Shown in pieces: positions 1 to 64,000 of a stretch of DNA of 64,000 nt. The stretch lies in the sequence record OM632670.1. The stretch is one strand, 5' to 3'. Origin of the DNA: Escherichia phage BEU44. The position numbers were made by a program, and so were the translations under genes. The notes beneath the pieces are model-generated. The model saw only the letters and a list, made by a program, of their open reading frames with translations, did not search any database and was not told where the DNA came from. Every line of letters begins with the position of its first letter. Positions within the stretch are counted from its first letter, which is position 1.

Positions 1-2526
1 TCAGTCTGTATTCCGTTTAAGAGCAGCTTTTACAAGCAGTTTGATTGCAGGGATTGATTCAGGGAATTGTTCGATTTCACGAAGCAATGTGTCTACAGTA
101 CATGCAGCCAACATATAACCCCCAGCATCAATATCAAGGAACATCTTCGGTATCCTACGAAGTTCCGAGTACTTACTGAAAGTCTTGCAATGCACATCAA
201 CATCACTGAGGAAGTAATACTCTTCTTCAGTAATCAGACCCTTCCCTAACAATGCACGTAGCTTAGGGTAGCTACTACTTTGTAAGAAGAGATAAGCATT
301 CTCCAGTTCTGGGTCATAACGCAGACCTTTCAATGGGGCATATGTAATATCCAGTTCTCTCAGTAATCTGAGGTGTTTGGAGTAAATACCAATATCACTT
401 AACGTTTTCTGACGTTCTTTAGTGACATACTTAATGAATTGTTTGGATGTAAGAACTGAAGCAATATACGGAGCAGTCCATTCATCCAAATGAACAGCAC
501 CTCGCTTAATAGCTTTATTACGTTCAATTTTATTACGACAAACAACAGTCACAGCTTTAATGGTAGCAGGGGTTAATTGCCACATAGAAAGAACACCAAG
601 TCTTCCTGTGTAGTTATTAATATCTTCCTGCATGATGTAATACTGGGGAGTATCTACATCAACCATTCGGTCATGAGAACGAGAAGCGTAGTGAGAACCA
701 CATACTTCACTCGAATAGCTACGATGCTCTTTTGGTATTTCAAGGATATTCATACTAATAAGACGATTAGGACTAACCTTTTTCTTATTAGTAGTCTTCT
801 TAGCTTGTAATTTGGAAATGGCTAATTTAGCCTCTTGTTCCTCTTTACGTCTACGAGCTATACAATCCCACTCATGATATTCAGCCATATTAATGACTTC
901 GTATCCTGCTTTAGTGAGCAGATTAGTCATAGCTTCTGCTTCACCTTTCTTGGTTCCAACTTTGACAATGATTGAGTTATATTTTACCAGTGTCTCAGTA
1001 GAAAGATTATCAAACTCTGGATACCCAGCCAGACTATCTTCAATATTGGTAATACGTGGGGTAACAAATACACGGCACTTCTTAGAACTATAAGTCATGA
1101 AGTTTAATGAGTGTATTCTACGGACACTATTAACAATATTATTACGCCACAGTTCAACACCGTATTGATAATGAAATAGGGAAATACCTTTAGTAATCCC
1201 CAATTTAGCAAAGGTTTTGAACATTGGCTTAATAGCCATATCAGTAAATACTTTAGTTAATTCCCTGTAATTACGTAAATTCTTAGCCCTCTTTAAATGC
1301 TTACGGAGATGGGCTTTTTGAGAACCAGAGAAATGAGCCAGTGCAGGATGTTCAAGTTGACGGTCAATTTCCATATTTCCCCATTTCTTACACAGATGGG
1401 CATATTGCTTACTGAATAAAGTAGAGGACATATAACGACTGACAATAACATCAGGCACTAAATTGGTGTAAGGCAAATAACTATTTACTTCAAAACGGTG
1501 AGGACTATATTCTTTAATAGCCTTCCCAATATATTCAATAGCATTTGGAAGACGAGCTTTAATATCTGCTTCCATATTATCTACTAAAGCTACAGCCAAA
1601 TTTACGATACCGTCTTCGGTCATTTTTTGAGATGACAGTGTTTCACGGCTAGGTGCTACAGCTAGTGATGATGGGGCAGCCTGAACAACGATACGACTAC
1701 AGTTAATAACCTGCATAAACTGTTTAACCAGTTTTAATGCTTCATGTGTAGCAGGAGTATCCAAAGCAGGGTACATAACATTACCATAACGGATAAATAT
1801 TGAATGACTGCCCATGTAATATTTATGCCATGTGTTATGGTCTAGGTTATAGCTACCTGGTTCAAAAGACATACCCAGTACAGGCAATAACTCTACTGTA
1901 TTTGGTCCTGTATACTGATTGCAGTAAATACATTTAATCTCACCATGTAATACAATGGCTCGAATATATGAATCAATTTCTAAAATATCTTCTGACTGAA
2001 GCTGAATTTTAACTTCAAGCCCTGATTCTTCAGTAGGTACGCTAACGATAGGAATAATCCCTGGTTTACCGTTAGTCTCAACAGAAGATTTAGCAATGTG
2101 ATAGACAGTCTTGGTTCCGTCACACATAGATGTGACTGTAAAACTGTCTGTATAGGCCATAGGAGATTTACATCCTAAGCCAAAGCCACCAGTGGAAGCA
2201 GTATTAGCTTTCTTGGTAGATGCACCATATACCCCATAGACCTCTTGAATCTTATCTTTAGGAATACCAGAACCATAGTCACGGAAGATAAGGAAACCAT
2301 CTTTATCAATGGTTACATGGATAGGAATATCTGTTTTATCCCCCTCAATATGAGCATCCCAGCTATTGCACAATGTCTCACGTACCATTGCCAGTTTCTG
2401 ATTAGAATAGAGGTTAGCACTGAGTATTTGGAAGAATGCTGGGTCTTCAGAAATACCGAAGGCCATAGCATCTTGAGCACCCAACGTTGCTGATGTGGTC
2501 AGTTCAGTAGAGTCAGCTACTTGCAT
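1..2526 (-). CDS. rIIA: rIIA-like protein with N-terminal GHKL-type ATPase fold
   Basis: 841-aa ORF, ATG at 2524-2526; N-terminal NSWDAH, RDYGSGIP and TGGFGLG resemble GHKL ATP-binding boxes as in T4 rIIA; position matches N4-like order. Confidence 0.5.
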   Translation of the reverse strand: MQVADSTELTTSATLGAQDAMAFGISEDPAFFQILSANLYSNQKLAMVRETLCNSWDAHIEGDKTDIPIHVTIDKDGFLIFRDYGSGIPKDKIQEVYGVYGASTKKANTASTGGFGLGCKSPMAYTDSFTVTSMCDGTKTVYHIAKSSVETNGKPGIIPIVSVPTEESGLEVKIQLQSEDILEIDSYIRAIVLHGEIKCIYCNQYTGPNTVELLPVLGMSFEPGSYNLDHNTWHKYYMGSHSIFIRYGNVMYPALDTPATHEALKLVKQFMQVINCSRIVVQAAPSSLAVAPSRETLSSQKMTEDGIVNLAVALVDNMEADIKARLPNAIEYIGKAIKEYSPHRFEVNSYLPYTNLVPDVIVSRYMSSTLFSKQYAHLCKKWGNMEIDRQLEHPALAHFSGSQKAHLRKHLKRAKNLRNYRELTKVFTDMAIKPMFKTFAKLGITKGISLFHYQYGVELWRNNIVNSVRRIHSLNFMTYSSKKCRVFVTPRITNIEDSLAGYPEFDNLSTETLVKYNSIIVKVGTKKGEAEAMTNLLTKAGYEVINMAEYHEWDCIARRRKEEQEAKLAISKLQAKKTTNKKKVSPNRLISMNILEIPKEHRSYSSEVCGSHYASRSHDRMVDVDTPQYYIMQEDINNYTGRLGVLSMWQLTPATIKAVTVVCRNKIERNKAIKRGAVHLDEWTAPYIASVLTSKQFIKYVTKERQKTLSDIGIYSKHLRLLRELDITYAPLKGLRYDPELENAYLFLQSSSYPKLRALLGKGLITEEEYYFLSDVDVHCKTFSKYSELRRIPKMFLDIDAGGYMLAACTVDTLLREIEQFPESIPAIKLLVKAALKRNTD

Positions 2527-2858
2527 ACAGTTTCATCAACAGTTTCAGTAGTAGTTTCTACTTCAACTACTTCTTCTTTTTTCTTACCAGTAGCAGAAGC
2601 CAGAGCACTGACAGCAGCAGTATTGGTCTGGGTTACTGGACGATGCTTGCGTTCCTTTGACTCTTTCTTTGGTTCCTCAACCACTTCAACAGATTGGGAA
2701 CCAGCAGGGACAATATCTACGATTGCAGTAGCACCATCATCACCACGAGTAGCTTTGAAGGTTACTTTAATTTCCATACCTTCACGTACAGACATCAGGT
2801 CGTTTACATAACCAGTCAGAGCAGCTTCGATTTCAGGTTGGGTCAGGATTACTTGCAT
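2517..2858 (-). CDS. hypothetical protein (113 aa)
   Basis: ORF between RuvC-like and rIIA-like genes; 10-nt overlap with rIIA start; no recognisable motif. Confidence 0.4.
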   Translation of the reverse strand: MQVILTQPEIEAALTGYVNDLMSVREGMEIKVTFKATRGDDGATAIVDIVPAGSQSVEVVEEPKKESKERKHRPVTQTNTAAVSALASATGKKKEEVVEVETTTETVDETVCK

Positions 2859-2860
2859 TG

Positions 2861-3418
2861 TTATACCTTTGATAAAATTCTCATTAAATTCTGGAAAGCA
2901 GGAGTGAGTACCCCTGCATGGATAGCACCTACAGCATCAGCTAAATGCTCGTTCTTATTGAGTAGCCTACCTTTGGTATCCTTGAGCCAGTTGGCCTCTG
3001 GATAAAATCCTGTAGCTGCTCTAATCATCACATCTTTAGAAGCAGTCTTAATACCGGACAGAGCTACTTTGTTCTCGATGGGAGTAACCTCAATAATCTC
3101 ATGTCCTAGTGCCCTAAGTGCTCCTAAGATGCCTACACAAACACCATAGGATTTCATTCCATTGGCACTTTGTGAACCAACGGGAACCTCTACAAAGATG
3201 ACCTTTGCTTCTTTGAACCAGTCGATGACACCAGCAGTAATATCCTCGGCAGCTTGCATATCTTTGCTGTTTTGCCTTACTTGCTTGGTTCCATCAGGTT
3301 TGGTTTCTACCAGCTTCAGGTTTAATCCAGAGAGTATTCCCGTCTCTAAGTCGAGCATTCCCCGTGCTAGTCCCCAGTTACGAAAACTGGGGTCAACTCC
3401 AAGCACAGGTATCTGCAT
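2861..3418 (-). CDS. putative RuvC-like Holliday junction resolvase
   Basis: 185 aa; N-terminal LGVDPS and later FVEVPVGS resemble RuvC/RNase H-fold acidic motifs; ATG at 3416-3418 abuts SSB stop. Confidence 0.45.
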   Translation of the reverse strand: MQIPVLGVDPSFRNWGLARGMLDLETGILSGLNLKLVETKPDGTKQVRQNSKDMQAAEDITAGVIDWFKEAKVIFVEVPVGSQSANGMKSYGVCVGILGALRALGHEIIEVTPIENKVALSGIKTASKDVMIRAATGFYPEANWLKDTKGRLLNKNEHLADAVGAIHAGVLTPAFQNLMRILSKV

Positions 3419-4215
3419 TATTTCTTACCGAACAGAGATTTTGCAGCAGAAGCACCCGCACCAGTGTTAGTAGCACCTGGTTTTGGTGGCTGACCAGCTT
3501 TACCGGAAGCACCGCCTTTAGTGGTTTTATCACGGGTAACGCCTTTGTTTTTCTCCAGCCATTTGTCCCAGAAGACTGCTTCTTCAACGGTCAGTTCTTT
3601 ACCACGTTCAGTCAGTTCTTCTGCTTCAACAACAGTCAGATGCAGGTCAGGATGGAATACTTTTTCGATGGTATTAGTGAAGCGAGTTTCACCAGTAGAC
3701 ACATAGTTACCGGAGCCATCTTTAGTCTGCTTATCTTCTTCAGATTTCAGAATAGCTACAGCAAACTTACCACCGATAGCATTGACTGGAACCATGACAG
3801 ATTTGGCAACTTCTTTCTTCTCATCGAAGTCATATACGTTAACGACTTTCTCTTCGAAGACTGCTTCAGGAATAGTCTCACCAGAAGTCATTACCAGGAT
3901 GTCATTGATTACAGTGTAGCCCGGCAGGAAGTATTCCTTACCATTCTTTTCATAAGTACACTTGCAGCCTTTTTCAGTACCAGAAGTGATGTACAGTTGC
4001 TCACGGTATTCACCAGCACTGTGTCCATTAAGGTCAGTCAGGTCTGCAATAATCTGAATGAAGTTAGCACCAGAAGCTGCTTTACCTGCATAAGCTACTT
4101 TCAGGTTAGCCAAATAAATATCAGATTCTTTTGCACCAAATCCACCACCCAGGTTATCCGTTGCTTTCTCTGCTTTAGCTGCCTGACCTGCCAGATTTCC
4201 GAATAAATTGCTCAT
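3418..4215 (-). CDS. single-stranded DNA-binding protein (N4 SSB type)
   Basis: 265 aa, ATG at 4213-4215; size and position as I recall for N4 SSB; Gly/Lys-rich flexible C-terminal tail. Confidence 0.55.
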   Translation of the reverse strand: MSNLFGNLAGQAAKAEKATDNLGGGFGAKESDIYLANLKVAYAGKAASGANFIQIIADLTDLNGHSAGEYREQLYITSGTEKGCKCTYEKNGKEYFLPGYTVINDILVMTSGETIPEAVFEEKVVNVYDFDEKKEVAKSVMVPVNAIGGKFAVAILKSEEDKQTKDGSGNYVSTGETRFTNTIEKVFHPDLHLTVVEAEELTERGKELTVEEAVFWDKWLEKNKGVTRDKTTKGGASGKAGQPPKPGATNTGAGASAAKSLFGKK

Positions 4216-4260
4216 TTATATTTCCTACTTAATTAAATTAATGAATGATTAACAACCAGA

Positions 4261-5016
4261 TTAAGCACCGGTAGAGTAATACTCTGCCAGATGGTCGAGA
4301 AGTTTTTGGGCGTCATTGTCCATATAAGTCTCTTGCTTACTGAACATACCCATAGGAGAACGGATACGTTTACCTACTGTTTTCTTAGTAGGTCGAGTCT
4401 GGAATACGTGTTTGTACCCTAACTCTTGTTCATCCTCAGTAATTTCCAACATTCCATTGGAATACTTTTCAAGTTCTTTAAGGTCGATACGTTCTGCTGA
4501 TACAACAGTAGAGAAGTATGCTTCAATACCATTGTTCTTCAGAGAACCTTTTACTGGAACGAAAGTCTTCAGTTCCATTGCACGTTCATCTACTTCGTCT
4601 TTGACGTGAGCAGTGAAAATAACTGGCTTGGCAAATTTAACTACTTTCTCCTGAAGGAGAATTTTGAAGAACTGTGCAAATTCACCCCAAGCCTTCTGAG
4701 TGTTTGCAGCAGTGAGTACATACTGAGTTTCCAGCATATCCATCATGAAAGTCAGGGAATCTACAATGATTCCGTCCACGTCATCACGATGTTCAATGCA
4801 TTGGTCAAAGTATTCCAGAATTTGGTATGGGTCAGTAATACGAACACCATTGAAGTTATTCTTAAATGGCAGACGTTTACCAGCTTCTGTATTCAGATAT
4901 ACCCAACGTTCCTGGTTACGAATGTTACGAAGTGAGGCCGATTTACCAGCAGCAGAAAATCCTACAATCAGGATTAGCTGGTCATTCATTTCGCCATGTT
5001 CAAATTCTTCTGACAT
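4261..5016 (-). CDS. P-loop NTPase, possibly RecA-like (AAA_24/Sak4-like)
   Basis: 251 aa; Walker A GFSAAGKS near N-terminus followed by LNTEAGK. Confidence 0.45.
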   Translation of the reverse strand: MSEEFEHGEMNDQLILIVGFSAAGKSASLRNIRNQERWVYLNTEAGKRLPFKNNFNGVRITDPYQILEYFDQCIEHRDDVDGIIVDSLTFMMDMLETQYVLTAANTQKAWGEFAQFFKILLQEKVVKFAKPVIFTAHVKDEVDERAMELKTFVPVKGSLKNNGIEAYFSTVVSAERIDLKELEKYSNGMLEITEDEQELGYKHVFQTRPTKKTVGKRIRSPMGMFSKQETYMDNDAQKLLDHLAEYYSTGA

Positions 5017-5074
5017 AGTTTCCTCTTTTAACTAACAGTCCTCTTCAACCAAGAAAAGGACTGAATAGTTTCTG

Positions 5075-7222
5075 TTAAGATGTGTAACGTTTAGCCACAG
5101 TAATCATTACAGTGGAATCCAGTTCATCAGCAGATAGGGGATTGCTGAGTTTCTTATTGAACTCATGCACACGTTGTTTAACTTCATTGAAGCCTATACC
5201 ACTATCTACCAGAGCCAGAGCATACTTAATCATGTGGTTATTACGATTGCCTGTAGCAATTCGTTGGGCAAACCAACGTTCGAGATTATCCAGATTCTGA
5301 ACCTTCTGCATCCCTTGCTGGAATGCCTCATTCTTACTGGTTCTAGGAATGAAATCTCTTACGTCTAGCAGGGGAGCATCCATATTGTAGTAATACGTAC
5401 CCTTAGCACATGATTCCCATTTCTTGGCTCGTTGATTAGCAGACTCGTCCGTTTTAAATGGGAGCCATGCCATAACGTTATCCATGAACTCTTTATATTC
5501 AGCGCCATCAAGTTCAAGCTGATAGTTCATTGGAATAATTAACCGGAAACGGTTTTCTTCATCAGTATGGCGTTTGGTTGTATATGTCATGAATCGGTAT
5601 TCTTTCATCAATTCATGGCACACGTCCAAACTACACGTACCATCCACATCAATGACAATCATATTGAAGCCAGCAATAGCATTCTCTTCAGCACGATGCC
5701 CTCGACGGAAATGGTGGTTAGCCCAGTGATAACCTGCTTGCTGGGTTAGTACATGTAACTGGTCAAATGGAACTTTCTCTGCAATATAGTCATAAGCAAA
5801 GTTCTCACCATAAGAAACAATCATTTCGTTAGTATCAGTCTCTTTCAGTGTCTCACCACGGAAGAACTCAATACCTTCGTTGTATGTCTTCTTAATGATG
5901 ATATGCTGCTTATAGCCCCATGCAGTAGCTAAAGTCATCATCTCATTACGTGCAGCATTCCCACTCTTATAGAATGGTAAAGCCTCAAGCAAATCTGCAT
6001 GAGTAACTTCAGTACCAACAGATGCAATATACTTGGCTAATTTAACGTAGGCTTTTTCACGATTGAGGATAGTCTGGAATGCAACACCAGATTCTTCTAC
6101 CAGAAGGATTGCTTGCTTCAGATGTTCCATCTCTACCATAATACTGTTATCAACAAATGCAAATGCACCTGCCAATTTCAGTGCTTTAAAATAGCGATGT
6201 TCCAATTCTGCTTTACGAATCTCTTCGTGGTCAGCTAAAGCTGCTGCTTGTTTTTCACACTGAATCTTGTAATCGATTAGTGCAATACCAACATCATCTT
6301 CAACTGTCATTTTCCAACCAAACTTGGATGCATCTGCAAGGCTATGAAAGTGGTTAGCCCACTTATTCACAACAGCATTGTTATCCTGCTTAATCAGATT
6401 ACGATAGATTTCTTCAGCACTCTGGCTCAGATATGCACGTTTATCTGCCTGACCTACAGCAAACAGACAACGACGAGAATAGCCAGTATCAAGGAAGTCA
6501 TAGAAGAGTTCCTCAGTCTGGCTCCCATTGAGAAGTTTGCTCGGTGTACCAAACAGAAGAAGGTTAGCTGGAGTTTTACCATCAACTTCCTCACTACGAA
6601 TACTTTCAGCAGTATTCTTAGTAAGTTTCTGTTTAATCTTGCCTTGGTCGTACAACTCAAGGAACACAGTTAATACATCAGCATTAGCGAGAAGGTTTGA
6701 ACCAATCTCATCAATCTGTAAGTTAATAGCACCACATCCAGCTAATAAGAGTTTATGACGTAACTGTTTCACAGCAGGAGGTGTACCTGAGTCAAACGTA
6801 AATGGATAAGCACCCGTACGTCTGTATTCAGCTTCCACCTTGTCAAACTCTTCCTTCTGGTCAGTAGCATTACGAGCAGAACGTTCGTTAGCAATTTTCC
6901 ACAGACGGTCTTCTGCTAAAGCAGGCATGGTGTCTTCCATAAACCGCTTCTTAAAGCCAGCCATAAAACCGTCTTCAACAATGTTGACCGAATGGCCTTT
7001 ACCGAAGCCTGAAGTAGCAAGAGCCACTGCATAGATGTTTACTGGAATTTCACCACGGTCTTTAGTGATGATAGTTGCACCCATACATGAAGCCATTTTC
7101 GCAAGGAAATAGGCCACTTCTACACGGAAAAAACCACGGTCAGTGTTTTGCGTCTTGTTACATAACACATCAACGATTTCTTCAATCGCCGGATGATGTG
7201 AGACTCCGGTCAGGTCAATCAT
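5075..7222 (-). CDS. putative replication protein, possibly primase-like
   Basis: 715 aa, ATG at 7220-7222; C-terminal IVIDVDG resembles primase-polymerase DxD motif; sits between helicase/polymerase and SSB. Confidence 0.35.
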   Translation of the reverse strand: MIDLTGVSHHPAIEEIVDVLCNKTQNTDRGFFRVEVAYFLAKMASCMGATIITKDRGEIPVNIYAVALATSGFGKGHSVNIVEDGFMAGFKKRFMEDTMPALAEDRLWKIANERSARNATDQKEEFDKVEAEYRRTGAYPFTFDSGTPPAVKQLRHKLLLAGCGAINLQIDEIGSNLLANADVLTVFLELYDQGKIKQKLTKNTAESIRSEEVDGKTPANLLLFGTPSKLLNGSQTEELFYDFLDTGYSRRCLFAVGQADKRAYLSQSAEEIYRNLIKQDNNAVVNKWANHFHSLADASKFGWKMTVEDDVGIALIDYKIQCEKQAAALADHEEIRKAELEHRYFKALKLAGAFAFVDNSIMVEMEHLKQAILLVEESGVAFQTILNREKAYVKLAKYIASVGTEVTHADLLEALPFYKSGNAARNEMMTLATAWGYKQHIIIKKTYNEGIEFFRGETLKETDTNEMIVSYGENFAYDYIAEKVPFDQLHVLTQQAGYHWANHHFRRGHRAEENAIAGFNMIVIDVDGTCSLDVCHELMKEYRFMTYTTKRHTDEENRFRLIIPMNYQLELDGAEYKEFMDNVMAWLPFKTDESANQRAKKWESCAKGTYYYNMDAPLLDVRDFIPRTSKNEAFQQGMQKVQNLDNLERWFAQRIATGNRNNHMIKYALALVDSGIGFNEVKQRVHEFNKKLSNPLSADELDSTVMITVAKRYTS

Positions 7223-8193
7223 GGGAAATATCTCTTTCTTTGTTCGCAGATGTTAAAAATTGAGCAATAGTTGCATCGTTTAGGTTCACCAGGAACATGA
7301 AGAATAGTGCCTTTGCCTTTCTCTGCCATGAACTTCCGAGCCTCAAAGAGAGTAGGGAAGTTTTTGGTAGAACGAGCACCAGGTTGCTTTGCCTTCTCTG
7401 GGTCAGCAAAGTATTTAAACACTGGGTCAGAACGCCATAACTCTTCATCAGTACATTCTGGAATCTCGTTTTCAGGAGCATCCCAGTACTTATCAATGAG
7501 AGCCAGCTTGGCTTTAATCCATTCTTCAGTCGCTTCATAAGACATCAATGGAATGTCTTTATGCAGCACACGGTGCTTTGGGTAGTTTTCTTGAGATGTA
7601 GCTAGTGCTTTCATCCAGTCAGTGAAGATGTAGTTAATACGAATCACATCTTCGGTAATCTTGTCGTCATGTAACCAACGATACATTGACCCCTGAAGTT
7701 TATGTTCTTCATCACGTCCACCCTTTACCCATGTGTAAGTGGAGGTGGATTTTACATCCTGAAGAAGACCTTCAGTAACGATGTCGAACTTGCCCCCAAT
7801 AGTCCAACCAGCAATCTTTTTAGTTGCTCGTTGTTCTATCCATACAGGAATTAAGTTTGGATTTGATGCAATCTGCTCAGGGGTAGGATTGATGACAACA
7901 TTCTGAACGACACGCTCAGGATACCCTAACTTGCGTAATGCATTGTGGTGTCCGTTATGCCATGCCTTCTCAATAGAATCATGTAAGCCCGTACCCATAG
8001 AAGTGGACACCAAATCCATGATGTCCATACTTTCTACAGAAAGGTCTACACGATGCTTCATGACAATGTGCTTAATTGGCTTAAGCAAGGTAGTCACAGA
8101 AAGATACTTTTTATCCTTCACGTAATCATACTCGTCATGCAAAAGCCAGACAGCTAATGGCAAGGACACGTCATGATTGTTCGTGATTTTCAT
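7219..8193 (-). CDS. putative PD-(D/E)XK nuclease with C-terminal cysteine cluster (Cas4/RecB-like)
   Basis: 324 aa; GKFD...LQDVKST resembles nuclease motifs II/III; C-terminal CNYCSIFNIC cluster; ATGA overlap with upstream gene. Confidence 0.4.
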   Translation of the reverse strand: MKITNNHDVSLPLAVWLLHDEYDYVKDKKYLSVTTLLKPIKHIVMKHRVDLSVESMDIMDLVSTSMGTGLHDSIEKAWHNGHHNALRKLGYPERVVQNVVINPTPEQIASNPNLIPVWIEQRATKKIAGWTIGGKFDIVTEGLLQDVKSTSTYTWVKGGRDEEHKLQGSMYRWLHDDKITEDVIRINYIFTDWMKALATSQENYPKHRVLHKDIPLMSYEATEEWIKAKLALIDKYWDAPENEIPECTDEELWRSDPVFKYFADPEKAKQPGARSTKNFPTLFEARKFMAEKGKGTILHVPGEPKRCNYCSIFNICEQRKRYFP

Positions 8194-8798
8194 TTAGAAG
8201 CGACCTTAGATGGGTTACTGAAACGCCATGCAGTGATTCGAGCAAAGGGGGCAATCTTATCAGACCAGTCAATCTCATGAGGAAATACATGAGTAATAGT
8301 CGTTCCATCGGCACGTACTACATCAATTTGTTCTGCTTTGCTCATTGCAACAGCAATAGGCATAACACCCAAACGGTTTGGTACGTGAGTATGCCAACCA
8401 GCAAGGCTCATTACTTCACCTTCTGCTGCTTCACCAGTTAACAGGGTGAATAATTCAGACAGAGACATATGAATCTCTTCACCCTTCTTCAGAGCCTCAG
8501 AAACTGGTTCTTCTGCTTCTTTTTTCTGCCCACCGGATTCTTTAATAAAAATACGGTTAGCATAATGAACCATCTTCTCTGCATCATAAACGGCATTGTT
8601 ACCTGGTTTACCGTTACCTAAACGAGCAGCAGCATTACGCCACAATGCCTTGAACAGACACCCTTCATCAAAGGTCATATTTAGTGCTTGGATAATATCC
8701 TCACACTCGGCCTGATATGGAGGCTGTTCCATACGTTGAGGGTTGGTTACCTGAACCAGATAGTAGTTATTAAAACCACCTGATAGTTTTTCAGACAT
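8190..8798 (-). CDS. hypothetical protein (202 aa)
   Basis: ATG at 8796-8798 with GGAG SD; translationally coupled to neighbours. Confidence 0.4.
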   Translation of the reverse strand: MSEKLSGGFNNYYLVQVTNPQRMEQPPYQAECEDIIQALNMTFDEGCLFKALWRNAAARLGNGKPGNNAVYDAEKMVHYANRIFIKESGGQKKEAEEPVSEALKKGEEIHMSLSELFTLLTGEAAEGEVMSLAGWHTHVPNRLGVMPIAVAMSKAEQIDVVRADGTTITHVFPHEIDWSDKIAPFARITAWRFSNPSKVASK

Positions 8799-8800
8799 GA

Positions 8801-9139
8801 TTACTCCACAGCTTTCAGTTTAGCTTTCTTCGCAGCAGTATCTTTAGTTACCAGATTTTGCTGAAAGTCAGGCTGACTCATATGACCCAGGTAGCTGACG
8901 TTCAGGAATACAATATCCCGTACATCTACCACTTGACCAAAACGGTCATTCAGATTCTGAAACAGAGCAGACTGAGCACGTCCCAGGTCACGGAAAGTTA
9001 CCTGTTTCTCTTCAGTAAGCAACATAGTGTTCTGAACAATAACAGCACCTTCCTGACCATCTTTGTTATCAGGAATAACAAAAGTCAGTTGAGCTGCTAC
9101 TAACCAGTGATGCTTTTTCTCTTCAATTTGTTTGGTCAT
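8801..9139 (-). CDS. hypothetical protein (112 aa)
   Basis: ATG at 9137-9139 overlapping stop of polymerase C-fragment (ATGA). Confidence 0.4.
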   Translation of the reverse strand: MTKQIEEKKHHWLVAAQLTFVIPDNKDGQEGAVIVQNTMLLTEEKQVTFRDLGRAQSALFQNLNDRFGQVVDVRDIVFLNVSYLGHMSQPDFQQNLVTKDTAAKKAKLKAVE

Positions 9140-9966
9140 TTAAATGCCTTTTGGATTGCTTCATGGACTTGTTCGGGCGTAGCGTAGTTTGGAATCTCAA
9201 TCTCGTTAGCCCACGTTGGGTAGAATAAGGAGAGTTCCCCACCCAAATGAACATCTGGATGAGCAATATCAGGATGGTCTTGCCATTGTACTGCTTTCAC
9301 CAAATGAGTATTGGTATATATCACAACATCCATATCATCACGGATAAGGAAATACTGAGCATCATGGATATGGGTACTTGGACGAATATCAAGACGATGC
9401 TTACTATTCCGCACCATACGCATGAACTCTGAACCAGCACGGTTATTCAGAAGACACCAACTTTGGCCTAATGCATTACCAGCAGTACGTCCTTCAGCTT
9501 CAGCTTCATAAGGAGTTTTACTGGTTCCACGGATAACTTGTTGAAGTAAGGGGGTTCTGACTCTCAGGCCAAATGCTACGGTTACATAACCATCTTTTGC
9601 AGCTTGGTCTAGTTTAGCCTGAACCCAGTCATCACTTACCTTATAAAGTGTGTGATAACGTTCTTCAACCATTCGAGCTTTCTGTTCAGAGAAACCACAG
9701 TTCTTCATCAAAGTGATGTATGTGCCCTGATAGGTAAGAGCAAAGGTAGGTGCTTTAGAATCCTGACGATATGCTTTGTACTTCTCCTGAATAGAATTAA
9801 CAGACTCTACCGTATCTTCAATGTCAGGCATCATCTCACCGAAGTAAGCATATGCACGAAGACTATGCCCATCGTAACCTGATGAACTCCCAGCTTTGAC
9901 TACGTTGTCAATTTTCTTGCCAGTGAAGTCATGAGTTGATTTTGGCAAGCTGTCGTAAAGCAACAT
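9136..9966 (-). CDS. DNA polymerase family A, C-terminal fragment (fingers motif B and palm motif C)
   Basis: 276 aa; ATG at 9964-9966 with AGGAG upstream; YDGHSLRAYAYFG (pre-O-helix), RQDSKAPTFALTYQG (motif B), THIHDA (motif C-like). Confidence 0.7.
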   Translation of the reverse strand: MLLYDSLPKSTHDFTGKKIDNVVKAGSSSGYDGHSLRAYAYFGEMMPDIEDTVESVNSIQEKYKAYRQDSKAPTFALTYQGTYITLMKNCGFSEQKARMVEERYHTLYKVSDDWVQAKLDQAAKDGYVTVAFGLRVRTPLLQQVIRGTSKTPYEAEAEGRTAGNALGQSWCLLNNRAGSEFMRMVRNSKHRLDIRPSTHIHDAQYFLIRDDMDVVIYTNTHLVKAVQWQDHPDIAHPDVHLGGELSLFYPTWANEIEIPNYATPEQVHEAIQKAFK

Positions 9967-10543
9967 CTTTTCTATTTCTCCTCATAACATCATCCCACTC
10001 ATTTCGAACACCAAGTCGGTCAGCAGTAGTTCTGAGCATCTTATGCAAAGTTTCAGGACGCCTACCTATTTCAAAAGCAATGTCTTTAACTTGCTTACCT
10101 GCCAGCACCTCAAAGAGATACTTCTCTTTATCGTCAGCAGACATGTAACCAGGACGTAGCTTTGTTTTAAGTGCATGTTCAACATTCTGAGTAGCAGAGC
10201 ACCATTCCAGATTATCCTTATGACAATGCAGTTTATTACCGTCTTTATGGTTTACCTGTTCATAGCCATAAGGATTAGGGATGAAGTGTTTAGCTACCAG
10301 AATATGAAGTAGCTCTTGGTGATGTGTACCATCGCCATTAGCTAATCCAACCTTAAGGTATCCATTAGGATTGAGAGTCGGTTTTAGGGGTTGATTGTTT
10401 GCAAGATTTAAGATGAAACCTTCATCGGAAATCTTATACCGTTGTTCATAGAAGGCCACGGGTAAAAGCGTCATAGAACTCCTCACCGGTATAAGTTTTA
10501 CCATCATAAACGATTGTATCATCATCTCGGATATGATGGTCAA
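9929..10543 (-). CDS. HNH homing endonuclease inserted within the DNA polymerase gene
   Basis: Third frame relative to both polymerase fragments; core VNHKDGNK...NLEW...QN..HA; NUMOD4-like segment upstream; longest ORF starts TTG at 10543, first ATG codons at 10525/10522. Confidence 0.7.
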   Translation of the reverse strand: MTIISEMMIQSFMMVKLIPVRSSMTLLPVAFYEQRYKISDEGFILNLANNQPLKPTLNPNGYLKVGLANGDGTHHQELLHILVAKHFIPNPYGYEQVNHKDGNKLHCHKDNLEWCSATQNVEHALKTKLRPGYMSADDKEKYLFEVLAGKQVKDIAFEIGRRPETLHKMLRTTADRLGVRNEWDDVMRRNRKDVALRQLAKINS

Positions 10544-12410
10544 CTCCTTCTATAGTAACTGTATAAACAGTCACACCCATGTACACCTTCAGCTTGTTAG
10601 GGTCTTTGGTTGTTAAAGCAGATATACGGTCTTCGAGAGAAGCAAAGTCTAGCCCACAGAATATCCATCCAGGAGGAGCCTCAAAGCATTTTTTAATCAT
10701 CTTGGCATATCTGGAACCAGAAGGTAGGTTCTGTAGGTTTGGTTCACTACTGGATAGGCGGCCTGATACAGTCCCACCTAAGTTCAGATTACCAAAGAGA
10801 TAATGCCAACCATCTGGTCCTTGTCTGGCATTTTTTAATGCTGGAATAAATGCTGTCAGAATTTTATCTACAGCTTTGTAATCAATCAGAGCATCAAGAA
10901 TTTCCAGAATACTGGTATCTTGGGTATGGTTCTTCAAAGACTTGAGTATGCCACTGCCAGTAGCAGGTAGTTTACTTGCAGTCAAACCAAGTACAGGTAA
11001 CTCCAGAAACTCAAAAAGTAGCTTCTGTAATTGAATACCTGAGTTTGGGTTAAACTGTTCTTTAGCATCAGCTAAAGTCACTCGTTTCTTCTTCAGAATC
11101 TGGTTCTGTTTTTCTACCCATTCTTCATTAAGAAGACGGGTGAAATCTTTGATTACTTTACTGTCAGCAATTGTTTTTAACGCATTGTTATAGTCTTGGG
11201 TTAATGCCTCTTCTACCTCCAATACTGTCTTCATATTGATAGGCATACCAGTTAACTGCATTTGAATAATATCTTCACATGCAGGTTTGAAGATGTTTGT
11301 ATAAACATCTAACTGTTGGTCATTAACCAGAGTATCCCAATGCTTTTCATAGACATACCAGGTACATAATCCATCCACTAAGTTGTATTCCAACAACTCT
11401 GCTAATGGGATTCTGGTAATGTCATTGATTTCTTCTTGAGCATAGTTACCAGCATATTCCTGAGCCTGGTCTTTAAGACTTAGCTTATTACCCGCACAAG
11501 AGTTAGTAGCCAGATAGGTAATTAACTTAGTGCAATCCCAGTTTCTTAGCATGATACTCATGCCATGCAACAACCCTTCCGTATCCAGAAGGTCTGTCAT
11601 AAATAACTGGTAAATGAGTGCATATACGTCAAAGGCAATATTGTGATACATCTGCCTGTTCAGATACTTAATAAAAAAGTCTCTGAGCATAGAACGAACA
11701 AGCATGTTGTGAACTTGTCTACCATAAGGAGCTTCAGTAGCCCCCTCAATTGGTTCATAATCCACAGGGAATGCTATCCCTTCATGCTTGTTCCAGCAGA
11801 ATGTAATAGTGCCTATACCACAGTCATAATGCTTCAGACTGAAGGTTTCTATATCTACTGCTAATGGAACATTCATCTCCAGTAACTTATCTAACCACTT
11901 AGATATAGCTTCTGGAGTTAATGGATAATCAGCATAGTGGATAATCTTAGTTCCTGGCTCAACATAAGAACCAGAGACATAATCAATCAGAGCCTGCATG
12001 GATAAAGCAATCTTAGTCTTTACCTTATCCGGGTCATAAAAGATTTGTCTGTAATTGGGAACGTAAATAACTTTCTGGTTCCCATAAGCACAATCCATTA
12101 CATAGCCAATATTGGCATCAGCTTTACCTTGTTTGGTTAGCTGTTTGTAATATTCAGAATCACCACAGATGATATACTGAGTTTGTGCTGCTTCGAATGC
12201 TGGCACTAATTCTTGGGTAATAAACTCCTGCATCTCTTTAGCAGGAGTTTTCTTTTTCCCTGGGGCTGTATGAAGTTCAAGAATCATTACTGAATCTTTA
12301 TCTACATCCCAGGGTTCCATGTATGCTTTGACAATATCATCCTTACGTAACGTTGTAGTAAGGATAGCAATAGGGTAGATACCCTCATTGTTGAATGTAA
12401 TGTGACGCAT
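10446..12410 (-). CDS. DNA polymerase family A, N-terminal fragment (3'-5' exonuclease plus palm motif A)
   Basis: Exo motifs VDIETF and NIAFDVY; motif A LDFASLEDR; ends TGA at 10446-10448; start ATG 12408-12410 chosen for GAGG SD, longest ORF reaches 12497. Confidence 0.7.
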   Translation of the reverse strand: MRHITFNNEGIYPIAILTTTLRKDDIVKAYMEPWDVDKDSVMILELHTAPGKKKTPAKEMQEFITQELVPAFEAAQTQYIICGDSEYYKQLTKQGKADANIGYVMDCAYGNQKVIYVPNYRQIFYDPDKVKTKIALSMQALIDYVSGSYVEPGTKIIHYADYPLTPEAISKWLDKLLEMNVPLAVDIETFSLKHYDCGIGTITFCWNKHEGIAFPVDYEPIEGATEAPYGRQVHNMLVRSMLRDFFIKYLNRQMYHNIAFDVYALIYQLFMTDLLDTEGLLHGMSIMLRNWDCTKLITYLATNSCAGNKLSLKDQAQEYAGNYAQEEINDITRIPLAELLEYNLVDGLCTWYVYEKHWDTLVNDQQLDVYTNIFKPACEDIIQMQLTGMPINMKTVLEVEEALTQDYNNALKTIADSKVIKDFTRLLNEEWVEKQNQILKKKRVTLADAKEQFNPNSGIQLQKLLFEFLELPVLGLTASKLPATGSGILKSLKNHTQDTSILEILDALIDYKAVDKILTAFIPALKNARQGPDGWHYLFGNLNLGGTVSGRLSSSEPNLQNLPSGSRYAKMIKKCFEAPPGWIFCGLDFASLEDRISALTTKDPNKLKVYMGVTVYTVTIEGVDHHIRDDDTIVYDGKTYTGEEFYDAFTRGLL

Positions 12411-12417
12411 ACAGACC

Positions 12418-12945
12418 TCAAAAGATAAGATGGGTTCCCGCATAGTATTCGATAATCGGCAAGATTTTCTCATACTGACGGAGAGCCATAGCATCATTAT
12501 CCAGAGTAAATGCTGCCTTTCTGGTTCTCTGTAAGGATTTCAGATGACCCTGTTTATCCATAGCAATGAGGCATTCTGGCAATGCATCACGAACGTCTTG
12601 ATAAGTCTTACAGCCCTGAACCAGACGAAAGACCATCTGATTCACCATATGGACTTCTAGCAGAAGTTTACCTGCTTGTTCCAGATACTCCCGCATATCA
12701 TCCAGTAGGTGATTAGCCAGAGCCAGACGATGACCAGAAGGGGGTTGTTGTGATGAACGGGAACTCGAATAGAACTCCCCTAAATACAGAAACCCTGTTG
12801 AGTTGTATACAGCGAATGTTTCCCCATTACGTGTAATGATACTATCCAGCACTTTATCTAGCCGACGTAACTCGGCTAAGAATAATTCCTGAACTAGTTC
12901 ACTACTATTAGTCATTTCACGGATTTGTTTTTCACCCAGTTGCAT
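12418..12945 (-). CDS. hypothetical protein (175 aa)
   Basis: ATG at 12943-12945 just after helicase stop. Confidence 0.4.
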   Translation of the reverse strand: MQLGEKQIREMTNSSELVQELFLAELRRLDKVLDSIITRNGETFAVYNSTGFLYLGEFYSSSRSSQQPPSGHRLALANHLLDDMREYLEQAGKLLLEVHMVNQMVFRLVQGCKTYQDVRDALPECLIAMDKQGHLKSLQRTRKAAFTLDNDAMALRQYEKILPIIEYYAGTHLIF

Positions 12946-12954
12946 AAGTTCTCC

Positions 12955-14274
12955 TTAGCGAACCAGACCACCAAATTTCTCTGCCAAAGAGCCATAGAAC
13001 ACAACACGATGACGAGCACGAGATACTGCTACATAAAGCAGACGTGCTACTACATCAGGCTGACGGCAAGTAGATAAATCAGTAGCATCAATAAAGATGG
13101 TGTCGTAGGTAGAACCTTGAGACTTATGCACAGTAGAAGCATGTAATGCTCGAAGTTCAGGGAATGTTTCTTTCAAATAGAAGTGACGTTCCCAGTTCTT
13201 TTGGTGTGCATAGTACTTTTGCAAACGAATGAAATAATCCATATCTACCGGAATAGGGATACCTTCAAAGACACCACCATAACCAGTATCCAGGGTGCAA
13301 TCACGTACTTCTAATTCGATGCCAGAGGAATCAATCAGAATCTTACGAGTAGCAGAATCCTGGTCAACAATCTGGCATTCCTGTTCAATACTAAGGCGAT
13401 CACCAGCACCAATCTGAATAGCAGAGTTACTTACTAACTCTTCACCAATACAGAACTCCCCGTGGAATCCATTCATAGCTCGAATGAAGGTGTTATAGTT
13501 AACAACCTGTTGGTTGGTATAGGCAACAATACGAGTGTCAGTCTTAGTCATGAAATGACCTTCGACTTCTTTTCTCATTTCATCACCATCTTCAATCCAG
13601 TCGATAATACCTGGAACTGCTTTAATAGGCAGGAATCCATGCTTACCTTCAATGGTTCCACGAAGCTGTTCATGCAGTGCATGGAGTTCAGGGACATCAG
13701 TACGCATCTGCTGGGTCAGCATAAACTCTTTAATGCTACTGTCATTGTAGACAGGAGAAGAAGTTTCCTTTACAGGTAACAATTGGCATTTATCACCTAA
13801 GTAAACAATCTTACTTTGGTGAGTACCTTCGTTAATGAACTTCTTCAGTTTACGGTCAATCATTGATGCTTCATCAATAAAAATGACCTTATTCTTTTTG
13901 ATACTGAAGGACTTAGATGGAATCAGGTCTGCTTCCCCAGTCTTCAGGTTATTCCGTACTGTCAGACCTTGAAAGGAATGATAGGTAGACGTAGGACGTC
14001 CTGTTGCACGGGCTAATACTTCTGCTGCCTTATTAGTAGTAGCAGTCATAATAACTTCGTTATAGAGAGCAGGGATTCCCATCAGACTACATGTCTCATG
14101 ATAACGAGGCATAATCTCGTCAATCATATGAGCCATTGTAAATGTCTTGCCTGTACCACCAGGTCCACTAATACGAAGTTCAGAAGCATTGGGGTCGAGC
14201 AGAAAGTCGAAGAAACCTTCTGCCGCTGCCTCTTGACCAGGATTTAGTGGCAGCTTAGTAGTACTTTTATACAT
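12955..14274 (-). CDS. SF1 DNA helicase (Dda/RecD-like)
   Basis: 439 aa; Walker A GPGGTGKT; C-terminal VHKSQGSTYDTIFID typical of SF1 helicases; ATG at 14272-14274. Confidence 0.65.
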   Translation of the reverse strand: MYKSTTKLPLNPGQEAAAEGFFDFLLDPNASELRISGPGGTGKTFTMAHMIDEIMPRYHETCSLMGIPALYNEVIMTATTNKAAEVLARATGRPTSTYHSFQGLTVRNNLKTGEADLIPSKSFSIKKNKVIFIDEASMIDRKLKKFINEGTHQSKIVYLGDKCQLLPVKETSSPVYNDSSIKEFMLTQQMRTDVPELHALHEQLRGTIEGKHGFLPIKAVPGIIDWIEDGDEMRKEVEGHFMTKTDTRIVAYTNQQVVNYNTFIRAMNGFHGEFCIGEELVSNSAIQIGAGDRLSIEQECQIVDQDSATRKILIDSSGIELEVRDCTLDTGYGGVFEGIPIPVDMDYFIRLQKYYAHQKNWERHFYLKETFPELRALHASTVHKSQGSTYDTIFIDATDLSTCRQPDVVARLLYVAVSRARHRVVFYGSLAEKFGGLVR

Positions 14275-14289
14275 GAGTTCTCCAGATAC

Positions 14290-14311
14290 AAAAACCGCCC
14301 TATATGGGCGG
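14290..14311 (-). terminator. intrinsic terminator
   Basis: Inverted repeat ccgccc/gggcgg (14295-14300, 14306-14311), loop tatat, then A-run 14290-14294 on plus = U-run on minus transcript; directly after stop of ORF 14317..14778. Confidence 0.55.
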
Positions 14312-14316
14312 CTCTT

Positions 14317-14778
14317 TTAAATGAATGGGGTTAAATCAGGCGGAGTGTAATCCTTACCTTTCATTACTTTCTTATTCTCATTGAAAACAGGCTCACCATC
14401 TTCAAATTTTGAATAATTAGAACGGTTCACTTCAGTGAGTGCTCCAGGTACGTTCATACCCAAGAAAGTACCGATGCCAGTTGCTGTAACAATCTGGTCT
14501 GCCAGTGCATCCAGAATAGCTAAGCGATTGCTGTTAGGTGCATAAACTTCTTTATCAGAGGATTTCATTAATTCTGACAATTCAGTTAAAGCTACAATGG
14601 CATTATGAAGTGTATCGTATGCTTCTTCAGAATTTGGAGCCAATTCTTCCAGCATCTCAACTACTTCTTCCAGATGACAACCAATCTGAGTACTAATGTT
14701 TTTACTCGTTGGACTGGGTACTGCCTTCAGAAACCAGTTCTGAGTTTGTACCAACGTATCTTTTGAGGAATCGTTCAT
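14317..14778 (-). CDS. hypothetical protein (153 aa)
   Basis: ORF; overlaps upstream ORF by 77 nt so the real start may be internal. Confidence 0.35.
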   Translation of the reverse strand: MNDSSKDTLVQTQNWFLKAVPSPTSKNISTQIGCHLEEVVEMLEELAPNSEEAYDTLHNAIVALTELSELMKSSDKEVYAPNSNRLAILDALADQIVTATGIGTFLGMNVPGALTEVNRSNYSKFEDGEPVFNENKKVMKGKDYTPPDLTPFI

Positions 14779-15097
14779 GAGCAGTTTCCTTATGATTATG
14801 ACGATTATTGTAGGCTTCTAGTAATAAGTCTCGGACGTATTGTCGAATCTCATACTTTGGTCCTACTTGTTCTGATAACCAATCAGCTACGTGAGTAGGT
14901 AATGGTGCTAGTACGTTCTCCATAAATGTTCGACGTGTGTCGGCTGGTTCAATACCAAGAGAGCGTAATCGTAAGGTAACTGTAGTGGGGTGAACACCCA
15001 GTGTTTTAGCAATGGTTCCCAATGATAAACCGACTGCATTCATACGAATAATATCGTCATCATGGGCTTTACGGTTAGCACGATAAACTTTGGCCAT
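14702..15097 (-). CDS. putative helix-turn-helix DNA-binding protein
   Basis: HTH-like LGTIAKTLGVHPTTV; longest ORF starts TTG at 15115, first ATG 15095-15097 with AAGAGGA SD. Confidence 0.4.
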   Translation of the reverse strand: MAKVYRANRKAHDDDIIRMNAVGLSLGTIAKTLGVHPTTVTLRLRSLGIEPADTRRTFMENVLAPLPTHVADWLSEQVGPKYEIRQYVRDLLLEAYNNRHNHKETAHERFLKRYVGTNSELVSEGSTQSNE

Positions 15098-15164
15098 AGT
15101 ATGTATCCTCTTCAAAGATAGCTCCAGTATATTTCAACCGGAGCTACTTGAATAGTTAACCTAC

Positions 15165-17255
15165 TTACTTCAAATGATGCTTCAGTTTATCAATTTGGCT
15201 GCATTCTTCAGGAGTCAGACCCAGTGCAGCATAAGATTTCTTAGCAGCACGTTTCACATCGTGAATGGCATGAGCTTTACAGTAATCAGACATACCTTTG
15301 TCATTCAGATAGCTACGAATAACATCAGCATTCCGACTACGAGTGATTGTAGTTTTCTTAGGTGCAACAGTTTTATCCTGTTTGACTACTTTTTCTGGCT
15401 TAGGTTTATTAGCACGAGCATCAATCAGTTTCTGAACCATGTCACCACTGAAGCCTAAAGAAGCCCATGACTTCTTACATTTGCCCTTAGCAGCAATGAT
15501 TTCATCAGCCAGTGTAATAGCTTCATTAGAAGTCTCTGCTTTCAGGAACTGGTTCCAAAGGTCTTTAAGAATTTCCATCTTAGTCTTCTTAATAGGTTTA
15601 ACATCCGTTGCCTTCACTGGTTCAGCTTTAGGATTAGTTGCCGTAAAGCTCTCTTCCATATTCAAGGCAGTTTTCTTAATTACTGGTTCATCTGGAATAA
15701 CGATGTCTTCCTCATCATCCAGATAATTACGGGTGAGTTCTGAATAAGTCAGATTGGTTCCATAATGACCACCAACCAGTACCTGACGGGAAGGTTCAGG
15801 GTGATTACCACTGAGAACCATGTTCAGGATTTCCGTACCACCCTCAATGGTGGAGATTGGATTGCCATTATTAACATGGTCACGAATAGCATCAGGTAGC
15901 TTGGTAATGATGTGATAAGCAGATACACGCATCTTAGTAACATCGTATTCTGGTACTGCAAATACATCCTCTGGAGCAACTTTACCAATAATGGTTACGT
16001 TGCCTGAGAAATTACGAATGTATTGCAGAGAAGCTACGTGCAAACCATGAGAACAGTCTTTACGACGGTTCTGGTCTACAAGGTTTTCTTTAACCATTAC
16101 ACGCATACCAACGCATTGCTCAATCTTCCTAGAATGGCAATCAACAAATACATCATCCATTACGTCTTTGAGATGTTCAGGATTGTCTTTGCTTTCCAGA
16201 CGTTTGAAGATAACAATGGAGCCATCATCTGCAATTGGCAGGTCACCTTTTTCCATAAACTTCATCAGGTCTTCAACAGAGTGACGACGTTTATCAATTA
16301 CAGTAGACAGACGTTCAAGGAACTTAGTAAAGCCTTTATAGTCTTTCAGGTTTGCAGATTGACGGATGTGGCGGTGTAGGTTCTGAACATCAGGAACCAC
16401 CTTATCATTCACTACAGCTACAATAGTCTCTTCATTCTCATTCAAGTCAGTATGAAACTCATAAGCATCAGTAGCGACAGCACCCATAGCTTTCAGCTTA
16501 GTTGATGCAGCTTCCAGCTTTTCCTTATTGGTTGGCTTTGTGGCCTTTACAGCAACCTTAGCAGGAATACCGTCTTCCAGTTTGTTATAGACAGAGATAA
16601 CACCCTGAGTGTTATTCAGACGTCTTACAAACTCTTTAGCCTGCGTCTCTGTGAGCCAATCAAATACTTTGAATGGGGTTGGTTGAGCCAGCAGGTTATT
16701 GACATATTCACTGGTTCTTCCTGAGATTTCACGGATAACATGAATAACCTCAATACGATGATTCCGTGGGTCTACATCTGTAATCCATACAGCATAGTTA
16801 CCGTAAAAACGCTCATGAGTAACTGTCATTTCTGGTTCAGGTGCTTTTAATGATGCATGTTGTACAGCAAGAGTTTTGCCTACAGCATTAGCAATAAAAG
16901 CATTGAAAGCAGTGGGTTTAGCACCTAACTCTACAGGTGATACATAAGGGACTTGTTCTTCCTCTTCCCCTAAGAAGAACTCTTGTAGCCTCTTCTTAGT
17001 AATACGGAAGAATTTAACAAAGCCACCTGTATCACGTTCAGCGTCCAGAAACTCCTGACGAATCTGAGCTTCGATAGTGACATCCACTTCGATAATCTTA
17101 CCTGGGGTAAGATTCTTTTCTTTTGCTTCAGCAACAATACGTGGTACACGGGCATCCCCTTGGGGGATGACCATAGTAGAACCATCTGGTTGCCATAAGG
17201 TGAGGTTACGACTGTCTACTGACAGGGCAATAATGGCGAGATAATTTCGTTTCAC
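15165..17255 (-). CDS. hypothetical protein (696 aa)
   Basis: Long uninterrupted ORF, GTG start at 17253-17255; no motif recognised. Confidence 0.45.
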   Translation of the reverse strand: MKRNYLAIIALSVDSRNLTLWQPDGSTMVIPQGDARVPRIVAEAKEKNLTPGKIIEVDVTIEAQIRQEFLDAERDTGGFVKFFRITKKRLQEFFLGEEEEQVPYVSPVELGAKPTAFNAFIANAVGKTLAVQHASLKAPEPEMTVTHERFYGNYAVWITDVDPRNHRIEVIHVIREISGRTSEYVNNLLAQPTPFKVFDWLTETQAKEFVRRLNNTQGVISVYNKLEDGIPAKVAVKATKPTNKEKLEAASTKLKAMGAVATDAYEFHTDLNENEETIVAVVNDKVVPDVQNLHRHIRQSANLKDYKGFTKFLERLSTVIDKRRHSVEDLMKFMEKGDLPIADDGSIVIFKRLESKDNPEHLKDVMDDVFVDCHSRKIEQCVGMRVMVKENLVDQNRRKDCSHGLHVASLQYIRNFSGNVTIIGKVAPEDVFAVPEYDVTKMRVSAYHIITKLPDAIRDHVNNGNPISTIEGGTEILNMVLSGNHPEPSRQVLVGGHYGTNLTYSELTRNYLDDEEDIVIPDEPVIKKTALNMEESFTATNPKAEPVKATDVKPIKKTKMEILKDLWNQFLKAETSNEAITLADEIIAAKGKCKKSWASLGFSGDMVQKLIDARANKPKPEKVVKQDKTVAPKKTTITRSRNADVIRSYLNDKGMSDYCKAHAIHDVKRAAKKSYAALGLTPEECSQIDKLKHHLK

Positions 17256-17279
17256 GAATTTTCTCCAGTAAATTATTAA

Positions 17280-17666
17280 TTAACTACTACGCTTTTCAGC
17301 CATTGCTTGTAATACAAACACAGCCATATCAGAGGCCATGTCATCGGTTATTGCTTCTGCATTGCCATCAATGAACATCTGGTCTTCAGACCATTCATCC
17401 AGCATACGTTGTACTTCTGCCAGACCTGCCTGAACCATTGTTTTATTAGGAGATAGCCATAGTTGGCGTTCTTTAGATAGCTCTGCAATACAGATACAAA
17501 GAGAAGCAATATTTGCAGGACAAACTGCAATATCTTCTACTTTGGAATATTCAGACAGCTTATGGGATTCGCCTGTTTTGGCATGGATGATATTTGGGTC
17601 AATCATGAATTTCTTCCAGGTTATGAGTAGGAACAGTGAAGAATGGGTAGCTACCATCTTCCTCAA
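17280..17666 (-). CDS. hypothetical protein (128 aa)
   Basis: ORF; 68-nt overlap with upstream ORF. Confidence 0.3.
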   Translation of the reverse strand: MRKMVATHSSLFLLITWKKFMIDPNIIHAKTGESHKLSEYSKVEDIAVCPANIASLCICIAELSKERQLWLSPNKTMVQAGLAEVQRMLDEWSEDQMFIDGNAEAITDDMASDMAVFVLQAMAEKRSS

Positions 17667-17832
17667 GAGTTACTGAGGTATGTGGGACACCAGTAGCACG
17701 AGTGTCATCATGAGCAACGCCGTAATCATACTGAAGGCATTCATAAACAATGTCTCCTTTCTCATGTGACTGACCAGCAGCACTACCCATTACAGGCTTA
17801 CCCTTAATACGAAATTTACGTGGTTTAGCCAT
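17599..17832 (-). CDS. hypothetical small protein
   Basis: ATG at 17830-17832 preceded by AGGAGG; longest ORF extends to 17850. Confidence 0.3.
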   Translation of the reverse strand: MAKPRKFRIKGKPVMGSAAGQSHEKGDIVYECLQYDYGVAHDDTRATGVPHTSVTLEEDGSYPFFTVPTHNLEEIHD

Positions 17833-17856
17833 ATGGCCTCCTATGTACATGGAATC

Positions 17857-17884
17857 AAAAAAATTGCCTCCATGTAGGAGGCAA
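17857..17884 (-). terminator. intrinsic terminator
   Basis: 8-bp stem ttgcctcc/ggaggcaa (17864-17871, 17877-17884) preceded on plus by a 7-A run (17857-17863) = U-run on minus transcript; downstream of thyX. Confidence 0.6.
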
Positions 17885-17929
17885 ATAGCGGAGTTTATTA
17901 TGAGTGGTCTACACCCACAAAAGACCTAC

Positions 17930-18871
17930 TTAGTGGATGCATTCATCTGCAAGCAGCTTACGGAATTGAATCCAGCCACACAGATTACCTGAGTATAAAC
18001 GTAAATTTCTGTCCATGTGGCTAATGCCATTTTCCCATGTAGATGGGTCAGTAGGCTCATTTAAGCCTTTACTCATTACATGCTGAGGAGTTGCTTGATG
18101 TTCAGTAGGACTTGCGTGAACAGGCTTACTTTCAACCAATTTAGAGAACAAACGCAGGTCTTCTTCGATAGTAGAAGGAGTGCCTTTAAAGTTGTTATAA
18201 GAAGCACGGGCACAACGAGCAGCAGAGATTTTTACTAACAGGCAATTAATTTCATCACTACTTGGTTCATCACGAGTAATTCGTTGATGTTTGCAATAAT
18301 CGTAAGCATCGAGGTAATCACTATTAGTAATGTACGGCAAATGCCATTCCCCAGCCAACAAGGTACGGGGTTTTGATTGGTCATACTGTTCCTTCATCTT
18401 AGTAGCCAATTCACAAATCTCTGGTTGAGCATCGGGATGGATACGTAAACCAAAGAAGTTATTCCATTGAGTAGCTGTCACTACTACACGGATATGCGTG
18501 AATGGTTCCAGAATACGATTAACAATCTGCTTATGTACTTGTCCACGACGAAGTTGTTCAGCATACACAGCAGCAGCAGAGGCAGCATTTTCCCAAATGA
18601 ACTCAGCATCCTTAATCTCCATAGGAGTGAGTTCTTCACTTGCCTGCATTCCTTTCTGGTTCTTACCCCAATGTACTGGCATTACTGGTTCATTACGAAC
18701 TTGCTCAATAAGGCGTTGGGTAGGAATAGCACGACTACTGGAAGCATTACGATTAAGTGCTCGGTGAGTCATAAATTCTGAATGAATAAAACGCGGATAA
18801 ACCAGCTCCATTGTTACCAGACGGTCACCAGAAAGAGTAATACTATCAGCGAGGATTTTTGCATTAATCAT
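17930..18871 (-). CDS. thyX: flavin-dependent thymidylate synthase ThyX
   Basis: MTHRALNRNASSSR fits the ThyX RHR-x7-S signature; ATG at 18869-18871 two nt after upstream stop; longest ORF extends to 18928. Confidence 0.7.
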   Translation of the reverse strand: MINAKILADSITLSGDRLVTMELVYPRFIHSEFMTHRALNRNASSSRAIPTQRLIEQVRNEPVMPVHWGKNQKGMQASEELTPMEIKDAEFIWENAASAAAVYAEQLRRGQVHKQIVNRILEPFTHIRVVVTATQWNNFFGLRIHPDAQPEICELATKMKEQYDQSKPRTLLAGEWHLPYITNSDYLDAYDYCKHQRITRDEPSSDEINCLLVKISAARCARASYNNFKGTPSTIEEDLRLFSKLVESKPVHASPTEHQATPQHVMSKGLNEPTDPSTWENGISHMDRNLRLYSGNLCGWIQFRKLLADECIH

Positions 18872-19325
18872 AGAAAGCCTTGAATAGCTTGAGGTGGTTA
18901 AAGATGTCCTTACTGGAACCAAGAACAATCTTATGTGCTCCAGTGTAGGCTAGTTTAAATTCTGCTTTTGGTAGAGTAGACAGTAATTCCTGTCCTTCTC
19001 TAAGAGCAAGTACACAAGAAATGCCCTGCCACTTATCCATAGACATTTCAAAGTTGTCAGCAAGGTCTTTATACAACCAGTACAAAGCACCTAATGCTGT
19101 TTTACAGGTTTCTTGTTTACCTTCTTGTTTAGCTACTTGAGCCAGTGTCAGAGCAACTAAGATTTGCTCAACAACAAGACGTAAAGCAACAGCATCCTGT
19201 TTACCTTGAACCAGTGTACTAACGGCCTTAATAGCTTTCTGGTTCAAGGCTAAACCGTCTTCTGAGGTCTTTTGATACAGCTTTGGTGTTCGTTTTCTAG
19301 GTTTTAAAAATGGTATTCTTGTCAT
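18864..19325 (-). CDS. hypothetical protein
   Basis: ATG at 19323-19325 overlapping upstream stop (TGATG); longest ORF starts TTG at 19352. Confidence 0.35.
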   Translation of the reverse strand: MTRIPFLKPRKRTPKLYQKTSEDGLALNQKAIKAVSTLVQGKQDAVALRLVVEQILVALTLAQVAKQEGKQETCKTALGALYWLYKDLADNFEMSMDKWQGISCVLALREGQELLSTLPKAEFKLAYTGAHKIVLGSSKDIFNHLKLFKAFYD

Positions 19326-19567
19326 CAATATCTCCGGTTTCTGTGATACCAAGGAAACATATGTGGAGTTGATTTGCTTTTGAATATATCTTTCTTGTTC
19401 TTACTCTTCTGTCGTGCAGCCCAGTAATCCCAATTCTTATCGTTATACCAGTAGTTTACGATGATGGAGTTTACCTTCATCTGAAGTAAATCACTGGAAC
19501 TAAATAATGTATAGGGGTATATCTTCTCGGCTTCATCTATGTAAACGTGTATACCTAGTTTGCTCAT
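19325..19567 (-). CDS. hypothetical protein (80 aa)
   Basis: ATG at 19565-19567. Confidence 0.3.
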   Translation of the reverse strand: MSKLGIHVYIDEAEKIYPYTLFSSSDLLQMKVNSIIVNYWYNDKNWDYWAARQKSKNKKDIFKSKSTPHMFPWYHRNRRY

Positions 19568-19582
19568 ACATAGTCTCTAATT

Positions 19583-19605
19583 AAAAAAGCCCACATAAAG
19601 TGGGC
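19583..19605 (-). terminator. intrinsic terminator
   Basis: Stem gcccac/gtgggc (19589-19594, 19600-19605), loop ataaa, preceded on plus by 6-A run = U-run on minus transcript. Confidence 0.55.
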
Positions 19606-19680
19606 ATAGTTGGGACTAAGCAATGGAGAAAGGAATTTCCATAAATGGGGCTACTATATAGCCCCATTACTGTAAACACC

Positions 19681-19881
19681 TTACTCTGCGATGTCTTTAG
19701 CACCATCAAGTGCTTTAGCTACGTTACGACGGATAGAGTCATAACCTACCTGGGTATCAATGGAATCACCGTTAGTAAAAGTAATTACACCACGGCCTTC
19801 ACTGTTTTCAGTAACGTAAGCTACGTTACGAGCAACAACAGTAACTTTCTGACCATTAACCTTAGTAGTAAAGATAGACAT
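19681..19881 (-). CDS. hypothetical protein (66 aa)
   Basis: ORF followed by hairpin 19644-19668 and terminator. Confidence 0.3.
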   Translation of the reverse strand: MSIFTTKVNGQKVTVVARNVAYVTENSEGRGVITFTNGDSIDTQVGYDSIRRNVAKALDGAKDIAE

Positions 19882-19894
19882 GATATTTCCTTAA

Positions 19895-28185: not shown

Positions 28186-28572
28186 CTAGAACGTTCCCCA
28201 GTAGTTGAAATCATCCCCTAAGTAACTTTTCCATGCTAAGTCAAAGGAACAGTTACCAGTGGCATTTTCAAACATAGAGGCCATAACAGAATCATCAATA
28301 CCAGCTAATCCACAACCTACACGAGTAACTTTAAAGTTAAGTTCTGGATGATTAGCAGCATAGACAATGAAGGCTTTTACAAATGTACGAATGTCTTCAA
28401 TAGTCATCGTTTTGATATTGGTATCTTTAGTGGGAATGGCATAGCTGTCACCATAATGACCATGCCCTTTACCCCATCTGGCTCCATGTTTCTTATATGC
28501 TGTCTTTGCAGCACCAGCACCATGTACACCAGCTAGGTTAGAACCAAATACGAATACTTCTTTCATTTGCAT
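28186..28572 (-). CDS. hypothetical protein with Gly-rich motif
   Basis: 128 aa; FGSNLAGVHGAGAAKTA...GKGHGHYGDSYAIPT motif; family not assigned. Confidence 0.4.
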   Translation of the reverse strand: MQMKEVFVFGSNLAGVHGAGAAKTAYKKHGARWGKGHGHYGDSYAIPTKDTNIKTMTIEDIRTFVKAFIVYAANHPELNFKVTRVGCGLAGIDDSVMASMFENATGNCSFDLAWKSYLGDDFNYWGTF

Positions 28573-28763
28573 AATCTCCTTATATATTTGTAAGCCTCAA
28601 GTGGAGCCATACCTAAATTCTCAACAGGTACAATCATTTCTTGAAGTGCATATTCATGGTCACGTTGTTCTTTCTTGGTTCTACAATGACCACACTTACC
28701 ATCCCATTGGGATATATAGCCTTTACCACATTTGCATTGTTTACCCATTAGGATTTTCCACAA
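28563..28763 (-). CDS. small zinc-ribbon-like protein
   Basis: 66 aa; CKCGKG...CGHC four-Cys arrangement. Confidence 0.3.
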   Translation of the reverse strand: MWKILMGKQCKCGKGYISQWDGKCGHCRTKKEQRDHEYALQEMIVPVENLGMAPLEAYKYIRRLCK

Positions 28764-29109
28764 AGTAGTTATACATAGCTTTTACTAACTTCTCTTTAAT
28801 AACCTCGCCATGACAAGGTTTTGGATAACAGAAGCATTGTAAAGCTAATCCTTTTTCATCAATGGCTTTATTACCAAGACGATTTAATTCATCCAGTACA
28901 ACTGGATTACCTTTATCAATCTGTTCTTGTAGCCATACTTTATATTTGGCAATTACTTCTTCTCTGGTTCCATCTTTACCAATAACGAATGGATTACCCA
29001 GAGGAGAACCACGCCCAATATATTCACCCTTTTTACCATGATGTTTATTAACAATGATAATAGGTCTGGCTGACACCCCAAACAGAGCATTAGTGTTATC
29101 ACCTAACAT
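28741..29109 (-). CDS. hypothetical protein, DUF4326-like
   Basis: 122 aa; IGRGSPLGNPF motif recalled for DUF4326. Confidence 0.3.
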   Translation of the reverse strand: MLGDNTNALFGVSARPIIIVNKHHGKKGEYIGRGSPLGNPFVIGKDGTREEVIAKYKVWLQEQIDKGNPVVLDELNRLGNKAIDEKGLALQCFCYPKPCHGEVIKEKLVKAMYNYFVENPNG

Positions 29110-29111
29110 AG

Positions 29112-29432
29112 TTAACTCCTTGATTTAACTACCTGAAATGCATATACAGGTCTTCTGGATTTCCATTGACTCATAGCCAATTCACTTGGTTCTGAGCCAT
29201 CATGTAAGTCATAAATAAATGAAATTACATAATCAGGTTCTTCAGGGAAATTATCTGTAGAGAAGGGTAAACTGGCTTCTTTCAGAATGGGAACTAGTGG
29301 TGAATTAGCATCACAATATAGAGTAAATTCTTCTTTAAATGCTGGAGTTGTCTGAGCTACATAATCAATATTACGCATCATTTTATCAACATCATTAAAA
29401 TCAGCATCATGAACAATTAATATTGTTTTCAT
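29112..29432 (-). CDS. hypothetical protein (106 aa)
   Basis: ATG at 29430-29432 overlapping upstream stop by 1 nt. Confidence 0.3.
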   Translation of the reverse strand: MKTILIVHDADFNDVDKMMRNIDYVAQTTPAFKEEFTLYCDANSPLVPILKEASLPFSTDNFPEEPDYVISFIYDLHDGSEPSELAMSQWKSRRPVYAFQVVKSRS

Positions 29433-29608
29433 TATTTCACCGTAATACTTTCCAGATATTCTTCAAAATCTTTCTTAGACTGATAAAGTCGAATACGAGC
29501 TTTATTCTGGTCAGGGAAAGTTTTTGCTTCATTAAATGCCTTCATAGCACTAAGGCAGTTGAAGGCTAACTGTTTAATAGCCATAGCCTGGGATTCACTG
29601 ATTCCCAT
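29432..29608 (-). CDS. small protein (58 aa), not in ORF track
   Basis: Hand translation MGISESQAMAIKQLAFNCLSAMKAFNEAKTFPDQNKARIRLYQSKKDFEEYLESITVK; ATG 29606-29608 preceded by GGAGG; TAATG overlap with next gene. Confidence 0.4.
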   Translation of the reverse strand: MGISESQAMAIKQLAFNCLSAMKAFNEAKTFPDQNKARIRLYQSKKDFEEYLESITVK

Positions 29609-29930
29609 TAAGAGCCTCCATAATAATCTTACGGATTACATTCACTTCCAGTTCATTACCAATGAGGCCAACTGGTTTGTCAGTAGCATCCATAATGAAT
29701 TTAGCAATTCGTTCCATTTCAGCCGTAATGAGCTTGTCACCGCTTACCAAACGGTTACGAAGATATGCCTCATAAGCTGCTGCTATATCTTCATCCGTGG
29801 TTCTCTCATTTTTCTGGAATGGATTGCTCAAAGGCATTGGATAATGAATACGAATATTCCTGTCAGCAATACGAGCTTTATGCTGTGGGATAGCAATGAT
29901 TTGGTTCATAGAAGTCCTTCTAACATACAT
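29595..29930 (-). CDS. hypothetical protein (111 aa)
   Basis: ORF in early-gene cluster; contains LSNPF. Confidence 0.3.
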   Translation of the reverse strand: MYVRRTSMNQIIAIPQHKARIADRNIRIHYPMPLSNPFQKNERTTDEDIAAAYEAYLRNRLVSGDKLITAEMERIAKFIMDATDKPVGLIGNELEVNVIRKIIMEALNGNQ

Positions 29931-30121
29931 GCTTTCATAATTGCATCACGAAGCAATCCTGCACATGCAGGAGTCTTTCCTGTAGCAATATGAGTTACGT
30001 AATAGGTCTTGGATTTCTCTCCACGATGTAATTCATAGATTGGCTTGCCATAAACGAGAAATAACCAAGAACCTCTTACTTGATTGCGTTTAATCTTATA
30101 ACCGTAGTTTAACTGTTCCAT
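29906..30121 (-). CDS. hypothetical protein (71 aa)
   Basis: ORF in early-gene cluster. Confidence 0.3.
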   Translation of the reverse strand: MEQLNYGYKIKRNQVRGSWLFLVYGKPIYELHRGEKSKTYYVTHIATGKTPACAGLLRDAIMKACMLEGLL

Positions 30122-30157
30122 TATTCCTTCCTCTAAGATAGTTGCTTAATAACCACG

Positions 30158-30190
30158 ATAAAAATAAGAAGAGGGCTTAGTAGCCCCCTC
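30158..30190 (-). terminator. putative intrinsic terminator
   Basis: GC-rich stem gaggg/ccctc (30171-30175, 30186-30190) preceded on plus by ataaaaataagaa = U-rich on minus transcript; just after stop at 30195. Confidence 0.4.
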
Positions 30191-30194
30191 CTAT

Positions 30195-30404
30195 TTATGC
30201 TCGTTGTCTTAATGGGTGTAATGCTTGCATCTTACTGACTGCTTCTCTAAGCACTACTGCATCACGATGAATTATTGCTTGTGGGTTATTGGCATAACCA
30301 TTACGGCAGTCTTCTTCAATAATATTAGTTATCTCTGCTAACAATGCATAATCACCATATACACGGAGAAGACGTTCTAAGTCTTTCTTATCCTTAGTTT
30401 GCAT
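30195..30404 (-). CDS. hypothetical protein (69 aa)
   Basis: ATG at 30402-30404. Confidence 0.3.
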   Translation of the reverse strand: MQTKDKKDLERLLRVYGDYALLAEITNIIEEDCRNGYANNPQAIIHRDAVVLREAVSKMQALHPLRQRA

Positions 30405-30562
30405 TACATACCCTTAATAGCTGGATGGTTGAAAGTAACAATACGACGTACTGGTTCAGACGTACTATAACGTTCTGCAAACGTTACTGCTTTATTCATC
30501 TGACGTTTAGCTTTCATCTTAGCAACGTCTTCTTTGGTTCCCATGATTAGTGATTTACGCAT
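30404..30562 (-). CDS. small basic protein (52 aa), not in ORF track
   Basis: Hand translation MRKSLIMGTKEDVAKMKAKRQMNKAVTFAERYSTSEPVRRIVTFNHPAIKGM; ATG 30560-30562 with AAGGA SD; TAATG overlap with next gene. Confidence 0.35.
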   Translation of the reverse strand: MRKSLIMGTKEDVAKMKAKRQMNKAVTFAERYSTSEPVRRIVTFNHPAIKGM

Positions 30563-30572
30563 TACCTTATCC

Positions 30573-30770
30573 TTATTTAATTACAGTAACTAATTTAATC
30601 TTCTTACGTTGGTTCAATTTCTTGGTTAACTTAATAGCTTTATCTTTCTCAAATTCTTTAAAGCTAGTTAATGTTTTCCATTTGAACCATTTAAAGCCTT
30701 GCACTTTATAGCTAATGATTTCATTACCCCTGGTATCAAGAGCATTAACCATTACTGTTCTGAATTTCAT
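30573..30770 (-). CDS. hypothetical protein (65 aa)
   Basis: ORF in early-gene cluster. Confidence 0.3.
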   Translation of the reverse strand: MKFRTVMVNALDTRGNEIISYKVQGFKWFKWKTLTSFKEFEKDKAIKLTKKLNQRKKIKLVTVIK

Positions 30771-31182
30771 TGTTAAACCCTAATTTTGGTATCAGGTTAA
30801 TTAACTGGTCTGCCATGCTTTCACATTCATTGATGCAGTATTCTTCATCTCGCCATACTCCATAAGAATCCTCATAGAGTTTCTCCCTAAGAGAGCCGAT
30901 GAATTGTTTAGGACATTTCAGTTTATCCCCTGCATGAGCACAGTCATAACCTATGACTTTAATCCCATCAGCCCACTGAGGGACACCTTGATAGGTAACT
31001 CCACCATGTACTGCAATATGAAGTGTTTCTTCATCATCACAGATATAGTCATAGAAGTTTTTATCCAGTAATGCTTCTGGTATTTCTACGTAACCACAAT
31101 GATGACTACCACCATTTACCAGCAATACCCATGCCTTCAGCCCAGCCTTAGAAGTCCAATGTTTTACGATTTCATATGACAT
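30745..31182 (-). CDS. hypothetical protein (145 aa), His/Cys-rich
   Basis: HHCGYV, HGGVTY and GYDCAHAGD suggest metal binding; family not assigned. Confidence 0.35.
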   Translation of the reverse strand: MSYEIVKHWTSKAGLKAWVLLVNGGSHHCGYVEIPEALLDKNFYDYICDDEETLHIAVHGGVTYQGVPQWADGIKVIGYDCAHAGDKLKCPKQFIGSLREKLYEDSYGVWRDEEYCINECESMADQLINLIPKLGFNNEIQNSNG

Positions 31183-31185
31183 AAT

Positions 31186-31542
31186 TTACTTACTCTCCAA
31201 CTGACTCTTAATCCAATTAATTCGACTTTGGTTCAGATGACATCTTCCATCAGAACACTCCATCATGTAGTCGAGAACATCTACATTGAATGGTAGATTT
31301 GTATCATTATCAGGAAGTAAATGAGTAAAGCTCTTACACAGAGCATCTACTGTTTCTTCACTGATTGGCTGTCTTCTAAGATACTTGCCTAGTTGAACAC
31401 ACAGTCCACTACCCCTATCAAACAGGTAATGAGGTTCACTGGCTCCATTATCTAACCACTCCTGATAGTCCATCAGGAATCGTTTTATAAGAGGATGCAT
31501 CTGTATACTCCTTCTTCTAAAACATCTGCTCAAACTATCCAT
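31186..31542 (-). CDS. hypothetical protein (118 aa)
   Basis: ORF in early-gene cluster. Confidence 0.35.
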   Translation of the reverse strand: MDSLSRCFRRRSIQMHPLIKRFLMDYQEWLDNGASEPHYLFDRGSGLCVQLGKYLRRQPISEETVDALCKSFTHLLPDNDTNLPFNVDVLDYMMECSDGRCHLNQSRINWIKSQLESK

Positions 31543-31603
31543 TACTTTTTAGTATCCCTTCGTCGAAAAGGGTCAAAATCTCTACTTTAGTATTTAGATA
31601 GTT

Positions 31604-31635
31604 AAAATTAAAAAGGACTACCCGAAGGTAGTCCT
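31604..31635 (-). terminator. intrinsic terminator
   Basis: 9-bp stem aggactacc/ggtagtcct (31614-31622, 31627-31635), CGAA loop, preceded on plus by aaaattaaaa; 8 nt after stop at 31643. Confidence 0.6.
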
Positions 31636-31642
31636 ATAGAGA

Positions 31643-32029
31643 TTAGAAAGTCAGTTTACGAGCATATTTATTCTCACTTGCTGAGATAGCAGGAGCTTCT
31701 TCTTTAACTCGACGAAGTTGAACTTGCAGTGAGATAACTCCTTCCTGACCTGGTTCCAGAGTCTTAGCAAATTCCATCAGTTGGTCTAACAAATCGTTCT
31801 GTGCACAACGCATTGCACGGAAGTCTTCGTTAGAGGAATTGGTTGGCAGATGCTCCTGAGTATCCAGTGGAATACCAGTAGGCAGAGAGATGAAACGTTC
31901 ATCTTCAGTGCCTTCATTAGCTACATAGCCAACGTTAATCCAGAACTGAGCTTTCGGGCGAGAACCATTGTTGGATTCAGTTTTAGTAGAAGCCTGACCA
32001 AAGGTTTTAGCAAAAGTAGTGATAGCCAT
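31643..32029 (-). CDS. early protein (128 aa), second gene from inferred left end
   Basis: ATG at 32027-32029 with GGAGAG SD; longest ORF starts TTG at 32140 inside the promoter hairpin. Confidence 0.45.
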
Positions 32030-32136
32030 TTTGTACTCTCCAGATAGTTGATTTTGATTAGTTGAGACTACTTTGTCGGTAAGTAATCCCAGACAAAAGG
32101 TTAAGATTTCATACAGGATTGGATGCATTACTTCAT

Positions 32137-32157
32137 CCAAAAGAAGCGGAGCTTCTT
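32137..32157 (-). promoter_or_regulatory. hairpin promoter of N4 virion-RNAP type (P2-like)
   Basis: catccaaaagaagcggagcttctt: 7-bp stem aagaagc/gcttctt (32141-32147, 32151-32157), loop gga; matches the N4 P2 promoter sequence as I recall it; predicted +1 near 32138 for leftward transcription. Confidence 0.65.
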
Positions 32158-32197
32158 ATCTTTAAAGTAGATAGTTATTGAACTATCGGTTCTATGT

Positions 32198-32221
32198 AAA
32201 AGGAGACTCCGAGGAGCCTCC
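32198..32221 (-). terminator. putative intrinsic terminator
   Basis: Minus transcript ggaggcuccucggagucucc followed by uuuu (plus A-run 32198-32201); lies between gene ending 32234 and promoter at 32137. Confidence 0.45.
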
Positions 32222-32233
32222 ATTTGTTTGTTA

Positions 32234-32560
32234 TTATTTAGAGTCTGCTAAGATTTTGCTAAGACGGTCATAGGCATTAGAGAACAATTCTTTGTTTTGT
32301 TCATCTTTGCAGAAGTCTAAGATTTGTTTCTGACGAATAGCTTCTTGCATTGCAGTTTCTTCAATAAGTTTATTGGTAAACTCATGCATTTCTAATTTGT
32401 CACGAATGATTTGTTTATCTGCTTGTTTAGTTACATAACGATTAAGCATACCTACTGCTTTAGTAGCAGTACCGAATGTATCAGCTACAGTAGTTGCTGC
32501 TTCATTAACAGTACCCAACAGAGTTCCTACAGTCATACGAACGTTAGCCTGAGTAGTCAT
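32234..32560 (-). CDS. early protein (108 aa), first gene from inferred left end
   Basis: ATG at 32558-32560 with GGAGG SD; longest ORF starts TTG at 32623 inside the promoter hairpin. Confidence 0.45.
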   Translation of the reverse strand: MTTQANVRMTVGTLLGTVNEAATTVADTFGTATKAVGMLNRYVTKQADKQIIRDKLEMHEFTNKLIEETAMQEAIRQKQILDFCKDEQNKELFSNAYDRLSKILADSK

Positions 32561-32605
32561 AGTATTAGCCTCCAATAGTTGATTGATAAGATACGGACAA
32601 CATGT

Positions 32606-32624
32606 CCATAAGTTGCGAAGCAAC
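32606..32624 (-). promoter_or_regulatory. hairpin promoter of N4 virion-RNAP type (P1-like)
   Basis: ccataag + stem gttgc/gcaac (32612-32616, 32620-32624) with loop gaa; same spacing and CCA..AAG element as the other two; 47 nt upstream of ATG at 32560. Confidence 0.55.
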
Positions 32625-32673
32625 GTGTAACGTGTACAAGGTGGGGTAGGCTAAGGCTACACTAGTAAAGACC

Positions 32674-32681
32674 GGGGGGGG
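32674..32681. repeat. G8 homopolymer tract in ORF-free G-rich region
   Basis: accgggggggg at 32671-32681 within otherwise AT-rich genome; near acgtgta and aggcta tandem duplications. Confidence 0.5.
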
Positions 32682-32927
32682 TGCTTATGGTGTAAGGGGT
32701 GTAGCCCCACCAAATACTAAACTCACAAGTAACTATGACTATTTTCACTAAGAAAAAAATTATAGGGTATCTATCTAATAGACTTCCTATTTATCTCTTA
32801 TAAATACTAACAACTTCATACAACTTACCTTCTATAAGAATAGGATGACCTACTTCTATGAAGGCCAGGCTATCTATCATCACTGGTTCGGATAAACCTT
32901 TAACTGTTATATACCACATAGCTTTCC

Positions 32928-33293
32928 TTATTTATAAGCAGATAACTTTGAAGTCTCTCTGAAGTAGAAAGTAACTGCATGATTAAAGTGATTCTGTTCT
33001 ACCACTGGTTCAAAGCCTTTTGGTGCCAGGAAGTAAATGACTTCGTTATTCCATGCATTAGTAGGTATTGCCACTTTCTTCCTTGGTTCAAGAAGAATGG
33101 TACTAATGTCTTTACCTTCTAAGAACCAGTTACCTAGTAGAGCATGGGTATCATCCGATTCAGGTAAGTAAAGAGGTTTGGTATTACCACACATAGCATG
33201 GAATAGATTGGTGGAACCACAGTGAAATAGAGCAGGTTTGTTTGTAGTGTACTCTAGGTTGATACCATAGACTTCATTAGGACGAATGTTCAT
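32928..33293 (-). CDS. hypothetical protein (121 aa)
   Basis: ATG at 33291-33293. Confidence 0.35.
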   Translation of the reverse strand: MNIRPNEVYGINLEYTTNKPALFHCGSTNLFHAMCGNTKPLYLPESDDTHALLGNWFLEGKDISTILLEPRKKVAIPTNAWNNEVIYFLAPKGFEPVVEQNHFNHAVTFYFRETSKLSAYK

Positions 33294-33312
33294 ATAGAAC
33301 TCCTTGGTTCAT

Positions 33313-33340
33313 AAAAGAAAAAGGGAGCCAAATGGCTCCC
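33313..33340 (-). terminator. intrinsic terminator
   Basis: 7-bp stem gggagcc/ggctccc (33323-33329, 33334-33340), loop aaat, preceded on plus by aaaagaaaaa = U-run on minus transcript. Confidence 0.55.
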
Positions 33341-33503
33341 AATTCCTATACCGAGTGTGTTTGTTAAATCAGTTCTCTCTGATACTACTCATCACCCAAT
33401 GGCAGATAACAAAGGTGTCTTGGAGATAGGTGAATGTAGCTGAAGTGGTTATTCAAACAGTTCCCTGTTTCCCGCCACCAACTCCTGGGCGGGCAATGGC
33501 TTA

Positions 33504-33845
33504 TCAAGCAACCACGGTCATCTCGATGGCGTCACGCTGTCGTTTGATAGAGATACTTTGAGGTATTCTTGTAAAGAATGCAAGACCCTCGATAGGCTTG
33601 GTAATGACACGTACTGGTGCAGGTTTATGGACAGTAAACCCAGTGACGTTATTGATTAACATCATACCTGAGATGTAATGGAAAGACTCCTCATCGTGAC
33701 ATAAGATATGGTCACCTGGTATAGCCCCTCCAACTGGGATAGCTCCACCTATTTTACTGAAGTCTATCTCATTCCATTGGTCATTACCGTCAAAACTATA
33801 GAATAGCCTCATGTTACTGGTTCCTTTGGGCAATAGGCTCCCCAT
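33504..33845 (-). CDS. hypothetical protein (113 aa)
   Basis: ATG at 33843-33845; divergent from late operon. Confidence 0.35.
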   Translation of the reverse strand: MGSLLPKGTSNMRLFYSFDGNDQWNEIDFSKIGGAIPVGGAIPGDHILCHDEESFHYISGMMLINNVTGFTVHKPAPVRVITKPIEGLAFFTRIPQSISIKRQRDAIEMTVVA

Positions 33846-33972
33846 GTCTCTGTCTTACTATTGTAAGGAGACTAAAGAAAGTCTAAAGTCTAAATCTATG
33901 TATAGGTTTCTGCAAGGGGTGCTAACCCCAAGAAAAGAATCCTCTTCACTCTAGATAATTTGTAGGAAGACT

Positions 33973-34665
33973 ATGAGCACACTACTGACTAAGAAAGACA
34001 TTGTTTCTGCATTGCCTCCCCAGTTTAAAAGCAGTGTTACTGACCAACTGGTAAACATGATTAACAATGTGACCCAAGACCAGACAGCAGCAGAGCAAAT
34101 TAGAAATAACTTTGTGACTTATGCTGGGGTGATGAAGGATGGGAAGTTTAAGACCCAGGATTATCTTAATGCTGTTCAATATGTTACTTACAAACACATG
34201 GGGTATAGTAACAAAGATGCTTATTTCAAAACATTCCCCAACAGACAAGCTGAATTAGTAGCAAGAGGAACCAGTGAGAAGGACATCTCTGCTTATGTAT
34301 CTGCTTACCATAGAGGTAAGTTAGTAAACCTCATTATGGAACAATCACTGATTCCAGTATGGATTGTTAATCAGGATTTGTTTCAGGAAGCATTGAACCA
34401 TCAGGCATGGCTCATGAAGAATGCTACCAGTGAGAAGGTACAGTGTGATGCTGCCAACTCTATCCTTACTCACCTCCAGAAACCGAAGGATGCTGTTACT
34501 AATATCAATCTGGATTTGAGAGAAAACTCTGGATTGACTGAACTCAAGAATACACTAACCCAGTTGGCTGAAGCTCAGAAAGCAGCTATTGAAGCTGGTA
34601 CACCTACTAAAGTAATTGCAGGTTCCACACTGGTTCGAGAAGACGAGGATATTATTGATGTCTGA
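33973..34665 (+). CDS. hypothetical protein, candidate terminase small subunit by position
   Basis: 230 aa; ATG at 33973 with AGGAAG SD; immediately upstream of and overlapping terminase large subunit. Confidence 0.3.
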   Translation: MSTLLTKKDIVSALPPQFKSSVTDQLVNMINNVTQDQTAAEQIRNNFVTYAGVMKDGKFKTQDYLNAVQYVTYKHMGYSNKDAYFKTFPNRQAELVARGTSEKDISAYVSAYHRGKLVNLIMEQSLIPVWIVNQDLFQEALNHQAWLMKNATSEKVQCDAANSILTHLQKPKDAVTNINLDLRENSGLTELKNTLTQLAEAQKAAIEAGTPTKVIAGSTLVREDEDIIDV

Positions 34666-36250
34666 ACTAATTAAACAGGAGTTGGATGAATGGCTAGACC
34701 AAGTGGACTATTCCGTTCTGAATACCCCTACGTATATACCAACCGAGTTTGCACTGACCTTTGCTAACTTTATTAAGCTGGTTAATGGTAAGGAGGGGGA
34801 ATCAAACAAAACCCCTCCTGTTCACTTAAAAATGCTGGATAAGATAACCAGTAAGAATCAGTACATTGCTAACTTATGTTTCCGTGGTGCAGCAAAGACA
34901 ACTCTGTTCATGGAATACTTTACTTTGTTCTTAGCAGTGTTTGGGCATCTACCTAGCTTGGGTAAAGTAGAAGGAATGATTTATGTGTCTGACTCTATGG
35001 ATAACGGTGTTAAGTCTGCCCGTAAGAACATTGAGTTTCGATACAACAATTCACCATTCCTGCAACAATGGATTCCTAAAGCTACCTTCACAGATAACTA
35101 CCTTGAGTTTGTAAATGCTGAAGGTCACCGTCTTGGTGTGAAGATGTTTGGTGCTAAGACGGGTCTTCGCGGTACTAAGATTTTTGGTAAACGTCCTGTT
35201 CTGTGTGTACTGGATGACTTAGTTAGTGATGATGATGCTCGCTCACGTACATCAATGGAAGCCATTAAAGACACGGTATATAAGGGTGTGAACCATGCTC
35301 TCGACCCAACAAGACGTAAGGTAATCTTTAATGGTACTCCCTTTAATAAGGAAGATATTCTTATTGAAGCAGTTGAATCCGGTGCTTGGGATGTCAACGT
35401 ATGGCCTGTATGTGAGAAATTCCCATGTACGCGAGAAGAATTTCAAGGTGCTTGGGAAGACCGTTTCTCCTATGACTACATCAATGACCAATACCAGATG
35501 GCATTGAAGACAGGTAAGCTGGCATCCTTTTATCAGGAATTGATGTTACGTATCAGCTCTGAAGATGAACGTCTGATTCAAGATTCAGAGATTAAATGGT
35601 ATTCCCGTACGCAGCTATTACGTCTACGTTCTTGTTATAACTTTTATATCACTACTGACTTTGCTACTAGTGAGAAGCAGGTATCTGACTACTCTGTAAT
35701 ATCAGTATGGGCATATGGTTCTAACGGTGACTGGTTCTGGGTAGATGGTATTGCTTGCCGTCAAACTATGGATAAGAACTTTGATGACTTATTCCGTCTG
35801 GTTCAGGAATACCAACCACAACAAGTTGGTGTAGAAACTACCGGACAGCAAGGTGGTTTTATTTCTCTTCTTCAGAAGGAAATGCTTAACCGTAATGTGT
35901 TCTTTAACTTTGCATCCAGTCGTGGAGGCCAACCGGGTATTCATCCTGTAACCAGTAAGCTATCAAGGTTTAACCTCGTGGTTCCCTGGTTCAAAGCTGG
36001 TAAGATGTATTTTCCTGCTGAGATGAAAGATAGCCCAATCATGACACTCTTTATGGGGCAAATTCGTTTAGCCACTATCAATGGTCTTAAAGGTAAGGAT
36101 GACTGTATTGATACCATTTCAATGCTTGGCTACCTGAACCCGTGGAAACCACAAGCAGGTATGGTTCCAGTTAATACATCAGGTGACCCATTGTGGGATG
36201 ATGGTGATGATACTGGAAGTGTTAACCCACTCTCTTCATATATTGTGTGA
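34658..36250 (+). CDS. terL: terminase large subunit
   Basis: Walker A-like FRGAAKTT, Walker B-like VLCVLDDLVSDDD, C-terminal nuclease-like region; ATG at 34658 with GAGGA SD (longest ORF starts TTG 34616). Confidence 0.65.
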   Translation: MSELIKQELDEWLDQVDYSVLNTPTYIPTEFALTFANFIKLVNGKEGESNKTPPVHLKMLDKITSKNQYIANLCFRGAAKTTLFMEYFTLFLAVFGHLPSLGKVEGMIYVSDSMDNGVKSARKNIEFRYNNSPFLQQWIPKATFTDNYLEFVNAEGHRLGVKMFGAKTGLRGTKIFGKRPVLCVLDDLVSDDDARSRTSMEAIKDTVYKGVNHALDPTRRKVIFNGTPFNKEDILIEAVESGAWDVNVWPVCEKFPCTREEFQGAWEDRFSYDYINDQYQMALKTGKLASFYQELMLRISSEDERLIQDSEIKWYSRTQLLRLRSCYNFYITTDFATSEKQVSDYSVISVWAYGSNGDWFWVDGIACRQTMDKNFDDLFRLVQEYQPQQVGVETTGQQGGFISLLQKEMLNRNVFFNFASSRGGQPGIHPVTSKLSRFNLVVPWFKAGKMYFPAEMKDSPIMTLFMGQIRLATINGLKGKDDCIDTISMLGYLNPWKPQAGMVPVNTSGDPLWDDGDDTGSVNPLSSYIV

Positions 36251-42824
<6,574 letters not shown>

Positions 42825-42853
42825 CAAGGAACCCCCAGCAATGGGGGTATTAA

Positions 42854-44110
<1,257 letters not shown>

Positions 44111-44176
44111 TACTAGTAAATATCGGTACTATTTGACGGGTGTATAAACACACTCTCTGTTCATTAGGACTAACAG

Positions 44177-44198
44177 AGCCGGGGATACCCGGCTTTTT
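44177..44198 (+). terminator. intrinsic terminator
   Basis: 7-bp stem agccggg/cccggct (44177-44183, 44188-44194), GATA loop, then ttttt; separates structural genes from lysis cassette. Confidence 0.6.
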
Positions 44199-44213
44199 CA
44201 ATAAGGATTTAGC

Positions 44214-44546
44214 ATGAGTCATGAATCCGTAGAGGTGCTCCTAGCTCGAATGGAGGAACGTATGAAGACACTCTTCGAAAATAATGCCCGTGATGCTAAA
44301 TCTCGGCAAGATTTAGATGATGCTGTACGTAACCTTCAACTGTCTATTAATAAGATGGACACTCGACTGGAGAATGTAGAAAAGTCTCTGGCTGAGTCTG
44401 CCCCTACTATTGAAGAGTTCATTACCATCAAACATAAAGTTGTTGGTGCTGGATTGTTTGGTAAATGGGTATGGGCTGGAGCAGGTATCATTATTGGTAT
44501 ACTGGCTGCTGCCAGACGGGAGATTTTTGCATGGTTCGCAAGTTAA
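44214..44546 (+). CDS. membrane-anchored protein (110 aa), possible holin/antiholin-like
   Basis: N-terminal coiled region and C-terminal hydrophobic helix VVGAGLFGKWVWAGAGIIIGILAA; first gene of lysis cluster. Confidence 0.35.
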   Translation: MSHESVEVLLARMEERMKTLFENNARDAKSRQDLDDAVRNLQLSINKMDTRLENVEKSLAESAPTIEEFITIKHKVVGAGLFGKWVWAGAGIIIGILAAARREIFAWFAS

Positions 44547-44794
44547 CCAAACATGTGGAAATGGTTCCTAATTGGAAACGTTGTTGGAAATGGGCATCTA
44601 TTCAGATTAGCACATTAGCAATATTGTTCTTCTCTTGTGTGGATGCCTTATCCAGTTCTTTCTCTGCATTACCCCAACATATCCTCAAAGATATTCCACA
44701 TGGCAATAACATTGCTATAGCACTCTTTGTGCTGAATATTATTTGCCGACTGGTTCGTTTGAAACCAAAGGAGGATTGGTGTGGCAATAAGTAA
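44531..44794 (+). CDS. putative holin (two transmembrane helices)
   Basis: ATG at 44531 (longest ORF from 44465); helices WASIQISTLAILFFSCV and NIAIALFVLNIICRLV; overlaps the start of the endolysin gene. Confidence 0.45.
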   Translation: MVRKLTKHVEMVPNWKRCWKWASIQISTLAILFFSCVDALSSSFSALPQHILKDIPHGNNIAIALFVLNIICRLVRLKPKEDWCGNK

Positions 44795-45387
44795 GAAGAA
44801 AGTTGGTGGTGTTGGAGGAGTTATTGCAGCAATCATTGCTGCTGTATTTGCTGTTGAGGGTGGATACGTTAATGACCCCAAAGACCCAGGAGGTGAAACT
44901 AATCATGGTGTAACTATTCAGGTTGCTCAAAAGCATAAGCAAGAACTAGAGTCGATGTATAACTGGGATGGTTCAATGAAGAACTTAACTCAGGAAATGG
45001 CATCAAGTATTTATTACAACGATTACATCTTGAAGCCTGGCTTTGTTAAGTTTGCAGATGTATCACCGGCGGTAACAGAAAAACTAGTAGATGCTGGTGT
45101 TAATACTGGACCTGCAAGACCATCTCGTTGGTTACAAGAATCTCTTAATGCTTTCTCCAGAAATGGCAAAGACTACCCTAAAATACAAGTTGATGGTAAA
45201 GTCGGTTCTGGAACTCTAAGTGCATATAAGAGCCTTCAGAATAAACGAGGCAAAGTAGAAGCCTGTAAGCTCATTTTGAAGTCTCTGGATGGTAAACAGT
45301 TAAACTACTATTTATCTCTTAATATGCCTGAGTACACTACAGGATGGATTGCTAACCGTATTGGTAATGTCCCTCTGGAGAGGTGTA

Positions 45388-45407
<20 letters not shown>
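44781..45407 (+). CDS. N-acetylmuramidase endolysin (GH108 family) with N-terminal signal-anchor-release-like segment
   Basis: GH108 motif EGGYVNDPKDPGGETNHGVT; N-terminal Gly/Ala-rich hydrophobic segment VGGVGGVIAAIIAAVFAV; GTG start at 44781 with AGGAGG SD. Confidence 0.65.
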
Positions 45408-48191
<2,784 letters not shown>

Positions 48192-48193
48192 TT

Positions 48194-48541
48194 ATGTACA
48201 GCAAAGAAAAAGAAATTGAAGGACTGGAACACCAACTGAAGGGTATTAAAGCTGCTCGTGCTTATGCAGAAGATGTTCGTAAGCTGATGGGTAATTCCCT
48301 TTTCCGTAAAGTAATTCTTGAGCAATTCTGTACTGTAGACTGTGCTCGTTATGTACAAGAATCCTGTGACCCATTACTTGAAGACCGTCAACGTGCTGAT
48401 GCTCTTGCTATGGCTCAAGCTGCTGGTTGTTTAAAACGTTATCTGGAAATTACTCTTCAGAAAGCAGAAACACTGGTAGGTGTCCAATCAGATATTGAGA
48501 ATGCATTGGATGTTGCTCGTGGTGAACCTGAAGAAGTTTAA
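48194..48541 (+). CDS. hypothetical protein (115 aa)
   Basis: ORF between portal and capsid genes. Confidence 0.35.
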   Translation: MYSKEKEIEGLEHQLKGIKAARAYAEDVRKLMGNSLFRKVILEQFCTVDCARYVQESCDPLLEDRQRADALAMAQAAGCLKRYLEITLQKAETLVGVQSDIENALDVARGEPEEV

Positions 48542-48566
48542 TTAATCCTAACTCGGAGATACTCCC

Positions 48567-49784
48567 ATGACTACGGAAGCTGCAAAAACAGCTTCCGACA
48601 TTTTTAAAATGTCGGATGAAGAGATTCTGAACATGCCTGGTCCATCAAGCATTCAGAACAACCCGGAACCGGTAGAAAATAATACTCCTGCACAACCAGA
48701 CCCAATTGTTGAAGTTGAACAAACTGATGAACCAGAAGTAACTACTGAACCAACTGAAGTAGAAAATACTTCTGAATCAGAAAGCAATTCAGATGCATTC
48801 ACAACTGGTAATGATAGTGCTACAGTTGACCCAAATAAGGTTGACAGCAACAGTAAGCCTGCTACTGATAATGCACCTTCTACTACTGAGCAAGGCCAAG
48901 CAAAAGTAGAAGAAGACAAGCAGGTATCAGACCAGAAAACTGACTTCGACTATAAGGCTGGTTATGAACGGATAATGGCTCCGTTTAAAGCTAACGGCAA
49001 AATGATTACTCCTCAAAGTCCTGAAGAGGTCATTAGCCTGATGCAAATGGGAGCTAACTATACCCGTAAAATGCAGGAGATTCAGCCGTATCGTAAGTAT
49101 CTCCTGATGTTAGAAAACAACGGATTATTAGATGAAGGGCAACTCTCTTATGCTATCGATTTAGTTAAAGGGAATCCTGATGCTATTAAGAAGTTGGTTA
49201 AAGAATCTGGTATTGATGTTCTGGATATTAATCCGGAAGAGGAAGTTAAATACCAAGCTGGTAATCACCGTGTGTCAGATGCTGAAGCAGCATTTGCAAC
49301 CGAACTGGAAGATGCTAAATCCACTCCAGAAGGACAAGCTACTCTTCAGTTAATTTCGACTACGTGGGATGACCACAGCAAACAGGCATTGCTGGAAAAT
49401 CGTGGTCTGGTTAATACCATCGTTGAACAGAAAGCTAACGGTATTTACGACCGTATTGTTTCTGAAATTGAACGACTCAAAATCTTAGGCCAAATCCCAA
49501 TCGGTACAGCATTCCTGGATGCTTATAATCAAGTCGGTAACTACCTTGCTGCTAATGGTGGTTTTAATGATTTGATTAAGCAGAAACCTGTTGAACAACC
49601 TAAACCAGTGGTTCAGCCAGTAGCAACTCGTGTTGCAACTCCTAAGTCTGAAATCACTAATACTCAACAGGCAGCAGCGGCATCCCCATCACGGGTTACA
49701 CCGCGTAAGACAGAAGTCCTTGTTAATCCTCTTGCAATGAGTGACGAGGACTTTATGAAACTACCTCGGCTGAACGGCCTATAA
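48567..49784 (+). CDS. hypothetical protein with acidic N-terminal region, candidate scaffolding protein
   Basis: 405 aa; Glu/Thr/Pro-rich acidic N-terminus; immediately upstream of capsid gene. Confidence 0.35.
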   Translation: MTTEAAKTASDIFKMSDEEILNMPGPSSIQNNPEPVENNTPAQPDPIVEVEQTDEPEVTTEPTEVENTSESESNSDAFTTGNDSATVDPNKVDSNSKPATDNAPSTTEQGQAKVEEDKQVSDQKTDFDYKAGYERIMAPFKANGKMITPQSPEEVISLMQMGANYTRKMQEIQPYRKYLLMLENNGLLDEGQLSYAIDLVKGNPDAIKKLVKESGIDVLDINPEEEVKYQAGNHRVSDAEAAFATELEDAKSTPEGQATLQLISTTWDDHSKQALLENRGLVNTIVEQKANGIYDRIVSEIERLKILGQIPIGTAFLDAYNQVGNYLAANGGFNDLIKQKPVEQPKPVVQPVATRVATPKSEITNTQQAAAASPSRVTPRKTEVLVNPLAMSDEDFMKLPRLNGL

Positions 49785-49795
49785 GGAATTGAGAC

Positions 49796-51001
49796 ATGTT
49801 GAACTATAACGCTCCTACTGACGGTCAGAAATCTAGTATTGATGGTGCTAACTCTGACCAGATGCAAACCTTCTTCTGGCTGAAGAAAGCAATCATCACT
49901 GCCCGTAAAGAGCAGTACTTCATGCCACTGGCCTCTGTAACTAACATGCCGAAGCATTACGGTAAGACCATCAAGGTATATGAATATGTTCCTCTGCTGG
50001 ATGACCGTAACATCAATGACCAGGGTATTGATGCAAGTGGTGCTACCATCGTTAACGGTAACCTGTATGGTTCCAGCAAAGACATCGGTAACATTACTTC
50101 CAAATTGCCTCTACTGACTGAAAACGGCGGTCGAGTTAACCGTGTTGGTTTTACTCGTATTGCTCGTGAAGGTTCTATTCACAAGTTTGGCTTCTTCTAT
50201 GAGTTCACTCAGGAATCTATTGATTTCGATTCTGACGATGGCCTGATGGAACACCTGTCCCGTGAACTGATGAATGGTGCTACTCAGATTACTGAAGCTG
50301 TACTGCAAAAAGACTTGCTGGCTGCTGCTGGTACTGTTCTGTATGCTGGTGCTGCTACTTCTGATGCCACCATCACTGGTGAAGGTTCTACTCCGTCTAT
50401 CGTTTCTTATAAGAACCTGATGCGTCTTGACCAGATTCTGACAGAGAACCGTACTCCTACTCAGACTACCATCATCACTGGTTCCCGTATGATTGATACT
50501 AAAGTCATCGGTGCTACTCGTGTTATGTATGTAGGTTCTGAACTGGTTCCAGAACTGAAAGCAATGAGAGACTTGTTCGGTAATAAAGCCTTTATCGAAA
50601 CTCAGCACTATGCTGATGCAGGTACTATCATGAATGGTGAAGTCGGTTCTATTGATAAGTTCCGTATCATTCAGGTTCCGGAGATGCTGCACTGGGCAGG
50701 TGCTGGTGCACAGGCTACTGGAGCTAACCCTGGTTACCGTACCTCTATGGTATCTGGTCAGGAGCACTATGACGTTTACCCAATGCTGGTAGTAGGTGAT
50801 GATTCCTTTACCTCTATTGGCTTCCAGACTGATGGTAAGTCACTTAAATTTACCGTTATGACTAAGATGCCTGGTAAAGAAACTGCTGACCGTAATGACC
50901 CATATGGTGAAACTGGTTTCTCCAGCATCAAATGGTACTACGGTATTCTGGTTAAACGTCCAGAACGTCTGGCTCTTATTAAAACTGTAGCTCCGCTGTA
51001 A
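49796..51001 (+). CDS. major capsid protein
   Basis: 401 aa; position after portal/scaffold-like genes; followed by strong hairpin; ATG 49796 with AGGAA SD. Confidence 0.5.
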
Positions 51002-51019
51002 TAGTTGGGCTAACATCAG

Positions 51020-51037
51020 GGGGAGGGAAACCTCCCC
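51020..51037 (+). other. GC hairpin with GAAA tetraloop after capsid gene
   Basis: 7-bp stem ggggagg/cctcccc around gaaa, followed by ttactttat; terminator/attenuator candidate. Confidence 0.4.
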
Positions 51038-51063
51038 TTACTTTATGAATAGGATATATACAC

Positions 51064-51690
51064 ATGAGCATTAACGATAAACCGACCGCTGATTTAACTC
51101 AGGGCAACGATGACACCGTTGATGAAGTTAAGGTTGATGAACTTTCTCTGCTGAAACAACGAGCTAATATGATGGGTATTTCATACTCAAATAATATTAG
51201 TGCTGAAACTCTTCGTAAGAAGATTGAAGCAGCACAGGAAAATAAAGCTCAGGAACCAGTAGAACCTCAGCCTAATCCTCTGGCTCTGTCTACAGGTACA
51301 GTAACTACGGCAACTTCTTTACGTCACCAGCAACGCTTAGAACAATTAAAGCTGGTTCGAGTACGTATTCAGAACCTTGACCCTAAGAAGAAAGACCTGC
51401 CTGGTGAGATTATTACAGTAGCTAACGAATATATTGGTACTGTTCGTAAATTCGTTCCATTTGGTGAAGCTACTGATGAGGGCTATCACATCCCTTACTG
51501 TATTTATAATTTCCTCAAAGAACGTAAGTTCCTGAACATTCGAGTTACCAAAGGTAAGAATGGTCAGCCTAATATTACGTCTGCATGGGTACGTGAGTTT
51601 GCCATTGAAGTTCTGCCTCCACTGACTAAGGAAGAATTACAAACTCTGGCTGCTGCTCAGATTGCTGCTGGTAGCGTAGACTCTCAATAA
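51064..51690 (+). CDS. hypothetical virion protein (208 aa)
   Basis: ORF in late operon. Confidence 0.35.
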   Translation: MSINDKPTADLTQGNDDTVDEVKVDELSLLKQRANMMGISYSNNISAETLRKKIEAAQENKAQEPVEPQPNPLALSTGTVTTATSLRHQQRLEQLKLVRVRIQNLDPKKKDLPGEIITVANEYIGTVRKFVPFGEATDEGYHIPYCIYNFLKERKFLNIRVTKGKNGQPNITSAWVREFAIEVLPPLTKEELQTLAAAQIAAGSVDSQ

Positions 51691-51710
51691 GAGTTAATCT
51701 GTAAGTCAGC

Positions 51711-51747
51711 ACGGCTCACTGGGTAAAACCGTGAGCCGTTTTCTTTT
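51711..51747 (+). terminator. intrinsic terminator
   Basis: 9-bp stem acggctcac/gtgagccgt (51711-51719, 51731-51739) followed by tttctttt. Confidence 0.55.
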
Positions 51748-51760
51748 AATGAACCAATGA

Positions 51761-52669
<909 letters not shown>

Positions 52670-52672
52670 TAC

Positions 52673-55330
52673 ATGGGACTGTTTAGCAGTAAGACTAAAA
52701 TCTACGTAGCATCCTCTGTCTACAATTTGGCAGGGGATATACATAAACGTCCAAATTATTTAAAGACTACGGTGATTGGTAACATCGTCAGTAAATCTGA
52801 CTTTAGTATGGGTGATACCATCACTGACTCTTATTTAAATGGACCTGGTATTCGTTTACGTAGATTCCCTGGTTGGGCTGCAACTAACTATGACCCTTCA
52901 ATTGGTATTGCTTATGGGAACTTGTCAGTACTGTCTCAGATAGACCCTGAAGTAGTTAAATGGCAAGTTCCTCAAAAAGCAGGTTATGAGGTACAGGTTC
53001 AGAGCAGTAGGATTGGATTTGGTGATTTTGAGGAATGGGCTGATAAATTCCTCTATGAGAATTATCCAGACCGTATTACTGAAGAGTTTGAAATAGACAT
53101 CATGGATGATGACAGGATTGTACTCACTGCTACTGATGGTAGTGAGTTATCCTTTTATCCAAAGAATTACAGTCAGGATGCAATGTATCTGTATGTGAAT
53201 TATTACTACATACAGCCTACTAGTGTTGCAGACCCAGTGGTTCATCCTGTTGTATCTGTATCATCTGCTGATGACTTACCTTCTACTTCTGAATGGACTC
53301 AGGTATCTCAGAACCATACCCCTAAGTCAGCTACTCTGAAGACAGTTACTCATATTAAGAGTGTATTCTCTGATGGTAGACCTGATGAGGAAAGTACCAA
53401 TACTGAAGAAGAACAGGTTAGTTGGACTAACTTCTCAGATGTTTACGAGAAAGAATTTCGTGAACCAAGTGAAGTAGGCTTAATCATTATTCGTAAGACT
53501 ACAATGACCCAGGTACAGACTGGTACTGTATCTACTGGTTCCACTACAAACACTGAAGTTATTGATTTAGGTGGTGGGGTTACTGAAACCAGAACTACTA
53601 CAGTAACTACAGATACTTTAGGTTATACATGGTCTTATCAGAATACAGATGTAGTTACTACTCTGTCTGCTGGTGGTATGCCTCAACTGTTTATTTATAA
53701 ACAGAATAGTGGTAATGCTGTTCTTGATGCTTTGTTTATTAATAAAACAACCAATAACAGATTCTATTCATTCATCCCTATCCGTAGTGATAAGAACTGG
53801 ATTTCTGGTTCTACATATACTCTTTGTAAGAAAGCCTTTAAGAAGGCTACAGGGGGTAAGATTTCTGACATTATGGATGACCTGAAGAAGAATAAAGATA
53901 TTGGTGATATTCAGTATATCTATGCTGTATTTGGTTGTTCTCTTAACAGTCCTGAAAATACAGCTAAAGAGTACATATACAGGTTCTTCCAGTTAGTGAA
54001 TCAGTCAATGCCTGCTGACCCAAACTACCCAACTATGGATGCTTTGGTAGAAGGCTTTGCTCAGGCTAACAGGGACTTTGATGCCTACCAGGAATGGTGG
54101 AAATCTCGTAGTGGTAATAGGGATATTCCCATAGGGAAACCCCCTAAAAGACCCGTATATCCAACAATACCTTCTAAATCCATTAATATTCGTTCTAACG
54201 GTGGATACCGTTACAACATGACTATTAGTTGGAACTTCATTGAAGAGTCAGTTGGTTCGGGAAAAGCATTCTCTGGAGCCAAGAAAGGGCAGCTCAAGTT
54301 TGCTTATGAAGGTACTGTAGTCCTTATGCAGAAAGCCGTTATGTACTCTGAAAAGGGTAATGACAAAGTTGGGTTTAATATCTACAGGCTAGATAAGATA
54401 ACAATGTATTGGCAGGATGGGGATAATTCATGGAGGAAGATTTCTGTCTATGGCCTGAACCATAACAATAATGTTTACAAGAATAAATCTGTAAGCATTT
54501 CTGGTGTAGATGCACTAAATGATGATGAAGAGTCCGGATTTATCATCCCTCTTCATAACAACATTTATCGTAGTATGTCTTTGGTAAATGGTACTCAGTT
54601 ATCTACTGCATGTTGTTATCTGGTTCTTAACTCATATAAGAAAGTTAAGAAGAAATGGTATCAGTCTGGCATCTTTAAAGTAGTAGTGGTTGTTGTTGCA
54701 GTAGTAGTGTCTGTGTTCTTTACTCCTGCTGCTGGTGCTGGGGTAATGGGTACTGCTGCTTCTATTGGTGCTGCATTAGGTTTTGCAGGGTTAGCTGCTA
54801 TTATCGTTGGGGCTGTGGCTAATGCCATTGCAGCTATGATTCTGATGTCCATTATTCAAACAGTCTCTGTTAGTCTGCTTGGGGATAAGATTGGAATCAT
54901 TGTTGCTACCATTGCCTCTATGGTAGCCATGAATGTTGGTACAGCTTTATCCACTGGTTCATCCATGTCTACGATGCTGGGTGAAATGATGAAAGCAGAT
55001 AACATCATTAAACTCACTTCATCTGTAGGAAATGGCATAAGTGATTACATCAATGCTTCTGCTATGGAAACTGTCAAAAAGACAGAGAAACTTATGGCAG
55101 AGTACCGTGACCAGATGAAAACCATTCAGGAAAAGTACGAGGAAATGTTTGGCACTGAGGGCATGGGTTACATTGACCCAATGAACCTAACTAATGTAGG
55201 CCAACAATTTGAGCCATTGGATTCATTCCTTAACCGTACTCTTATGACTGGTCATGATATAGCTGACATGTCTAACAACATGATTACCAACTTTGCAGAT
55301 ATAACGTTGCAGCTTGATTTAGATACGTAA
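52673..55330 (+). CDS. large internal virion protein (885 aa) with polytopic hydrophobic C-proximal segment
   Basis: Residues about 665-760 form consecutive Val/Ala/Gly-rich hydrophobic helices; upstream of the virion RNAP gene. Confidence 0.4.
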   Translation: MGLFSSKTKIYVASSVYNLAGDIHKRPNYLKTTVIGNIVSKSDFSMGDTITDSYLNGPGIRLRRFPGWAATNYDPSIGIAYGNLSVLSQIDPEVVKWQVPQKAGYEVQVQSSRIGFGDFEEWADKFLYENYPDRITEEFEIDIMDDDRIVLTATDGSELSFYPKNYSQDAMYLYVNYYYIQPTSVADPVVHPVVSVSSADDLPSTSEWTQVSQNHTPKSATLKTVTHIKSVFSDGRPDEESTNTEEEQVSWTNFSDVYEKEFREPSEVGLIIIRKTTMTQVQTGTVSTGSTTNTEVIDLGGGVTETRTTTVTTDTLGYTWSYQNTDVVTTLSAGGMPQLFIYKQNSGNAVLDALFINKTTNNRFYSFIPIRSDKNWISGSTYTLCKKAFKKATGGKISDIMDDLKKNKDIGDIQYIYAVFGCSLNSPENTAKEYIYRFFQLVNQSMPADPNYPTMDALVEGFAQANRDFDAYQEWWKSRSGNRDIPIGKPPKRPVYPTIPSKSINIRSNGGYRYNMTISWNFIEESVGSGKAFSGAKKGQLKFAYEGTVVLMQKAVMYSEKGNDKVGFNIYRLDKITMYWQDGDNSWRKISVYGLNHNNNVYKNKSVSISGVDALNDDEESGFIIPLHNNIYRSMSLVNGTQLSTACCYLVLNSYKKVKKKWYQSGIFKVVVVVVAVVVSVFFTPAAGAGVMGTAASIGAALGFAGLAAIIVGAVANAIAAMILMSIIQTVSVSLLGDKIGIIVATIASMVAMNVGTALSTGSSMSTMLGEMMKADNIIKLTSSVGNGISDYINASAMETVKKTEKLMAEYRDQMKTIQEKYEEMFGTEGMGYIDPMNLTNVGQQFEPLDSFLNRTLMTGHDIADMSNNMITNFADITLQLDLDT

Positions 55331-55343
55331 CAGGAGAATCCTT

Positions 55344-55796
55344 ATGGATACTAATTTCCTTTTTGGAACCCCATCTGCACAAAGCAATTTTGGCTATGGG
55401 TATGGTTCCTTTAATACCCCAACCATGAACTATAACCCTATGCAATCCGGCATCCTTAGTAATGATTGGCTTCAGAATATTACTGGTGGTGCTACAGGGA
55501 ATACCGGTGGGCAGACTCAAGGGCTTACTGACCAACTGGGTCTGAACATTCCTACCTTCCAGTTGGGGTTAGGTGGTCTTAACGCACTGGGTAATATCTA
55601 TGGTGCATTACAGGCTAACAAGTTAGCTAAGAGTCAGTTCTCTTTTGCTAAAGATGTTACTAACACTAATCTGAATAACCAGATTAAGTCCTATAACACT
55701 GCTCTGGAAGACCGTGCTCGTAGTCGTGCTGTTGCAGAAAATCGTGACCAATCTACGGCTGATGCTTACATTGCAGCTAATCGCTTAACTCGTTAA
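55344..55796 (+). CDS. hypothetical virion protein (150 aa)
   Basis: Gly/Asn/Thr-rich; ATG 55344 with GGAG SD. Confidence 0.35.
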   Translation: MDTNFLFGTPSAQSNFGYGYGSFNTPTMNYNPMQSGILSNDWLQNITGGATGNTGGQTQGLTDQLGLNIPTFQLGLGGLNALGNIYGALQANKLAKSQFSFAKDVTNTNLNNQIKSYNTALEDRARSRAVAENRDQSTADAYIAANRLTR

Positions 55797-55806
55797 GAGG
55801 TATCAC

Positions 55807-57741
55807 ATGGCTCAAATTACATGGCGTAATGTTGATGCTCCTTCTTTCTCTGGTGTTGGGGATAGTATTCGTACTTTCTCCAATATGCTGGGTAATGCCA
55901 CTGCCGGATTGAGTAATGCATTAGGTGATTTTCGAGACTCTGCAAGACAGCAAGCTGGTGATGCAATTATGGCTGAAGCCATGCGTTACCAAGACCCTAA
56001 TGAGTATCGTAATGCCTTAGCTTCTGGAGCATTATTTGCTGGCTATGACCCTTCTCTAATTTCTTCTCGTACTATGGAGAACTTAGATAATCGTGCTGGC
56101 AATCTGTTAGACCAAGCATCTAAACAACAAAATCTGGATTTCACTCGATACAGTAATGACAGAACCATGAAGGTAAATGCAGCTACTGATGCTGCTGCTC
56201 CTGCATTGCAGGAATTGGCTCTGGCTTATCAATCTGGTGACCCAAGAAAGGTTCAGGCAGCACAGGCTCAGTATGGAGACGTATTAAAAACCCTTCCTGC
56301 TGGTGTTGTTATGGACTACATGAACAACCTTCAAGGACAGGGTACTGCTGGTATTGGTCAACGTCGCAGCTTATTCAACTTAGGTGTTGATATGCGTAAC
56401 GATGCGGATACTCAGGCTGCTATGCAGTTACTGAATAATATTCGTCGTGGTGCATACAGTGCTGACGATGCTCGTATGCTTGCAGAGGGTACGTTCGACC
56501 AAATGTCACCAGGAGCAGTAAGTCGTGCACTATCTCAGTTAGATAGAGCATACCCAGGTGCATATACTCCGGGAACTGGTTCTGCATCTCTATCTCCTCC
56601 TGGTACTCAGGGTACTCGGAATGGTTCTGCATATGACACTACCTATAAGTTCACACCAACTGATGTACCTATTACTCAGATGAACTTAGGTCAGGTGGTT
56701 CAGCATCAAGACACTATGAAGAAGACACTAGGTGCTTCTCCTGTTGGTGCATACCAGATTAACCAAGATACCCTTAAAGACTTTGCTCCAAAGGTATTTG
56801 GTGAAGATTGGCAGAACATCCCTATGTCTCCGGAGAACCAAGACAAACTGGGTGAAGCTATTTTTAATGCTCGTAAGAATGGCAATCTGAAGAGTACATG
56901 GGCTGCTTTACCAGATGATACTCCGGGTGCTTATAAGAACCTGTCATGGGATGAAATGAAGGATTACATTGCTCAAGCAGAAACAGGTAATTCTATTAAT
57001 CCATTACAGGAACAAGCATTCACTTCTGTTGCTGGTAATACTGTTGGTACTCGTAATATGCAGAATATTGGTAATACTCTGCTGCCTGAATACCAAGCTG
57101 CTACTGTTGACCCTTCTACGACTGGTCAGGTGGCTAAACGTATTATTGATAACAATGAACTGAAAGGCATTAACCAAGGTGCACTGGTTCGACAAATCAA
57201 TGAGGTAGCAAAACAGAATGCTATTTCTCCCGCTATGGCAGGAGCAATCATTCAACGCAGTATCACTGGTAAACCAGAGGGATGGTTTAGTGGTATTCGA
57301 AATGCCTTTGATACTGATGTTATTGATTTGGGTGGTGATTACCAACTGGATAAAGCAGCCGTAGAAGCAAATGCAAAACTTGCAACTACTGGTACTGCTA
57401 TTGAACAGAATGCTCGTAATCAGCTTACTGCACAAATTCAATCAAACATCTATGCAGCACAGAATACGTTAGATACTGCACTTGCTGATTTACGTGAAGT
57501 ACAGCGTCGTATTCAGACCGGTCAGGAAAACCTTAGAAGTGTACTACCTCGCTATCAGGAGCGAGTTAATACTGCTAAACGTCTTCTTGATGGTGCTCGT
57601 AGTGCTGTAGCTGCTGACCCTCAGAATTTGGATATTAAGAGCCTACAAAATATTAAACAGGAAGAGAGCGAGGCAAACCGGAGAAGTTTAGGCAGAGATG
57701 CCGGACGTCGATTGGGTATCCCTGATATATTTCCTCGTTAA
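55807..57741 (+). CDS. hypothetical virion protein (644 aa)
   Basis: ORF immediately upstream of virion RNAP gene; ATG 55807 with AAGAGG SD. Confidence 0.35.
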   Translation: MAQITWRNVDAPSFSGVGDSIRTFSNMLGNATAGLSNALGDFRDSARQQAGDAIMAEAMRYQDPNEYRNALASGALFAGYDPSLISSRTMENLDNRAGNLLDQASKQQNLDFTRYSNDRTMKVNAATDAAAPALQELALAYQSGDPRKVQAAQAQYGDVLKTLPAGVVMDYMNNLQGQGTAGIGQRRSLFNLGVDMRNDADTQAAMQLLNNIRRGAYSADDARMLAEGTFDQMSPGAVSRALSQLDRAYPGAYTPGTGSASLSPPGTQGTRNGSAYDTTYKFTPTDVPITQMNLGQVVQHQDTMKKTLGASPVGAYQINQDTLKDFAPKVFGEDWQNIPMSPENQDKLGEAIFNARKNGNLKSTWAALPDDTPGAYKNLSWDEMKDYIAQAETGNSINPLQEQAFTSVAGNTVGTRNMQNIGNTLLPEYQAATVDPSTTGQVAKRIIDNNELKGINQGALVRQINEVAKQNAISPAMAGAIIQRSITGKPEGWFSGIRNAFDTDVIDLGGDYQLDKAAVEANAKLATTGTAIEQNARNQLTAQIQSNIYAAQNTLDTALADLREVQRRIQTGQENLRSVLPRYQERVNTAKRLLDGARSAVAADPQNLDIKSLQNIKQEESEANRRSLGRDAGRRLGIPDIFPR

Positions 57742-57756
57742 TTTCTACCATAATAC

Positions 57757-57778
57757 AAAAGCCCTTCGGGGCTTTTTT
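57757..57778 (+). terminator. intrinsic terminator with UUCG tetraloop
   Basis: aaaagccc ttcg gggctttttt; 16 nt after stop of preceding gene. Confidence 0.65.
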
Positions 57779-57841
57779 CTCGTCCTTACACTAGGTATAG
57801 TGTGATTTCTAATAGATATAAGTTTGTATAGGAAACCTACT

Positions 57842-60800
57842 ATGTCAGTATTTGATAGACTGGCTGGGTTCGCAGACAGCGTAACCAATGCAAAGCAAGT
57901 TGACGTCTCTACTGCAACCGCCCAGAAGAAAGCTGAACAAGGTGTCACTACTCCTCTTGTTTCTCCTGATGCTGCTTATCAAATGCAAGCTGCCCGTACT
58001 GGTAATGTTGGGGCTAATGCATTTGAACCAGGGACAGTGCAATCAGATTTCATGAATCTGACTCCAATGCAAATCATGAATAAGTATGGGGTTGAGCAAG
58101 GCTTACAACTTATCAACGCTCGTGCTGATGCAGGGAACCAGGTATTCAATGATTCAGTTACTACAAGAACTCCTGGGGAAGAACTGGGGGATATTGCTAC
58201 TGGTGTTGGTCTTGGTTTTGTTAATACCCTTGGGGGCATTGGTGCTCTTGGGGCAGGCTTACTCAACGATGACGCAGGTGCTGTTGTTGCTCAACAATTG
58301 AGTAAGTTTAATGATGCTGTCCATGCTACCCAAAGCCAAGCATTACAAGATAAACGTAAGCTCTTCGCTGCTCGTAACTTAATGAGTGAGGTAGAGAGTG
58401 AACGTCAGTATCAAACAGATAAGAAAGAAGGCACTAATGACATAGTAGCTTCCTTATCTAAATTTGGACGTGATTTTGTAGGTTCAATTGAGAATGCTGC
58501 TCAAACTGACTCTATTATTTCTGATGGGTTAGCAGAAGGGGTAGGTTCTCTATTAGGTGCTGGTCCTGTATTAAAGGGTGCATCTTTACTGGGTAAAGCA
58601 GTTGTTCCAGCAAATACTCTTCGTAGTGCTGCATTGGCTGGTGCTATTGATGCAGGTACTGGTACTCAGTCCCTGGCTCGTATTGCTTCTACTGTAGGCA
58701 GAGCTGCACCAGGTATGGTTGGTGTTGGTGTAATGGAAGCTGGTGGTGCATACCAACAAACTGCTGATGAAATTATGAAGATGAGTCTTAAAGACTTAGA
58801 GAAGTCTCCTGTTTATCAGCAACATATTAAAGATGGTATGTCTCCAGAACAGGCTCGTCGTCAGACTGCATCTGAAACTGGTCTTACTGCTGCTGCTATT
58901 CAATTACCTATTGCTGCTGCAACTGGTCCTCTGGTATCTCGTTTTGAGATGGCTCCTTTCCGTGCTGGTTCTTTAGGTGCTGTAGGTATGAACCTTGCCC
59001 GTGAAACAGTGGAAGAAGGTGTTCAGGGTGCTACAGGCCAACTGGCTCAGAATATTGCACAGCAACAAAACATTGATAAGAACCAAGACTTGCTTAAAGG
59101 TGTCGGTACACAAGCTGGTTTAGGTGCTCTTTATGGCTTTGGTTCTGCTGGTGTTGTACAGGCTCCGGCTGGTGCTGCTCGTTTAGCAGGTGCTGCAACT
59201 GCTCCTGTATTGCGTACCACAATGGCTGGTGTTAAAGCTGCTGGTAGTGTAGCAGGTAAGGTTGTTTCCCCTATTAAGAACACTTTGGTAGCTCGTGGTG
59301 AGCGGGTTATGAAGCAGAATGAAGAAGCATCTCCTGTTGCTGATGACTATGTTGCACAGGCAGCACAAGAAGCTATGGCTCAAGCACCAGAAGCAGAAGT
59401 TACTATTCGTGATGCTGTTGAAGCAACTGATGCTACTCCGGAACAGAAAGTTGCAGCACACCAGTATGTTTCTGACTTAATGAATGCTACTCGTTTTAAT
59501 CCTGAAAATTATCAGGAAGCACCAGAGCATATTCGTAATGCTGTAGCTGGTTCTACTGACCAAGTACAGGTTATTCAAAAGTTAGCAGACCTAGTTAACA
59601 CATTAGATGAATCTAATCCTCAAGCACTGATGGAAGCTGCATCTTATATGTATGATGCTGTTTCAGAGTTTGAGCAATTCATTAACCGTGACCCTGCTGC
59701 ACTGGATAGCATTCCTAAAGATTCTCCGGCTATTGAGTTACTCAATCGTTATACAAATCTGACAGCTAATATTCAGAACACACCAAAAGTAATTGGTGCA
59801 CTGAATGTTATTAATCGAATGATTAATGAATCTGCCCAGAATGGTTCTTTGGATGTGACTGAAGAATCCAGTCCACAGGAAATGCAGAACGTAGCATTAG
59901 CTGCTGAAGTAGCTCCTGAAAAGCTCAATCCAGAATCTGTAAATGTTGTTCTTAAACATGCTGCTGATGGTCGTATTAAACTGAATAATCGCCAAATTGC
60001 TGCCCTTCAGAATGCTGCTGCAATCCTGAAGGGGGCACGGGAATATGATGCAGAAGCTGCCCGTCTTGGATTACGTCCTCAAGACATTGTGAGTAAACAG
60101 ATTAAAACGGATGAGAGCAGAACTCAGGAAGGACAATACTCTGCGTTGCAACATGCGAATAGGATTCGGTCTGCGTATAACTCTGGTAATTTCGAGTTGG
60201 CCTCCGCTTACCTGAACGACTTTATGCAGTTCGCCCAGCACATGCAGAATAAGGTTGGAGCGTTGAATGAGCATCTTGTTACGGGGGATGCGGATAAGAA
60301 TAAGTCTGTCCACTACCAAGCTCTTACTGCTGACAGAGAATGGGTTCGTAGCCGTACCGGATTGGGGGTCAATCCCTATGACACTAAGTCGGTTAAATTT
60401 GCCCAGCAAGTTGCTCTTGAAGCGAAAACGGTAGCGGATATTGCTAATGCCCTCGCTTCGGCTTACCCGGAACTGAAGGTCAGTCATATAAAAGTTACTC
60501 CATTGGATTCACGTCTTAACGCTCCTGCTGCTGAGGTGGTCAAGGCATTCCGTCAAGGCAATCGAGACGTTGCTTCTTCTCAACCGAAAGCTGACTCCGT
60601 GAATCAGGTTAAAGAAACTCCTGTTACAAAACAGGAACCAGTTACATCTACTGTACAGACTAAGACTCCTGTTAGTGAATCTGTTAAAACAGAACCTACT
60701 ACTAAAGAGTCTAGCCCACAGGCTATAAAAGAACCTGTGAACCAGTCTGAAAAACAGGATGTTAACCTTACTAATGAGGACACCATCAAGCAACCTACTG

Positions 60801-63800
60801 AATCTGTTAAAGAAACTGAAACTTCTGCAAAAGAAAGCACAGTTACAGAAGAATTAAGAGAAGGTATCGATGCTGTTTACCCCTCATTGGTAGGTACTGC
60901 TGATTCTAAAGCAGAGGGTATTAAGAACTATTTCAAATTGTCCTTTACCTTACCGGAAGAACAGAAATCCCGTACTGTTGGTTCAGAAGCACCTCTAAAA
61001 GATGTAGCTCAAGCTCTGTCTTCCCGTGCTCGTTATGAACTCTTTACTGAGAAAGAAGTTGCTAATCCTGCTTTTAATGGGGAAGTTATTAAGCGATACA
61101 AAGAACTCATGGAACATGGGGAAGGTATTGCTGATATTCTTCGTTCCCGTCTGGCTAAGTTCCTTAACACTAAGGATGTTGGTAAACGTTTTGCTCAGGG
61201 TACAGAAGCCAACCGTTGGGTAGGCGGTAAGTTACTTAACATCGTTGAACAGGATGGGGATACCTTTAAGTACAATGAGCAATTGCTACAGACTGCTGTA
61301 TTAGCAGGTCTTCAGTGGAGACTTACTGCTACCAGCAATACTGCTATCAAAGATGCAAAAGATGTTGCTGCTATTACTGGTATTGACCAAGCTCTGCTGC
61401 CAGAAGGTTTAGTAGAGCAATTTGATACTGGTATGACACTCACTGAAGCAGTTAGTTCCCTGGCTCAGAAAATTGAGTCTTACTGGGGATTATCTCGTAA
61501 TCCAAATGCTCCATTGGGCTATACCAAAGGTATCCCTACAGCAATGGCTGCGGAAATTCTGGCTGCATTTGTAGAGTCTACTGATGTTGTAGAGAACATC
61601 GTGGATATGTCAGAAATTGACCCAGATAATAAGAAGACTATTGGTCTGTACACCATTACTGAACTGGATTCCTTCGACCCAATTAATAGCTTCCCTACTG
61701 CTATTGAAGAAGCTGTTTTAGTGAATCCTACAGAGAAGATGTTCTTTGGTGATGATATTCCTCCTGTAGCTAATACTCAGCTTCGTAATCCTGCTGTTCG
61801 TAATACTCCAGAACAGAAGGCTGCATTGAAAGCAGAGCAGGCTACAGAGTTCTATGTACACACTCCAATGGTTCAATTCTACGAGACGTTAGGTAAAGAC
61901 CGTATTCTCGAACTGATGGGTGCTGGTACTCTGAATAAAGAGTTACTTAATGATAATCATGCTAAATCTCTGGAAGGTAAGAACCGTTCAGTAGAGGACT
62001 CTTACAACCAACTGTTTTCCGTCATTGAGCAGGTAAGAGCACAGAGTGAAGACATCTCTACTGTGCCTATTCACTATGCATATAATATGACCCGTGTTGG
62101 TCGTATGCAGATGTTAGGTAAATACAATCCTCAATCAGCCAAACTGGTTCGTGAGGCTATCCTACCTACTAAAGCTACTTTGGATTTATCGAACCAGAAC
62201 AATGAAGACTTCTCTGCATTCCAGTTAGGTCTGGCTCAGGCATTGGACATTAAAGTCCATACTATGACTCGTGAGGTTATGTCTGACGAGTTGACTAAAT
62301 TACTGGAAGGTAATCTGAAACCAGCCATTGATATGATGGTTGAGTTTAATACCACTGGTTCCTTACCAGAAAATGCAGTTGGTGTTCTGAATACAGCATT
62401 AGGGGATAGGAAGTCATTCGTAGCATTGATGGCTCTTATGGAGTATTCCCGTTACTTAGTAGCAGAGGATAAATCTGCATTTGTAACCCCACTGTATGTA
62501 GAAGCAGATGGTGTTACTAATGGTCCAATCAATGCCATGATGCTAATGACAGGTGGCCTGTTTACCCCTGACTGGATTCGTAACATTGCCAAAGGTGGCT
62601 TGTTCATTGGTTCTCCAAATAAGACCATGAATGAGCATCGTTCTACTGCTGACAATAATGATTTATATCAAGCATCCACTAATGCTTTGATGGAATCGTT
62701 GGGTAAGTTACGTAGTAACTACGCTTCTAATATGCCTATTCAGTCCCAGATAGACAGTCTTCTTTCTCTGATGGATTTGTTCTTACCGGATATTAATCTC
62801 GGTGAGAATGGTGCTTTAGAACTTAAACGTGGTATTGCTAAGAACCCACTGACTATTACCATCTATGGTTCTGGTGCTCGTGGTATTGCAGGTAAGCTGG
62901 TTAGTTCTGTTACTGATGCCATCTATGAGCGTATGTCCGATGTGCTGAAAGCTCGTGCTAAAGACCCAAATATTTCTGCTGCTATGGCAATGTTTGGTAA
63001 GCAAGCTGCTTCAGAAGCACATGCTGAAGAACTTCTTGCTCGTTTCCTGAAAGATATGGAAACACTGACTTCTACCGTTCCTGTTAAACGTAAAGGTGTA
63101 CTGGAACTACAATCCACAGGTGCAGGAGCCAAAGGGAAAATCAATCCTAAGACCTATACCATTAAGGGTGAGCAACTGAAGGCACTTCAGGAAAATATGC
63201 TGCACTTCTTTGTAGAACCACTACGTAATGGTATTACTCAGACTGTGGGTGAAAGTCTGGTGTACTCCACTGAACAATTACAGAAAGCTACTCAGATTCA
63301 ATCTGTAGTGCTGGAAGATATGTTCAAACAGCGAGTACAGGAGAAACTGACAGAGAAGGCTAAAGACCCGACATGGAAGAAAGGCGATTTCCTTACTCAG
63401 AAAGAACTGAATGATATTCAGGCTTCTCTGAATAACTTAGCTCCTATGATTGAGACTGGTTCTCAGACTTTCTACATTGCTGGCTCAGAAAATGCAGAAG
63501 TAGCAAATCAGGTATTAGCTACTAACCTTGATGACCGTATGCGTGTACCAATGAGTATCTATGCCCCAGCACAGGCTGGTGTAGCAGGTATTCCATTTAT
63601 GACTATTGGTACTGGTGACGGCATGATGATGCAAACTCTTTCCACTATGAAAGGTGCACCAAAGAATACCCTCAAAATCTTTGATGGTATGAACATTGGT
63701 TTGAATGACATCACTGATGCTAGTCGTAAGGCTAATGAAGCTGTTTACACTTCTTGGCAGGGTAACCCTATTAAGAATGTTTACGAATCATATGCTAAGT

Positions 63801-64000
63801 TCATGAAAAATGTAGATTTCAGCAAGTTGTCCCCTGAAGCATTGGAAGCAATTGGTAAATCTGCTCTGGAATATGACCAACGTGAGAATGCTACTGTAGA
63901 TGATATTGCTAATGCTGCATCTCTGATTGAACGTAACTTACGTAATATTGCACTGGGTGTAGATATTCGCCATAAGGTACTGGATAAGGTAAATCTGTCC
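57842..64000 (+). CDS. virion-encapsidated giant RNA polymerase, N-terminal 2053 codons (3' end outside window)
   Basis: ATG at 57842 with AGGAAA SD; single open frame to window end; YVEADGVTNG with Asp at codon 1556 and KIFDGMNIG with Asp at codon 1948, the positions I recall for N4 vRNAP catalytic aspartates. Confidence 0.7.
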   Translation, partial: MSVFDRLAGFADSVTNAKQVDVSTATAQKKAEQGVTTPLVSPDAAYQMQAARTGNVGANAFEPGTVQSDFMNLTPMQIMNKYGVEQGLQLINARADAGNQVFNDSVTTRTPGEELGDIATGVGLGFVNTLGGIGALGAGLLNDDAGAVVAQQLSKFNDAVHATQSQALQDKRKLFAARNLMSEVESERQYQTDKKEGTNDIVASLSKFGRDFVGSIENAAQTDSIISDGLAEGVGSLLGAGPVLKGASLLGKAVVPANTLRSAALAGAIDAGTGTQSLARIASTVGRAAPGMVGVGVMEAGGAYQQTADEIMKMSLKDLEKSPVYQQHIKDGMSPEQARRQTASETGLTAAAIQLPIAAATGPLVSRFEMAPFRAGSLGAVGMNLARETVEEGVQGATGQLAQNIAQQQNIDKNQDLLKGVGTQAGLGALYGFGSAGVVQAPAGAARLAGAATAPVLRTTMAGVKAAGSVAGKVVSPIKNTLVARGERVMKQNEEASPVADDYVAQAAQEAMAQAPEAEVTIRDAVEATDATPEQKVAAHQYVSDLMNATRFNPENYQEAPEHIRNAVAGSTDQVQVIQKLADLVNTLDESNPQALMEAASYMYDAVSEFEQFINRDPAALDSIPKDSPAIELLNRYTNLTANIQNTPKVIGALNVINRMINESAQNGSLDVTEESSPQEMQNVALAAEVAPEKLNPESVNVVLKHAADGRIKLNNRQIAALQNAAAILKGAREYDAEAARLGLRPQDIVSKQIKTDESRTQEGQYSALQHANRIRSAYNSGNFELASAYLNDFMQFAQHMQNKVGALNEHLVTGDADKNKSVHYQALTADREWVRSRTGLGVNPYDTKSVKFAQQVALEAKTVADIANALASAYPELKVSHIKVTPLDSRLNAPAAEVVKAFRQGNRDVASSQPKADSVNQVKETPVTKQEPVTSTVQTKTPVSESVKTEPTTKESSPQAIKEPVNQSEKQDVNLTNEDTIKQPTESVKETETSAKESTVTEELREGIDAVYPSLVGTADSKAEGIKNYFKLSFTLPEEQKSRTVGSEAPLKDVAQALSSRARYELFTEKEVANPAFNGEVIKRYKELMEHGEGIADILRSRLAKFLNTKDVGKRFAQGTEANRWVGGKLLNIVEQDGDTFKYNEQLLQTAVLAGLQWRLTATSNTAIKDAKDVAAITGIDQALLPEGLVEQFDTGMTLTEAVSSLAQKIESYWGLSRNPNAPLGYTKGIPTAMAAEILAAFVESTDVVENIVDMSEIDPDNKKTIGLYTITELDSFDPINSFPTAIEEAVLVNPTEKMFFGDDIPPVANTQLRNPAVRNTPEQKAALKAEQATEFYVHTPMVQFYETLGKDRILELMGAGTLNKELLNDNHAKSLEGKNRSVEDSYNQLFSVIEQVRAQSEDISTVPIHYAYNMTRVGRMQMLGKYNPQSAKLVREAILPTKATLDLSNQNNEDFSAFQLGLAQALDIKVHTMTREVMSDELTKLLEGNLKPAIDMMVEFNTTGSLPENAVGVLNTALGDRKSFVALMALMEYSRYLVAEDKSAFVTPLYVEADGVTNGPINAMMLMTGGLFTPDWIRNIAKGGLFIGSPNKTMNEHRSTADNNDLYQASTNALMESLGKLRSNYASNMPIQSQIDSLLSLMDLFLPDINLGENGALELKRGIAKNPLTITIYGSGARGIAGKLVSSVTDAIYERMSDVLKARAKDPNISAAMAMFGKQAASEAHAEELLARFLKDMETLTSTVPVKRKGVLELQSTGAGAKGKINPKTYTIKGEQLKALQENMLHFFVEPLRNGITQTVGESLVYSTEQLQKATQIQSVVLEDMFKQRVQEKLTEKAKDPTWKKGDFLTQKELNDIQASLNNLAPMIETGSQTFYIAGSENAEVANQVLATNLDDRMRVPMSIYAPAQAGVAGIPFMTIGTGDGMMMQTLSTMKGAPKNTLKIFDGMNIGLNDITDASRKANEAVYTSWQGNPIKNVYESYAKFMKNVDFSKLSPEALEAIGKSALEYDQRENATVDDIANAASLIERNLRNIALGVDIRHKVLDKVNLS

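Follow-up and report, generated by a model that had tools for sequence, protein, structure and literature searches.

Family A DNA polymerase genes of phages are known hosts of group I introns that carry HNH ORFs, as in SPO1 (I-HmuI) and T7-like phages. These introns are ribozymes that restore a single mRNA, they occupy conserved coding sites and they are presumed to spread by homing. Genes-in-pieces form another class. In the mobE-split nrdA gene of Aeromonas phage Aeh1, a free-standing endonuclease of the HNH family lies between the collinear halves of an essential enzyme (Friedrich et al. 2007; Crona et al. 2010, PMC3045599). Neither RNA nor protein splicing takes place there, and the insertion has brought in extra C- and N-terminal tails of opposite charge, which are essential in NrdA-a/b (PMC3045599). 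The Aeh1 authors predicted such tails at other split genes (PMC3045599). Gene gp43, which encodes the replicative polymerase, likewise exists as two cistrons in the T4-related Aeromonas phages 25 and 44RR (Petrov & Karam; PMC2988022). In phage 25 a seg-type endonuclease gene lies between the cistrons, and the two products co-purify and are active. It is uncertain whether the endonuclease caused the gp43 split, and that review describes no conserved element-borne tail (PMC2988022). In the 'fractured genes' of Dassa et al. (2009, PMC2677866), an N-half with an extension, an endonuclease gene, and an extension with a C-half follow one another, and the extensions have complementary charges.

Here we describe a related arrangement in Escherichia phage BEU44, an Enquatrovirus (N4-type) coliphage, in a 64,000-nt stretch of record OM632670.1 (the window; all coordinates refer to it, and all features are on the minus strand). 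The queried 3.6-kb region is 100% identical to that of Escherichia phages BEU5, BEU13, BEU14, BEU42 and BEU51. A first-pass annotation, made from the window alone, reported that an HNH ORF interrupts a family A polymerase gene between its motifs A and B, with the three ORFs in different frames, and supposed that N4 has one polymerase gene at this place. The ORFs and their Pfam matches bear this out, the positions given for all three ORFs are correct, and N4 (EF056009) has a single uninterrupted polymerase gene of 860 codons (gp39, family A). In a BLAST comparison with N4, a 702-nt block (10581..9880) replaces 7 nt, a net gain of 695 nt. The inserted cassette proper (9886..10580, 695 nt) comprises tail codons with a stop, the HNH gene, and a Shine-Dalgarno sequence, ATG and head codons. 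Alignment to intact polymerases, which the first-pass annotation had proposed for defining the boundaries, places the insertion between codons Y610 and T611 of gp39, at the palm-to-fingers junction, 22 residues past the motif A aspartate. Residues 1-610 of the N-fragment match residues 1-610 of the intact 859-aa polymerase of 3HA13 at 609/610 positions, with the match ending at Y610, and residues 28-276 of the C-fragment match residues 611-859 at 245/249. As aligned, the split fragments are exactly collinear with the intact polymerase, and no residues are lost or duplicated.

The N-fragment cistron (10446..12410, 654 aa) runs from an ATG at 12410, in agreement with the DNAP annotation of N4, to a TGA at 10448..10446 that is supplied by the cassette. 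It encodes the 3'-5' exonuclease motifs, the thumb and palm motif A (VDIETF, NIAFDVY and LDFASLEDR are present), covers positions 12-180 of the 381 in the Pfam DNA_pol_A profile (E 2.7e-25), and ends in a 44-residue tail. Its polymerase-homologous body (10581..12410, codons 1-610) closes with the residues KVY, and the BLAST match to N4 ends at 10582. The C-fragment cistron (9136..9966, ATG at 9966, 276 aa plus stop) encodes a head, the fingers with motif B (O-helix) and palm motif C, includes RQDSKAPTFALTYQG and HIHDA, and covers profile positions 200-303/381. The order is thus that of one enzyme: exonuclease, thumb and motif A in the first fragment, fingers with motif B, plus motif C, in the second. 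The first two native codons past the insertion point, TCATCA (Ser-Ser, 9880..9885), are a diverged equivalent of N4 ACCGAT (T611-D612); the TD is kept in copies L008-L012 and in many IMG/VR copies.

The HNH gene has a maximal ORF of 9929..10543; its likely start is the ATG at 10474, which gives 181 aa plus TGA (9929..10474), as annotated in VEc25. The product matches HNH_3 (26.1 bits) and NUMOD4 (23.8 bits), each above the Pfam cut-off. The three cistrons overlap, each in a different frame, the HNH ORF sharing 29 nt with the N-fragment and 38 nt with the C-fragment. A Shine-Dalgarno-like GAGGAG (10479..10484) lies within tail codons, 4 nt upstream of the HNH ATG, and a second (9978..9983) lies within HNH codons, 11 nt upstream of the C-fragment ATG; in L008-L012 an equivalent AGGAG is found 8-10 nt upstream of that ATG.

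Such a layout could in principle reflect a sequencing or assembly error, which the first-pass annotation had named as a way in which its reading could fail, or a polymerase pseudogene in a phage that uses another polymerase. This has a negligible chance of being correct and is refuted by the recurrence of the layout, the collinearity and the purifying selection. The HNH-split layout appears without a single indel in 11 Enquatrovirus records, and SP5M, PD205, Pollock and Pylas have it too. In all, it is identical in more than 15 independently sequenced isolates, which are viable phages with GenBank records, and in many metagenomic contigs. The 695-nt insert encodes an intact HNH protein under selection and contains no frameshift, and both fragments are about 98-100% identical to the intact enzyme and under purifying selection.

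In our assessment it is likely that a free-standing HNH cassette has split the essential polymerase gene gp39 into two cistrons, with the fragments reassembling non-covalently with the aid of the tail, and that the cassette has spread by homing. After insertion between codons Y610 and T611, the RNA would remain unspliced and the proteins unligated. The cassette would give the upstream fragment 44 extra codons and a stop, and the downstream fragment an ATG with its Shine-Dalgarno sequence and about 27 additional codons, while the endonuclease would be read in the third frame, overlapping both. Active polymerase would then be a non-covalent association of the N- and C-fragments.

The first-pass annotation had left the choice between a free-standing endonuclease and an intron, and the former is now favoured. 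Were the cassette an intron, the exons would be joined in the RNA and one full-length polymerase made, as the join annotations of two GenBank records (AlfredRasser and Pylas) imply; the split has been annotated inconsistently in GenBank, as three CDS in some records and as a join in others. The BASEL paper, however, states that comparative genomics alone served to draw the joins of its records. For N4-like phages of Vibrio, Fouts et al. (PMC3670811) suggested that genes split by HNH ORFs contain introns, and PhAPEC7 has a group I intron with an HNH ORF in the same polymerase gene. The closest solved relative of the HNH protein is 1U3E, an 'HNH homing endonuclease' (E 8.7e-10, with the HKDGN...NL.W...N motif and catalytic residues aligned), which is encoded within an intron in SPO1. 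The 5' part of the insert (10475-10590) also folds better than shuffles (z = -3.13).

Against this, the group I model RF00028 and all other Rfam models were silent, at E<=10 for the window region and at E<=5 for four other copies, leaving neither a group I nor a group II signal. The same settings detect the different insertion of PhAPEC7 at 38 bits (E 1.4e-6), a score that is itself below the Rfam gathering score of 50 bits. The PhAPEC7 insertion has the U|...G| boundaries, and the exon frame runs into stops as soon as it enters the insertion. The BEU44-type cassette is preceded by C or T (a synonymous wobble) and terminates in A or C instead of G. Outside the HNH ORF, the cassette has just 105 + 43 nt, far under the size of a group I core. 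For comparison, a size of 279 nt is quoted for phage pVa5 (PMC5746245). Substitutions on either side of the HNH ORF follow a codon pattern in the fragment frames, and the stop, Shine-Dalgarno sequences and ATG are kept in nearly all copies examined: none of these copies has the N-fragment stop more than about 30 nt from the start of the HNH gene, a Shine-Dalgarno-like sequence precedes the HNH gene in L008-L011 and is absent from L012, and the head ATG is kept in most copies, with no in-frame ATG found in L029. The cassette thus shares host gene and endonuclease families, and a position in conserved coding sequence, with the PhAPEC7-type introns, but it has no detectable core or U/G boundaries, and its flanks appear to be translated and are under selection. 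We conclude that it is probably not an intron, and joining of exons at the RNA level is a very improbable reading; formally, a strongly reduced or novel ribozyme overlapping the ORF might escape covariance models.

Protein trans-splicing would offer another route to an intact polymerase, with tail and head as the halves of a split or degenerate intein. The layout of gene-N with an extension, endonuclease, and extension with gene-C is that of the fractured genes, and an acidic N part with a basic C part is seen in several split inteins (PMC2677866). For the Aeh1 tails, Crona et al. considered descent from a degenerate intein (PMC3045599). The head (9886..9966, MLLYDSLPKSTHDFTGKKIDNVVKAGS) consists of 27 cassette codons absent from intact alleles; it is directly followed by Thr or Ser, with Asn just before that residue in about 5 lineages among about 19 distinct head sequences listed. 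At its last position, nevertheless, the head has any of S, T, K, L, R, Q, I, D and N (Ser in the window), with no conserved Asn, and the tail begins with any of M, A, Q, T, I, V and S, with no conserved Cys/Ser nucleophile. Together, 44 + 27 residues are too short for a Hint fold, the minimal form of which is about twice as long. Even with the cut-off relaxed to E<=10, neither the fragments nor the tail and head taken separately matched a Hint or intein family, and the TxxH block is not visible in the tail sequences. The fractured genes further differ in having GIY-YIG or Vsr-like endonucleases, whereas that of BEU44 is HNH and its extensions have neither a Hint signature nor catalytic residues. 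An intein is accordingly most improbable, in line with the first-pass annotation, which had denied one.

The tail (10449..10580, MGVTVYTVTIEGVDHHIRDDDTIVYDGKTYTGEEFYDAFTRGLL) is the most distinctive part of the cassette. Over the 34 codons free of HNH ORF overlap, its dN/dS in the N-fragment frame is 0.05-0.29, with third-position biases of 16/24 and 10/13. Comparison of the window with SP5M gives omega values of 0.095 (tail), 0.077 (HNH gene), about 0.11 (head, 14 codons past the HNH stop) and 0.117 (C-fragment body). The pN of the tail (0.057) is below that of the polymerase body (0.10-0.13). AF2 predicts four strands and a helix (pLDDT 62-81), and no Pfam family matched. In a search of 1.84 billion representative proteins, all 28 clear matches (28/28) had the tail at the extreme C-terminus of N-fragments or of contig-truncated pieces, and in none of them was it internal to a fused polymerase.

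A second insertion site lies about 20 codons downstream, where L028, L031 and L032 carry a related HNH gene. The proteins share about 43-54% identity with site-1 HNHs (54% and 48% with that of the window) and fall within site-1 HNH diversity. The N-fragments of these three copies end in a tail that is matched end to end by a profile built from site-1 tails only (16.7 and 14.9 bits, 0/1000 shuffles); homology between site-1 and site-2 heads was not detectable. Because the tail is conserved in every clear match and recurs with a related HNH gene at the second site, it moves together with the element. What is new here is an element-borne tail that is conserved in every clear match, predicted to be folded and recurrent at a second insertion site. 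The suggestion in the first-pass annotation that junction sequence was carried in with the element fits these data, the tail being absent from intact alleles; its more specific proposal, that EGVDHHIR in the tail is a second copy of YDGHSLRAY at the start of the C-fragment, did not survive, as the similarity is no better than shuffled (P = 0.34-0.58 for protein, 0.48 for DNA), and other copies have I or V in place of the D in VDHH.

We propose that the acidic, predicted beta-rich tail would emerge from the protein surface where the head also emerges and most likely stabilises the association of the fragments, by analogy with the element-derived tails of the mobE-split NrdA. Alternatively, the tail may be kept for another reason, such as control of the endonuclease by an RNA or DNA element, coupling of translation to that of the HNH gene, shielding of the allele from re-cleavage, or an unrelated polymerase-accessory role. 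A possible hairpin of uncertain status lies in the tail-coding region (10501..10539; arms CCAUCAUA at 10539..10532 and UAUGAUGG at 10508..10501), within the stretch of low folding energy noted above. Its 8-bp stem is intact in 5/6 lineages, synonymous positions included, with one pair broken in Pylas, and RNAalifold found no covariation support for it among the six lineages, which also weighs against an intron. Synonymous divergence is low in the tail (pS 0.42, against 0.61-0.87 in neighbouring segments), so part of its conservation could act at the nucleotide level. The HNH Shine-Dalgarno sequence and ATG sit within tail codons, the heads differ between the two insertion sites, and the Aeh1 tails are dispensable for the a/b heterodimer itself (PMC3045599). 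However, a dN/dS well below 1 and conservative replacements indicate that the peptide, and not only the nucleic acid, is constrained, and the tail is predicted to be folded. Site-2 tails retain the peptide pattern despite a different nucleotide sequence and different HH/YDG stem codons. Tail residue 1 and the last head residue would moreover be neighbours in the intact protein, flanking Y610|T611. A tail unrelated to assembly is thus unlikely, if a serious competitor.

With a role in assembly as the preferred reading, the cassette matches the class of Aeh1 nrdA/mobE, with several differences. The host gene is a family A DNA polymerase instead of a ribonucleotide reductase, and the polymerase and HNH endonuclease also set it apart from the family B polymerase and GIY-YIG endonuclease of phages 25 and 44RR (PMC2988022). 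Tail function is experimental in Aeh1 and would be assigned by inference in BEU44, where the tail is conserved, predicted to be folded and found at a second site. Charge polarity is reversed, the N-fragment being the acidic one in BEU44: the tail has a charge of -6.3 in the window and of -3 to -6.3 across copies, and the head +2.5 to +4.7 in other lineages and only +0.6 in the window. Charge complementarity between tail and head is weak in BEU44 itself, since its head is barely charged.

The Aeh1 case is described as specific to one phage (PMC3045599), whereas the BEU44 cassette occurs in four genera of two subfamilies (Enquatrovirus, Gamaleyavirus, Pollockvirus and Pylasvirus) and in many metagenomic lineages. 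During mixed infection the endonuclease would presumably cut or nick intact alleles, such as that of N4, and repair would then copy the whole cassette plus short flanking tracts. Genome comparison demonstrates both presence/absence polymorphism and lateral transfer of the cassette. N4, OLB145 and 3HA13 lack it, whereas 11 Enquatrovirus records with at least 98% identity have it. Pollock belongs to a different subfamily; identity to it is about 0.55-0.65 over the polymerase body and climbs to about 0.9 within the cassette, which has short raised shoulders on its flanks.

Over 9000-12600 the window is 100% identical to Escherichia phages BEU5, BEU13, BEU14, BEU42 and BEU51, and 98-99% identical to VEc25, SPSP, AlfredRasser, AL25, Jura, PMBT57, 3HA13, OLB145 and N4; it is an Enquatrovirus, an N4-type coliphage. 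The genes of this region lie on the minus strand, with the polymerase gene in pieces. The N-terminal fragment runs from an ATG at 12410 to a TGA at 10448..10446 (654 aa), and the C-terminal fragment (276 aa) from an ATG at 9966, which has GAGGAG 11 nt before it, to 9136. Between them an HNH ORF has a maximal extent of 9929..10543 and a likely start at ATG 10474, just preceded by GAGGAG. The Pfam family DNA_pol_A (PF00476) matches the N-fragment on profile positions 12-180 (E 2.7e-25) and the C-fragment on positions 200-303 (35.1 bits, cut-off 34.3), polymerase motifs A, B and C follow in order (LDFASLEDR, RQDSKAPTFALTYQG, HIHDA), and an intact relative aligns to Taq and Klenow. On sequence grounds the split gene is assigned to the family A DNA polymerases, as the orthologue of N4 gp39. 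Residues 1-610 of the N-fragment match residues 1-610 of the intact 859-aa polymerase of 3HA13 at 609 of 610 positions, and residues 28-276 of the C-fragment match residues 611-859 at 245 of 249. The first-pass annotation, made from the sequence alone, had placed the same three ORFs and had read the fragments as collinear parts of one polymerase; the ORF list and the sequence agree with the former, and the latter is confirmed by an alignment that is complete, with no residue lost or duplicated.

In a BLAST comparison, just 7 nt of N4 correspond to 10581..9880 of the window, which is thereby longer by 695 nt. The cassette-free N4 allele reads AAGGTGTATACCGATGGTTAC in this region, with the junction between AAGGTGTAT and ACCGATGG, and TCATCA (Ser-Ser) of the window is the diverged counterpart of ACCGAT. 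Because copies from other lineages keep Thr-Asp before GYDGH, the insertion point is placed between the codons of Y610 and T611 (KVY/TD, here called site 1), and the inserted cassette proper at 10580..9886 of the minus strand (695 nt). The cassette ends the N-fragment with a tail of 44 codons, which includes VDHHIRDDDTIVYDGK, and opens the C-fragment with a head of 27 codons, which includes STHDFTGK. On the Taq polymerase alignment the break falls between LIRVF and QEGRDIH, 22 residues past the motif A aspartate, at the point where the palm helix meets the fingers.

The HNH protein matches the Pfam families HNH_3 (26.1 bits, cut-off 24.8) and NUMOD4 (23.8 bits, cut-off 23.4), and its best solved relative is 1U3E (E 8.7e-10), with the HKDGN, NL.W and N.E catalytic motif aligned. 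That structure is I-HmuI, the nicking endonuclease of the SPO1 polymerase intron. By domain content and catalytic residues the middle ORF is classed as an HNH homing endonuclease of the HNH_3/NUMOD4 (I-HmuI-like) type. The cassette is absent from N4, OLB145 and 3HA13, present in 11 other Enquatrovirus records, and found at the same site, without indels, in the Gamaleyavirus phages SP5M and PD205, the Pollockvirus Pollock and the Pylasvirus Pylas. In the polymerase body identity to Pollock is ~0.55-0.65, and it rises abruptly to ~0.9 over the cassette, with short raised shoulders, the pattern expected of lateral transfer with short co-conversion tracts. This distribution and the signs of lateral transfer mark the cassette as a mobile element, and its HNH protein would target the cassette-free allele by site-specific cleavage or nicking. 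In a collection of 5.8 billion proteins, 228 relatives of the HNH protein were found at E<=1e-5; one of these was indexed in 283 blocks and was flanked, in every context examined, by polymerase fragments of ~655-661 aa and ~278-283 aa. Among the best 120 homologues of the N-fragment, those at ~69% identity were nearly all intact (859-860 aa) and two were split. Judging by named members such as IME11, this group is Gamaleyavirus-like; Enquatrovirus isolates thus commonly carry the cassette, which in the Gamaleyavirus-like group is a minority allele.

Public records describe the same cassette in two ways. It is annotated as three CDS in VEc25, Pollock and SP5M and as a two-piece join in AlfredRasser (MZ501049) and Pylas (MH899585). 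The BASEL paper identified intron boundaries in a comparative-genomics setup, its joins thus being drawn from comparison only. For Vibrio N4-like phages, Fouts et al. (PMC3670811) wrote, as a suggestion only, that gene-splitting HNH genes 'may be carried on an intron'. Annotation also varies for the HNH gene itself: an intact ORF is left unannotated in PD205 (ON922919), and the AlfredRasser start lies 51 nt upstream of that in VEc25. The first-pass annotation had likewise allowed either a free-standing endonuclease gene that leaves two polypeptides or an intron; the former is favoured and the latter disfavoured by Rfam searches, boundary bases, the length of non-ORF sequence and codon evolution. 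There was no Rfam match to group I or group II introns at E<=10 in the window region, or at E<=5 in the copies from VEc25, Pollock, SP5M and PD205, while the same E<=5 search recovered a different, 704-nt insertion in the polymerase gene of PhAPEC7 as a positive control (RF00028, the group I model, 38 bits, E 1.4e-6). Across the whole 64,000-nt window no Rfam family reached its gathering score, and ARAGORN found no tRNA gene. The base before the cassette is C or T in different copies (a synonymous Tyr wobble) and the last inserted base is A or C; the group I rule, with U ending the 5' exon and G ending the intron, does not hold at these comparative boundaries. The PhAPEC7 insertion follows both rules (its 5' exon ends in U and the insert in G), has stops within seven codons in the exon frame, and looks like a textbook group I intron. 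Outside the HNH ORF the cassette holds only ~105 nt and 43 nt, which is too little non-ORF sequence for an intron, and the consensus fold of the insert showed no covariation.

The flanks of the HNH ORF evolve as coding sequence. The 34 tail codons that do not overlap the ORF have dN/dS of 0.05-0.29 in the N-fragment frame over five lineages, with a strong third-position bias, and when the window is compared with SP5M the omega values are 0.095 (tail), 0.077 (HNH gene), 0.11 (head) and 0.117 (C-fragment body). Stop, Shine-Dalgarno and ATG are retained in nearly all copies examined; the exceptions are locus L012, without a Shine-Dalgarno sequence before the HNH gene, and L029, where no in-frame head ATG was found. 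Since the flanks keep a peptide in the frame of the upstream exon, unlike any spliced-out intron, we regard a group I intron with spliced exons as very improbable, and given the empty Rfam searches in five copies, the boundary bases and the consensus fold, an intron of either group was set aside as unlikely. The spliced join is probably a misannotation, and the 'joined' polymerase proteins deposited for AlfredRasser and Pylas are probably not real molecules. The two fragments would instead be translated separately.

An intein or split intein, which would rejoin the halves as protein, was also rejected; the first-pass annotation had dismissed it on reading frames, and the three different frames, the catalytic residues, the size and Pfam all bear this out. 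The first tail residue, the position of the intein nucleophile, may be M, A, Q, T, I, V or S, and the last head residue is S, T, K, L, R, Q, I, D or N across copies, with Ser in the window and no conserved Asn. A Hint fold is about twice the size of tail and head together (44 + 27 residues). Pfam gave no Hint or intein family match at E<=10. In divergent loci (L020, L021, L030, L033, L034 and L035) an Asn does precede the native Thr (GN/TD, GN/TP, PN/TP and EN/TD), as at intein C-termini. This may be coincidence or a faint trace of intein-like ancestry, and an Asn before a +1 Thr in some divergent lineages is not sufficient for an intein reading.

The 44-residue tail was compared with 1.84 billion representative proteins and gave 34 matches, 28 of them clear. 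In all 28 the tail forms the extreme C-terminus of an N-fragment (634-688 aa) or of a contig-truncated piece, and no fused polymerase with an internal tail was present in this set. An older origin of the tail, as a polymerase insertion later split by the endonuclease, was therefore rejected, no protein with an internal tail having turned up in the representative search. The remaining weak matches were long beta-rich repeat proteins (MBG/YDG and Big_13) and were taken to resemble the tail in short motifs without being homologous to it. The pattern G..[VI][YF].[VL].[IV]….HH[IV]R[DE]D..[IV].[YF]DG..[YF][TS]G..[FY]Y is kept where the polymerase bodies fall in different 50%-identity clusters, and pN between the window and SP5M is lower in the tail (0.057) than in the polymerase body (0.10-0.13). 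When the N-fragment was modelled alone with AlphaFold2 (mean pLDDT 84.8), the tail was predicted to fold into four short strands plus one helix (pLDDT 62-81). Since the two extensions, tail and head, begin at neighbouring residues of the intact fold, they are plausibly placed to contact each other. The first-pass annotation had further suggested that EGVDHHIR in the tail looks like a second copy of the YDGHSLRAY segment, and hence that junction sequence came in with the element. The duplication (EGVDHHIR as a copy of GYDGHSLRAY) was rejected, the similarity being no better than that of shuffled sequence (Smith-Waterman against 2000 shuffles, P 0.34-0.58 for protein and 0.48 for DNA), and other copies have Ile or Val in place of the VDHH Asp. 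Tail DNA (10446-10581) has a marginal local similarity to the exon just upstream (10582-10760; score 12, with shuffles averaging 8.4, P = 0.012), possibly from GGTGTAC, GGTGTGAC and TGTTTATAC repeats at the junction.

The tail also occurs at a second insertion point. With an HNH profile we found 22 IMG/VR loci, most of which carry the KVY/TD cassette, with HNH identity down to 44%. In three of them (L028, L031 and L032) a related HNH gene lies ~20 codons downstream, between EMPNI and VNIINSIQ and thus close to N4 residue 630 (site 2). These cassettes, at 960-1746 of L028 and about 1100-1750 of L031 and L032, bring a homologous tail that includes RRVFQINQNNTTYVLFEGDTIMFDNEIILIEDYYETHC; the N-fragments run uninterrupted through KVY-KDGYDSHSLRAY and still have the tail at their end. 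Site-2 HNH proteins are ~43-54% identical to those of site 1, and 54% and 48% identical to that of the window. A profile built from site-1 tails alone spans the site-2 tails end to end (16.7 and 14.9 bits, reached by 0 of 1000 shuffles), and in a simple neighbor-joining tree (p-distances, no bootstrap) the site-2 HNHs nest inside site-1 diversity, with other HNH genes of these genomes outside. Since a tail accompanies the related HNH gene at site 2 as well, it is part of the mobile element rather than of the target site. A profile test for head homology between the two sites was negative. The downstream fragment of L031 has an apparent TTG start after AGGAGA.

Part of the tail conservation may act at the RNA level. 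Its His-His-Ile and Tyr-Asp-Gly codons build an 8-bp stem, CCAUCAUA/UAUGAUGG, at 10501-10539 of the minus strand, which is invariant in five of six lineages, five synonymous positions included, with one pair broken in Pylas. Fold energy over the 116 nt around the stem has z = -3.13, and this together with the invariance suggests such a constraint. There is no covariation in the stem, and invariance in five of six lineages leaves covariation speaking neither for nor against it. The stem lies 25-65 nt upstream of the HNH start, a position reminiscent of hairpins that have been described ahead of other free-standing endonuclease genes.

The split belongs to the class of genes in pieces, and is itself not new, since GenBank records of near-identical phages already annotate it. 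The literature mentions in passing that HNH genes split genes in N4-related phages, and our literature search gave only passing remarks on this cassette. T4-related phages are known in which an endonuclease gene separates the two halves of a family B polymerase (PMC2988022), and 'fractured genes' with split inteins (PMC2677866) share the layout of the cassette. The closest described system is the mobE-split nrdA of Aeh1 (PMC3045599), where element-derived, oppositely charged tails are essential for activity; its authors predicted similar tails elsewhere, and Crona et al. (PMC3045599) proposed, from this one example, that such tails are a general antidote to gene fragmentation. As in Aeh1, an endonuclease gene lies between collinear halves with translation signals of their own, the cassette supplying stop, GAGGAG and ATG. 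Tail and head are likewise extensions of opposite charge that intact homologues, here those of N4 and 3HA13, lack: charges run from -3 to -6.3 for the acidic tail, while the head, basic in most lineages (+2.5 to +4.7), carries just +0.6 in this phage.

The viability of the isolates and the selection on all parts point to N- and C-fragments that assemble into an active enzyme, and the tail may well have a role in this assembly. Comparison across lineages gives unusually strong evidence that selection acts on the tail and that it is a portable component of the element. Crona et al. had a single example; the tail described here is conserved over four genera and many metagenomic lineages, is more constrained than the polymerase and recurs at a second site. 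We tentatively suggest, as an idea somewhat short of even odds, that the tail-HNH(-head) unit is a self-contained gene-splitting module, in which a homing endonuclease, neither intron nor intein, sits in an essential coding sequence together with a portable folded peptide and stop/restart signals, so that the halves are held together and the break is harmless. Such a module would be a third 'phenotypically silent vehicle' for homing endonucleases, and the homologous tail at site 2 suggests that it could be reused at different sites. Enquatrovirus offers a near-isogenic natural pair in a tractable E. coli system, intact in N4 and 3HA13 and split in BEU5, AlfredRasser and VEc25; the split fragments share 98-99.8% identity with the intact enzyme. 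This makes homing, reassembly and the function of the tail directly testable.

Several loci showed further interruptions. The L028 polymerase is cut at least twice more, into three or more pieces: another HNH gene, 33% identical to the cassette HNH, lies upstream at 275-805, and an 87-aa middle polymerase fragment (within 275-1223) begins inside motif A (MEDYISALTT). Apparent frame breaks occur inside motif B (RQKSKQPTF/ALTYQG) at about 1810-1850 of L028 and 1790-1830 of L031 and L032, by a 5-nt TGACT insertion that creates a stop in L028 and by one extra nucleotide in L031 and L032. They fall at one site in two unrelated sequences and may be assembly error, decay or programmed. The 704-nt insertion of PhAPEC7 (KF562340, 1761-2464 of its locus), also found in PhAPEC5, lies inside the SEPNLQ motif ~90 nt upstream of motif A and is apparently a genuine group I intron carrying an HNH ORF, although its RF00028 score of 38 bits is below the gathering score of 50; its HNH protein is only ~20% identical to the cassette HNH. 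Pylas has a second, unrelated HNH gene (4349-4867 of its locus) between a gp40-like gene and thymidylate synthase, which is 22% identical to the site-2 cassette HNHs and is labelled '(intron)' despite its intergenic position.

Follow-up and report, generated by a model that had tools for sequence, protein, structure and literature searches.

Hairpin promoters and intrinsic-type terminators in the early control region of a close relative of coliphage N4

The window analysed here, a stretch of 64,000 nucleotides from Escherichia phage BEU44 (sequence record OM632670.1), is a reverse-complemented and circularly permuted copy of an N4 relative. It is 100% identical to phage BEU5 and 98.3% identical to N4, the latter value applying across the first 4714 bases of N4 (BLAST). 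The two ends of the N4 record, which holds a single copy of the terminal repeat, meet inside the window, and in virion DNA the early region begins at this 32712|32713 junction. Leftward from there lies the early control region, which is well studied in N4-like phages. The features under discussion are given from right to left, including one terminator from across the junction:

33313–33340, minus strand: tR, strong terminator of the intrinsic type, GGGAGCC-AUUU-GGCUCCC plus UUUUUCUUUU (stem 33340–33323)
32712–32713, no strand: junction of the two N4 record ends, N4 position 1 at 32712 and N4 position 70153 at 32713 (N4 ends located in the window by BLAST)
32612–32624, plus (template) strand: P1, hairpin promoter of the virion RNA polymerase (vRNAP), GTTGC-GAA-GCAAC, predicted start 32607, leftward (strict motif scan)
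32234–32560, minus strand: gp1, early gene, proposed cofactor for middle transcription (N4 annotation 154–480, BLAST mapping, ORF list)
32198–32221, minus strand: t1, terminator after gp1, GGAGGCUC-CUCG-GAGUCUCC plus UUUU (stem 32221–32202)
32141–32157, plus strand: P2, vRNAP hairpin promoter, AAGAAGC-GGA-GCUUCUU, predicted start 32138
31643–32128, minus strand: gp2, single-stranded-DNA-binding cofactor, 100% identical to N4 gp2 (tblastn)
31604–31635, minus strand: t2, terminator after gp2, AGGACUACC-UUCG-GGUAGUCCU plus UUUUUAAUUUU (stem 31635–31614)
30158–30192, minus strand: t3, terminator after gp7, an 11-pair stem (30192–30167) plus UAUUUUUAUC
28152–28168, plus strand: P3, vRNAP hairpin promoter, AAGCTGC-GGA-GCAGCTT, predicted start 28149, driving gp15 and gp16 (RNAPII)
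25999–26034, minus strand: t4, terminator after gp16 at the end of the early region, AAGGCUAUCCC-UUCG-GGGGUAGCCUU plus UAUUUUUUUA, absent from the earlier note

Early promoters P1, P2 and P3 of coliphage N4 were reportedly described as vRNAP hairpin promoters by Haynes and Rothman-Denes in 1985. A strict motif of this type (GC-GRA-GC, with a stem of 5 bp or more and the +1C 11 nt away from the loop centre) has exactly three matches in the window, all on the plus (template) strand with loops at 28159, 32148 and 32617, against an expectation of 0.01 in simulations that include the +1C. The inverted repeats of P1, P2 and P3 lie on the template strand with stems of 5, 7 and 7 bp and loops GAA, GGA and GGA, respectively. 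Read from the sequence, the contacts, namely the purine at −11 (the loop centre), −10G, −8G and +1C, are present in four of four positions at each promoter. Folded as DNA, P1 reaches −3.7 kcal/mol, P2 −5.3 kcal/mol (z −2.8) and P3 −6.7 kcal/mol (z −3.5). The loop centres correspond to N4 coordinates 96, 565 and 4554, on the template strand for the direction of gp1 to gp16 and in the leftmost part of the genome. In N4 itself, P1–P3 have been mapped in vivo and in vitro inside the genome's leftmost 10%, with contacts at −11A/G, −10G, −8G and +1C (PMC4496689). The three promoters are N4's mapped P1–P3, sharing their genome position, 5–7 bp stem, GRA loop and contact bases; stem and loop are identical and the only differences are single flanking bases at P2 and P3. 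Initiation by vRNAP at the N4 promoters was shown experimentally to depend on supercoiling and SSB (PMC4496689), and near-identity to N4 suggests the same dependence for the promoters in the window. Three vRNAP-type promoters had previously been proposed within about 5 kb (28186–33340); exactly three canonical ones exist, with P3 lying 18 bases outside that range.

When P2 and P3 are read as RNA, their hairpins are followed by UUUUGG. The P3 hairpin also passes a loose terminator scan in PhAPEC7 and EC1-UPM. Its U-run is short, though, and derives from the promoter consensus itself; a role of promoter hairpins as terminators is left as speculation.

Each of t1, t2, t3, t4 and tR consists of a stable GC-rich stem-loop with a U-rich run directly 3′, and their RNA folds have z-scores of −3.5 to −4.5 relative to shuffles (t1, −15.1 kcal/mol, z −3.75; t2, −15.2 kcal/mol, z −4.38; t3, −18.5 kcal/mol, z −3.51; t4, −18.9 kcal/mol, z −4.48; tR, −19.4 kcal/mol, z −4.31). 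The first four have the orientation of the gene upstream and are located at the 3′ end of a unit, with stems 2–12 nt past the stop codons: t1 starts 12 nt past the gp1 stop and ends 40 nt ahead of the P2 hairpin, t2 starts 8 nt past the gp2 stop, t3 starts 2 nt past the gp7 stop and 37 nt ahead of the gp8 start, and the stem of t4 begins 6 nt past the gp16 stop. All four terminators that the earlier note had placed on the leftward transcript were recovered by the consensus scan, on the minus strand and with coordinates within 2 bases. Its terminator at 32198, about 40 bp upstream of a promoter at 32137, was likewise borne out, with the U-run ending at 32198 and the promoter hairpin starting at 32157. 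The identity of the elements as vRNAP hairpin promoters and intrinsic-type terminators on the leftward transcript, with a terminator just upstream of P2, stands.

The assignment of the site at 33313–33340 to the early region does not. Since N4 position 1 corresponds to 32712, tR lies across the physical genome end, 628 nt beyond that position and therefore outside the early region. Its sequence matches the right end of N4 at about 69526–69553, between gp70 and gp71, some 165 nt after the right-end gene gp70 and 20 nt ahead of gp71 (N4 right-end annotation). It falls outside the interval from the left genome end to where the gp16 unit stops, is not downstream of an early promoter, and the strict motif scan of the window detected no hairpin promoter pointing towards it. 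tR is a true terminator, and its transcription unit is a separate one at the opposite physical genome end; it is the circularly permuted assembly that makes this element of the right-end gp70 unit look "early". Nor is the early region confined to 28186–33340, as had been proposed: P3, gp15 and gp16 continue to the terminator at 26009–26034, and the region extends to 26009, past the second RNAPII subunit gene (gp16).

Relatives were taken from a phage collection because an IMG/VR search with gp15 gave only three loci. In the related loci that were scanned, the gp2 homologue has a hairpin promoter just upstream, and all 13 Schitoviridae sampled have the cassette of promoter, gp2 and terminator. 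The terminator after the gp2 stop was identified at 12 of the 13 loci by scan and at the last by folding (binomial 1e-19); in this case, Kuerle, the stem extends into the U-run and was missed by the scan, while RNAfold gives a hairpin of −21 kcal/mol. Seven of the nine stem pairs of t2 have changes on both sides, 93% of cells are paired and none of 500 shuffles reaches the observed score, although this covariation test is partly circular since the hairpins were picked by a hairpin scan, and positional conservation alone is independent. Terminators are also found at the position equivalent to t1 in Moo19 and the IMG/VR locus L007, at that of t3 in PhAPEC7, Moo19, EC1-UPM and KP8, and 2–7 nt past the RNAP2 stop, the position of t4, in N4, PhAPEC7, Moo19, EC1-UPM, Axy13 and Arace01, these six genomes having differing stems at the same place. 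A P3-equivalent promoter precedes the RNAPII genes in PhAPEC7, Moo19, EC1-UPM and KP8.

Hairpins followed by U-runs could be inverted repeats that arose by chance in AT-rich intergenic DNA without any function, and a loose consensus scan does yield many chance matches (8.1 expected in 14 kb). The stricter scan of the whole window, however, returned 18 sites against 2.3 ± 1.4 in shuffles, and eight of the 18 form a minus-strand cluster from 23593 to 33340. The sites are all in gene orientation and just past a stop codon, and across subfamilies they keep their position despite differing stem sequences. Together with the binomial value for the gp2 locus, this refutes a chance origin as far as sequence can, and its probability is practically nil. 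The terminator sites and promoters exist far above chance, match N4 and are conserved in position.

The tetraloop bears on another reading of the same hairpins. Extra-stable C(UUCG)G loops occur in 8 of 10 aligned post-gp2 hairpins as well as in t2 and t4 of the window, as would suit structures that serve mainly in 3′-end protection, where long early transcripts are trimmed by 3′ exonucleases back to stable tetraloops and short RNAs are only apparent. A termination site and a processing stop look the same in sequence alone, a caveat also made by the authors of the LUZ7 study (PMC9163698). In all 13 genomes, however, a U-rich run directly follows the stem of the post-gp2 hairpin, a feature needed for intrinsic termination and not for an exonuclease block, and we consider protection as the main role very unlikely.

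The account of early control that we favour, and hold as a whole to be probable with good confidence, is one of hairpin promoters combined with partial termination. The injected vRNAP, a T7-like enzyme, would initiate at three promoters, extruded as DNA hairpins on the plus (template) strand, and transcribe leftward. RNA polymerases of the T7 type stop at signals made up of a hairpin and a U-run, and such signals of the intrinsic, class I type after gp1, gp2, gp7 and gp16 would halt part of the polymerases. On this account, gp1 RNA of about 410 nt (P1 to t1) and gp2 RNA of about 530 nt (P2 to t2) would be abundant, P3 would yield an RNA of about 2.1 kb with gp15 and gp16, and rarer read-through RNAs would carry gp3–gp7 and gp8–gp14. 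Expression would be graded, with the stoichiometric cofactors gp1 and gp2 made in bulk and downstream genes at a lower level; conservation of the cassette across the sampled Schitoviridae fits a need for much ssDNA-binding cofactor. By stopping P1 transcripts about 40 bp ahead of P2, t1 should shield the supercoil-dependent hairpin from passing polymerase. We infer here which polymerase stops at the sites, how efficiently it does so and that t1 insulates P2. With four U residues only and no positional counterpart in PhAPEC7, EC1-UPM and KP8, t1 may be weak. The function of gp2 is that of an ssDNA-binding cofactor that recruits RNAPII (PMC4496689).

It could also be that the terminators act on later polymerases, N4 RNAPII or host RNAP, and are ignored by vRNAP, in which case early RNA would be long and continuous and the hairpins would shape middle and late transcripts only. 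Middle transcripts are indeed described as an overlapping RNA series along the genome's left half (PMC4496689), and some LUZ7 terminators shift in efficiency between infection stages (PMC9163698). This reading nevertheless has little chance of being right: the vRNAP catalytic domain reportedly retains the full enzyme's termination properties (PMC4496689), hairpin and U-run signals stop T7-type enzymes in general, and promoter, gp2 and terminator are conserved as a unit. Furthermore, the early pool of the N4-like phage LUZ7 is dominated by short RNAs, gp01 and Drc RNAs making up 90% of early transcripts by ONT-cappable-seq long reads (PMC9163698). In the window, the boundaries of the gp1 and gp2 units would yield RNAs of the two predicted lengths, which matches the short RNAs of LUZ7. 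An RNA-seq or 3′-end map for N4 itself was not found in the literature searched.

Short and discrete early transcripts instead of one long RNA had been anticipated. This suits the gp1 and gp2 units and leaves out gp3–gp14, gp8 included, for which the strict motif scan found no canonical hairpin promoter between 28169 and 32140. As these genes have no hairpin promoter of their own, the design must include read-through of terminators or a promoter of another type; with fully efficient terminators, vRNAP would have no way to transcribe them. The overall early picture is likely one of nested transcripts.

A candidate for another promoter type is the directional 8-mer AACTATCT, located 20–30 nt after each of t1, t2 and t3. 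Its six copies in the window all fall on the transcribed strand, the 7-mer AACTATC occurs 11 times on this strand and twice on the other, and AACTATCT resembles the ACTATA core of T7-group promoters. The terminators could then be one half of a switch module in which AACTATCT is the RNAPII core promoter, vRNAP makes only short gp1, gp2 and gp15–16 RNAs, and the genes after each terminator are switched on by RNAPII from the promoter right behind it. Transcription by vRNAP helps to draw the phage genome into the cell, and the terminator-promoter pairs might for this reason alternatively be relay points for stepwise DNA entry. We regard such a module, in either form, as rather unlikely; if AACTATCT did serve gp3–gp14, there would be less need for read-through. 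Behind the gp2 terminator, a block related in sequence is present in Enquatrovirinae, Rothmandenesvirinae and a Pseudomonas phage; it was rejected as a repeated promoter, CKAWAWRCTA occurring once in the window and the loose pattern AACTATCTA with one mismatch showing no enrichment (21 against 26 expected). What stands out is the exact 8-mer and its placement alone.

Across the whole window, neither Rfam at its gathering thresholds nor a tRNA scan gave a match, and no consensus RNA structure was predicted for the conserved leader between t2 and gp3. An internal gp2 start at ATG 32029, considered because distant homologues align from residue 34, was rejected as a general case since those of KP8, Moo19 and Axy13 align from residues 1–2. 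The early-region features are real, ordinary and essentially already known. N4 is the model system for hairpin promoters, its three hairpin promoters were reportedly mapped decades ago, and annotations of related genomes already include hairpin and U-run terminators at these positions, so the discovery value is little. The useful outcomes are corrections and context: the permuted assembly, the extension of the early region to 26009 and the gp3–gp14 promoter gap.

The sites in the window share with class I terminators of T7-like single-subunit polymerases and with bacterial intrinsic terminators a GC-rich stem of 7–11 pairs, a tetraloop and a U-rich run 3′, and they are intergenic and in the orientation of the genes. 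In contrast to T7, the vRNAP template is supercoiled and SSB-coated, so the termination efficiency of T7 cannot be transferred to the polymerase presumed to stop here. In PhAPEC7, ARNold terminators follow the gp2-like gene, RNAP2 and gp70, which are the positions of t2, t4 and tR, and are predictions likewise; there gp70, a spacer of about 150 nt and the annotated terminator have the same arrangement as at tR. The terminators of PhAPEC7 after gp2 and RNAP2 and those in Pollock were annotated independently, again as predictions, and in Pylas the annotated terminator at 2545–2577 overlaps a hairpin promoter motif identified by our scan (loop centre 2559). LUZ7 resembles the window in its hairpin early promoters and in very abundant short RNAs of gp01, its first gene, and of Drc, accompanied by longer read-through variants; sequential read-through of weak terminators is common in this phage (PMC9163698). 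Drc is an ssDNA-binding RNAPII cofactor and a functional counterpart of gp2 but not homologous to it, and early transcription starts at nine sites in LUZ7, among them a tandem pair ahead of drc, and at three in N4. From N4 itself nothing of substance differs, the window being a 98% identical strain in a permuted and reversed assembly.

Judged by its alignments, the window is an N4-type genome, reversed and circularly permuted, since the two ends of the N4 record, compared with it by BLAST, adjoin on the opposite strand (N4 position 1 at window 32712, position 70153 at 32713). By megablast, the interval 28000-33600 is 100% identical to Escherichia phages BEU5, BEU13 and BEU14 and matches positions 1-4714 of coliphage N4 (EF056009) at 98.3% identity, opposite strand. 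Over most of the region the window position equals 32714 - x, where x is the N4 position; somewhere upstream of gp1, the window and N4 differ in length by one base. BLAST of the record ends found no match between left and right end inside the N4 record, which holds one copy only of the terminal repeat (390-440 bp; PMC3715699). Around the junction (window 32625-32790) we also observed a small hairpin, GGGG-CTACA-CCCC, at the extreme N4 left terminus, along with a run of eight G near 32674-32683. The N4 gene map places the following genes, among which gp8 matches the Pfam family of the N4 host-replication inhibitor.

Genes of the region from the N4 gene map
26040-27254, minus strand, gp16
27302-28111, minus strand, gp15
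28186-30121, minus strand, gp8-gp14
30195-31500, minus strand, gp3-gp7
31643-32128, minus strand, gp2
32234-32560, minus strand, gp1
32791-32919, minus strand, gp72 (right end)
32928-33293, minus strand, gp71 (right end)
about 33504-33845, minus strand, gp70 (right end)

A strict promoter motif, modelled on contacts defined by experiment (PMC4496689), asks for a stem of 5 bp or more, GC-GRA-GC and a template C 11 nt from the loop centre. The window has exactly three matches to it, each on the plus strand, against 0.01 in simulated sequence. These are P1, P2 and P3 of N4, the hairpin promoters of the virion RNA polymerase (vRNAP). The earlier note had counted three such promoters in 28186-33340; the number holds, but P3 lies 18 bases outside that interval.

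Hairpin promoters matching the strict motif
32612-32624, plus strand, P1, start site 32607
32141-32157, plus strand, P2, start site 32138
28152-28168, plus strand, P3, start site 28149

If transcribed from upstream, the P2 and P3 hairpins would read as minus-strand RNA with a 7-bp stem followed by UUUUGG. The P3 hairpin of PhAPEC7 and EC1-UPM passes a loose terminator scan, and in Pylas a hairpin promoter motif detected by scan (loop centre 2559) overlaps a terminator that the record annotates at 2545-2577.

The hairpin and U-run sites that had been named as terminators, at 30158-30190, 31604-31635, 32198-32221 and 33313-33340, are all four present on the leftward transcript, with folds at z -3.51 to -4.38 against dinucleotide shuffles. 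The earlier note was also right to put the 32198 terminator about 40 bp from P2. A fifth hairpin with U-run, t4, closes the early region; no separate terminator was seen between gp14 and P3.

Terminators of the leftward transcript
32221-32198, minus strand, t1, 12 nt after gp1, -15.1 kcal/mol, z -3.75, U-run of four U residues only
31635-31604, minus strand, t2, 8 nt after gp2, -15.2 kcal/mol, z -4.38
30192-30158, minus strand, t3, 2 nt after gp7, -18.5 kcal/mol, z -3.51
26034-25999, minus strand, t4, 6 nt after gp16, -18.9 kcal/mol, z -4.48
33340-33313, minus strand, tR (right-end terminator), between gp70 and gp71, -19.4 kcal/mol, z -4.31

Scanned in full under strict settings (7 or more stem pairs, 4 or more GC pairs, loop 3-6, at least 5 U in 8), the window gave 18 sites, compared with 2.3 +/- 1.4 in shuffles, and 8 of the 18 cluster on the minus strand at 23593-33340. 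This genome's left end really is terminator-dense, and chance as the origin of the early sites is excluded.

The site at 33313-33340 does not belong to the early region, as had been supposed, for it lies across the genome end (about N4 69526-69553), flanked by the right-end genes gp70 and gp71, and no early promoter points at it on virion DNA. This position, and the same arrangement annotated in PhAPEC7, a phage of a different genus (gp70, about 150 nt of spacer, the terminator and more rightward genes), mean that tR is genuinely a terminator, but of a separate unit. The gap from tR to gp71 is 20 nt only and contains the ribosome-binding site; gp71 and gp72 must therefore depend on read-through of tR. 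The spacer of about 165 nt from the gp70 stop to tR (33341-33506, minus strand) is GC-rich in part and folds as a whole at z = -2.4; this may point to a 3' UTR with structure, or to a small RNA. A hairpin, CCCGCC...GGCGGG, stands directly 3' of the gp70 stop, with the counterpart ACCGCC...GGCGGT in PhAPEC7.

Early regions were compared among 13 Schitoviridae of five or more genera (N4, PhAPEC7, Moo19, KP8, EC1-UPM, Axy13, Kuerle, Pollock, Pylas, UTK0002, Arace01 and two IMG/VR contigs). All 11 loci where the gp2 start was placed have one hairpin promoter, or in some cases two, immediately upstream of the gp2 homologue. By scan, a hairpin with U-run begins 5-22 nt past the gp2 stop in 12 of the 13, and the thirteenth, Kuerle, has a -21 kcal/mol terminator there that the scan missed; relative to background hit density, this placement gives a binomial tail of about 1e-19. 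The stems vary in sequence from genus to genus. With ten post-gp2 hairpins aligned on their loops, 93% of cells pair, two-sided changes occur at 7 of 9 pairs and the observed score was reached by 0 of 500 shuffles, a test that is partly circular in that a hairpin scan selected its input; the independent evidence is positional conservation. The early hairpins could mainly shield RNA 3' ends, as UUCG tetraloops suggest, but the U-runs are conserved too, which favours termination. Elsewhere, a terminator lies 2-7 nt after RNAP2 in six genomes, t3 has counterparts in PhAPEC7, Moo19, EC1-UPM and KP8, and for t1 the scan gave counterparts in just Moo19 and one IMG/VR contig; the Pollock record annotates a terminator just after gp1.

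In several relatives the gp2 homologue is preceded by two hairpin promoters, at 1507/1559 in Pollock (L012), 2559/2612 in Pylas (L013), 2977/3029 in UTK0002 (L014) and 970/1233 in KP8 (L008); in the Humphriesvirinae the pair is about 52 nt apart. A parallel is LUZ7, for which tandem early promoters have been reported ahead of drc. Many distant gp2 homologues align from residue 34 only (the 5' part is 32029-32128, minus strand), with a short form annotated in some records. At the internal ATG, 32029, there is a GGAGAG ribosome-binding site, with AACTATCT before that site. Since KP8, Moo19 and Axy13 keep the N-terminal 33 residues, the long form is probably genuine within this group.

The 8-mer AACTATCT has six exact copies in the window, all on the transcribed strand: behind t1, t2 and t3, 20-30 nt after the terminators (32169-32176, 31596-31603 and 30136-30143, minus strand), and at 32042-32049, 25814-25821 and 20990-20997. 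The 7-mer AACTATC has 11 copies on the minus (transcribed) strand and two on the plus. After t1 the motif is part of a perfect inverted repeat, GATAGTT-CAAT-AACTATC. It is similar to ACTATA, the core of T7-group promoters. RNAPII, the N4 middle polymerase (gp15 and gp16), is itself T7-like, and its minimal promoter spans -7 to +2 (PMC4496689); AACTATCT might be a candidate RNAPII middle promoter directly behind each early terminator. In distant genera a related block, AACTnnnC(T/G)A(A/T)A..., stands behind the gp2 terminator. The t2-gp3 leader of about 100 nt (31501-31603, minus strand) has blocks (AACTnnnCTAAATACTA, ACTTTTGA, CTTTTCGACGAAG and AGCAGATAACTTAGA) shared by Enquatrovirinae, Rothmandenesvirinae and one Pseudomonas phage, kept though the gp2 proteins of those phages are only 40-75% identical; RNAalifold predicted no consensus structure across it.

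Hairpin and U signals stop T7-type enzymes with partial efficiency. The vRNAP is a T7-like single-subunit polymerase whose catalytic domain reportedly keeps the termination properties of the full enzyme (PMC4496689). Products predicted from the layout are a gp1 RNA of about 410 nt (P1 to t1), a gp2 RNA of about 530 nt (P2 to t2) and a gp15-gp16 RNA of about 2.1 kb (P3 to t4). The strict motif scan found no canonical hairpin promoter between t2 and P3, so vRNAP would reach the twelve genes gp3-gp14, gp8 included, solely by read-through of t2 and t3. This makes nested transcripts, with common 5' ends and abundance dropping with length, the best reading. The earlier note had proposed short discrete transcripts in place of one long early RNA; a single long RNA is indeed unlikely, but purely discrete short RNAs are unlikely as well, as gp3-gp14 need read-through. 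High gp2 output makes sense for a ssDNA-binding protein that recruits RNAPII (PMC4496689). Insulation of P2 by t1 is a plausible inference, because P2 needs a supercoil-extruded hairpin kept open by SSB (PMC4496689); t1 itself has a U-run of just four residues.

The terminators could instead affect later polymerases only, a proposal opposed both by reported vRNAP termination (PMC4496689) and by the early RNA pattern of the N4-like phage LUZ7. There, direct long-read data assign 90% of early transcripts to the gp01 and Drc RNAs, and longer variants arise by sequential read-through of weak terminators (PMC9163698). Drc is the counterpart of gp2, and the LUZ7 pattern agrees with nested transcripts. 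Overall the features are mostly already known: terminator prediction is routine in N4-like genomes, N4 maps show early terminators, P1-P3 are known elements of the model phage, and the positions of t2, t4 and the right-end terminator are already annotated in PhAPEC7.

Follow-up and report, generated by a model that had tools for sequence, protein, structure and literature searches.

Gene Organization at the Locus

The window is the whole stretch of DNA that was analyzed, 64,000 nucleotides of Escherichia phage BEU44 (OM632670.1). On its minus strand, between the counterparts of the phage N4 genes gp9 and gp11, there is a reading frame of 58 codons, hereafter gp10 (Table 1). The sequence and the list of open reading frames give its 58-residue translation as MGISESQAMAIKQLAFNCLSAMKAFNEAKTFPDQNKARIRLYQSKKDFEEYLESITVK. 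The peptides contained within this frame include QLAFNCLSAMK and DFEEYLESITVK.

Table 1. Coordinates of gp10, its expression signals, and the surrounding features in the window.
Feature	Position	Strand	Description
TAATG junction	29430..29434	minus	gp10 stop and gp11 ATG (29432-29430) share one base
gp11	29112..29432	minus	106 aa, function unknown; phrog_7827, E 5e-55
gp10 CDS	29432..29608	minus	58 codons plus TAA; start ATG 29608-29606, stop TAA 29434-29432; N4 gp10 ortholog; predicted two-helix hairpin
Shine-Dalgarno GGAGG	29615..29619	minus	6 nt before the gp10 ATG (spacer ctctta), within the 3' end of gp9
gp9/gp10 overlap	29595..29608	minus	14 nt; gp9 TGA at 29597-29595
gp9	29595..29909	minus	start according to the N4 annotation; longest ORF begins at 29930; phrog_464, E 4e-20
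Antisense ORF	29559..29993	plus	144 aa, TTG start; opposite gp9
Terminator-like hairpin	30167..30192	minus	11-pair stem followed by TATTTTTATC; pattern match from a consensus scan only

The length of the frame alone is not significant. About 50 ATG-initiated frames of at least 58 amino acids are expected by chance per 64 kb under a first-order Markov model, versus 123 observed. When a GGAGG at positions -14 to -4 is also required, the expectation in the same kind of simulation falls to 0.2 per window, and no frame of at least 58 amino acids with both a GGAGG and a TAATG end was found in 30 simulations. Because of these simulations, the combination of GGAGG and TAATG is considered to be beyond chance expectation. 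The initial annotation had described an ATG preceded by GGAGG and a TAA that overlaps the next ATG as TAATG, and both signals are present in the sequence where it placed them. The GGAGG is a strong Shine-Dalgarno sequence. The initial annotation had also described the frame as filling a gap in the early gene cluster. The frame is real, but the clean gap is not, since the first 14 nt of gp10 lie within gp9.

The genes from gp8 to gp14 are tightly packed, with junctions of -4, -14, -1, +2, -8, and -4 nt according to the list of reading frames and the N4 annotation. This chain of overlapping genes bears out the earlier suggestion that the frame follows the translational-coupling pattern of the cluster, and such coupling is probable here.

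The long plus-strand frame opposite gp9 had been called probably spurious, and this holds. The antisense frame of 144 amino acids has no match in Pfam or PHROG. The stop-free run in which it lies covers 168 codons, and only the near-identical genomes of the N4 type retain it. On the contigs L004 and L005 the antisense frame is closed in the region orthologous to gp9, the longest antisense runs being 55 and 71 codons, respectively.

The neighboring gene gp9 (29595-29930) and the gene gp12 (28741-29109), both on the minus strand, each match phrog_464 and DUF4326; for gp9, the DUF4326 match reaches 21.9 bits and is under the 25-bit cut-off. By their sequences, gp9 and gp12 look like diverged paralogs placed two genes apart.

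Identity with gp10 of Phage N4

Over the 1.8 kb surrounding the frame, the identity is 98.1% to N4 and 100% to Escherichia phages BEU5, BEU13, BEU14, and BEU51. The records of these four BEU phages are without annotation. The N4 annotation maps one-to-one onto the reading frames of the window from gp3 to RNAP1. In N4, gp10 is found at 3106..3282 in EF056009 and NC_008720 (protein ids ABK54381.1 and YP_950488.1), between gp9 and gp11. It has the same overlap with gp9 (2805..3119 in the N4 annotation) as the frame described here. The two genes differ at 3 nucleotides, and the proteins are identical at 56 of 58 residues (96.6%), the only changes being A24V and K58R. Position, length, and overlaps are identical, and nothing of substance sets the two apart; the isolate here is BEU5-like.

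The 58-residue frame is thus the ortholog of N4 gp10, an ordinary gene that was already known. A CDS is present beneath the gp10 match in all eight of the other annotated N4-type records, where it is named gp10 or hypothetical protein. The protein matches PHROG 35919 (phrog_35919, function unknown) over positions 1-58 of 58 with an E value of 4e-45 (hmmscan). Profile, synteny, and coding constraint all place gp10 in this family. The initial annotation had regarded the frame as unannotated. That description does not survive comparison with the N4 records and PHROGs, and the absence of the gene is limited to the track of reading frames with a 60-residue cut-off and to the unannotated BEU records.

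Coding Constraint and the Homolog Family

The N4 species group is too alike (3 nucleotide differences) for a test of constraint, and more distant homologs were used. The ortholog on the metagenomic contig L005, P0003, is 64-66% identical to gp10, depending on the alignment method. Between the two, pS is 0.67 and pN is 0.19, which gives a dN/dS of 0.13 with synonymous sites saturated. Against more distant homologs the dN/dS is 0.19-0.41. A profile search found six relatives among 1.84 billion cluster representatives, and 17 family clusters of 53-66 amino acids were found by profile among a collection of 5.8 billion proteins. Across these 17 clusters, which occupy varied genomic contexts, the protein retains 32-45% identity and its length is conserved. 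The ribosome-binding site is also kept. GGAGG or AGGAG precedes the homologs in L005 and in Klebsiella phage MY01, and L005 retains both the GGAGG and the same TAATG junction between gp10 and gp11 that is found in N4. It is concluded that gp10 is under purifying selection and is a genuine protein-coding gene, as the initial annotation had held; the frame is conserved in relatives, and the constraint is evident against an ortholog of about 65% identity.

A frame that opened by chance in the spacer between gp9 and gp11, in DNA constrained for some other reason and left untranslated, would agree with the roughly 50 frames of this length expected by chance in the window and with the uninformative N4 species group. 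The low dN/dS against L005 at saturated synonymous sites speaks against such a chance opening, as do the conservation of protein and length across the clusters, the conserved ribosome-binding site, and the confidently predicted fold described below. A non-coding reading of the frame is extremely improbable and can be regarded as effectively excluded.

The family is rare. With tblastn, gp10 was found in 15 of 50,697 phage records, namely 14 N4-type coliphages and Klebsiella phage MY01. The MY01 homolog (PP056534.1, 40656..40829; 2504-2680 of L003) has 58 residues and 40% identity to gp10 (E 2e-5, tblastn). An AGGAG site precedes it, and its stop codon, TGA, overlaps the TTG with which the next gene starts. 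In the MY01 record, PP056534, the place of the homolog is left without annotation, with a gp6-like CDS on one side and a CDS named 'SLOG cluster4' on the other, and it appears that a gene call was missed there.

MY01 belongs to Pylasvirus in the Humphriesvirinae. Its homolog is like that of N4 in its length, its position in the early region, and the overlap of its stop with the next start. It differs in sharing only about 40% identity and in its neighbors, which are a gp6-like gene on the upstream side and, downstream, a YAcAr/SLOG gene followed by a gp2 homolog. The MY01 homolog and its metagenomic relatives P0002, P0005, and P0009-P0017 have the conserved segments IKQLAF(N/E)C and F(D/E)xYLxx(I/L)T in common with gp10. 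Judged by these similarities, the gp10 family reaches another subfamily of the Schitoviridae at about 40% identity and with the same length.

Many of the Pylasvirus-type homologs (P0005, P0009-P0012, and P0014-P0017) have a four-residue N-terminal extension, MGEPM or MGVAM, before the M(L/I)T start that is otherwise conserved. The ATG of the extended start overlaps the preceding gene, and because of this the inner methionine may be the true start of these homologs.

Genomic Contexts and Accessory Status

Seven contigs carrying a homolog were read, and in all seven the homolog is surrounded by blocks of small genes on the same strand. Recognizable N4 early genes (gp4, gp6, gp9, gp11, gp12, or Phage_N4_Gp2) are present on five of these. 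Two arrangements were found. In the first, which is seen in N4, L005, and L008, gp10 is directly followed by gp11 and, where the contig reaches, by the DUF4326 gene gp12. In L005 the order is gp9, two extra genes, gp10, gp11, and gp12, and the L008 homolog is 45% identical to gp10. In the second arrangement, a gp6-like gene is followed by gp10, a YAcAr/SLOG gene of 119 amino acids, and Phage_N4_Gp2 (PF26984), and parts of this order are present in MY01, L006, L010, and L011. In L007 and L009 the homolog lies among small same-strand genes, and no recognizable N4 homolog was found in either gene neighborhood.

The block of small genes in L005 also contains a gene for an HNH_3 (PF13392) endonuclease, at 389-880. 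There is no counterpart at that place in N4.

The most divergent member of the family, P0007 (53 amino acids), lies at 4001-4162 of L009, which is the 90-kb contig SRR31968126_623. It is found a few small genes downstream of genes for PRPP synthetase and NAPRTase (163-2723 of L009). The family may therefore also be present outside the typical 70-kb N4-like genomes.

In Gamaleyavirus, gp9, gp11, and gp12 are kept and gp10 is missing. Because these relatives retain the flanking genes without it, gp10 is considered to be a sporadic accessory gene of the early region of the Schitoviridae. Gamaleyavirus has a gene of 85 amino acids before gp11 that was considered as a possible diverged gp10; it has no similarity to gp10 and is a replacement.

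Megablast similarity to Gamaleyavirus (about 82%) begins exactly at the gp11 ATG (29432) and runs to about 28700. The similar stretch covers gp11 and gp12. The point at which it begins marks a sharp mosaic boundary at the gene junction, with gp10 on the side that is not shared.

The adjacency of gp10 and gp11 could indicate that the two products form a two-protein module, with a stoichiometry set, for example, by coupling through TAATG. The pair is retained at about 65% identity in L005 and at 45% in L008, and N4 and L005 have an identical TAATG junction. However, gp11 occurs without gp10 in Gamaleyavirus, and in MY01, L010, and L011 the gene that follows the gp10 homolog is the YAcAr/SLOG gene, not gp11. 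A gp10-gp11 module is unlikely.

Protein Properties and Predicted Fold

The gp10 protein is small and mildly basic (6.7 kDa, pI 8.9, GRAVY -0.45, nine lysine and arginine residues versus seven aspartate and glutamate). It contains no hydrophobic stretch of membrane-spanning length, and no catalytic motif was found in it. In the AlphaFold2 prediction the protein is a hairpin of two helices, residues 5-27 and 31-56. The mean pLDDT is 94.2 with an alignment of 3 rows and 95.1 with one of 17 rows.

Conservation within the family is concentrated in two segments. The first is in residues 4-21 (T4, Q7, I11, K12, Q13, L14, A15, F16, C18, and A21) and the second in residues 45-56 (K45, F48, Y51, L52, I/L55, and T56), with L14 and Y51 invariant across the family alignment. 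The first segment corresponds to the N-terminal half of helix 1, and the second to the C-terminal half of helix 2. In the model the two segments pack against each other at the hairpin's open end, and the turn end (residues 22-44) is variable.

Database searches gave no assignment of function. The best matches to gp10 were DUF7230 in Pfam (13.4 bits versus a cut-off of 27) and NifT in NCBIfam (12.7 bits versus a cut-off of 41). Precomputed Pfam domains were absent from all 17 family clusters, and a profile search of PDB sequences with gp10 returned nothing below an E value of 0.4. Matches to annexin or Vipp1 were considered and discarded as sub-threshold noise (E above 0.08). With Foldseek against the PDB, there were 435 matches, all with E values of at least 0.66. 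They are generic helical hairpins of unrelated proteins (MexA, CnrX, EncB, and BAR domains) and were not used to assign a function. In BFVD the sole significant match was the same protein from phage OLB145, and the others were uncharacterized hairpins. Since the fold is generic, the structure is uninformative about a specific partner.

Possible Role of gp10

The gene lies in the left-end early block, which in N4 is transcribed rightward and ends in the genes for the RNAPII subunits, gp15 and gp16. Early expression is inferred because gp10 is upstream of these two genes and on the same strand. The N4 RNAPII (gp15, gp16) must be made before middle transcription, and N4 early products act as RNAPII cofactors (PMC4496689). 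The literature search found no paper on N4 gp10 and no study of it by transcriptomics, ribosome profiling, proteomics, or genetics. Neither ribosome profiling of N4 nor a toxicity screen of N4 early genes was found in the same search.

It is proposed that gp10 is probably part of a polycistronic mRNA and translated by means of its own GGAGG ribosome-binding site, and that its translation is probably coupled to gp9 upstream through the overlap and to gp11 downstream through TAATG. The product would be a soluble, mildly basic, small early protein. It may first pair into a dimer that forms a four-helix bundle, and it would then bind a partner protein stoichiometrically through its conserved open end. 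Its part in early infection would be accessory and non-essential, either in host takeover or in counter-defense. Partner binding is suggested by the small size of the protein, the lack of a catalytic motif, and the presence of polar residues on the conserved surface. The chances that gp10 acts by stoichiometric binding through this end are judged to be about even.

One possible form of this role is that gp10 neutralizes a specific host factor or defense through the open end. The family would then be one largely restricted to the early regions of the Schitoviridae, and its patchy occurrence would reflect host-specific counter-defense. This possibility is tentative. A comparison can be made with Aqs1 of Pseudomonas phage DMS3 (PDB 6v7u, 57 amino acids), a small helical early protein that binds a host protein, and the likeness would lie in how gp10 may work. 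Aqs1 is similar to gp10 in size and in its two-helix architecture, with a Foldseek TM of about 0.66. It is unlike gp10 in that the match is not significant (6v7u_B, E 2.3, 14% identity) and there is no sequence relationship. Assignment of gp10 to the Aqs1 family, or as an anti-activator hairpin, was rejected on this E value and on the generic fold.

The mild positive charge of gp10 is also compatible with nucleic-acid binding. As a small transcription cofactor, it might dimerize and bind DNA, RNA, or the RNAPII machinery in the manner of gp1 and gp2. It shares the early block with gp2 and the RNAPII genes, the Pylasvirus-type gp10 lies two genes upstream of Phage_N4_Gp2 (PF26984), and early products of N4 have been published as cofactors of RNAPII (PMC4496689). 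However, nearness to gp2 may merely reflect a compact early region, and the Pfam, NCBIfam, and PDB profile searches found no DNA-binding motif or family match. In addition, gp10 is missing from Gamaleyavirus and from most of the Schitoviridae, which have the same transcription scheme. Because relatives with this scheme are without it, gp10 cannot be a core cofactor, and a cofactor role of any kind is improbable. Stoichiometric binding of a partner protein is the preferred reading.

Significance for Annotation and Screening

The results carry little weight beyond annotation hygiene, and nothing points to an unusual mechanism. A cut-off of 60 amino acids hides real genes in the early regions of phages. 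The gp10 family is under-annotated, with the homolog left out of at least one public record, that of Klebsiella phage MY01. Two modest additions are the extension of the family, at about 40% identity, to another subfamily of the Schitoviridae and the predicted hairpin with its localized conserved surface. To our knowledge, the N4 early genes besides gp1, gp2, and gp15/16 are almost wholly uncharacterized. As a conserved, confidently folded accessory protein of 58 residues, gp10 is a cheap candidate for pull-down or toxicity screens for factors of host takeover or anti-defense.

Hairpins in the Early Region

The terminator-like hairpin listed in Table 1, which has a T-run, lies between gp7 and gp8 and marks the upstream limit of the compact block from gp8 to gp14. 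This block may be read through the hairpin or from a separate promoter. Four strong terminator-like hairpins with T-runs are present on the minus strand, this one and those at 31614-31635, 32202-32221, and 33323-33340. They punctuate the early region, and the terminator scan gave 9 sites in total versus 4.0 +/- 2.1 in shuffled sequences. A search for the early promoter hairpin of the N4 virion RNAP, with a P2 query whose sequence is possibly wrong, gave no match. Some of the terminator-like hairpins are followed by short hairpins, GTTGCTTCGCAAC at about 32613-32625 among them, which could be candidate promoter hairpins for the N4 virion RNAP.

Follow-up and report, generated by a model that had tools for sequence, protein, structure and literature searches.

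The hairpin between gp1 and gp2 of Escherichia phage BEU44 very probably corresponds to the early promoter P2 of phage N4

Introduction

A short perfect inverted repeat lies between two leftward early genes of Escherichia phage BEU44. It raises the question whether this repeat is a promoter that is read as a hairpin by the virion RNA polymerase (vRNAP), as in coliphage N4, or whether it has a different function or none. The vRNAP promoters of N4 are conserved from -17 to +1, with inverted repeats on both sides of a GC-rich heptamer whose centre is at -11; their stems range from 5 to 7 bp (PMC4496689). For N4 the start sites were mapped to the nucleotide, the dependence on gyrase and SSB was established and the crystal structure with P2 was described (PMC4496689). 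Early promoter P2 was crystallised together with mini-vRNAP (PDB 3C3L/3C2P, cited in PMC4496689). Our literature search returned no modern start-site mapping of N4, and only unrelated papers matched when the P2 sequence string was searched in full text. Among the closely related GenBank records that were matched, none carried an annotation of the P2 promoter.

A preliminary description had proposed that the repeat is identical to the N4 P2 promoter, that it forms a hairpin in the template strand with the loop centre at -11 and that it directs leftward transcription of an early gene. Here we followed up this proposal by sequence comparison, folding and covariation analysis. The window refers to the whole stretch of BEU44 DNA that was analysed, 64,000 nucleotides in length.

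Results

Origin and layout of the window

In megablast searches with window positions 31600-32700, Escherichia phages BEU5, BEU14 and BEU51 were 100% identical to the window, nine further Enquatrovirus records were approx. 99% identical, and phage N4 (EF056009, nt 13-1114) matched at 98.8% on the opposite strand. Judged by its sequence, the window is the genome of an N4-type coliphage (genus Enquatrovirus) that is reverse-complemented and circularly permuted with respect to N4. Nucleotide 1 of N4, the physical left end, corresponded to approx. 32712 in the window, beside a G-run at 32673-32681, and gp1 was directly preceded upstream by homologues of gp72 and gp71. Since these homologues adjoin the mapped N4 left end, we concluded that the window is a circularly permuted assembly in which the terminal repeat was collapsed. 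No tRNA gene was detected by ARAGORN in the whole 64 kb window, which lacks only part of the vRNAP gene; three tRNA genes have been ascribed to N4 (PMC3715699), and the N4 GenBank record lists only 72 CDS features.

The repeat is flanked by two genes on the - strand:

32234-32560, - strand, gp1 CDS, 108 aa, the upstream early gene, served by P1
31643-32128, - strand, gp2 CDS in its long form, 161 aa, 18.0 kDa, as in the N4 annotation

The product of gp2 is a single-stranded-DNA-binding cofactor of N4 RNAPII. Neither gp1 nor gp2 gave a match in Pfam, and PHROGs assigned both to families of unknown function. In the matched GenBank records the gp2 homologues were either called hypothetical or, in several cases, mislabelled as 'integrase' or 'RNA polymerase 1 subunit A', and in phage Jura the gp2 gene was flagged as a pseudogene.

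Sequence and fold of the hairpin

The string quoted in the preliminary description, catccaaaagaagcggagcttctt, was found on the + strand at 32134-32157. The start that had been given for it, 32137, is position +2 and lies three bases inside the string, a trivial offset. On the + strand the context around the hairpin reads acttcatccaaaagaagcggagcttcttatc, and positions 32141-32157 (aagaagc-gga-gcttctt) form a perfect 7-bp stem with a 3-nt loop, as had been described. With the + strand taken as template and the loop centre 32149 set to -11, the features are as follows:

32138-32157, - strand in RNA sense (the + strand is the hairpin-forming template), P2 core from +1 to -19, leftward transcription
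32141-32147, + strand, hairpin 5' arm aagaagc, -3 to -9
32148-32150, + strand, loop gga, -10G/-11G/-12A, the central G being -11
32151-32157, + strand, hairpin 3' arm gcttctt, -13 to -19

The minimum-energy fold of the single-stranded DNA was the 7-bp hairpin on both strands. When a 23-mer was folded as ssDNA, values of -5.3 kcal/mol (z = -4.0) for the + strand and -5.0 kcal/mol for the - strand were obtained. Bare perfect hairpins with a 7-bp stem and a 3-nt loop were about 3-fold enriched in the window, with 16 occurrences vs 5.1 +/- 2.0 in Markov shuffles. The heptamer GCGGAGC alone was not significant, with three occurrences in the window vs 1.7 expected. The 19-mer CCAAAAGAAGCGGAGCTTC, on the other hand, occurred a single time in the window when up to 3 mismatches were allowed, and in none of 100 shuffles. 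A hairpin of this size is therefore unremarkable by itself, but its specific sequence is far beyond chance.

Two other sites in the window resemble the element in part. A copy of GCGGAGC at 50990-50996 on the - strand has no stem. At 23519-23535, on the same strand as the P2 hairpin and in the middle-gene region, the sequence aagaaag gaa ctttctt forms a perfect hairpin of 7 bp closed by a GAA loop. It lacks -8G and the -9C:-13G pair and is thus not a vRNAP promoter by the published determinants.

Identity to N4 and agreement with the published promoter determinants

Pairwise alignment showed that the window is identical to N4 EF056009 from -19 through +110, past the start of gp2, which bears out the identity to the N4 element that had been stated in the preliminary description. 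The only difference nearby was at -20 (window 32158), where the + strand, i.e. the template, carries T vs C in N4; this position lies a little beyond the block that is conserved from -17 to +1. The 56 nt around the site were 100% identical in 12 other Enquatrovirus records. As all of these have T at -20, the N4 reference carries the minority allele. In N4 numbering the site is at approx. nt 576, between gp1 (154-480) and gp2 (586-1071) of the N4 record. It is located in the first-injected (left) approx. 10% of the genome, and the template strand is complementary to the early genes.

The bases at the positions relevant for recognition were read from the + strand:

32137, C, +2
32138, C, +1
32139-32142, AAAA, -1 to -4
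32146, G, -8
32147, C, -9
32148, G, -10
32149, G, -11
32150, A, -12
32151, G, -13

N4 vRNAP specifically recognises -11A/G, -10G, -8G and +1C, while extrusion and stability of the hairpin need a loop-closing G:C pair and a loop with 5'G and 3'A (PMC4496689). The crystal structure with P2 shows a sheared pair between -10G and -12A, stacking of -11G on W129, a contact of R119 to -11G, and reading of -9C/-10G and -8G by D901 and R904 (PMC4496689). K267/K268 melt two basal pairs of the 7-bp stem; in the P2_7a structure these pairs, -3:-19 and -4:-18, are melted by the intercalating beta-hairpin of the polymerase (PMC4496689). The four A's act as a ruler, and initiation takes place 8 nt downstream of -8 (PMC4496689). 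An independent source names GCGGAGC as a mini-hairpin to which mini-vRNAP binds, the loop being GGA or GAA (PMC13037366).

Every one of these published determinants is present at 32138-32157 (PMC4496689, PMC13037366). The GCGGAGC heptamer occupies 32146-32152 with the G-G-A loop closed by -9C:-13G, and +1C (32138) is positioned 8 nt downstream of -8G (32146), in agreement with the published spacing rule (PMC4496689). A hairpin in the template strand with its loop centre at -11, oriented for leftward transcription, was thus fully consistent with the sequence, with gp2 lying downstream of +1C. In N4, where the sequence is identical, vRNAP has been reported to initiate at +1 in a rifampicin-resistant manner that requires DNA gyrase and E. 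coli SSB (PMC4496689). On the strength of this identity, initiation in BEU44 would be expected at 32138.

The cognate virion RNA polymerase

The window also contains the larger part of the gene for the polymerase that would read the hairpin:

57842-64000, + strand, vRNAP gene gp50, 5' two-thirds, cut by the end of the window, covering residues 998-2052, which correspond to the mini-vRNAP domain

Residues 998-2052 of gp50 aligned end to end with the mini-vRNAP chains in the PDB (2PO4, 3C3L and others) with a handful of substitutions. All nine promoter-contact residues, K114, R119, W129, K267, K268, K849, K850, D901 and R904, were identical to those in 2PO4/3C3L. Another open reading frame, 1-2526 on the - strand, was considered as vRNAP and rejected; it has no relative among solved structures. 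The vRNAP is encoded by the + strand ORF from 57842.

Sister promoters P1 and P3

We scanned both strands of the window with a strict definition comprising +1C, a perfect 5-bp stem (-5 to -9 with -13 to -17), -8G, -9C and a G-R-A loop. Exactly three matches were found in the 64 kb, all with the + strand as template and all in the early region, and none in 100 shuffles. One was the hairpin described above, with +1 at 32138 between gp1 and gp2. The other two were:

32607-32624, - strand, P1, template c ataa gttgc gaa gcaac, 5-bp stem, GAA loop (-11A), +1C at 32607; scan match CATAAGTTGCGAAGCAAC, upstream of gp1
28149-28168, - strand, P3, template c aaaa gctgc gga gcagc tt, 7-bp stem, GGA loop, +1C at 28149; scan match CAAAAGCTGCGGAGCAGC, upstream of RNAP1 (gp15)

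From the physical left end and in N4 numbering, the order is P1 (approx. nt 107), P2 (approx. nt 576) and P3 (approx. nt 4564). The three elements share +1C/+2C, -8G, the -9C:-13G pair, a G-R-A loop, a stem of at least 5 bp and a single template strand. P1 differs from P2 in its 5-bp stem, its GAA loop (-11A) and its ATAA spacer, and serves gp1. P3, which serves gp15/gp16 (RNAPII), differs in the stem, having CT/AG where P2 has AA/TT, a compensatory change. The preliminary description had suggested a comparison with the published N4 promoters, and this turned out favourably. The P1 hairpin GTTGCGAAGCAAC is the hairpin of the P1 oligonucleotide printed in a 2025 cryo-EM preprint (PMC12633501), and the P2 site matches EF056009.

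The name P2 is apt insofar as the hairpin is the second promoter from the left end. The structural features of the crystallised P2 (7-bp stem, -11G, four A's) are present in it, but fit P3 as well. The sequence at 32138-32157 is probably that of the crystallised P2_7a oligonucleotide. The label P2 rather than P3 rests on the genome order together with this presumed match, since P3 shares every determinant.

Conservation and covariation in related phages

For comparison with related phages gp2 was used as an anchor, and 23 viral contigs were compared. At all 14 loci in which gp2 was at least 70% identical, the template strand had a GCGGAGC hairpin upstream of a conserved internal ATG of gp2, at a distance of 102-140 nt. 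The stems differed among the relatives, e.g. GAAGC/GCTTC, GGCTGC/GCAGCC, AGACGC/GCGTCT and AGCTGC/GCAGCT.

For the covariation alignment, 24 distinct hairpins were taken from the window and from related phages; only sequences with 4 or more stem pairs had been collected. The heptamer and +2C were invariant in the 24 hairpins and +1C was present in 23 of them. The pairs -5:-17, -6:-16 and -7:-15 were formed in 24/24, with double-sided changes numbering 5, 9 and 13, respectively. The outer pairs -4:-18 and -3:-19 were formed in about half of the hairpins, which fits the published range of 5-7 bp. A covariation score of 0.488 was obtained vs 0.133 +/- 0.031 in shuffles, of which 0/500 reached this value; slid registers gave at most 0.109.

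The bias introduced by preselecting for stems was addressed by counting all heptamers without selection on the stem. At least 3 further contiguous pairs flanked the heptamer in 35/41 cases on the template strand and in 1/12 on the other strand, with approx. 1.6% expected by chance. The invariant asymmetric centre together with the covarying arms indicates that a structure is being read, rather than a duplex operator.

In Klebsiella phage KP8, which belongs to a different genus, four features are annotated as 'early promoter', and all four conform to the strict definition; the putative early promoters P1-P4 of KP8 are listed in PMC6950046. Relatives differ in how many hairpin promoters they carry within the first few kb, KP8 having four in total. 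In several genomes among L002/L008 (KP8), L006, L013 and L016 an extra hairpin promoter was found between the gp1 and gp2 homologues.

Distant relatives in which gp2 is approx. 50% identical (L020/L021 and L024) have no GCGRAGC. They carry GC-rich 5-bp hairpins with other loops and a similar spacer (ccaaaa GGGCC.GTA.GGCCC and ccacaa GGCGC.GCA.GCGCC), located approx. 83 nt (L020/L021) and approx. 89 nt (L024) upstream of the gp2 homologues. These hairpins may point to a promoter specificity that has diverged in co-evolution with the phages' own vRNAP.

The start of gp2 and the extent of the transcription unit

The preliminary description had placed the start of the downstream early gene at 32029. 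The leftward gene was confirmed, but 32029 as its only start did not hold, as in the N4 record the start codon of gp2 is the ATG that corresponds to 32128, 10 nt downstream of the +1 of P2. The in-frame internal ATG at 32029 is preceded by a GGAGAG Shine-Dalgarno sequence and would give a 128-aa form of 14.3 kDa.

In 14/14 related loci the gp2 frame was open from the start site to the internal ATG, compared with 0/14 for the other two frames. The 33-codon extension was kept as protein in the 14 loci, MHP(I/L)(L/I)xE(I/L)L(T/S)(F/L)(C/F)LG(L/V)(L/V)TD, and its length differed between loci by whole codons (31, 33 or 44). A start codon (ATG; GTG in one locus) was kept 9-12 nt after the predicted start site in the related loci, and variable sites in the extension were distributed 12/3/9 over codon positions 1/2/3. 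Taken at the level of sequence, gp2 probably starts at ATG 32128 and not only at 32029. Two observations speak against the long form: the 17-mer CTGGAGAGTACAAAATG, which contains the Shine-Dalgarno sequence and the internal ATG, was invariant in the 14 related loci, and the PHROG family profile for gp2 begins at the internal Met. Both starts, 32128 and 32029, may be used.

Two terminator-like hairpins flank the unit:

32198-32221, - strand, terminator-like hairpin after gp1, GGAGGCTCC TC GGAGTCTCC followed by TTTT, 60 nt upstream of the P2 start
31604-31635, - strand, terminator-like hairpin (31635 to 31614) and T-run directly after the gp2 stop

The hairpin after gp1 reads GGAGGCTCCTCGGAGTCTCC from 32221 to 32202 on the - strand and is followed by TTTT. 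With an RNA folding energy of -15.1 kcal/mol (z = -4.4) it is real, as the preliminary description had it. Phage Jura has an annotated terminator at the site equivalent to the hairpin after gp2. The hairpin at 31604-31635 is likely the 3' end of the P2-gp2 transcription unit, so that P2, gp2 and this downstream hairpin would make up a compact unit of approx. 530 nt.

Discussion

The hairpin at 32141-32157 is, with high confidence, part of early promoter P2 of an N4-type coliphage, and the mechanism known from N4 is carried over to BEU44 by sequence identity. The element shares with N4 P2 the sequence from -19 to +110, the position between gp1 and gp2, the orientation and the polymerase contact residues. 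The differences are confined to C (N4) vs T (BEU44) at -20 and to the BEU44 record being circularly permuted and reverse-complemented. The P2 element is already known, and a near-identical isolate carries the hairpin unchanged.

By analogy to N4 we propose the following course of events. The left genome end would enter the cell together with the virion-packaged vRNAP (gp50), and supercoiling by the host DNA gyrase would extrude the inverted repeat 32141-32157 as a small cruciform. E. coli SSB would then melt the non-template hairpin with its TCC loop, while the unusually stable GCGGAGC mini-hairpin of the template strand would stay intact. This stability can be attributed to the core being a mini-hairpin (PMC13037366). 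The vRNAP would bind the template hairpin via -11G (W129, R119), -10G (K114) and -9C/-8G (D901, R904) and unpair the two basal pairs (K267, K268), the A4 spacer setting the distance to the start. Initiation with GTP would occur opposite the template C at 32138 and C at 32137, and transcription would proceed leftward through gp2 to the terminator at 31635-31604.

Three other explanations of the inverted repeat were weighed. It could work in the RNA, where transcripts from P1 that pass the gp1 terminator would meet it as a weak intrinsic terminator or attenuator. The site is intergenic with another terminator nearby, and the - strand, GATAAGAAGCTCCGCTTCTTTTGG, allows a 5-bp stem followed by four U's (in the sense strand GAAGC-UCC-GCUUC, then UUUUGG). 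The terminator scan, however, did not report the P2 hairpin, in which two T follow the 7-bp stem and four the 5-bp stem where at least 5 U were demanded, and a strong terminator-like hairpin is already located 60 nt upstream of the P2 start. An attenuator would also leave unexplained why the asymmetric GCGGAGC and the CC at +1/+2 are invariant, why the spacing is fixed, and why the motif recurs in front of gp1 and gp15, at places where no gene ends. We consider this function very unlikely.

A perfect intergenic inverted repeat could likewise be a palindromic operator that is bound as duplex by a dimeric phage or host regulator, with no hairpin being extruded. A duplex operator would be expected to show the opposite of the pattern found in the relatives, where the arms vary freely with complementarity kept and the asymmetric centre (G-G/A-A) is invariant. 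Moreover, probing and crystal structures demonstrated hairpin recognition for the identical N4 sequence (PMC4496689), which leaves a duplex operator with hardly any probability. That the repeat arose by chance and is functionless we regard as just as improbable, even if chance alone would supply about 5 perfect 7-bp/3-nt hairpins in 64 kb: the specific motif was absent from the shuffles, its position is conserved and its stem covaries in related phages. The chance reading was rejected as already refuted by these comparative data.

The early promoter P2 of BEU44 can be placed beside several known systems. The promoters of KP8 have the same architecture and the same GCGGAGC, and the KP8 'P3', just upstream of the gp2 homologue, is the positional equivalent of P2 (PMC6950046). 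Hairpin promoters of the same architecture with mapped start sites are also known from Pseudomonas phage LUZ7 (PMC9163698, PMC3715699). KP8 and LUZ7 differ from N4 in their stem sequences, with compensatory changes, and in number: KP8 has 4 promoters, and for LUZ7 9 early start sites are known. The distance between hairpin centre and start site is 13-14 nt in LUZ7, compared with 11 in N4. The P2 core GCGGAGC belongs to the d(GCGAAGC)/d(GCGNAGC) type of mini-hairpin DNA (PMC13037366). Mini-hairpins at phage G4-type origins function in priming, whereas the P2 core is placed inside a longer stem and read by the polymerase for transcription. The single-subunit RNAPs of the T7 type are homologous to vRNAP in fold and in recognition motifs (specificity loop, intercalating hairpin) (PMC4496689); T7 promoters are recognised as duplex from -17 to +6, P2 in contrast as a single-stranded hairpin.

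With regard to gp2, it is conceivable, and we put this forward only tentatively, that P2 firing 10 nt upstream of ATG 32128 in combination with the internal Shine-Dalgarno sequence and ATG 32029 gives rise to two gp2 isoforms. The early gp2 message would then be almost leaderless, with the RNA beginning 5'-GGAUGAAGUAAUG..., and an 18.0-kDa gp2 with a hydrophobic N-terminal extension, which might explain the membrane association of gp2, would exist next to a 14.3-kDa core form. The promoter hairpin would in that case still be the known P2.

The hairpin itself brings no new biology. The main value of the finding is a correct annotation, in which P1, P2 and P3 delimit the early transcription units of BEU44. 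In addition, the strict motif combining structure and sequence, with three matches in 64 kb and none in shuffles, is a specific detector of vRNAP promoters in the Enquatrovirinae.

Follow-up and report, generated by a model that had tools for sequence, protein, structure and literature searches.

A C tract at a conserved distance from the left genome end of N4-like phages, a candidate packaging signal mapped in Escherichia phage BEU44

Phage T7 has defined, non-permuted genome ends. Its short terminal repeat carries the early promoters, the left end enters the cell first with the early genes, and its concatemers hold one repeat copy between genomes, which is duplicated during packaging. By analogy, N4-type phages probably share with T7 the short direct terminal repeats and the processing of concatemer junctions. 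Unlike T7, they have ends with 3' extensions, and their right ends are heterogeneous (PMC3896407). No sequence similarity exists between the two, and the N4-type early promoters, which are single-stranded hairpins, are recognised by a polymerase carried in the virion. According to later papers that cite Ohmori, Haynes and Rothman-Denes 1988, the direct terminal repeats of N4 are 390-440 bp long (PMC3715699, PMC3896407). These papers also report that N4 DNA carries 3' extensions and that its left end is unique, with more than one right end (PMC3715699, PMC3670811, PMC3896407). Among relatives, the repeat is 401 bp in IME11, 404 bp in KP8, 416 bp in phiAxp-3, 660 bp in LUZ7 and 1160 bp in G7C. 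The N4-like termini compared here were either determined experimentally or taken from record annotation. IME11, G7C, KP8, phiAxp-3, LUZ7 and LIT1/PEV2 share a common arrangement with the locus described below: the end lies 29-35 nt upstream of a box of at least seven C, next come a CCTACCCC box and an early promoter of the hairpin type, and a hexamer of the form KYAGKR is found just outside the cut.

We analysed a stretch of 64,000 nucleotides from Escherichia phage BEU44 (OM632670.1), hereafter the window, in which the interval 32625-32927 had been flagged by a first-pass annotation. The window is an Enquatrovirus sequence with 98.4% identity to coliphage N4. The BEU44 assembly differs from the N4 record in being circularly permuted and reverse-complemented, so that the genome end is internal to the window. 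Over 32200-34000, megablast revealed 100% identity with the Escherichia phages BEU5 and BEU14 and 98% identity with N4, PMBT57, Jura and others, all of which are Enquatrovirus. In BLAST against the N4 record EF056009, window 32712-32000 corresponds to N4 nt 1-714 with 99.0% identity, window 34100-32713 corresponds to the final 1387 nt of the N4 record up to its nt 70153, and N4 1-9000 is collinear with window 32712 to 23714 (98.4% identity, one gap). The first 153 nt from the end differ from N4 by one substitution and by the homopolymer segment (C8GG in the window, C9T in N4). The order of end, C tract, P1 and gp1 is the same as in N4, and so is the place of gp72 as the last unique gene across the junction. 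The first-pass annotation had counted 14 early ORFs before the RNAPII genes, as in N4 numbering; this count is correct, because gp1-gp14 precede the two RNAP II subunit genes in the N4 annotation. A tRNA/tmRNA scan of the whole window found none.

The first-pass annotation had supposed that the physical left end maps to the flagged interval and had proposed a comparison with the N4 terminal sequence. This comparison bears the supposition out: in an exact BLAST alignment to EF056009, N4 nt 1 falls on 32712, the first genome base on the minus strand, and nt 70153 falls on 32713, the last unique base. The start/end junction of the N4 record is thus inside the flagged interval, 3 nt from the GC hairpin described there, and the ends of relatives are homologous. 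G7C, KP8, IME11, phiAxp-3, LUZ7, LIT1 and PEV2 have the equivalent end position, and the end of St11Ph5 is homologous to 32712/32713 as well. In IME11, read-start pile-ups lie at (T)GTGGCTGGGGCTACACCC, which is the homologue of N4 nt 1 (PMC3896407). The annotated 1160-bp repeat of G7C begins with TGACAGGGGCTACACCC, and the 404-bp repeat of KP8, which was verified by self-BLAST, begins with ATTGGTGGGGCTACACCCC; both start 5-6 nt ahead of the common GGGGCTACACCC. The records of N4, 3HA13, VEc25 and OLB145 start at this site, and those of 3HA13, VEc25 and OLB145 may merely have been oriented to N4 and hence may not be independent. In Klebsiella phages, G7C and pSb-1, homology flanks the cut on both sides. 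A headful (pac) mode of packaging, with circularly permuted DNA, was considered and rejected, as the ends of relatives are fixed and their repeats exact at this site. We infer the BEU44 end by homology with the 98% identical N4 and with relatives. Judged from these alignments, the flagged interval very probably straddles the start of N4-type virion DNA, where the short terminal repeat begins. This left end is a re-identification of an N4 feature that was mapped in 1988 and is already known. The features around it are listed in Table 1.

Table 1. Features around the predicted left genome end of BEU44, in positions of the window
Feature	Position	Strand	Remarks
Predicted physical left end (concatemer junction)	32712..32713	.	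BLAST to EF056009 and ends of relatives; uncertainty ~+/-3 nt
Predicted direct terminal repeat, ~410 bp	~32303..32712	minus	KP8 and IME11 alignments; holds the leader, P1 and most of gp1
Non-coding G-rich leader, first 88 bp of the repeat	32625-32712		Between end and P1
Terminal 25 nt, TGGTGGGGCTACACCCCTTACACCA	32688..32712	minus	Imperfect inverted repeat that includes the flagged hairpin
G8 on plus strand, C8 on N4 top strand; local C7-12(GGTA) box	32674..32681	minus	Starts 32 nt from the end
Homopolymer length segment	32674-32683		C8GG in window; C9T in N4, PMBT57, VEc25; C10T in 3HA13, AlfredRasser, Jura; C12T in SPSP
CCTACCCCACC box (plus: ggtggggtagg)	32640..32650	minus	20-35 nt downstream of the C box
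Tandem aggcta copies	32648-32653 and 32654-32659		
Tandem acgtgta (TACACGT on minus)	32623-32629 and 32630-32636	minus	Upstream of P1; listed as 32625..32636
Further TACAC/GTGTA copies	32658-32662, 32690-32694, 32699-32703		Same cluster as tandem acgtgta
Virion RNA polymerase early promoter P1, hairpin gttgc-gaa-gcaac	32612..32624	plus = template	Transcription leftward into gp1
gp1, first early gene	32234..32560	minus	Mostly within the terminal repeat; N4 annotation, alignments
TTCTGCAAAGA in gp1	32303-32313		Nucleotide-level conservation in N4, KP8, IME11, G7C
Cut-proximal hexamer TTAGTA (KYAGKR)	32715-32720		Outside the cut, on the non-repeat side
Unique right-end spacer, 78 bp	32713..32790	minus	From gp72 stop codon to cut
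CATAGTTAC block	32729-32737		Within right-end spacer
T7/A7 run	32753-32759		Within right-end spacer
gp72, conserved 42-aa protein	32791..32919	minus	Last gene before right repeat; N4 annotation
gp71	32928..33293	minus	Right boundary of flagged interval; N4 annotation, ORF list

The flagged interval consists of two unrelated halves, the repeat leader at 32625-32712 and unique right-end sequence at 32713-32927. The earlier proposal that the terminal repeat maps here holds for its start at 32712, but the repeat runs leftward through P1 and most of gp1 and not into the AT-rich 200 bp. Self-BLAST revealed a single, collapsed repeat copy in the window assembly, and the duplication is directly visible in KP8 and G7C. 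The end of the KP8 repeat (nt 404) aligns to window 32303, and the second pile-up of IME11, 401 bp from the first (PMC3896407), aligns to 32302; from these two positions the BEU44 repeat is predicted to span ~32303-32712. The N4 range of 390-440 bp corresponds to window ~32273-32323, and the predicted 410 bp falls inside it. In a self-comparison, the ends of the N4 record (EF056009 / NC_008720; 70,153 bp) have no sequence in common. This indicates that the record holds one repeat copy, and the virion DNA should therefore be ~400 bp longer. Because repeat lengths range from 401 to 1160 bp among N4-like phages, the right-hand cut would not be governed by the left-end signal. The right ends of the ~400-bp repeats lie -5 to +27 nt from a conserved TTCTGCAARGA in gp1, and those of G7C and LUZ7 lie elsewhere. 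In Axy13, phiAxp-3 and JWAlpha, the gp1 motif takes the form TTCTGCAAGGA. Since TTCTGCAAAGA encodes a conserved FCKD, protein constraint may account for its conservation. It was also observed that the 1160-bp repeat of G7C stops ~14 nt past a promoter-like hairpin, GATGC-GAAGCA-GCATC (G7C nt 1125-1160), which suggests that the right-hand cut of G7C is placed after the phage's next early promoter.

The leader contains 38.6% G, and no 88-nt stretch of the window is richer in G than one that overlaps it. The G8 tract, the tandem acgtgta and aggcta units and the GC hairpin aaggggtgtagcccca (32694-32709) reported by the first-pass annotation are all present at the positions given there. The G8 tract is the sole run of at least seven G or C in the 64-kb window, where ~0.33 would be expected. 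The acgtgta duplication is part of a larger TACAC/GTGTA cluster, with five copies within 79 nt versus 101 across 64 kb; four of the five copies are kept across three genera, and the Axy13 end has four GTACAC copies. As a separate observation, TACAC/GTGTA is depleted window-wide (101 versus 150+/-11 in dinucleotide-preserving shuffles, with 100 of 100 shuffles higher), which might reflect avoidance of a recognition motif or mere codon usage. Counted from the end, the elements of the leader are the terminal GGGGCTACACCCC, the C8 tract, the CCTACCCCACC box, the TACAC repeats and the P1 hairpin. The blocks kept in Enquatrovirus, Gamaleyavirus and Kaypoctavirus are GGGGCTACACCC, TTACAC, the C run, CCTACCCCACCTTACAC, TTACACG, the P1 hairpin and TTATGGACATGTYGTCC. 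Among them, GGGGCTACACCC is invariant in Enquatrovirinae and absent at the ends of LIT1, LUZ7 and Axy13. Within Enquatrovirus, the homopolymer alone varies in the 105-nt leader and the rest is 100% identical, in isolates that differ by 2-3% overall. The C8 to C12 differences represent either true length variation or homopolymer sequencing error.

P1 occupies nt 89-101 from the predicted end. The template oligonucleotide used for P1 in transcription assays (PMC13434306) is identical to the window plus strand at 32576-32656, and the KP8 annotation has an early promoter at the homologous site. In sequences hand-extracted around the hairpin from 11 phages, 100% of the cells in the P1 stem pair, and three of the five pairs show compensatory changes. 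Further along the early-gene side, we observed an intrinsic-terminator-like hairpin on the minus strand just past gp1 (32202-32221), ahead of a second early-promoter hairpin, P2 (gaagc-gga-gcttc, 32143-32155). An Rfam scan of 31500-34500 at E<=1 gave only a sub-threshold L20-leader match at 31600-31710, outside the region.

On the other side of the cut, 32713-32927 is 69% A+T, in agreement with the earlier description of about 200 bp of AT-rich sequence. The region had also been called ORF-free; it holds no ORF of at least 60 aa, but it encodes gp72 (42 aa) and is not gene-free. The gp72 protein differs from N4 gp72 by one amino acid, and its clear protein homologue is gp35 of Shigella phage pSb-1. 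This conservation argues that gp72 is a real small gene. Beyond gp71, an intrinsic-terminator-like hairpin, GGGAGCC-ATTT-GGCTCCC followed by a T run, lies on the minus strand in the gp70/gp71 gap (33323-33340), and the Jura annotation has a terminator there. We also noted a non-coding element of 65-75 nt (33819-33893) in the divergent gap between gp70 (minus) and gp69 (plus; small terminase according to the KP8 annotation). The element has the core CAATAGG..CCCC..GTCTCTGTCTTACTATTGTAAGGAGACTAAAG...CTAAAGTCTAA. Identity reaches 92% with Inbricusvirus phages that infect Pseudomonas and Achromobacter and ~86% with JWAlpha, JWDelta and phiAxp-3, and its syntenic place is kept though the flanking genes are unalignable at the DNA level. 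The element has no Rfam match. Because its apparent stem shows mismatches and not compensation, a protein-binding DNA site is likelier than a structured RNA. It contains a candidate plus-strand promoter, TTGTAA-17-TAAAGT, for the late/terminase operon.

The G8 tract of the leader recurs, as a C tract on the N4 top strand, near the ends of many N4-like phages. C8 begins at nt 32 from the predicted end, and CTACCCC begins at nt 64. Of 13 N4-like ends, which come from three subfamilies, 12 have a C box whose start is 29-35 nt away from the left end. This distance is 32 nt in N4 and G7C, as it is in the window from its predicted end, 35 nt in KP8, 30 nt in St11Ph5, 33 nt in both IME11 and Axy13, 34 nt in phiAxp-3, 29 nt in LUZ7 and PEV2, 30 nt in LIT1, and 33 and 30 nt in IMG/VR contigs of 75,873 and 76,335 bp, respectively. 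The outlier is JWAlpha, at 6 nt, whose record begins 5 nt ahead of its C7 box. The reported repeat of JWAlpha (KF787095) is 51 bp shorter than that of phiAxp-3, and its deposited left end may be ~28 nt short. The ~30 nt that separate the end from the C box are unrelated between subfamilies and show no likeness outside Enquatrovirinae. The GGTA part of the C box is not essential, because N4 has C9TGTC and the window C8GGTC, whereas other genera have C7GGTA. The CCTACCCCACC box is invariant in the Enquatrovirinae alignment and is also present in LIT1, PEV2, Axy13, phiAxp-3 and many N4-like contigs of IMG/VR.

Conservation is also seen outside the cut. The last base of the KYAGKR hexamer is 1-3 nt short of every known end. 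A scan of IMG/VR with the pattern CCCCCCCGGTA-N10-40-CTACCCC returned 52 loci, mostly on N4-like contigs of 68-76 kb that include LIT1, PEV2, G7C, KP8 and inbricus, with some short-contig matches that are probably due to chance. As this set was picked by the C-box motif, only the flanking observations are independent evidence. When positions are counted relative to the C box in a non-redundant set of 21 N4-like sequences, KYAGKR shows enrichment at -42 to -35, with 12 matches in the -40 to -31 bin versus 0-4 (mean ~1.2) in each other 10-nt bin, and ATGT is enriched at -60 to -41 in the same sequences. An ungapped information-content profile anchored on the C box gave a weak signal upstream, because the distance from end to box varies by +/-3 nt; motifs were therefore counted by position. 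It is directly observed that the end is identical with that of N4, where P1 lies, and that the boxes are conserved and evenly spaced from the end. Because the conservation extends to both sides of the cut and the distance is fixed over an unrelated spacer, we propose that the left-end cut is directed by these boxes. Together with the outside hexamer, the C tract and the CCTACCCC box would form a putative signal that positions this cut ~30 bp upstream of the C tract, an assignment that we find plausible though short of probable. That the G8 tract is the core of a family-wide N4-like packaging signal, made up of the hexamer, the C7-12(GGTA) box and the CCTACCCC box and with the right end set separately, is possible and is put forward with reserve. 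The tract length of 7-12, which is unusual for a strict recognition site, and the JWAlpha outlier count against a cut signal. Within the searchable literature, a search for the terminal motifs found none in this context; GGGGCTACACCC appeared only in the IME11 read table, and CCCCCCCGGTA only in unrelated papers. The family-wide C box with its cut-site hexamer is a modest new comparative observation.

The boxes might instead serve the free, ejected left end and not a packaging nuclease. The virion RNA polymerase complex, once ejected, could dock or anchor there so that gyrase supercoiling can extrude P1 only 90 bp from the DNA end, or the boxes could act in end protection or in fold-back synthesis priming on the G-rich strand, which ends 3' at the left terminus. 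Such a role would suit the position of the boxes, which lie within the repeat at 30-75 nt from its end, directly upstream of P1. It would also suit the 3' extensions of N4 ends, as described in PMC3670811, and the ability of the terminal 25 nt to fold back. However, KYAGKR and ATGT are conserved on the non-repeat side, outside a free left end, and no C box was found beside P2 or anywhere else in the 64-kb window. The fold-back is weak as well. The flagged GC hairpin is thermodynamically unremarkable (-5.1 kcal/mol, z -1.2 versus shuffles), and folding of the 88-nt leader and of the terminal 30 nt on both strands gave energies no better than shuffled controls. Its outer stem is unconserved within the subfamily, being lost in KP8, G7C and St11Ph5, and the hairpin sequence, including the inner stem, is absent in other subfamilies (LIT1, LUZ7, Axy13). 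The inner stem is uninformative on covariation because it is invariant in Enquatrovirinae. A stable terminal hairpin or fold-back primer was rejected on these grounds. So was a G-quadruplex: a canonical motif, of four G runs of at least three with loops of 1-7 nt, is absent from 32600-32730, and only two-tetrad matches occur. Although a free-end role has the position of the boxes in its favour, we consider it unlikely, and in the sequences compared a nuclease positioning signal fits the conservation better than a function of the free DNA end.

The first-pass annotation had also offered a DNA replication origin as an alternative for the flagged region. The cumulative GC skew has its minimum at ~32 kb, and a cluster of short repeats (TACAC x5) lies beside an AT-rich stretch. 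However, the skew turns exactly where gene orientation changes, with genes on the minus strand left of 33.9 kb and on the plus strand from 33973, and this change suffices alone to explain the minimum; the AT-rich stretch is largely coding sequence of gp72; beyond the repeats, origin-type features were not found; and no paper retrieved in a literature search puts the N4 origin here. On these data, the origin reading is very improbable. Even less credible is the reading that the region is an ordinary intergenic spacer, with a G tract and duplications that arose by chance or as sequencing artefacts and a junction that comes from circular assembly. Homopolymers of C8 to C12 among close records are what sequencing errors would give, and a Sigma-70 promoter and terminator scan of 32100-34100 showed no excess over shuffles and nothing inside 32625-32790. 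Against a spacer, none of the relatives examined, from three subfamilies, lacks the tract, and its distance from ends determined by experiment is fixed; the remainder of the Enquatrovirus leader is identical in isolates that have diverged elsewhere; and in the G7C and KP8 records the junction sequence physically exists where the right repeat begins.

The following events can be proposed. The order gp72, 78-bp spacer, cut and terminal repeat is found in replicating concatemers and, in each virion, where unique sequence meets the right repeat. The packaging nuclease would cut between 32713 and 32712 to give the unique left end. If the boxes act as a packaging signal, they would set this cut ~30 bp, or three helical turns, upstream of the C tract. 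The right end would come from another cut, made with less precision ~410 bp further in (near 32303), so that each virion would carry the segment 32303-32712 at both ends. After injection, the virion RNA polymerase begins early transcription at P1, into gp1.

For the BEU44 map, this means that 32712 (minus strand) should become the first position of the genome and that a ~410-bp repeat (32303-32712) should be added at the right end, with gp72 as the last unique gene. A box of at least seven C at 29-35 nt together with the hexamer just outside the cut provides a rule by which the left end can be located from sequence only in the many N4-like assemblies that were deposited in arbitrary permutation, and the boxes are a concrete, mutable candidate packaging signal for the N4-like phage family. 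If this is true, they would be the first cis-acting packaging site for Schitoviridae, and for hundreds of permuted N4-like assemblies the sequence by itself would suffice to predict the genome ends.

Follow-up and report, generated by a model that had tools for sequence, protein, structure and literature searches.

We lean toward reading the gap between gp70 and gp69 as a compact divergent control region whose core is predicted to be a bidirectional sigma-70-type promoter, and judge the chances of this reading to be slightly better than even. The core lies in a 75-bp non-coding block that is shared with N4-like phages of other genera, and it is this cross-genus conservation, rather than the motifs themselves, that raises the region above chance.

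Genome setting and boundaries of the gap

The window, by which we mean the whole 64,000-nt stretch of DNA analyzed, is by sequence comparison a coliphage N4-type genome (Enquatrovirus), reverse-complemented relative to the N4 map. Over the 2 kb around the gap, identity is 100% with Escherichia phages BEU5, BEU13, and BEU14 and 98.3% with coliphage N4. Window positions 32712 and 32713 are equivalent to nucleotides 1 and 70153, respectively, of the N4 record; since these two nucleotides are adjacent in the window, the assembly is circularly permuted and contains the physical end of the genome. The annotations of N4 and Jura place gp70 on one side of the gap (minus strand; rightward on the N4 map) and gp69 on the other (plus strand). 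In both phages, gp69, the small terminase gene, and then gp68, the large terminase gene, open the late region.

The earlier note had placed the divergent start codons at 33845 and 33973, leaving a gap of 127 bp. The plus-strand start stands, with the Shine-Dalgarno-like sequence AGGAAG at 33964-33969 preceding the ATG at 33973, but the minus-strand start is more likely to be at 33812. The gp70 open reading frame is open back to the ATG at 33845, where there is no Shine-Dalgarno sequence. We prefer the ATG at 33812 because it is the annotated gp70 start in N4 and Jura, because the Shine-Dalgarno-like sequence AAGGAA lies 8 nt upstream of it on the minus strand (33821-33826), and because the counterpart of the upstream extension in Axy13 meets a stop codon. 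With gp70 starting at 33812, the intergenic region spans 33813-33972 and measures 160 bp rather than 127 bp.

A conserved non-coding block heads the late operon

A sensitive search with a 231-bp query around the gap matched positions 33819-33893 to unannotated DNA of Pseudomonas phage inbricus and Achromobacter phage Axy13, which belong to a different subfamily from N4, at 92% identity over 75 bp. When the whole window was compared with the whole Axy13 genome, genes were 65-75% identical and the block was the segment of highest identity; the flanking proteins are 38% (gp70) and 73% (gp69) identical to those of Inbricusvirus. By these comparisons, distant N4-like phages share the gap element more closely than they share the two genes flanking it. 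The block was also found in Kaypoctavirus (KP8), Jwalphavirus (JWAlpha and JWDelta), Dongdastvirus (phiAxp-3), Pourcelvirus (Axy10), and Philippevirus, as well as in several IMG/VR contigs, and Gamaleyavirus (G7C-like) carries a weaker form. It is kept in at least eight lineages, always in the divergent gap that heads the late operon, and is present as a single copy in the window.

Two stretches are invariant in an alignment of eight genera, namely AATAGG (33832-33837) and CTAAAGTNTAA (33883-33893). The former, identical in 8/8 aligned genera, belongs to the heptamer (C/G)AATAGG at 33831-33837, which would lie in the predicted gp70 leader, while the core is kept unchanged across genera infecting gamma- and betaproteobacteria. 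The patterns TAAAGT[C/G]TA and GTCTA-NN-GTCTA each occur once in 64 kb, and an extended core motif that is found once per genome is not a shared or general late-promoter signature. The motif is absent from the 68-bp gp69/ORF87 gap of LUZ7. Among 120 listed matches in viral contigs to the pattern AATAGG-N(35-65)-CTAAAGTNTAA, 3 were real and the rest were almost all due to chance, so relatives of the block were collected more effectively through relatives of gp69 than by pattern scanning.

Several candidate identities for the block were rejected. A conserved stretch of 75 bp at 92% identity suggests a tRNA, but ARAGORN found 0 tRNA genes in the window, and an Rfam E-value search of 32000-35000 for known structured RNAs gave chance-level matches only, none of them in the gap. 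Neither a plus-strand ORF of 47 aa (33811-33954) nor the 11-codon extension of gp70 is conserved as coding sequence: substitutions in the plus frame are non-synonymous, and the minus frame meets a stop codon in Axy13. Recent horizontal transfer was set aside as the main explanation because the block is present in many genera with graded divergence. Finally, gp70 was considered as a DNA-binding regulator of the block; it has no Pfam match and falls into a PHROG family without known function, a word-indexed search for its homologues returned N4 gp70 alone, and a single-sequence AlphaFold model of the protein had a pLDDT of 48.5.

Overlapping predicted promoters on opposite strands

The right end of the block is formed by the tandem repeat AGTCTAA AGTCTAA at 33880-33893, which the earlier note had singled out and which we find as described. 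Exact tandem 7-mers as a class are no more frequent than expected, with 2 in the window versus 3.6 +/- 1.9 in simulated sequence. This pair overlaps predicted -10 hexamers on both strands, and its portion CTAAAGTNTAA is invariant in the eight aligned genera.

We scored candidate promoters by a frequency-matrix scan, with percentiles taken over all window positions. On the plus strand, facing the late operon, a predicted -10 element TAAAGT at 33884-33889 scored 9.3 bits (99.96th percentile of the window); the predicted -35 element TTGTAA is at 33861-33866, its TTG fixed 17 bp from TAAAGT in 11/13 lineages, and transcription is predicted to start at about 33894-33898. On the minus strand, a predicted -10 element TAGACT at 33887-33892 scored 9.6 bits (99.97th percentile) and lies 17 bp from a predicted -35 element TTGCAG at 33910-33915, with a predicted start at about 33878-33882. 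The two -10 hexamers overlap by 3 bp, and the predicted starts, near 33896 and 33880, are 16 bp apart. A second promoter-like site on the minus strand (33860-33887; 8.8 bits) consists of TTTAGA (33887-33882) and TACAAT (33865-33860) separated by 16 bp and is conserved less well, reading TACAAC in Axy13. Each of the three predicted sites is at or above the 99.94th percentile of the window. The simple matrix is nevertheless unspecific, and with 130 sites of at least 8.2 bits across the 64 kb, mostly within genes, a matrix score by itself is weak evidence. The weight for the promoter reading comes instead from conservation of the hexamers and of their spacing.

A gap-free alignment of 13 lineages, anchored on the core, conserves TTG at offsets -22 to -20, then G-N-CTAAAGTCTA, and then CAA at +30 to +32, the last of which is TTG on the minus strand. 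Orthologous sites scoring 7-12 bits with a spacing of exactly 17 bp were found in 11 of the 13 lineages on the plus strand and in 10 of the 13 on the minus strand, and this spacing is kept even where the neighboring sequence cannot be aligned between the subfamilies. For the minus-strand -35 element, around which the sequence is unalignable between the two subfamilies, TTG lies at 17 bp in 8/13 forward lineages, and a further lineage, L167, has it at 16 bp. A -10 element of the TAAAGT type, with A at position 2 and T at position 6, is kept in 14/16 lineages, the plus-strand T at -7 being missing from L141 (TAAAGG) and L143 (TAAAGC), while the minus-strand -10 pattern TAnnnT is kept in each of the 16 lineages examined. 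In all 13 forward lineages, the first plus-strand gene has its start 30-90 nt past the core, after a Shine-Dalgarno sequence.

The earlier note had suggested a binding site or a late promoter/activator region. As a promoter, this suggestion is supported for the 7-mers, with TTG, the 17-bp spacing, and the leader of 30-90 nt kept together in 11/13 lineages; the GC hairpin lies outside the family-wide core. The opposite-strand -10 element TAGACT, the leftward extension of the block to 33819, and an inverted repeat over the -35 element had all been missed. In the literature searched, we found no published transcript 5' ends for N4 or a close relative, and none of the reviews searched gives the sequences of N4 late and middle promoters.

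Some invariant bases do not match the promoter consensus and are unexplained by the promoter model: G33888, C33890, the CTA after the -10 element, the upstream copy of CTAAAG, and CAATAGG. Other readings stay open because 92% identity over 75 bp is more than a promoter pair requires, and also because the motif is unique, is absent from LUZ7, and has lost its -7 base in L141 and L143. One such reading, which we consider fairly unlikely, is that the block is a single-copy master control element of the Schitoviridae to which a conserved phage factor binds by sequence and which sets the switch between the rightward (middle/right-end) and leftward (late) directions; such an element might also couple this switch to replication or packaging. 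If true, this would explain both the invariant non-consensus bases across phages of gamma- and betaproteobacteria and the survival of inversion of the block, and it would provide the first sequence-level definition of what sets an N4SSB-dependent late promoter apart.

An inverted repeat overlaps the predicted late -35 element

The interrupted inverted repeat GTCTC-TGT-CTTAC-TATT-GTAAG-GAGAC at 33846-33872 overlaps both the plus-strand -35 element and the -10 element of the second minus-strand site. Among seven distinct sequences, 84% of cells were paired, versus 41-53% in slid controls, and both partners of two inner pairs are altered, in L138 (T-A to A-T) and in Axy10. The covariation, observed in few sequences, provides modest support and would fit an RNA or DNA hairpin and a palindromic protein site alike. 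In a gp70 transcript starting near 33880, the repeat would form the first stem-loop of the leader. We therefore propose two possible roles for it within the bidirectional promoter, either as an operator over the late -35 element or as the 5' stem-loop of the gp70 leader.

The latter role could be taken further, with the block being mainly an RNA element, namely the 5' leader of the mRNA of gp70 (or of whatever gene is found on that side) made from the minus-strand promoter. The stem-loop 33872-33846 and a CCUAUUG box would then control stability or translation, with the plus-strand promoter signals playing a secondary part. The left-hand two thirds of the block do fall between the predicted minus-strand start and the gp70 Shine-Dalgarno sequence, and in contigs where the block is inverted, this left part falls between the core and the start of the late-operon gene, again as a leader would. 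The compensatory changes in the stem, a fold z-score of -2.5 for the minus-strand segment, and the retention of the minus-strand -10 pattern TAnnnT in 16/16 lineages, when the plus-strand one fails in two, also point in this direction. However, fold z-scores are modest and inconsistent between lineages, no Rfam match was obtained, palindromic operators yield an identical pattern of covariation, and the TTG of the plus-strand -35 element holds its fixed spacing in lineages whose block has otherwise diverged. We consider a mainly RNA-based function unlikely, and it overlaps with the bidirectional promoter rather than excluding it.

The GC hairpin as a probable lineage-specific accessory

The second feature to which attention had been drawn, the hairpin GGGGT GCTA ACCCC, is present at 33916-33929 with conserved flanks at 33910-33945. 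Given that the window contains 28 perfect 5-bp GC-rich hairpins (9.9 +/- 3.0 expected), a single hairpin of this kind is unremarkable. In Enquatrovirus and Gamaleyavirus, the stem GGGGT/ACCCC is constant and the loop reads GCTA, AACTC, AACCC, ATCTC, or ATATC. In the KP8 group, the hairpin is down to 3 bp with its flanks (TTCTTCAAGG ... CCCAAGAAAAGAATC) still conserved, and nothing comparable was found at the gap in Rothmandenesvirinae. By this distribution, the GC hairpin is specific to the Enquatrovirus and Gamaleyavirus lineages and lies outside the family-wide core.

The hairpin had been described as lacking a flanking U-run and therefore as no simple terminator, and this proved correct: a T-run is absent after 33916-33929 on both strands. 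A terminator scan returned 33323-33340 and 32202-32221 only, and a terminator would make no sense at a site between divergent starts.

A likeness between this hairpin and an element at 32694-32709 had also been noticed. This likeness is real, in that AGGGGT-N(2-8)-CCCCA occurs at only these two places versus 0.09 expected, for a pattern picked after both copies had been seen. In the N4 record, the element at 32694-32709 occupies nt 4-19, at the left physical terminus, and St11Ph5 and KP8 likewise keep it at their left ends. The minus-strand reading of the hairpin 21-mer is TTCTTGGGGTTANNACCCCTT; further copies are located at 24710-24730 (two mismatches) and 23639-23659 (three mismatches), versus 0.00 expected, and all copies are on the early/middle-sense strand. 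The proposed genome search for the hairpin motif thus gave a result above chance, but the strand of the copies makes the suggested late-activator role less fitting than a role in the gp70 direction. The copy at 24710 sits between the gp18 stop codon and a terminator; a direct motif search located its positional counterpart in St11Ph5, TTGGGGTTATAAACCCT at 9793, while BLAST with the 24710 copy gave matches within Enquatrovirus only. The GC hairpin seems, from these copies, to be part of a small strand-specific hairpin family. Its position just upstream of the minus-strand -35 element, together with the strand bias, suggests that it serves the gp70 direction and not the late operon.

A strand-specific hairpin family also bears on whether a phage polymerase is used here, with the core or the GC hairpin acting as an N4 RNA polymerase II (middle) promoter for gp70-72, which we regard as quite improbable. 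The recurrence of the 21-mer on the early/middle-sense strand only and the positional counterpart of the 24710 copy in St11Ph5 would both agree with such use, and CTAAAG resembles the -7 to -1 part of a T3-type single-subunit polymerase promoter. The core motif is unique in the window, however, as a reused polymerase promoter would not be, and no similar motif was found in intergenic spaces of the middle region. The copies at 24710 and 23639 lie 20-40 nt before terminators, which is odd for promoters, and the hairpin is missing in KP8 and Rothmandenesvirinae. In LUZ7, right-end genes are middle-stage, and middle transcripts start about 15 bp downstream of GC-rich hairpins that act as the promoters (PMC9163698), a precedent in favor of this use; those hairpins have a GC stem of at least 6 bp and a loop of 3-4 nt, compared with the 5-bp stem and 4-nt loop at the gap. 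N4 RNA polymerase II itself is reported to have a minimal AT-rich promoter from -7 to +2, and all of its mapped sites fall within the left half of the genome (PMC4496689).

We also weighed whether the features originally flagged are largely incidental, the 7-mers being a chance spelling of two -10-like hexamers and the hairpin having no function of its own. The frequencies of tandem 7-mers and 5-bp GC hairpins are at or close to those expected by chance, covariation is never seen in the hairpin stem, the KP8 group has lost the hairpin with its flanks still conserved, and leader folding is not conserved across lineages, among which no conserved leader hairpin was found. This explanation nonetheless appears very unlikely, given that the 7-mer core is invariant across phage genera of gamma- and betaproteobacteria, the stem is kept while the loop varies in five variants, and the extended 21-mer is repeated well beyond chance expectation.

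The block is inverted in some environmental contigs

Three related environmental contigs (L144, L148, and L149) carry the block in inverted orientation, ahead of the same gene family as in Axy13, JWAlpha, Axy10, L160, and L141. Inversion in place would be tolerable for an element active both ways, whereas a one-way promoter would not tolerate it unless another promoter took over. The -35 elements of the inverted contigs are poor in both directions.

Tolerance of either orientation would also suit a cis-acting DNA site for replication or packaging, such as a transcription-activated origin or a small-terminase recognition site beside the terminase genes, with the promoter-like hexamers being incidental or auxiliary. 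The block lies about 1.2 kb from the physical genome end and adjoins the small terminase gene, is single-copy, and is better conserved than any gene-length stretch; it contains CTAAAG direct repeats at 11-bp and 7-bp spacing, and the GC hairpin close by is similar to nt 4-19 at the left end of N4. Even so, we find such a site distinctly unlikely, since the conserved positions closely fit a promoter geometry, TTG-17 bp-TAnnnT, on both strands, and the distance to the next start codon is leader-like. An AT-rich unwinding stretch and an iterated array are both absent, and no accessible literature places the N4 origin or packaging site here. The fine GC-skew profile was uninformative, being too noisy at this scale.

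A predicted switch between gp70 and the late operon

From the observed sequence, conservation, spacing, uniqueness, and orientation of the block, we infer the following transcription starts, polymerase, and switch for the bidirectional promoter. The plus-strand promoter TTGTAA-17-TAAAGT would face the late operon, comprising gp69, gp68, and then the structural genes, and transcription from near 33896 would give this operon a leader of about 77 nt. The minus-strand promoter TTGCAG-17-TAGACT would drive gp70-72 from a start near 33880, with the second gp70-ward site, TTTAGA-16-TACAAT, located just inside it. Because the two polymerase sites would overlap almost fully, only one polymerase could be accommodated at a time. 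Before late activation, the promoter would be able to serve gp70-72; after N4SSB has begun to drive the late direction, polymerase competition would block transcription toward gp70. The GC hairpin would be an accessory, most likely acting on the minus strand upstream of the gp70-ward promoter.

If the promoters do overlap in this manner, late activation would silence gp70-72 without an extra repressor, making for a simple mechanical switch. At the head of the operon for terminase and structural genes, the block provides a well-defined target of about 60 bp, with clear candidate bases to mutate, and it is also a practical landmark for orienting and annotating N4-like genomes. Should the promoter reading be wrong, the region would still be the most conserved non-coding DNA of N4-like genomes and would need another explanation.

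Comparison with known systems

N4 is the textbook example of a phage that uses three RNA polymerases in turn, and the aiming of host polymerase at its late genes is poorly defined at the DNA level. A promoter is an ordinary and already known kind of element, and N4's own promoter at this gap may already have been mapped. The family-wide conservation of the element is not described in the literature searched, the scope of which did not extend to the primary N4 late-promoter paper. In that literature, annotation papers on N4-like phages list early hairpin promoters only, and the LUZ7 study states that late promoters are still undefined in the phage group of LUZ7 (PMC9163698).

One close comparison is with the N4 late promoters, which belong to the same phage type and, like the gap, are found at the head of the leftward-transcribed late region. 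These promoters are used by host sigma-70 RNA polymerase together with N4SSB (Cho, Choi and Rothman-Denes 1995, as summarized in PMC4496689), and N4SSB is reported to activate without needing its own DNA-binding activity. N4 late promoters match the sigma-70 consensus only weakly (PMC4496689, PMC9163698), and those of LUZ7 resemble sigma-70 promoters (PMC9163698). The site at the gap similarly has a weak to moderate sigma-70 match (4/6 and 4/6, with 17-bp spacing). Its extended motif is, however, unique in the genome, unlike a general N4 late-promoter signature.

The promoters P1-P3 of the N4 virion RNA polymerase are, like the gap hairpin, short GC-containing DNA hairpins of the same genome. 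They have a stem of 5-7 bp, a 3-nt purine loop within a GC(G/A)(G/A)AGC heptamer centered at -11, and conserved flanks, and clear hairpins of this type are present in the window at 32612-32624 (GTTGC GAA GCAAC) and 32141-32157 (AAGAAGC GGA GCTTCTT). The gap hairpin instead has a GGGGT/ACCCC stem and a 4-nt GCTA loop and lacks the GCGnAGC heptamer, and it was therefore rejected as a virion RNA polymerase promoter. A further likeness concerns the early promoter A1 of T7, whose 17-bp spacer begins TAAAGTCTAACC, identical to a 12-mer in the Achromobacter phages and matching the beginning of the N4 core at 10/10 bases. T7 A1 has this stretch in the spacer that separates TTGACT from GATACT, not as a -10 element, and we treat the match as a curiosity.

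Bidirectional (pseudo-symmetrical) sigma-70 promoters of E. coli and other bacteria (Warman, Grainger; PMC12825309) resemble the gap in having opposite-strand -10 elements in one short region between divergent genes. Their shared -10 region leads to polymerase competition, such that strong activation in one direction represses the other, and in E. coli their starts are most commonly 18, 10, or 23 bp apart, with slight departures from these distances permitted (PMC12825309). The predicted starts at the gap are instead 16 bp apart, and its hexamers overlap by 3 bp, whereas the E. coli promoters share an A(-11)/T(-7) pair. The gap also differs from these promoters in having good predicted -35 elements both ways, and its bidirectionality is a prediction from sequence.

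The A2c/A2b and A3 promoters of phi29 likewise combine divergent promoters of different temporal classes in a short intergenic region, where p4 activates the weak late promoter for host polymerase while early transcription is repressed (PMC4496689). The phi29 promoters are separate, with p4 binding to specific DNA sites, whereas the promoters predicted at the gp70/gp69 gap overlap.

Physical genome ends and early promoters

Window 32689-32713 is where the N4 genome has its physical ends: nt 1 of N4 lies at window position 32712 and nt 70153 at 32713. These adjacent positions indicate that the BEU44 assembly is circularly permuted, with its terminal repeat collapsed. N4 begins with the 24 nt TGGTGGGGCTACACCCCTTACACC (minus strand), which include the aaggggtg..cccca element to which the earlier note had likened the GC hairpin, and the St11Ph5 and KP8 records also begin with the N4-type end motif. 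A C run of 7-9 nt (G on the window plus strand) is located ~30 nt from the left end in N4, St11Ph5, KP8, and the Achromobacter phage Axy13 (window 32671-32685; about nt 28-45 in the sequences with handles L184, L185, L186, and L007). This run is one base shorter in the window than in the N4 record, and it is followed by GGT in St11Ph5, KP8, Axy13, and the window and by TGT in the N4 record.

The window carries three recognizable early promoter hairpins for the virion polymerase, which read on the plus (template) strand as GTTGC GAA GCAAC (32612-32624), AAGAAGC GGA GCTTCTT (32141-32157), and GCTGC GGA GCAGC (about 28150-28170), and all three agree with the published description and with the KP8 promoter table. 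Directly adjoining the first hairpin is AACGTGT AACGTGT (32622-32635), the only exact tandem 7-mer in the window besides the pair at 33880-33893.

Further copies of the GC hairpin and other conserved sequences

The GC-hairpin 21-mer has two further copies on the minus strand, TTCTTGGGGTTAATGACCCTT at window 24710-24730 and TTCCTGGGGCTACTACACCTT at 23639-23659, both early in the middle region and each 20-40 nt ahead of an intrinsic terminator. In St11Ph5, a counterpart follows the gp18-like gene (L191 9793-9809). Among short stretches, window 48554-48635 is second in conservation between BEU44 and Axy13, with 84.7% identity over 85 aligned positions; it takes in a short gap together with the initial codons of a 405-aa gene that lies upstream of the one for the major capsid protein.

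Surroundings of the conserved block in other lineages

In most lineages outside the Enquatrovirinae, the conserved block is separated from the gp69 homolog by an additional gene of about 150-310 aa, homologous among these lineages (L003 1870-2568; L009 1316-1783; L011 1325-1810; L160 1641-2450; L149 1672-2454); this gene is missing from N4, KP8, and G7C-like phages. In contigs with an inverted block, the plus-type -10 points into about 340 nt containing no ORF of at least 50 aa (L149 1250-1610; L144 1-520, minus strand). L144 and L149 share conserved segments of this stretch, such as CTATGGTTGCTCCGCAA, and their conservation suggests that the stretch may encode a non-coding transcript.

Similarity to the T7 A1 promoter

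In the T7 A1 promoter, the 17-bp spacer starts with TAAAGTCTAACC (PMC5660091), which is identical to the 12-mer of the Achromobacter phages and matches the N4 core over the first 10 bases of the core (window 33884-33895). This similarity is probably a coincidence.

Follow-up and report, generated by a model that had tools for sequence, protein, structure and literature searches.

The virion RNA polymerase (vRNAP) of coliphage N4 is an important model enzyme: a 383-kDa protein that must traverse a tail channel of ~30–35 Å and that transcribes from DNA hairpins. Published crystal and cryo-EM structures show a right-hand fold. In contrast to T7 RNA polymerase, the N4 enzyme is ~4 times larger, has additional domains at its N- and C-termini, is packaged inside the virion, and recognizes hairpin DNA rather than duplex promoters. 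N4 vRNAP lacks cysteine (PMC2784036). The same paper, citing Kazmierczak et al. 2002, assigns R424, D559, K670, Y678 and D951 to its motifs T/DxxGR, A, B and C. These are numbered in mini-vRNAP, which comprises residues 998–2103 of the full-length protein (PMC13434306). The N-terminal domain (NTD) binds lipid and is flexible; it has been proposed to anchor the protein at the inner membrane during ejection, and to contribute to the section of the ejection complex that lies in this membrane (PMC13434306, PMC13492108; both 2026).

The window analyzed here is the whole 64,000-nucleotide stretch of Escherichia phage BEU44 (OM632670.1), and all features are given on its + strand. Translation reproduced the single open frame reported in the preliminary description, which starts at ATG 57842 and stays open up to the end of the window (57842–64000; 2053 codons, no stops). 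The chance of an open run of this length, computed with the base composition of the window, was ~10^−56. The closest in-frame stop 5′ of the ATG was TGA 57803, and AGGA, a Shine-Dalgarno-like ribosome-binding site, lay 8 nt 5′ of the ATG (57830–57833). The product begins with MSVFDRLAGF, as do the N4 protein from its annotated start and the chains deposited in the PDB. Its residues 1–2053 aligned end to end with residues 1–2053 of the 3500-residue N4 vRNAP chains 9pnr and 11gp (4443 bits), and in the N4 record the corresponding stretch is labelled ‘virion RNA polymerase’. The earlier reading of the frame as a giant virion RNA polymerase very closely related to N4 was thereby borne out, with 98.1% nucleotide and 99.4% amino-acid identity to N4 gp50 within the window. 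Four Pfam families (PF21894, PF21867, PF21769, PF21624) matched the product with 78–327 bits (E 1e-22 to 1e-98), the gathering cut-off for these families being 27 bits. Among PHROGs, phrog_2206 (‘virion RNA polymerase’) matched residues 25–916 and phrog_414 (‘RNA polymerase’) matched residues ~1319–1704 (E 6.5e-6). Cysteine was absent from the 2053 residues in the window, and also from all 3500 residues of the vRNAP of phage BEU5. On the open frame, the alignments and the DNA identity, we concluded that 57842–64000 is almost certainly the first 59% (codons 1–2053 of 3500) of an Enquatrovirus gp50, an orthologue of N4 gp50 from a source almost identical to N4. The gene is already known and the N4 enzyme structurally solved; it holds nothing new.

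PDB entries 3c2p, 2po4 and 3q0a aligned to residues 997/998–2053 of the product, residues 1–1056 of 2po4 corresponding to 998–2053. PDB and Pfam matches placed the polymerase domain (residues 1007–2053 of 1007–2101) at 60860–64000, with its last ~50 residues falling past the window end. Within it, Pfam matches were vRNAP_dom_2 (residues 1324–1440), vRNAP_plug (1456–1538), N4_RNAP_helical (1616–1832) and vRNAP_dom (1914–2053). The preliminary description had pointed to aspartates at 1556 and 1948 as the likely catalytic pair, and both were seen in the translation, in YVEADGVTNG (from residue 1552) and KIFDGMNIG (from residue 1945), respectively. An offset of 997 converts full-length into mini-vRNAP numbering. 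Because mini-vRNAP comprises residues 998–2103 and 2po4 aligns as above, D1556 (62507–62509) and D1948 (63683–63685) equal D559 of motif A and D951 of motif C; that is, alignment to N4 vRNAP put both aspartates on published motif residues. At the same offset, R1421 (62102–62104; context YNMTRVGRM) equals R424 of the T/DxxGR motif, and K1667 to Y1675 (62840–62866; K-x7-YGS) holds K670 and Y678 of motif B. All five published catalytic residues were in place, as were the promoter-recognition residues R119 and W129. A palm location of the catalytic aspartates D1556 and D1948 would follow from how little the product differs from the N4 enzyme of known structure, and from the published work. Residues 998–2053 differed from the crystallized, active N4 enzyme at five positions, and the full 1106-residue mini-vRNAP of BEU5 differed at six, none of them catalytic; the polymerase domain is ~99.5% identical to the enzyme of the crystal and cryo-EM structures.

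The order of motifs (T/DxxGR, A, B, C) is the same in vRNAP as in T7 RNA polymerase and single-subunit RNA polymerases. Compared by eye, motif A reads DGVTNG in vRNAP and DGSCSG in T7 (DG..G in both), and the K-x7-YGS spacing of motif B equals that of T7 K631–Y639. A BLASTP comparison of the polymerase domain with T7 RNA polymerase aligned the T/DxxGR motif alone (YNMTRVGRM against YNMDWRGRV; E 0.026) and did not place motifs A and C; in pairwise comparison the similarity to T7 was barely detectable (best E 0.026).

The NTD (residues 1–906; 57842–60559) is rich in Ala and Gly and has no known fold. The claim that the N-terminal ~1000 residues are low in recognizable motifs held up, for no Pfam family scored above threshold in residues 1–1323, and a PDB sequence search with residues 1–919 (E ≤ 10) matched N4 vRNAP itself and no other solved structure. 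Residues 1–1000 contained 14.7% Ala and 7.3% Gln, compared with 9.9% Ala in the remainder; ‘Ala/Gln-rich’, the term used earlier, agrees with these values, and ‘Ala/Gly-rich’ fits the first half better (the first 500 residues also have 12% Gly). The NTD was conserved in 216 schitovirus records. We know of no vRNAP structure in which the NTD is resolved. Putative membrane-spanning helices occupy residues 224–278 (58511–58675; range from PMC13434306), and a hydropathy peak at 237–255 fell within this range, with further peaks at 118–140 and 347–365. The suggestion of an ejection or channel domain at the N-terminus agrees, as regards ejection, with the 2026 papers on the lipid-binding, flexible N4 domain and its predicted membrane-spanning helices at 224–278. 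A low-complexity linker (residues 907–1006; 60560–60859) separates the NTD from the polymerase domain; its 100 residues include T16 E14 V12 S12 K11, and the linker of N4 vRNAP is likewise ~100 flexible residues long (PMC13434306).

The gene lies directly 3′ of gp52 and gp51 in the late block, in the order gp54-gp53-gp52-gp51-vRNAP as in N4. Gene gp51 (66 kDa virion protein; 55807–57741), directly 5′ of vRNAP, is collinear with N4 45126–47060, and gp52 (16.5 kDa virion protein; 55344–55796) was matched to the N4 gene map; both products are ejection proteins in N4 (PMC13434306). A Pfam search of gp51–gp54 returned no families. The 100-nt gp51–vRNAP intergenic region folds at −24.4 kcal/mol (z = −2.55) and contains a predicted terminator-like hairpin, AAAAGCCC-UUCG-GGGCUUUU, followed by a U-rich tail (57757–57776). 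This fold may act as a terminator. A scan of 57300–58100 for consensus promoters and terminators reported nothing, and so did not flag this hairpin; the terminator scanner probably missed it by taking the full 8-bp stem and so consuming the U-run. A −10-like hexamer, TATAGT, at 57796–57801 could have a promoter role, and the sigma-70 scan around the vRNAP start (57300–58100) found no full promoter.

Candidate promoters of vRNAP were sought as hairpins with a 5–7 bp stem and a 3-nt purine-rich loop at the genome’s left end. The window contained three such hairpin promoters, all on the expected template strand, with the common 5′ flank CCAWAA. One (GTTGC-GAA-GCAAC, 5′ flank TCCATAA; 32612–32624) corresponds to N4 ~89–101, upstream of gp1, and from its position would be P1. 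The second, P2 (GAAGC-GGA-GCTTC, 5′ flank TCCAAAA; 32143–32155; N4 ~558–570, upstream of gp2), carries what we take to be the exact P2 hairpin sequence of the crystallography literature. The third (GCTGC-GGA-GCAGC, 5′ flank ACCAAAA; 28154–28166; N4 ~4547–4559) lies upstream of the RNAP1/RNAP2 genes and is probably P3. The literature names four early hairpin promoters in N4, P1–P4; strict and relaxed scans for P4 gave no further convincing site.

Region 57842–64000 was 100% identical in DNA to phages BEU5, BEU13, BEU14, BEU42 and BEU51, and 98.1% identical to N4. These five are unannotated ‘UNVERIFIED_ORG’ Escherichia phage records (OM632664–OM632672) from sewage in Russia. BEU5 was identical to window 51842–64000 (the last 12,159 bases), and over window 2513–5200 the five records were 99.9%, not 100%, identical. 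By sequence comparison, the source genome is indistinguishable from the BEU5 group over the vRNAP region. Among the five records identical over the gene’s first 6,159 bases, BEU5 alone was followed past the window end. Its frame continued for 4,344 bases to a TAA, in good agreement with the ~4.4 kb foreseen in the preliminary description, and gave 3500 aa, the length of N4 gp50; no stop or frameshift occurred just past 64000. The single giant ORF, expected at ~3400–3800 codons, thus has 2053 codons in the window and 3500 in the identical BEU5 record. By analogy with records that match the final 12 kb exactly, the remaining 41% of the gene, at its 3′ end, would be intact.

Compared with N4 gp50 (AAO24831.2; PDB 9PNR, 9PNQ, 11GP, 3C2P, 2PO4), the start codon, domain order and catalytic residues were the same, as were the neighboring genes and hairpin promoters. 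The window product differed by 12 substitutions in 2053 residues and BEU5 by 24 in 3500. Seven of those in the window fall in residues 1–997 (N182S, R245K, A297V, N671D, N816D, N981T, T996A) and five in residues 998–2053 (K1006R, T1073V, D1514G, T1761A, A1837T). None hits a residue of known function; D1514G maps to the plug insertion, which occludes the active site, and R245K to a predicted membrane-spanning stretch. Differing codons between the BEU5 and N4 genes were 185 synonymous and 24 non-synonymous, indicating purifying selection along the whole vRNAP gene.

Elsewhere in the window, an rIIA block was displaced to positions 1–2526, with junctions at 2526/2527 and 17254/17255; the displaced block is present in none of the BEU5, BEU13, BEU14, BEU42 and BEU51 records. 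A real transposition was considered and dropped as the leading view, because two breakpoints match the CDS start and stop exactly, to the base, and the junction is in no database record; the displacement looks like a record-handling artefact. Region 32713–64000 was collinear with N4. The rest of the window was not collinear with any database record, and the source sequence is therefore not fully trustworthy. The DNA polymerase gene is interrupted by an HNH endonuclease insertion that is already known; an Rfam search of 9700–10800 (E ≤ 1) for a group I intron surrounding the endonuclease gene had no matches. Rfam matches at gathering thresholds and tRNAs were absent from the whole window.

The displaced rIIA block bears on whether the vRNAP gene of the source genome might be broken soon after 64000, leaving a pseudogene or a truncated product. 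The window does end within the gene, and the block rearrangement is at least one irregularity in its source sequence. However, the five identical records, the intact 3500-codon frame of BEU5, the purifying selection seen along the whole gene against N4, and the requirement of N4 early transcription for vRNAP, known from the literature, all argue for an intact gene, and we consider a break highly improbable. It is even harder to credit that the product of the long frame is a structural or ejection protein which kept polymerase-like sequence and lost polymerase function. The N-terminal 1000 residues, which carry no catalytic motifs and serve ejection and membrane anchoring, would suit such a protein, but every catalytic and promoter-recognition residue is intact, the five differences from the active N4 enzyme in residues 998–2053 are non-catalytic, and the genome also retains the cognate promoters. 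There is a slim chance that substitutions relative to N4, such as D1514G or R245K, alter enzyme regulation or membrane anchoring, and nothing in the data favors it; if they did, the BEU-type allele would be a natural variant helpful for dissecting autoinhibition or ejection.

An intact, functional vRNAP of the N4 type would be expected to work as the N4 enzyme does, and we carry over packaging, ejection and hairpin-promoter activity to the BEU-type allele by analogy. As shown for N4, ~4 copies of this near-identical protein would be packaged per capsid. According to the N4 literature, NTD residues 1–906 would bind lipid and tether vRNAP at the inner membrane, and the ~100-residue linker would join the NTD to a polymerase domain of the T7-like single-subunit type (residues ~1007–2101). 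There, the catalytic metals would be bound by D1556 of motif A and D1948 of motif C, with R1421, K1667 and Y1675 completing the active site. Beyond the window, the C-terminal domain would autoinhibit vRNAP and be required for encapsidation, as in N4. At the early promoters, the enzyme would recognize hairpins that are extruded from supercoiled DNA and, again as described for N4, would transcribe the early genes independently of host RNA polymerase.

The value of the finding is limited to correct annotation, as this is the best-known gene of an N4-type coliphage, to which the BEU-type copy of gp50 adds only a few substitutions that look neutral. Of N4 vRNAP, only the NTD is still poorly understood, and experimental work on it is active elsewhere.

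Translation of the window showed a single open frame of 2053 stop-free codons from ATG 57842 to the window end (57842–64000, + strand), as the preliminary description had it; given the base composition of the window (41% G+C), the probability of such a run by chance was ~10^-56. The frame was closed upstream by an in-frame TGA at 57803, and the ATG was preceded by AGGA at 57830–57833. The sole other in-frame start was TTG 57824, six codons 5' of the ATG. We considered this start unlikely because it lies 5' of the AGGA ribosome-binding site, and because the deposited N4 protein begins MSVF.

A sequence search of the PDB aligned residues 1–2053 with residues 1–2053 of 3500-residue chains named 'Virion DNA-directed RNA polymerase' (9pnr, 11gp and others), and aligned the crystal chains of mini-vRNAP, the N4 polymerase domain (3c2p, 3q0a, 2po4), with residues 997/998–2053. 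Megablast against phage records revealed 100% identity of the virion RNA polymerase (vRNAP) region to Escherichia phages BEU5, BEU13, BEU14, BEU42 and BEU51, and 98–99% identity to another ten Enquatrovirus records. Among these was N4 (98.1%), whose record labels the matching stretch 'virion RNA polymerase'; the part of the protein encoded in the window was 99.4% identical to that of N4. Thus, the close relatedness to N4 first suggested for this giant gene was borne out by end-to-end alignment and at both the nucleotide and residue levels. PHROG 2206 ('virion RNA polymerase') matched both halves of the product, and four vRNAP-specific Pfam families all fell within residues 1324–2053. The gene is already known, and public phage records contain annotated close homologues of it.

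Structures from crystallography and cryo-EM cover residues ~1007–3500 of N4 vRNAP. Mini-vRNAP comprises residues 998–2103 (PMC13434306), in agreement with the offset of our PDB alignment. The published N4 catalytic residues R424, D559, K670, Y678 and D951 (PMC2784036, citing Kazmierczak et al. 2002) correspond to 1421, 1556, 1667, 1675 and 1948 in full-length numbering, and all five were present. Therefore D1556 (YVEADGVTNG) and D1948 (KIFDGMNIG), which had been picked out as the catalytic aspartates, are exactly those of motif A (D559) and motif C (D951). R119 and W129, named in the N4 literature as promoter-recognition residues, were also present. BLASTP against T7 RNAP did not place D1556 or D1948, and aligned the T/DxxGR motif only (YNMTRVGRM versus YNMDWRGRV, E 0.026). 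Compared by eye, the contexts of the motifs were in agreement: the T7 enzyme has DGSCSG where vRNAP has DGVTNG, and the two share K-x7-YGS, a motif C Asp that follows a hydrophobic run, and the order of motifs.

The final 12,159 bases of the window have an exact match in the BEU5 record, whose vRNAP frame continued without early stop or frameshift to a TAA at 3500 residues, the length of N4 gp50. The part beyond the window is thus 4,344 bases, close to the 4.4 kb anticipated. There was no cysteine among the 3500 residues, a published peculiarity of N4 vRNAP (PMC2784036). Between BEU5 and N4 vRNAP there were 24 residue differences, half of which (12) fell within the window; differing codons were 185 synonymous and 24 non-synonymous, a split that is as expected under purifying selection. 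The gene has all testable defining features of an N4-type vRNAP.

Folding of the 100-base spacer between gp51 and the vRNAP gene revealed a hairpin, AAAAGCCC-UUCG-GGGCUUUU, followed by U-rich sequence (57757–57776). It looks like an intrinsic terminator; a consensus scanner did not list it as one. TATAGT occurred at 57796–57801, 5' of the vRNAP gene, with no recognisable -35 hexamer.

N4 vRNAP recognises promoters in the form of hairpins that supercoiled DNA extrudes, in which the guanine at -11 is key. Three vRNAP-type hairpins were found, all on the + strand, which is the template strand of the early genes (- strand in the window): GTTGC-GAA-GCAAC upstream of gp1 (32612–32624), GAAGC-GGA-GCTTC upstream of gp2 (32143–32155) and GCTGC-GGA-GCAGC upstream of the RNAP1/RNAP2 genes (28154–28166). 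All three shared a CCAWAA 5' flank and a G-R-A loop, and the second exactly matches the P2 hairpin of the crystallography papers. One 2026 paper mentions four early N4 promoters, P1–P4; searching the window for perfect stems with 3-nt loops did not yield a fourth. A 9-bp hairpin, AGGACTACC-CGAA-GGTAGTCCT, lay at 31614–31635 with A/T runs on either side, and its - strand reads as an intrinsic terminator just 3' of gp2, between the P2 unit and gp3.

Elsewhere, a 702-base insertion (~9880–10581) that N4 lacks interrupted the gene for the family A DNA polymerase directly after the FCGLDFASLEDR segment, splitting it in two. The insertion carried a 204-aa HNH_3/NUMOD4 homing endonuclease ORF (9929–10543, - strand) between polymerase pieces of 683 aa (10446–12497, -) and 276 aa (9136–9966, -), each of which gained a short new head or tail. 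A search around the insertion detected no group I intron. VEc25, PMBT57, Pollock and others have the same insertion, and their annotation shows two DNA polymerase ORFs with an HNH homing endonuclease between them, whereas N4, 3HA13 and OLB145 do not.

Relative to the N4 map, the window runs as the reverse complement, yet is not collinear with it. The virion DNA of the phage is linear. At 32712/32713 the two ends of the N4 genome met, with N4 position 1 joined directly to 70153, and the source is thus a circularly permuted or collapsed-terminal-repeat assembly. In addition, a complete rIIA-like CDS (N4 15460–17985, reverse complement) occupied positions 1–2526 and abutted N4 position 32009, inside gp47, at 2526/2527. 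It was gone from its usual site between rIIB and gp32, where a base-exact deletion at 17254/17255 left rIIB with GTG in place of ATG as its start codon. We consider this displacement a probable artefact rather than a real transposition, because a circularly permuted contig put through a 'start the record at gene X' step that went wrong would show this pattern, in which two breakpoints coincide with CDS edges to the base and the third is arbitrarily placed. That is, rIIA would have been moved to the front of the permuted contig without the contig being rotated. The BEU5 record begins exactly at the rIIA ATG, and the displacement junctions matched no phage record. No tRNA genes, and no Rfam families at gathering threshold, were found across the 64 kb.

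The first 1000 vRNAP residues were rich in Ala (14.7%) and Gln (7.3%), with 12% Gly besides in residues 1–500, and Pfam placed no family at threshold ahead of residue 1324; both the composition and the scarcity of motifs had been remarked on before. The domain at the N terminus (NTD, spanning residues 1–906) lacks resolved density in both 2026 cryo-EM studies. An AlphaFold 3 prediction gives it two helical subdomains and membrane-spanning helices at 224–278 (PMC13434306); our hydropathy peaks were at 118–140, 237–255 and 347–365, the second within that range. The preliminary description's 'ejection or channel domain' comes near to present views. Insertion into nanodiscs has been shown for the NTD on its own, which is proposed to form the inner-membrane complex with the gp51 C-terminus (PMC13434306). 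The published low-complexity linker, residues 907–1006 (PMC13434306), was enriched in Thr, Glu, Val, Ser and Lys. With residues 1–919 as query, tblastn matched 216 schitovirus records that carry the domain, almost all of them labelled virion or other RNA polymerase. Because only residues roughly 150–440, the Gly/Ala-rich hydrophobic part, still aligned in the most distant relatives (roseophages, Pollock group), our data suggest that this part may be the conserved functional core of the NTD.

In N4, about four vRNAP copies are packaged; gp52 and gp51 leave first and build an envelope-spanning conduit, after which vRNAP is expelled (PMC13434306). The polymerase domain has a right-hand fold, and the C-terminal domain, which here falls outside the window, stabilises an autoinhibited state and is required for encapsidation. 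The ejection-protein genes gp52 (55344–55796) and gp51 (55807–57741) lay upstream of the vRNAP gene in the N4 order, gp51 immediately so. By analogy, we infer that packaging, ejection and action as in N4 would carry over to the 99.4%-identical copy in this phage.
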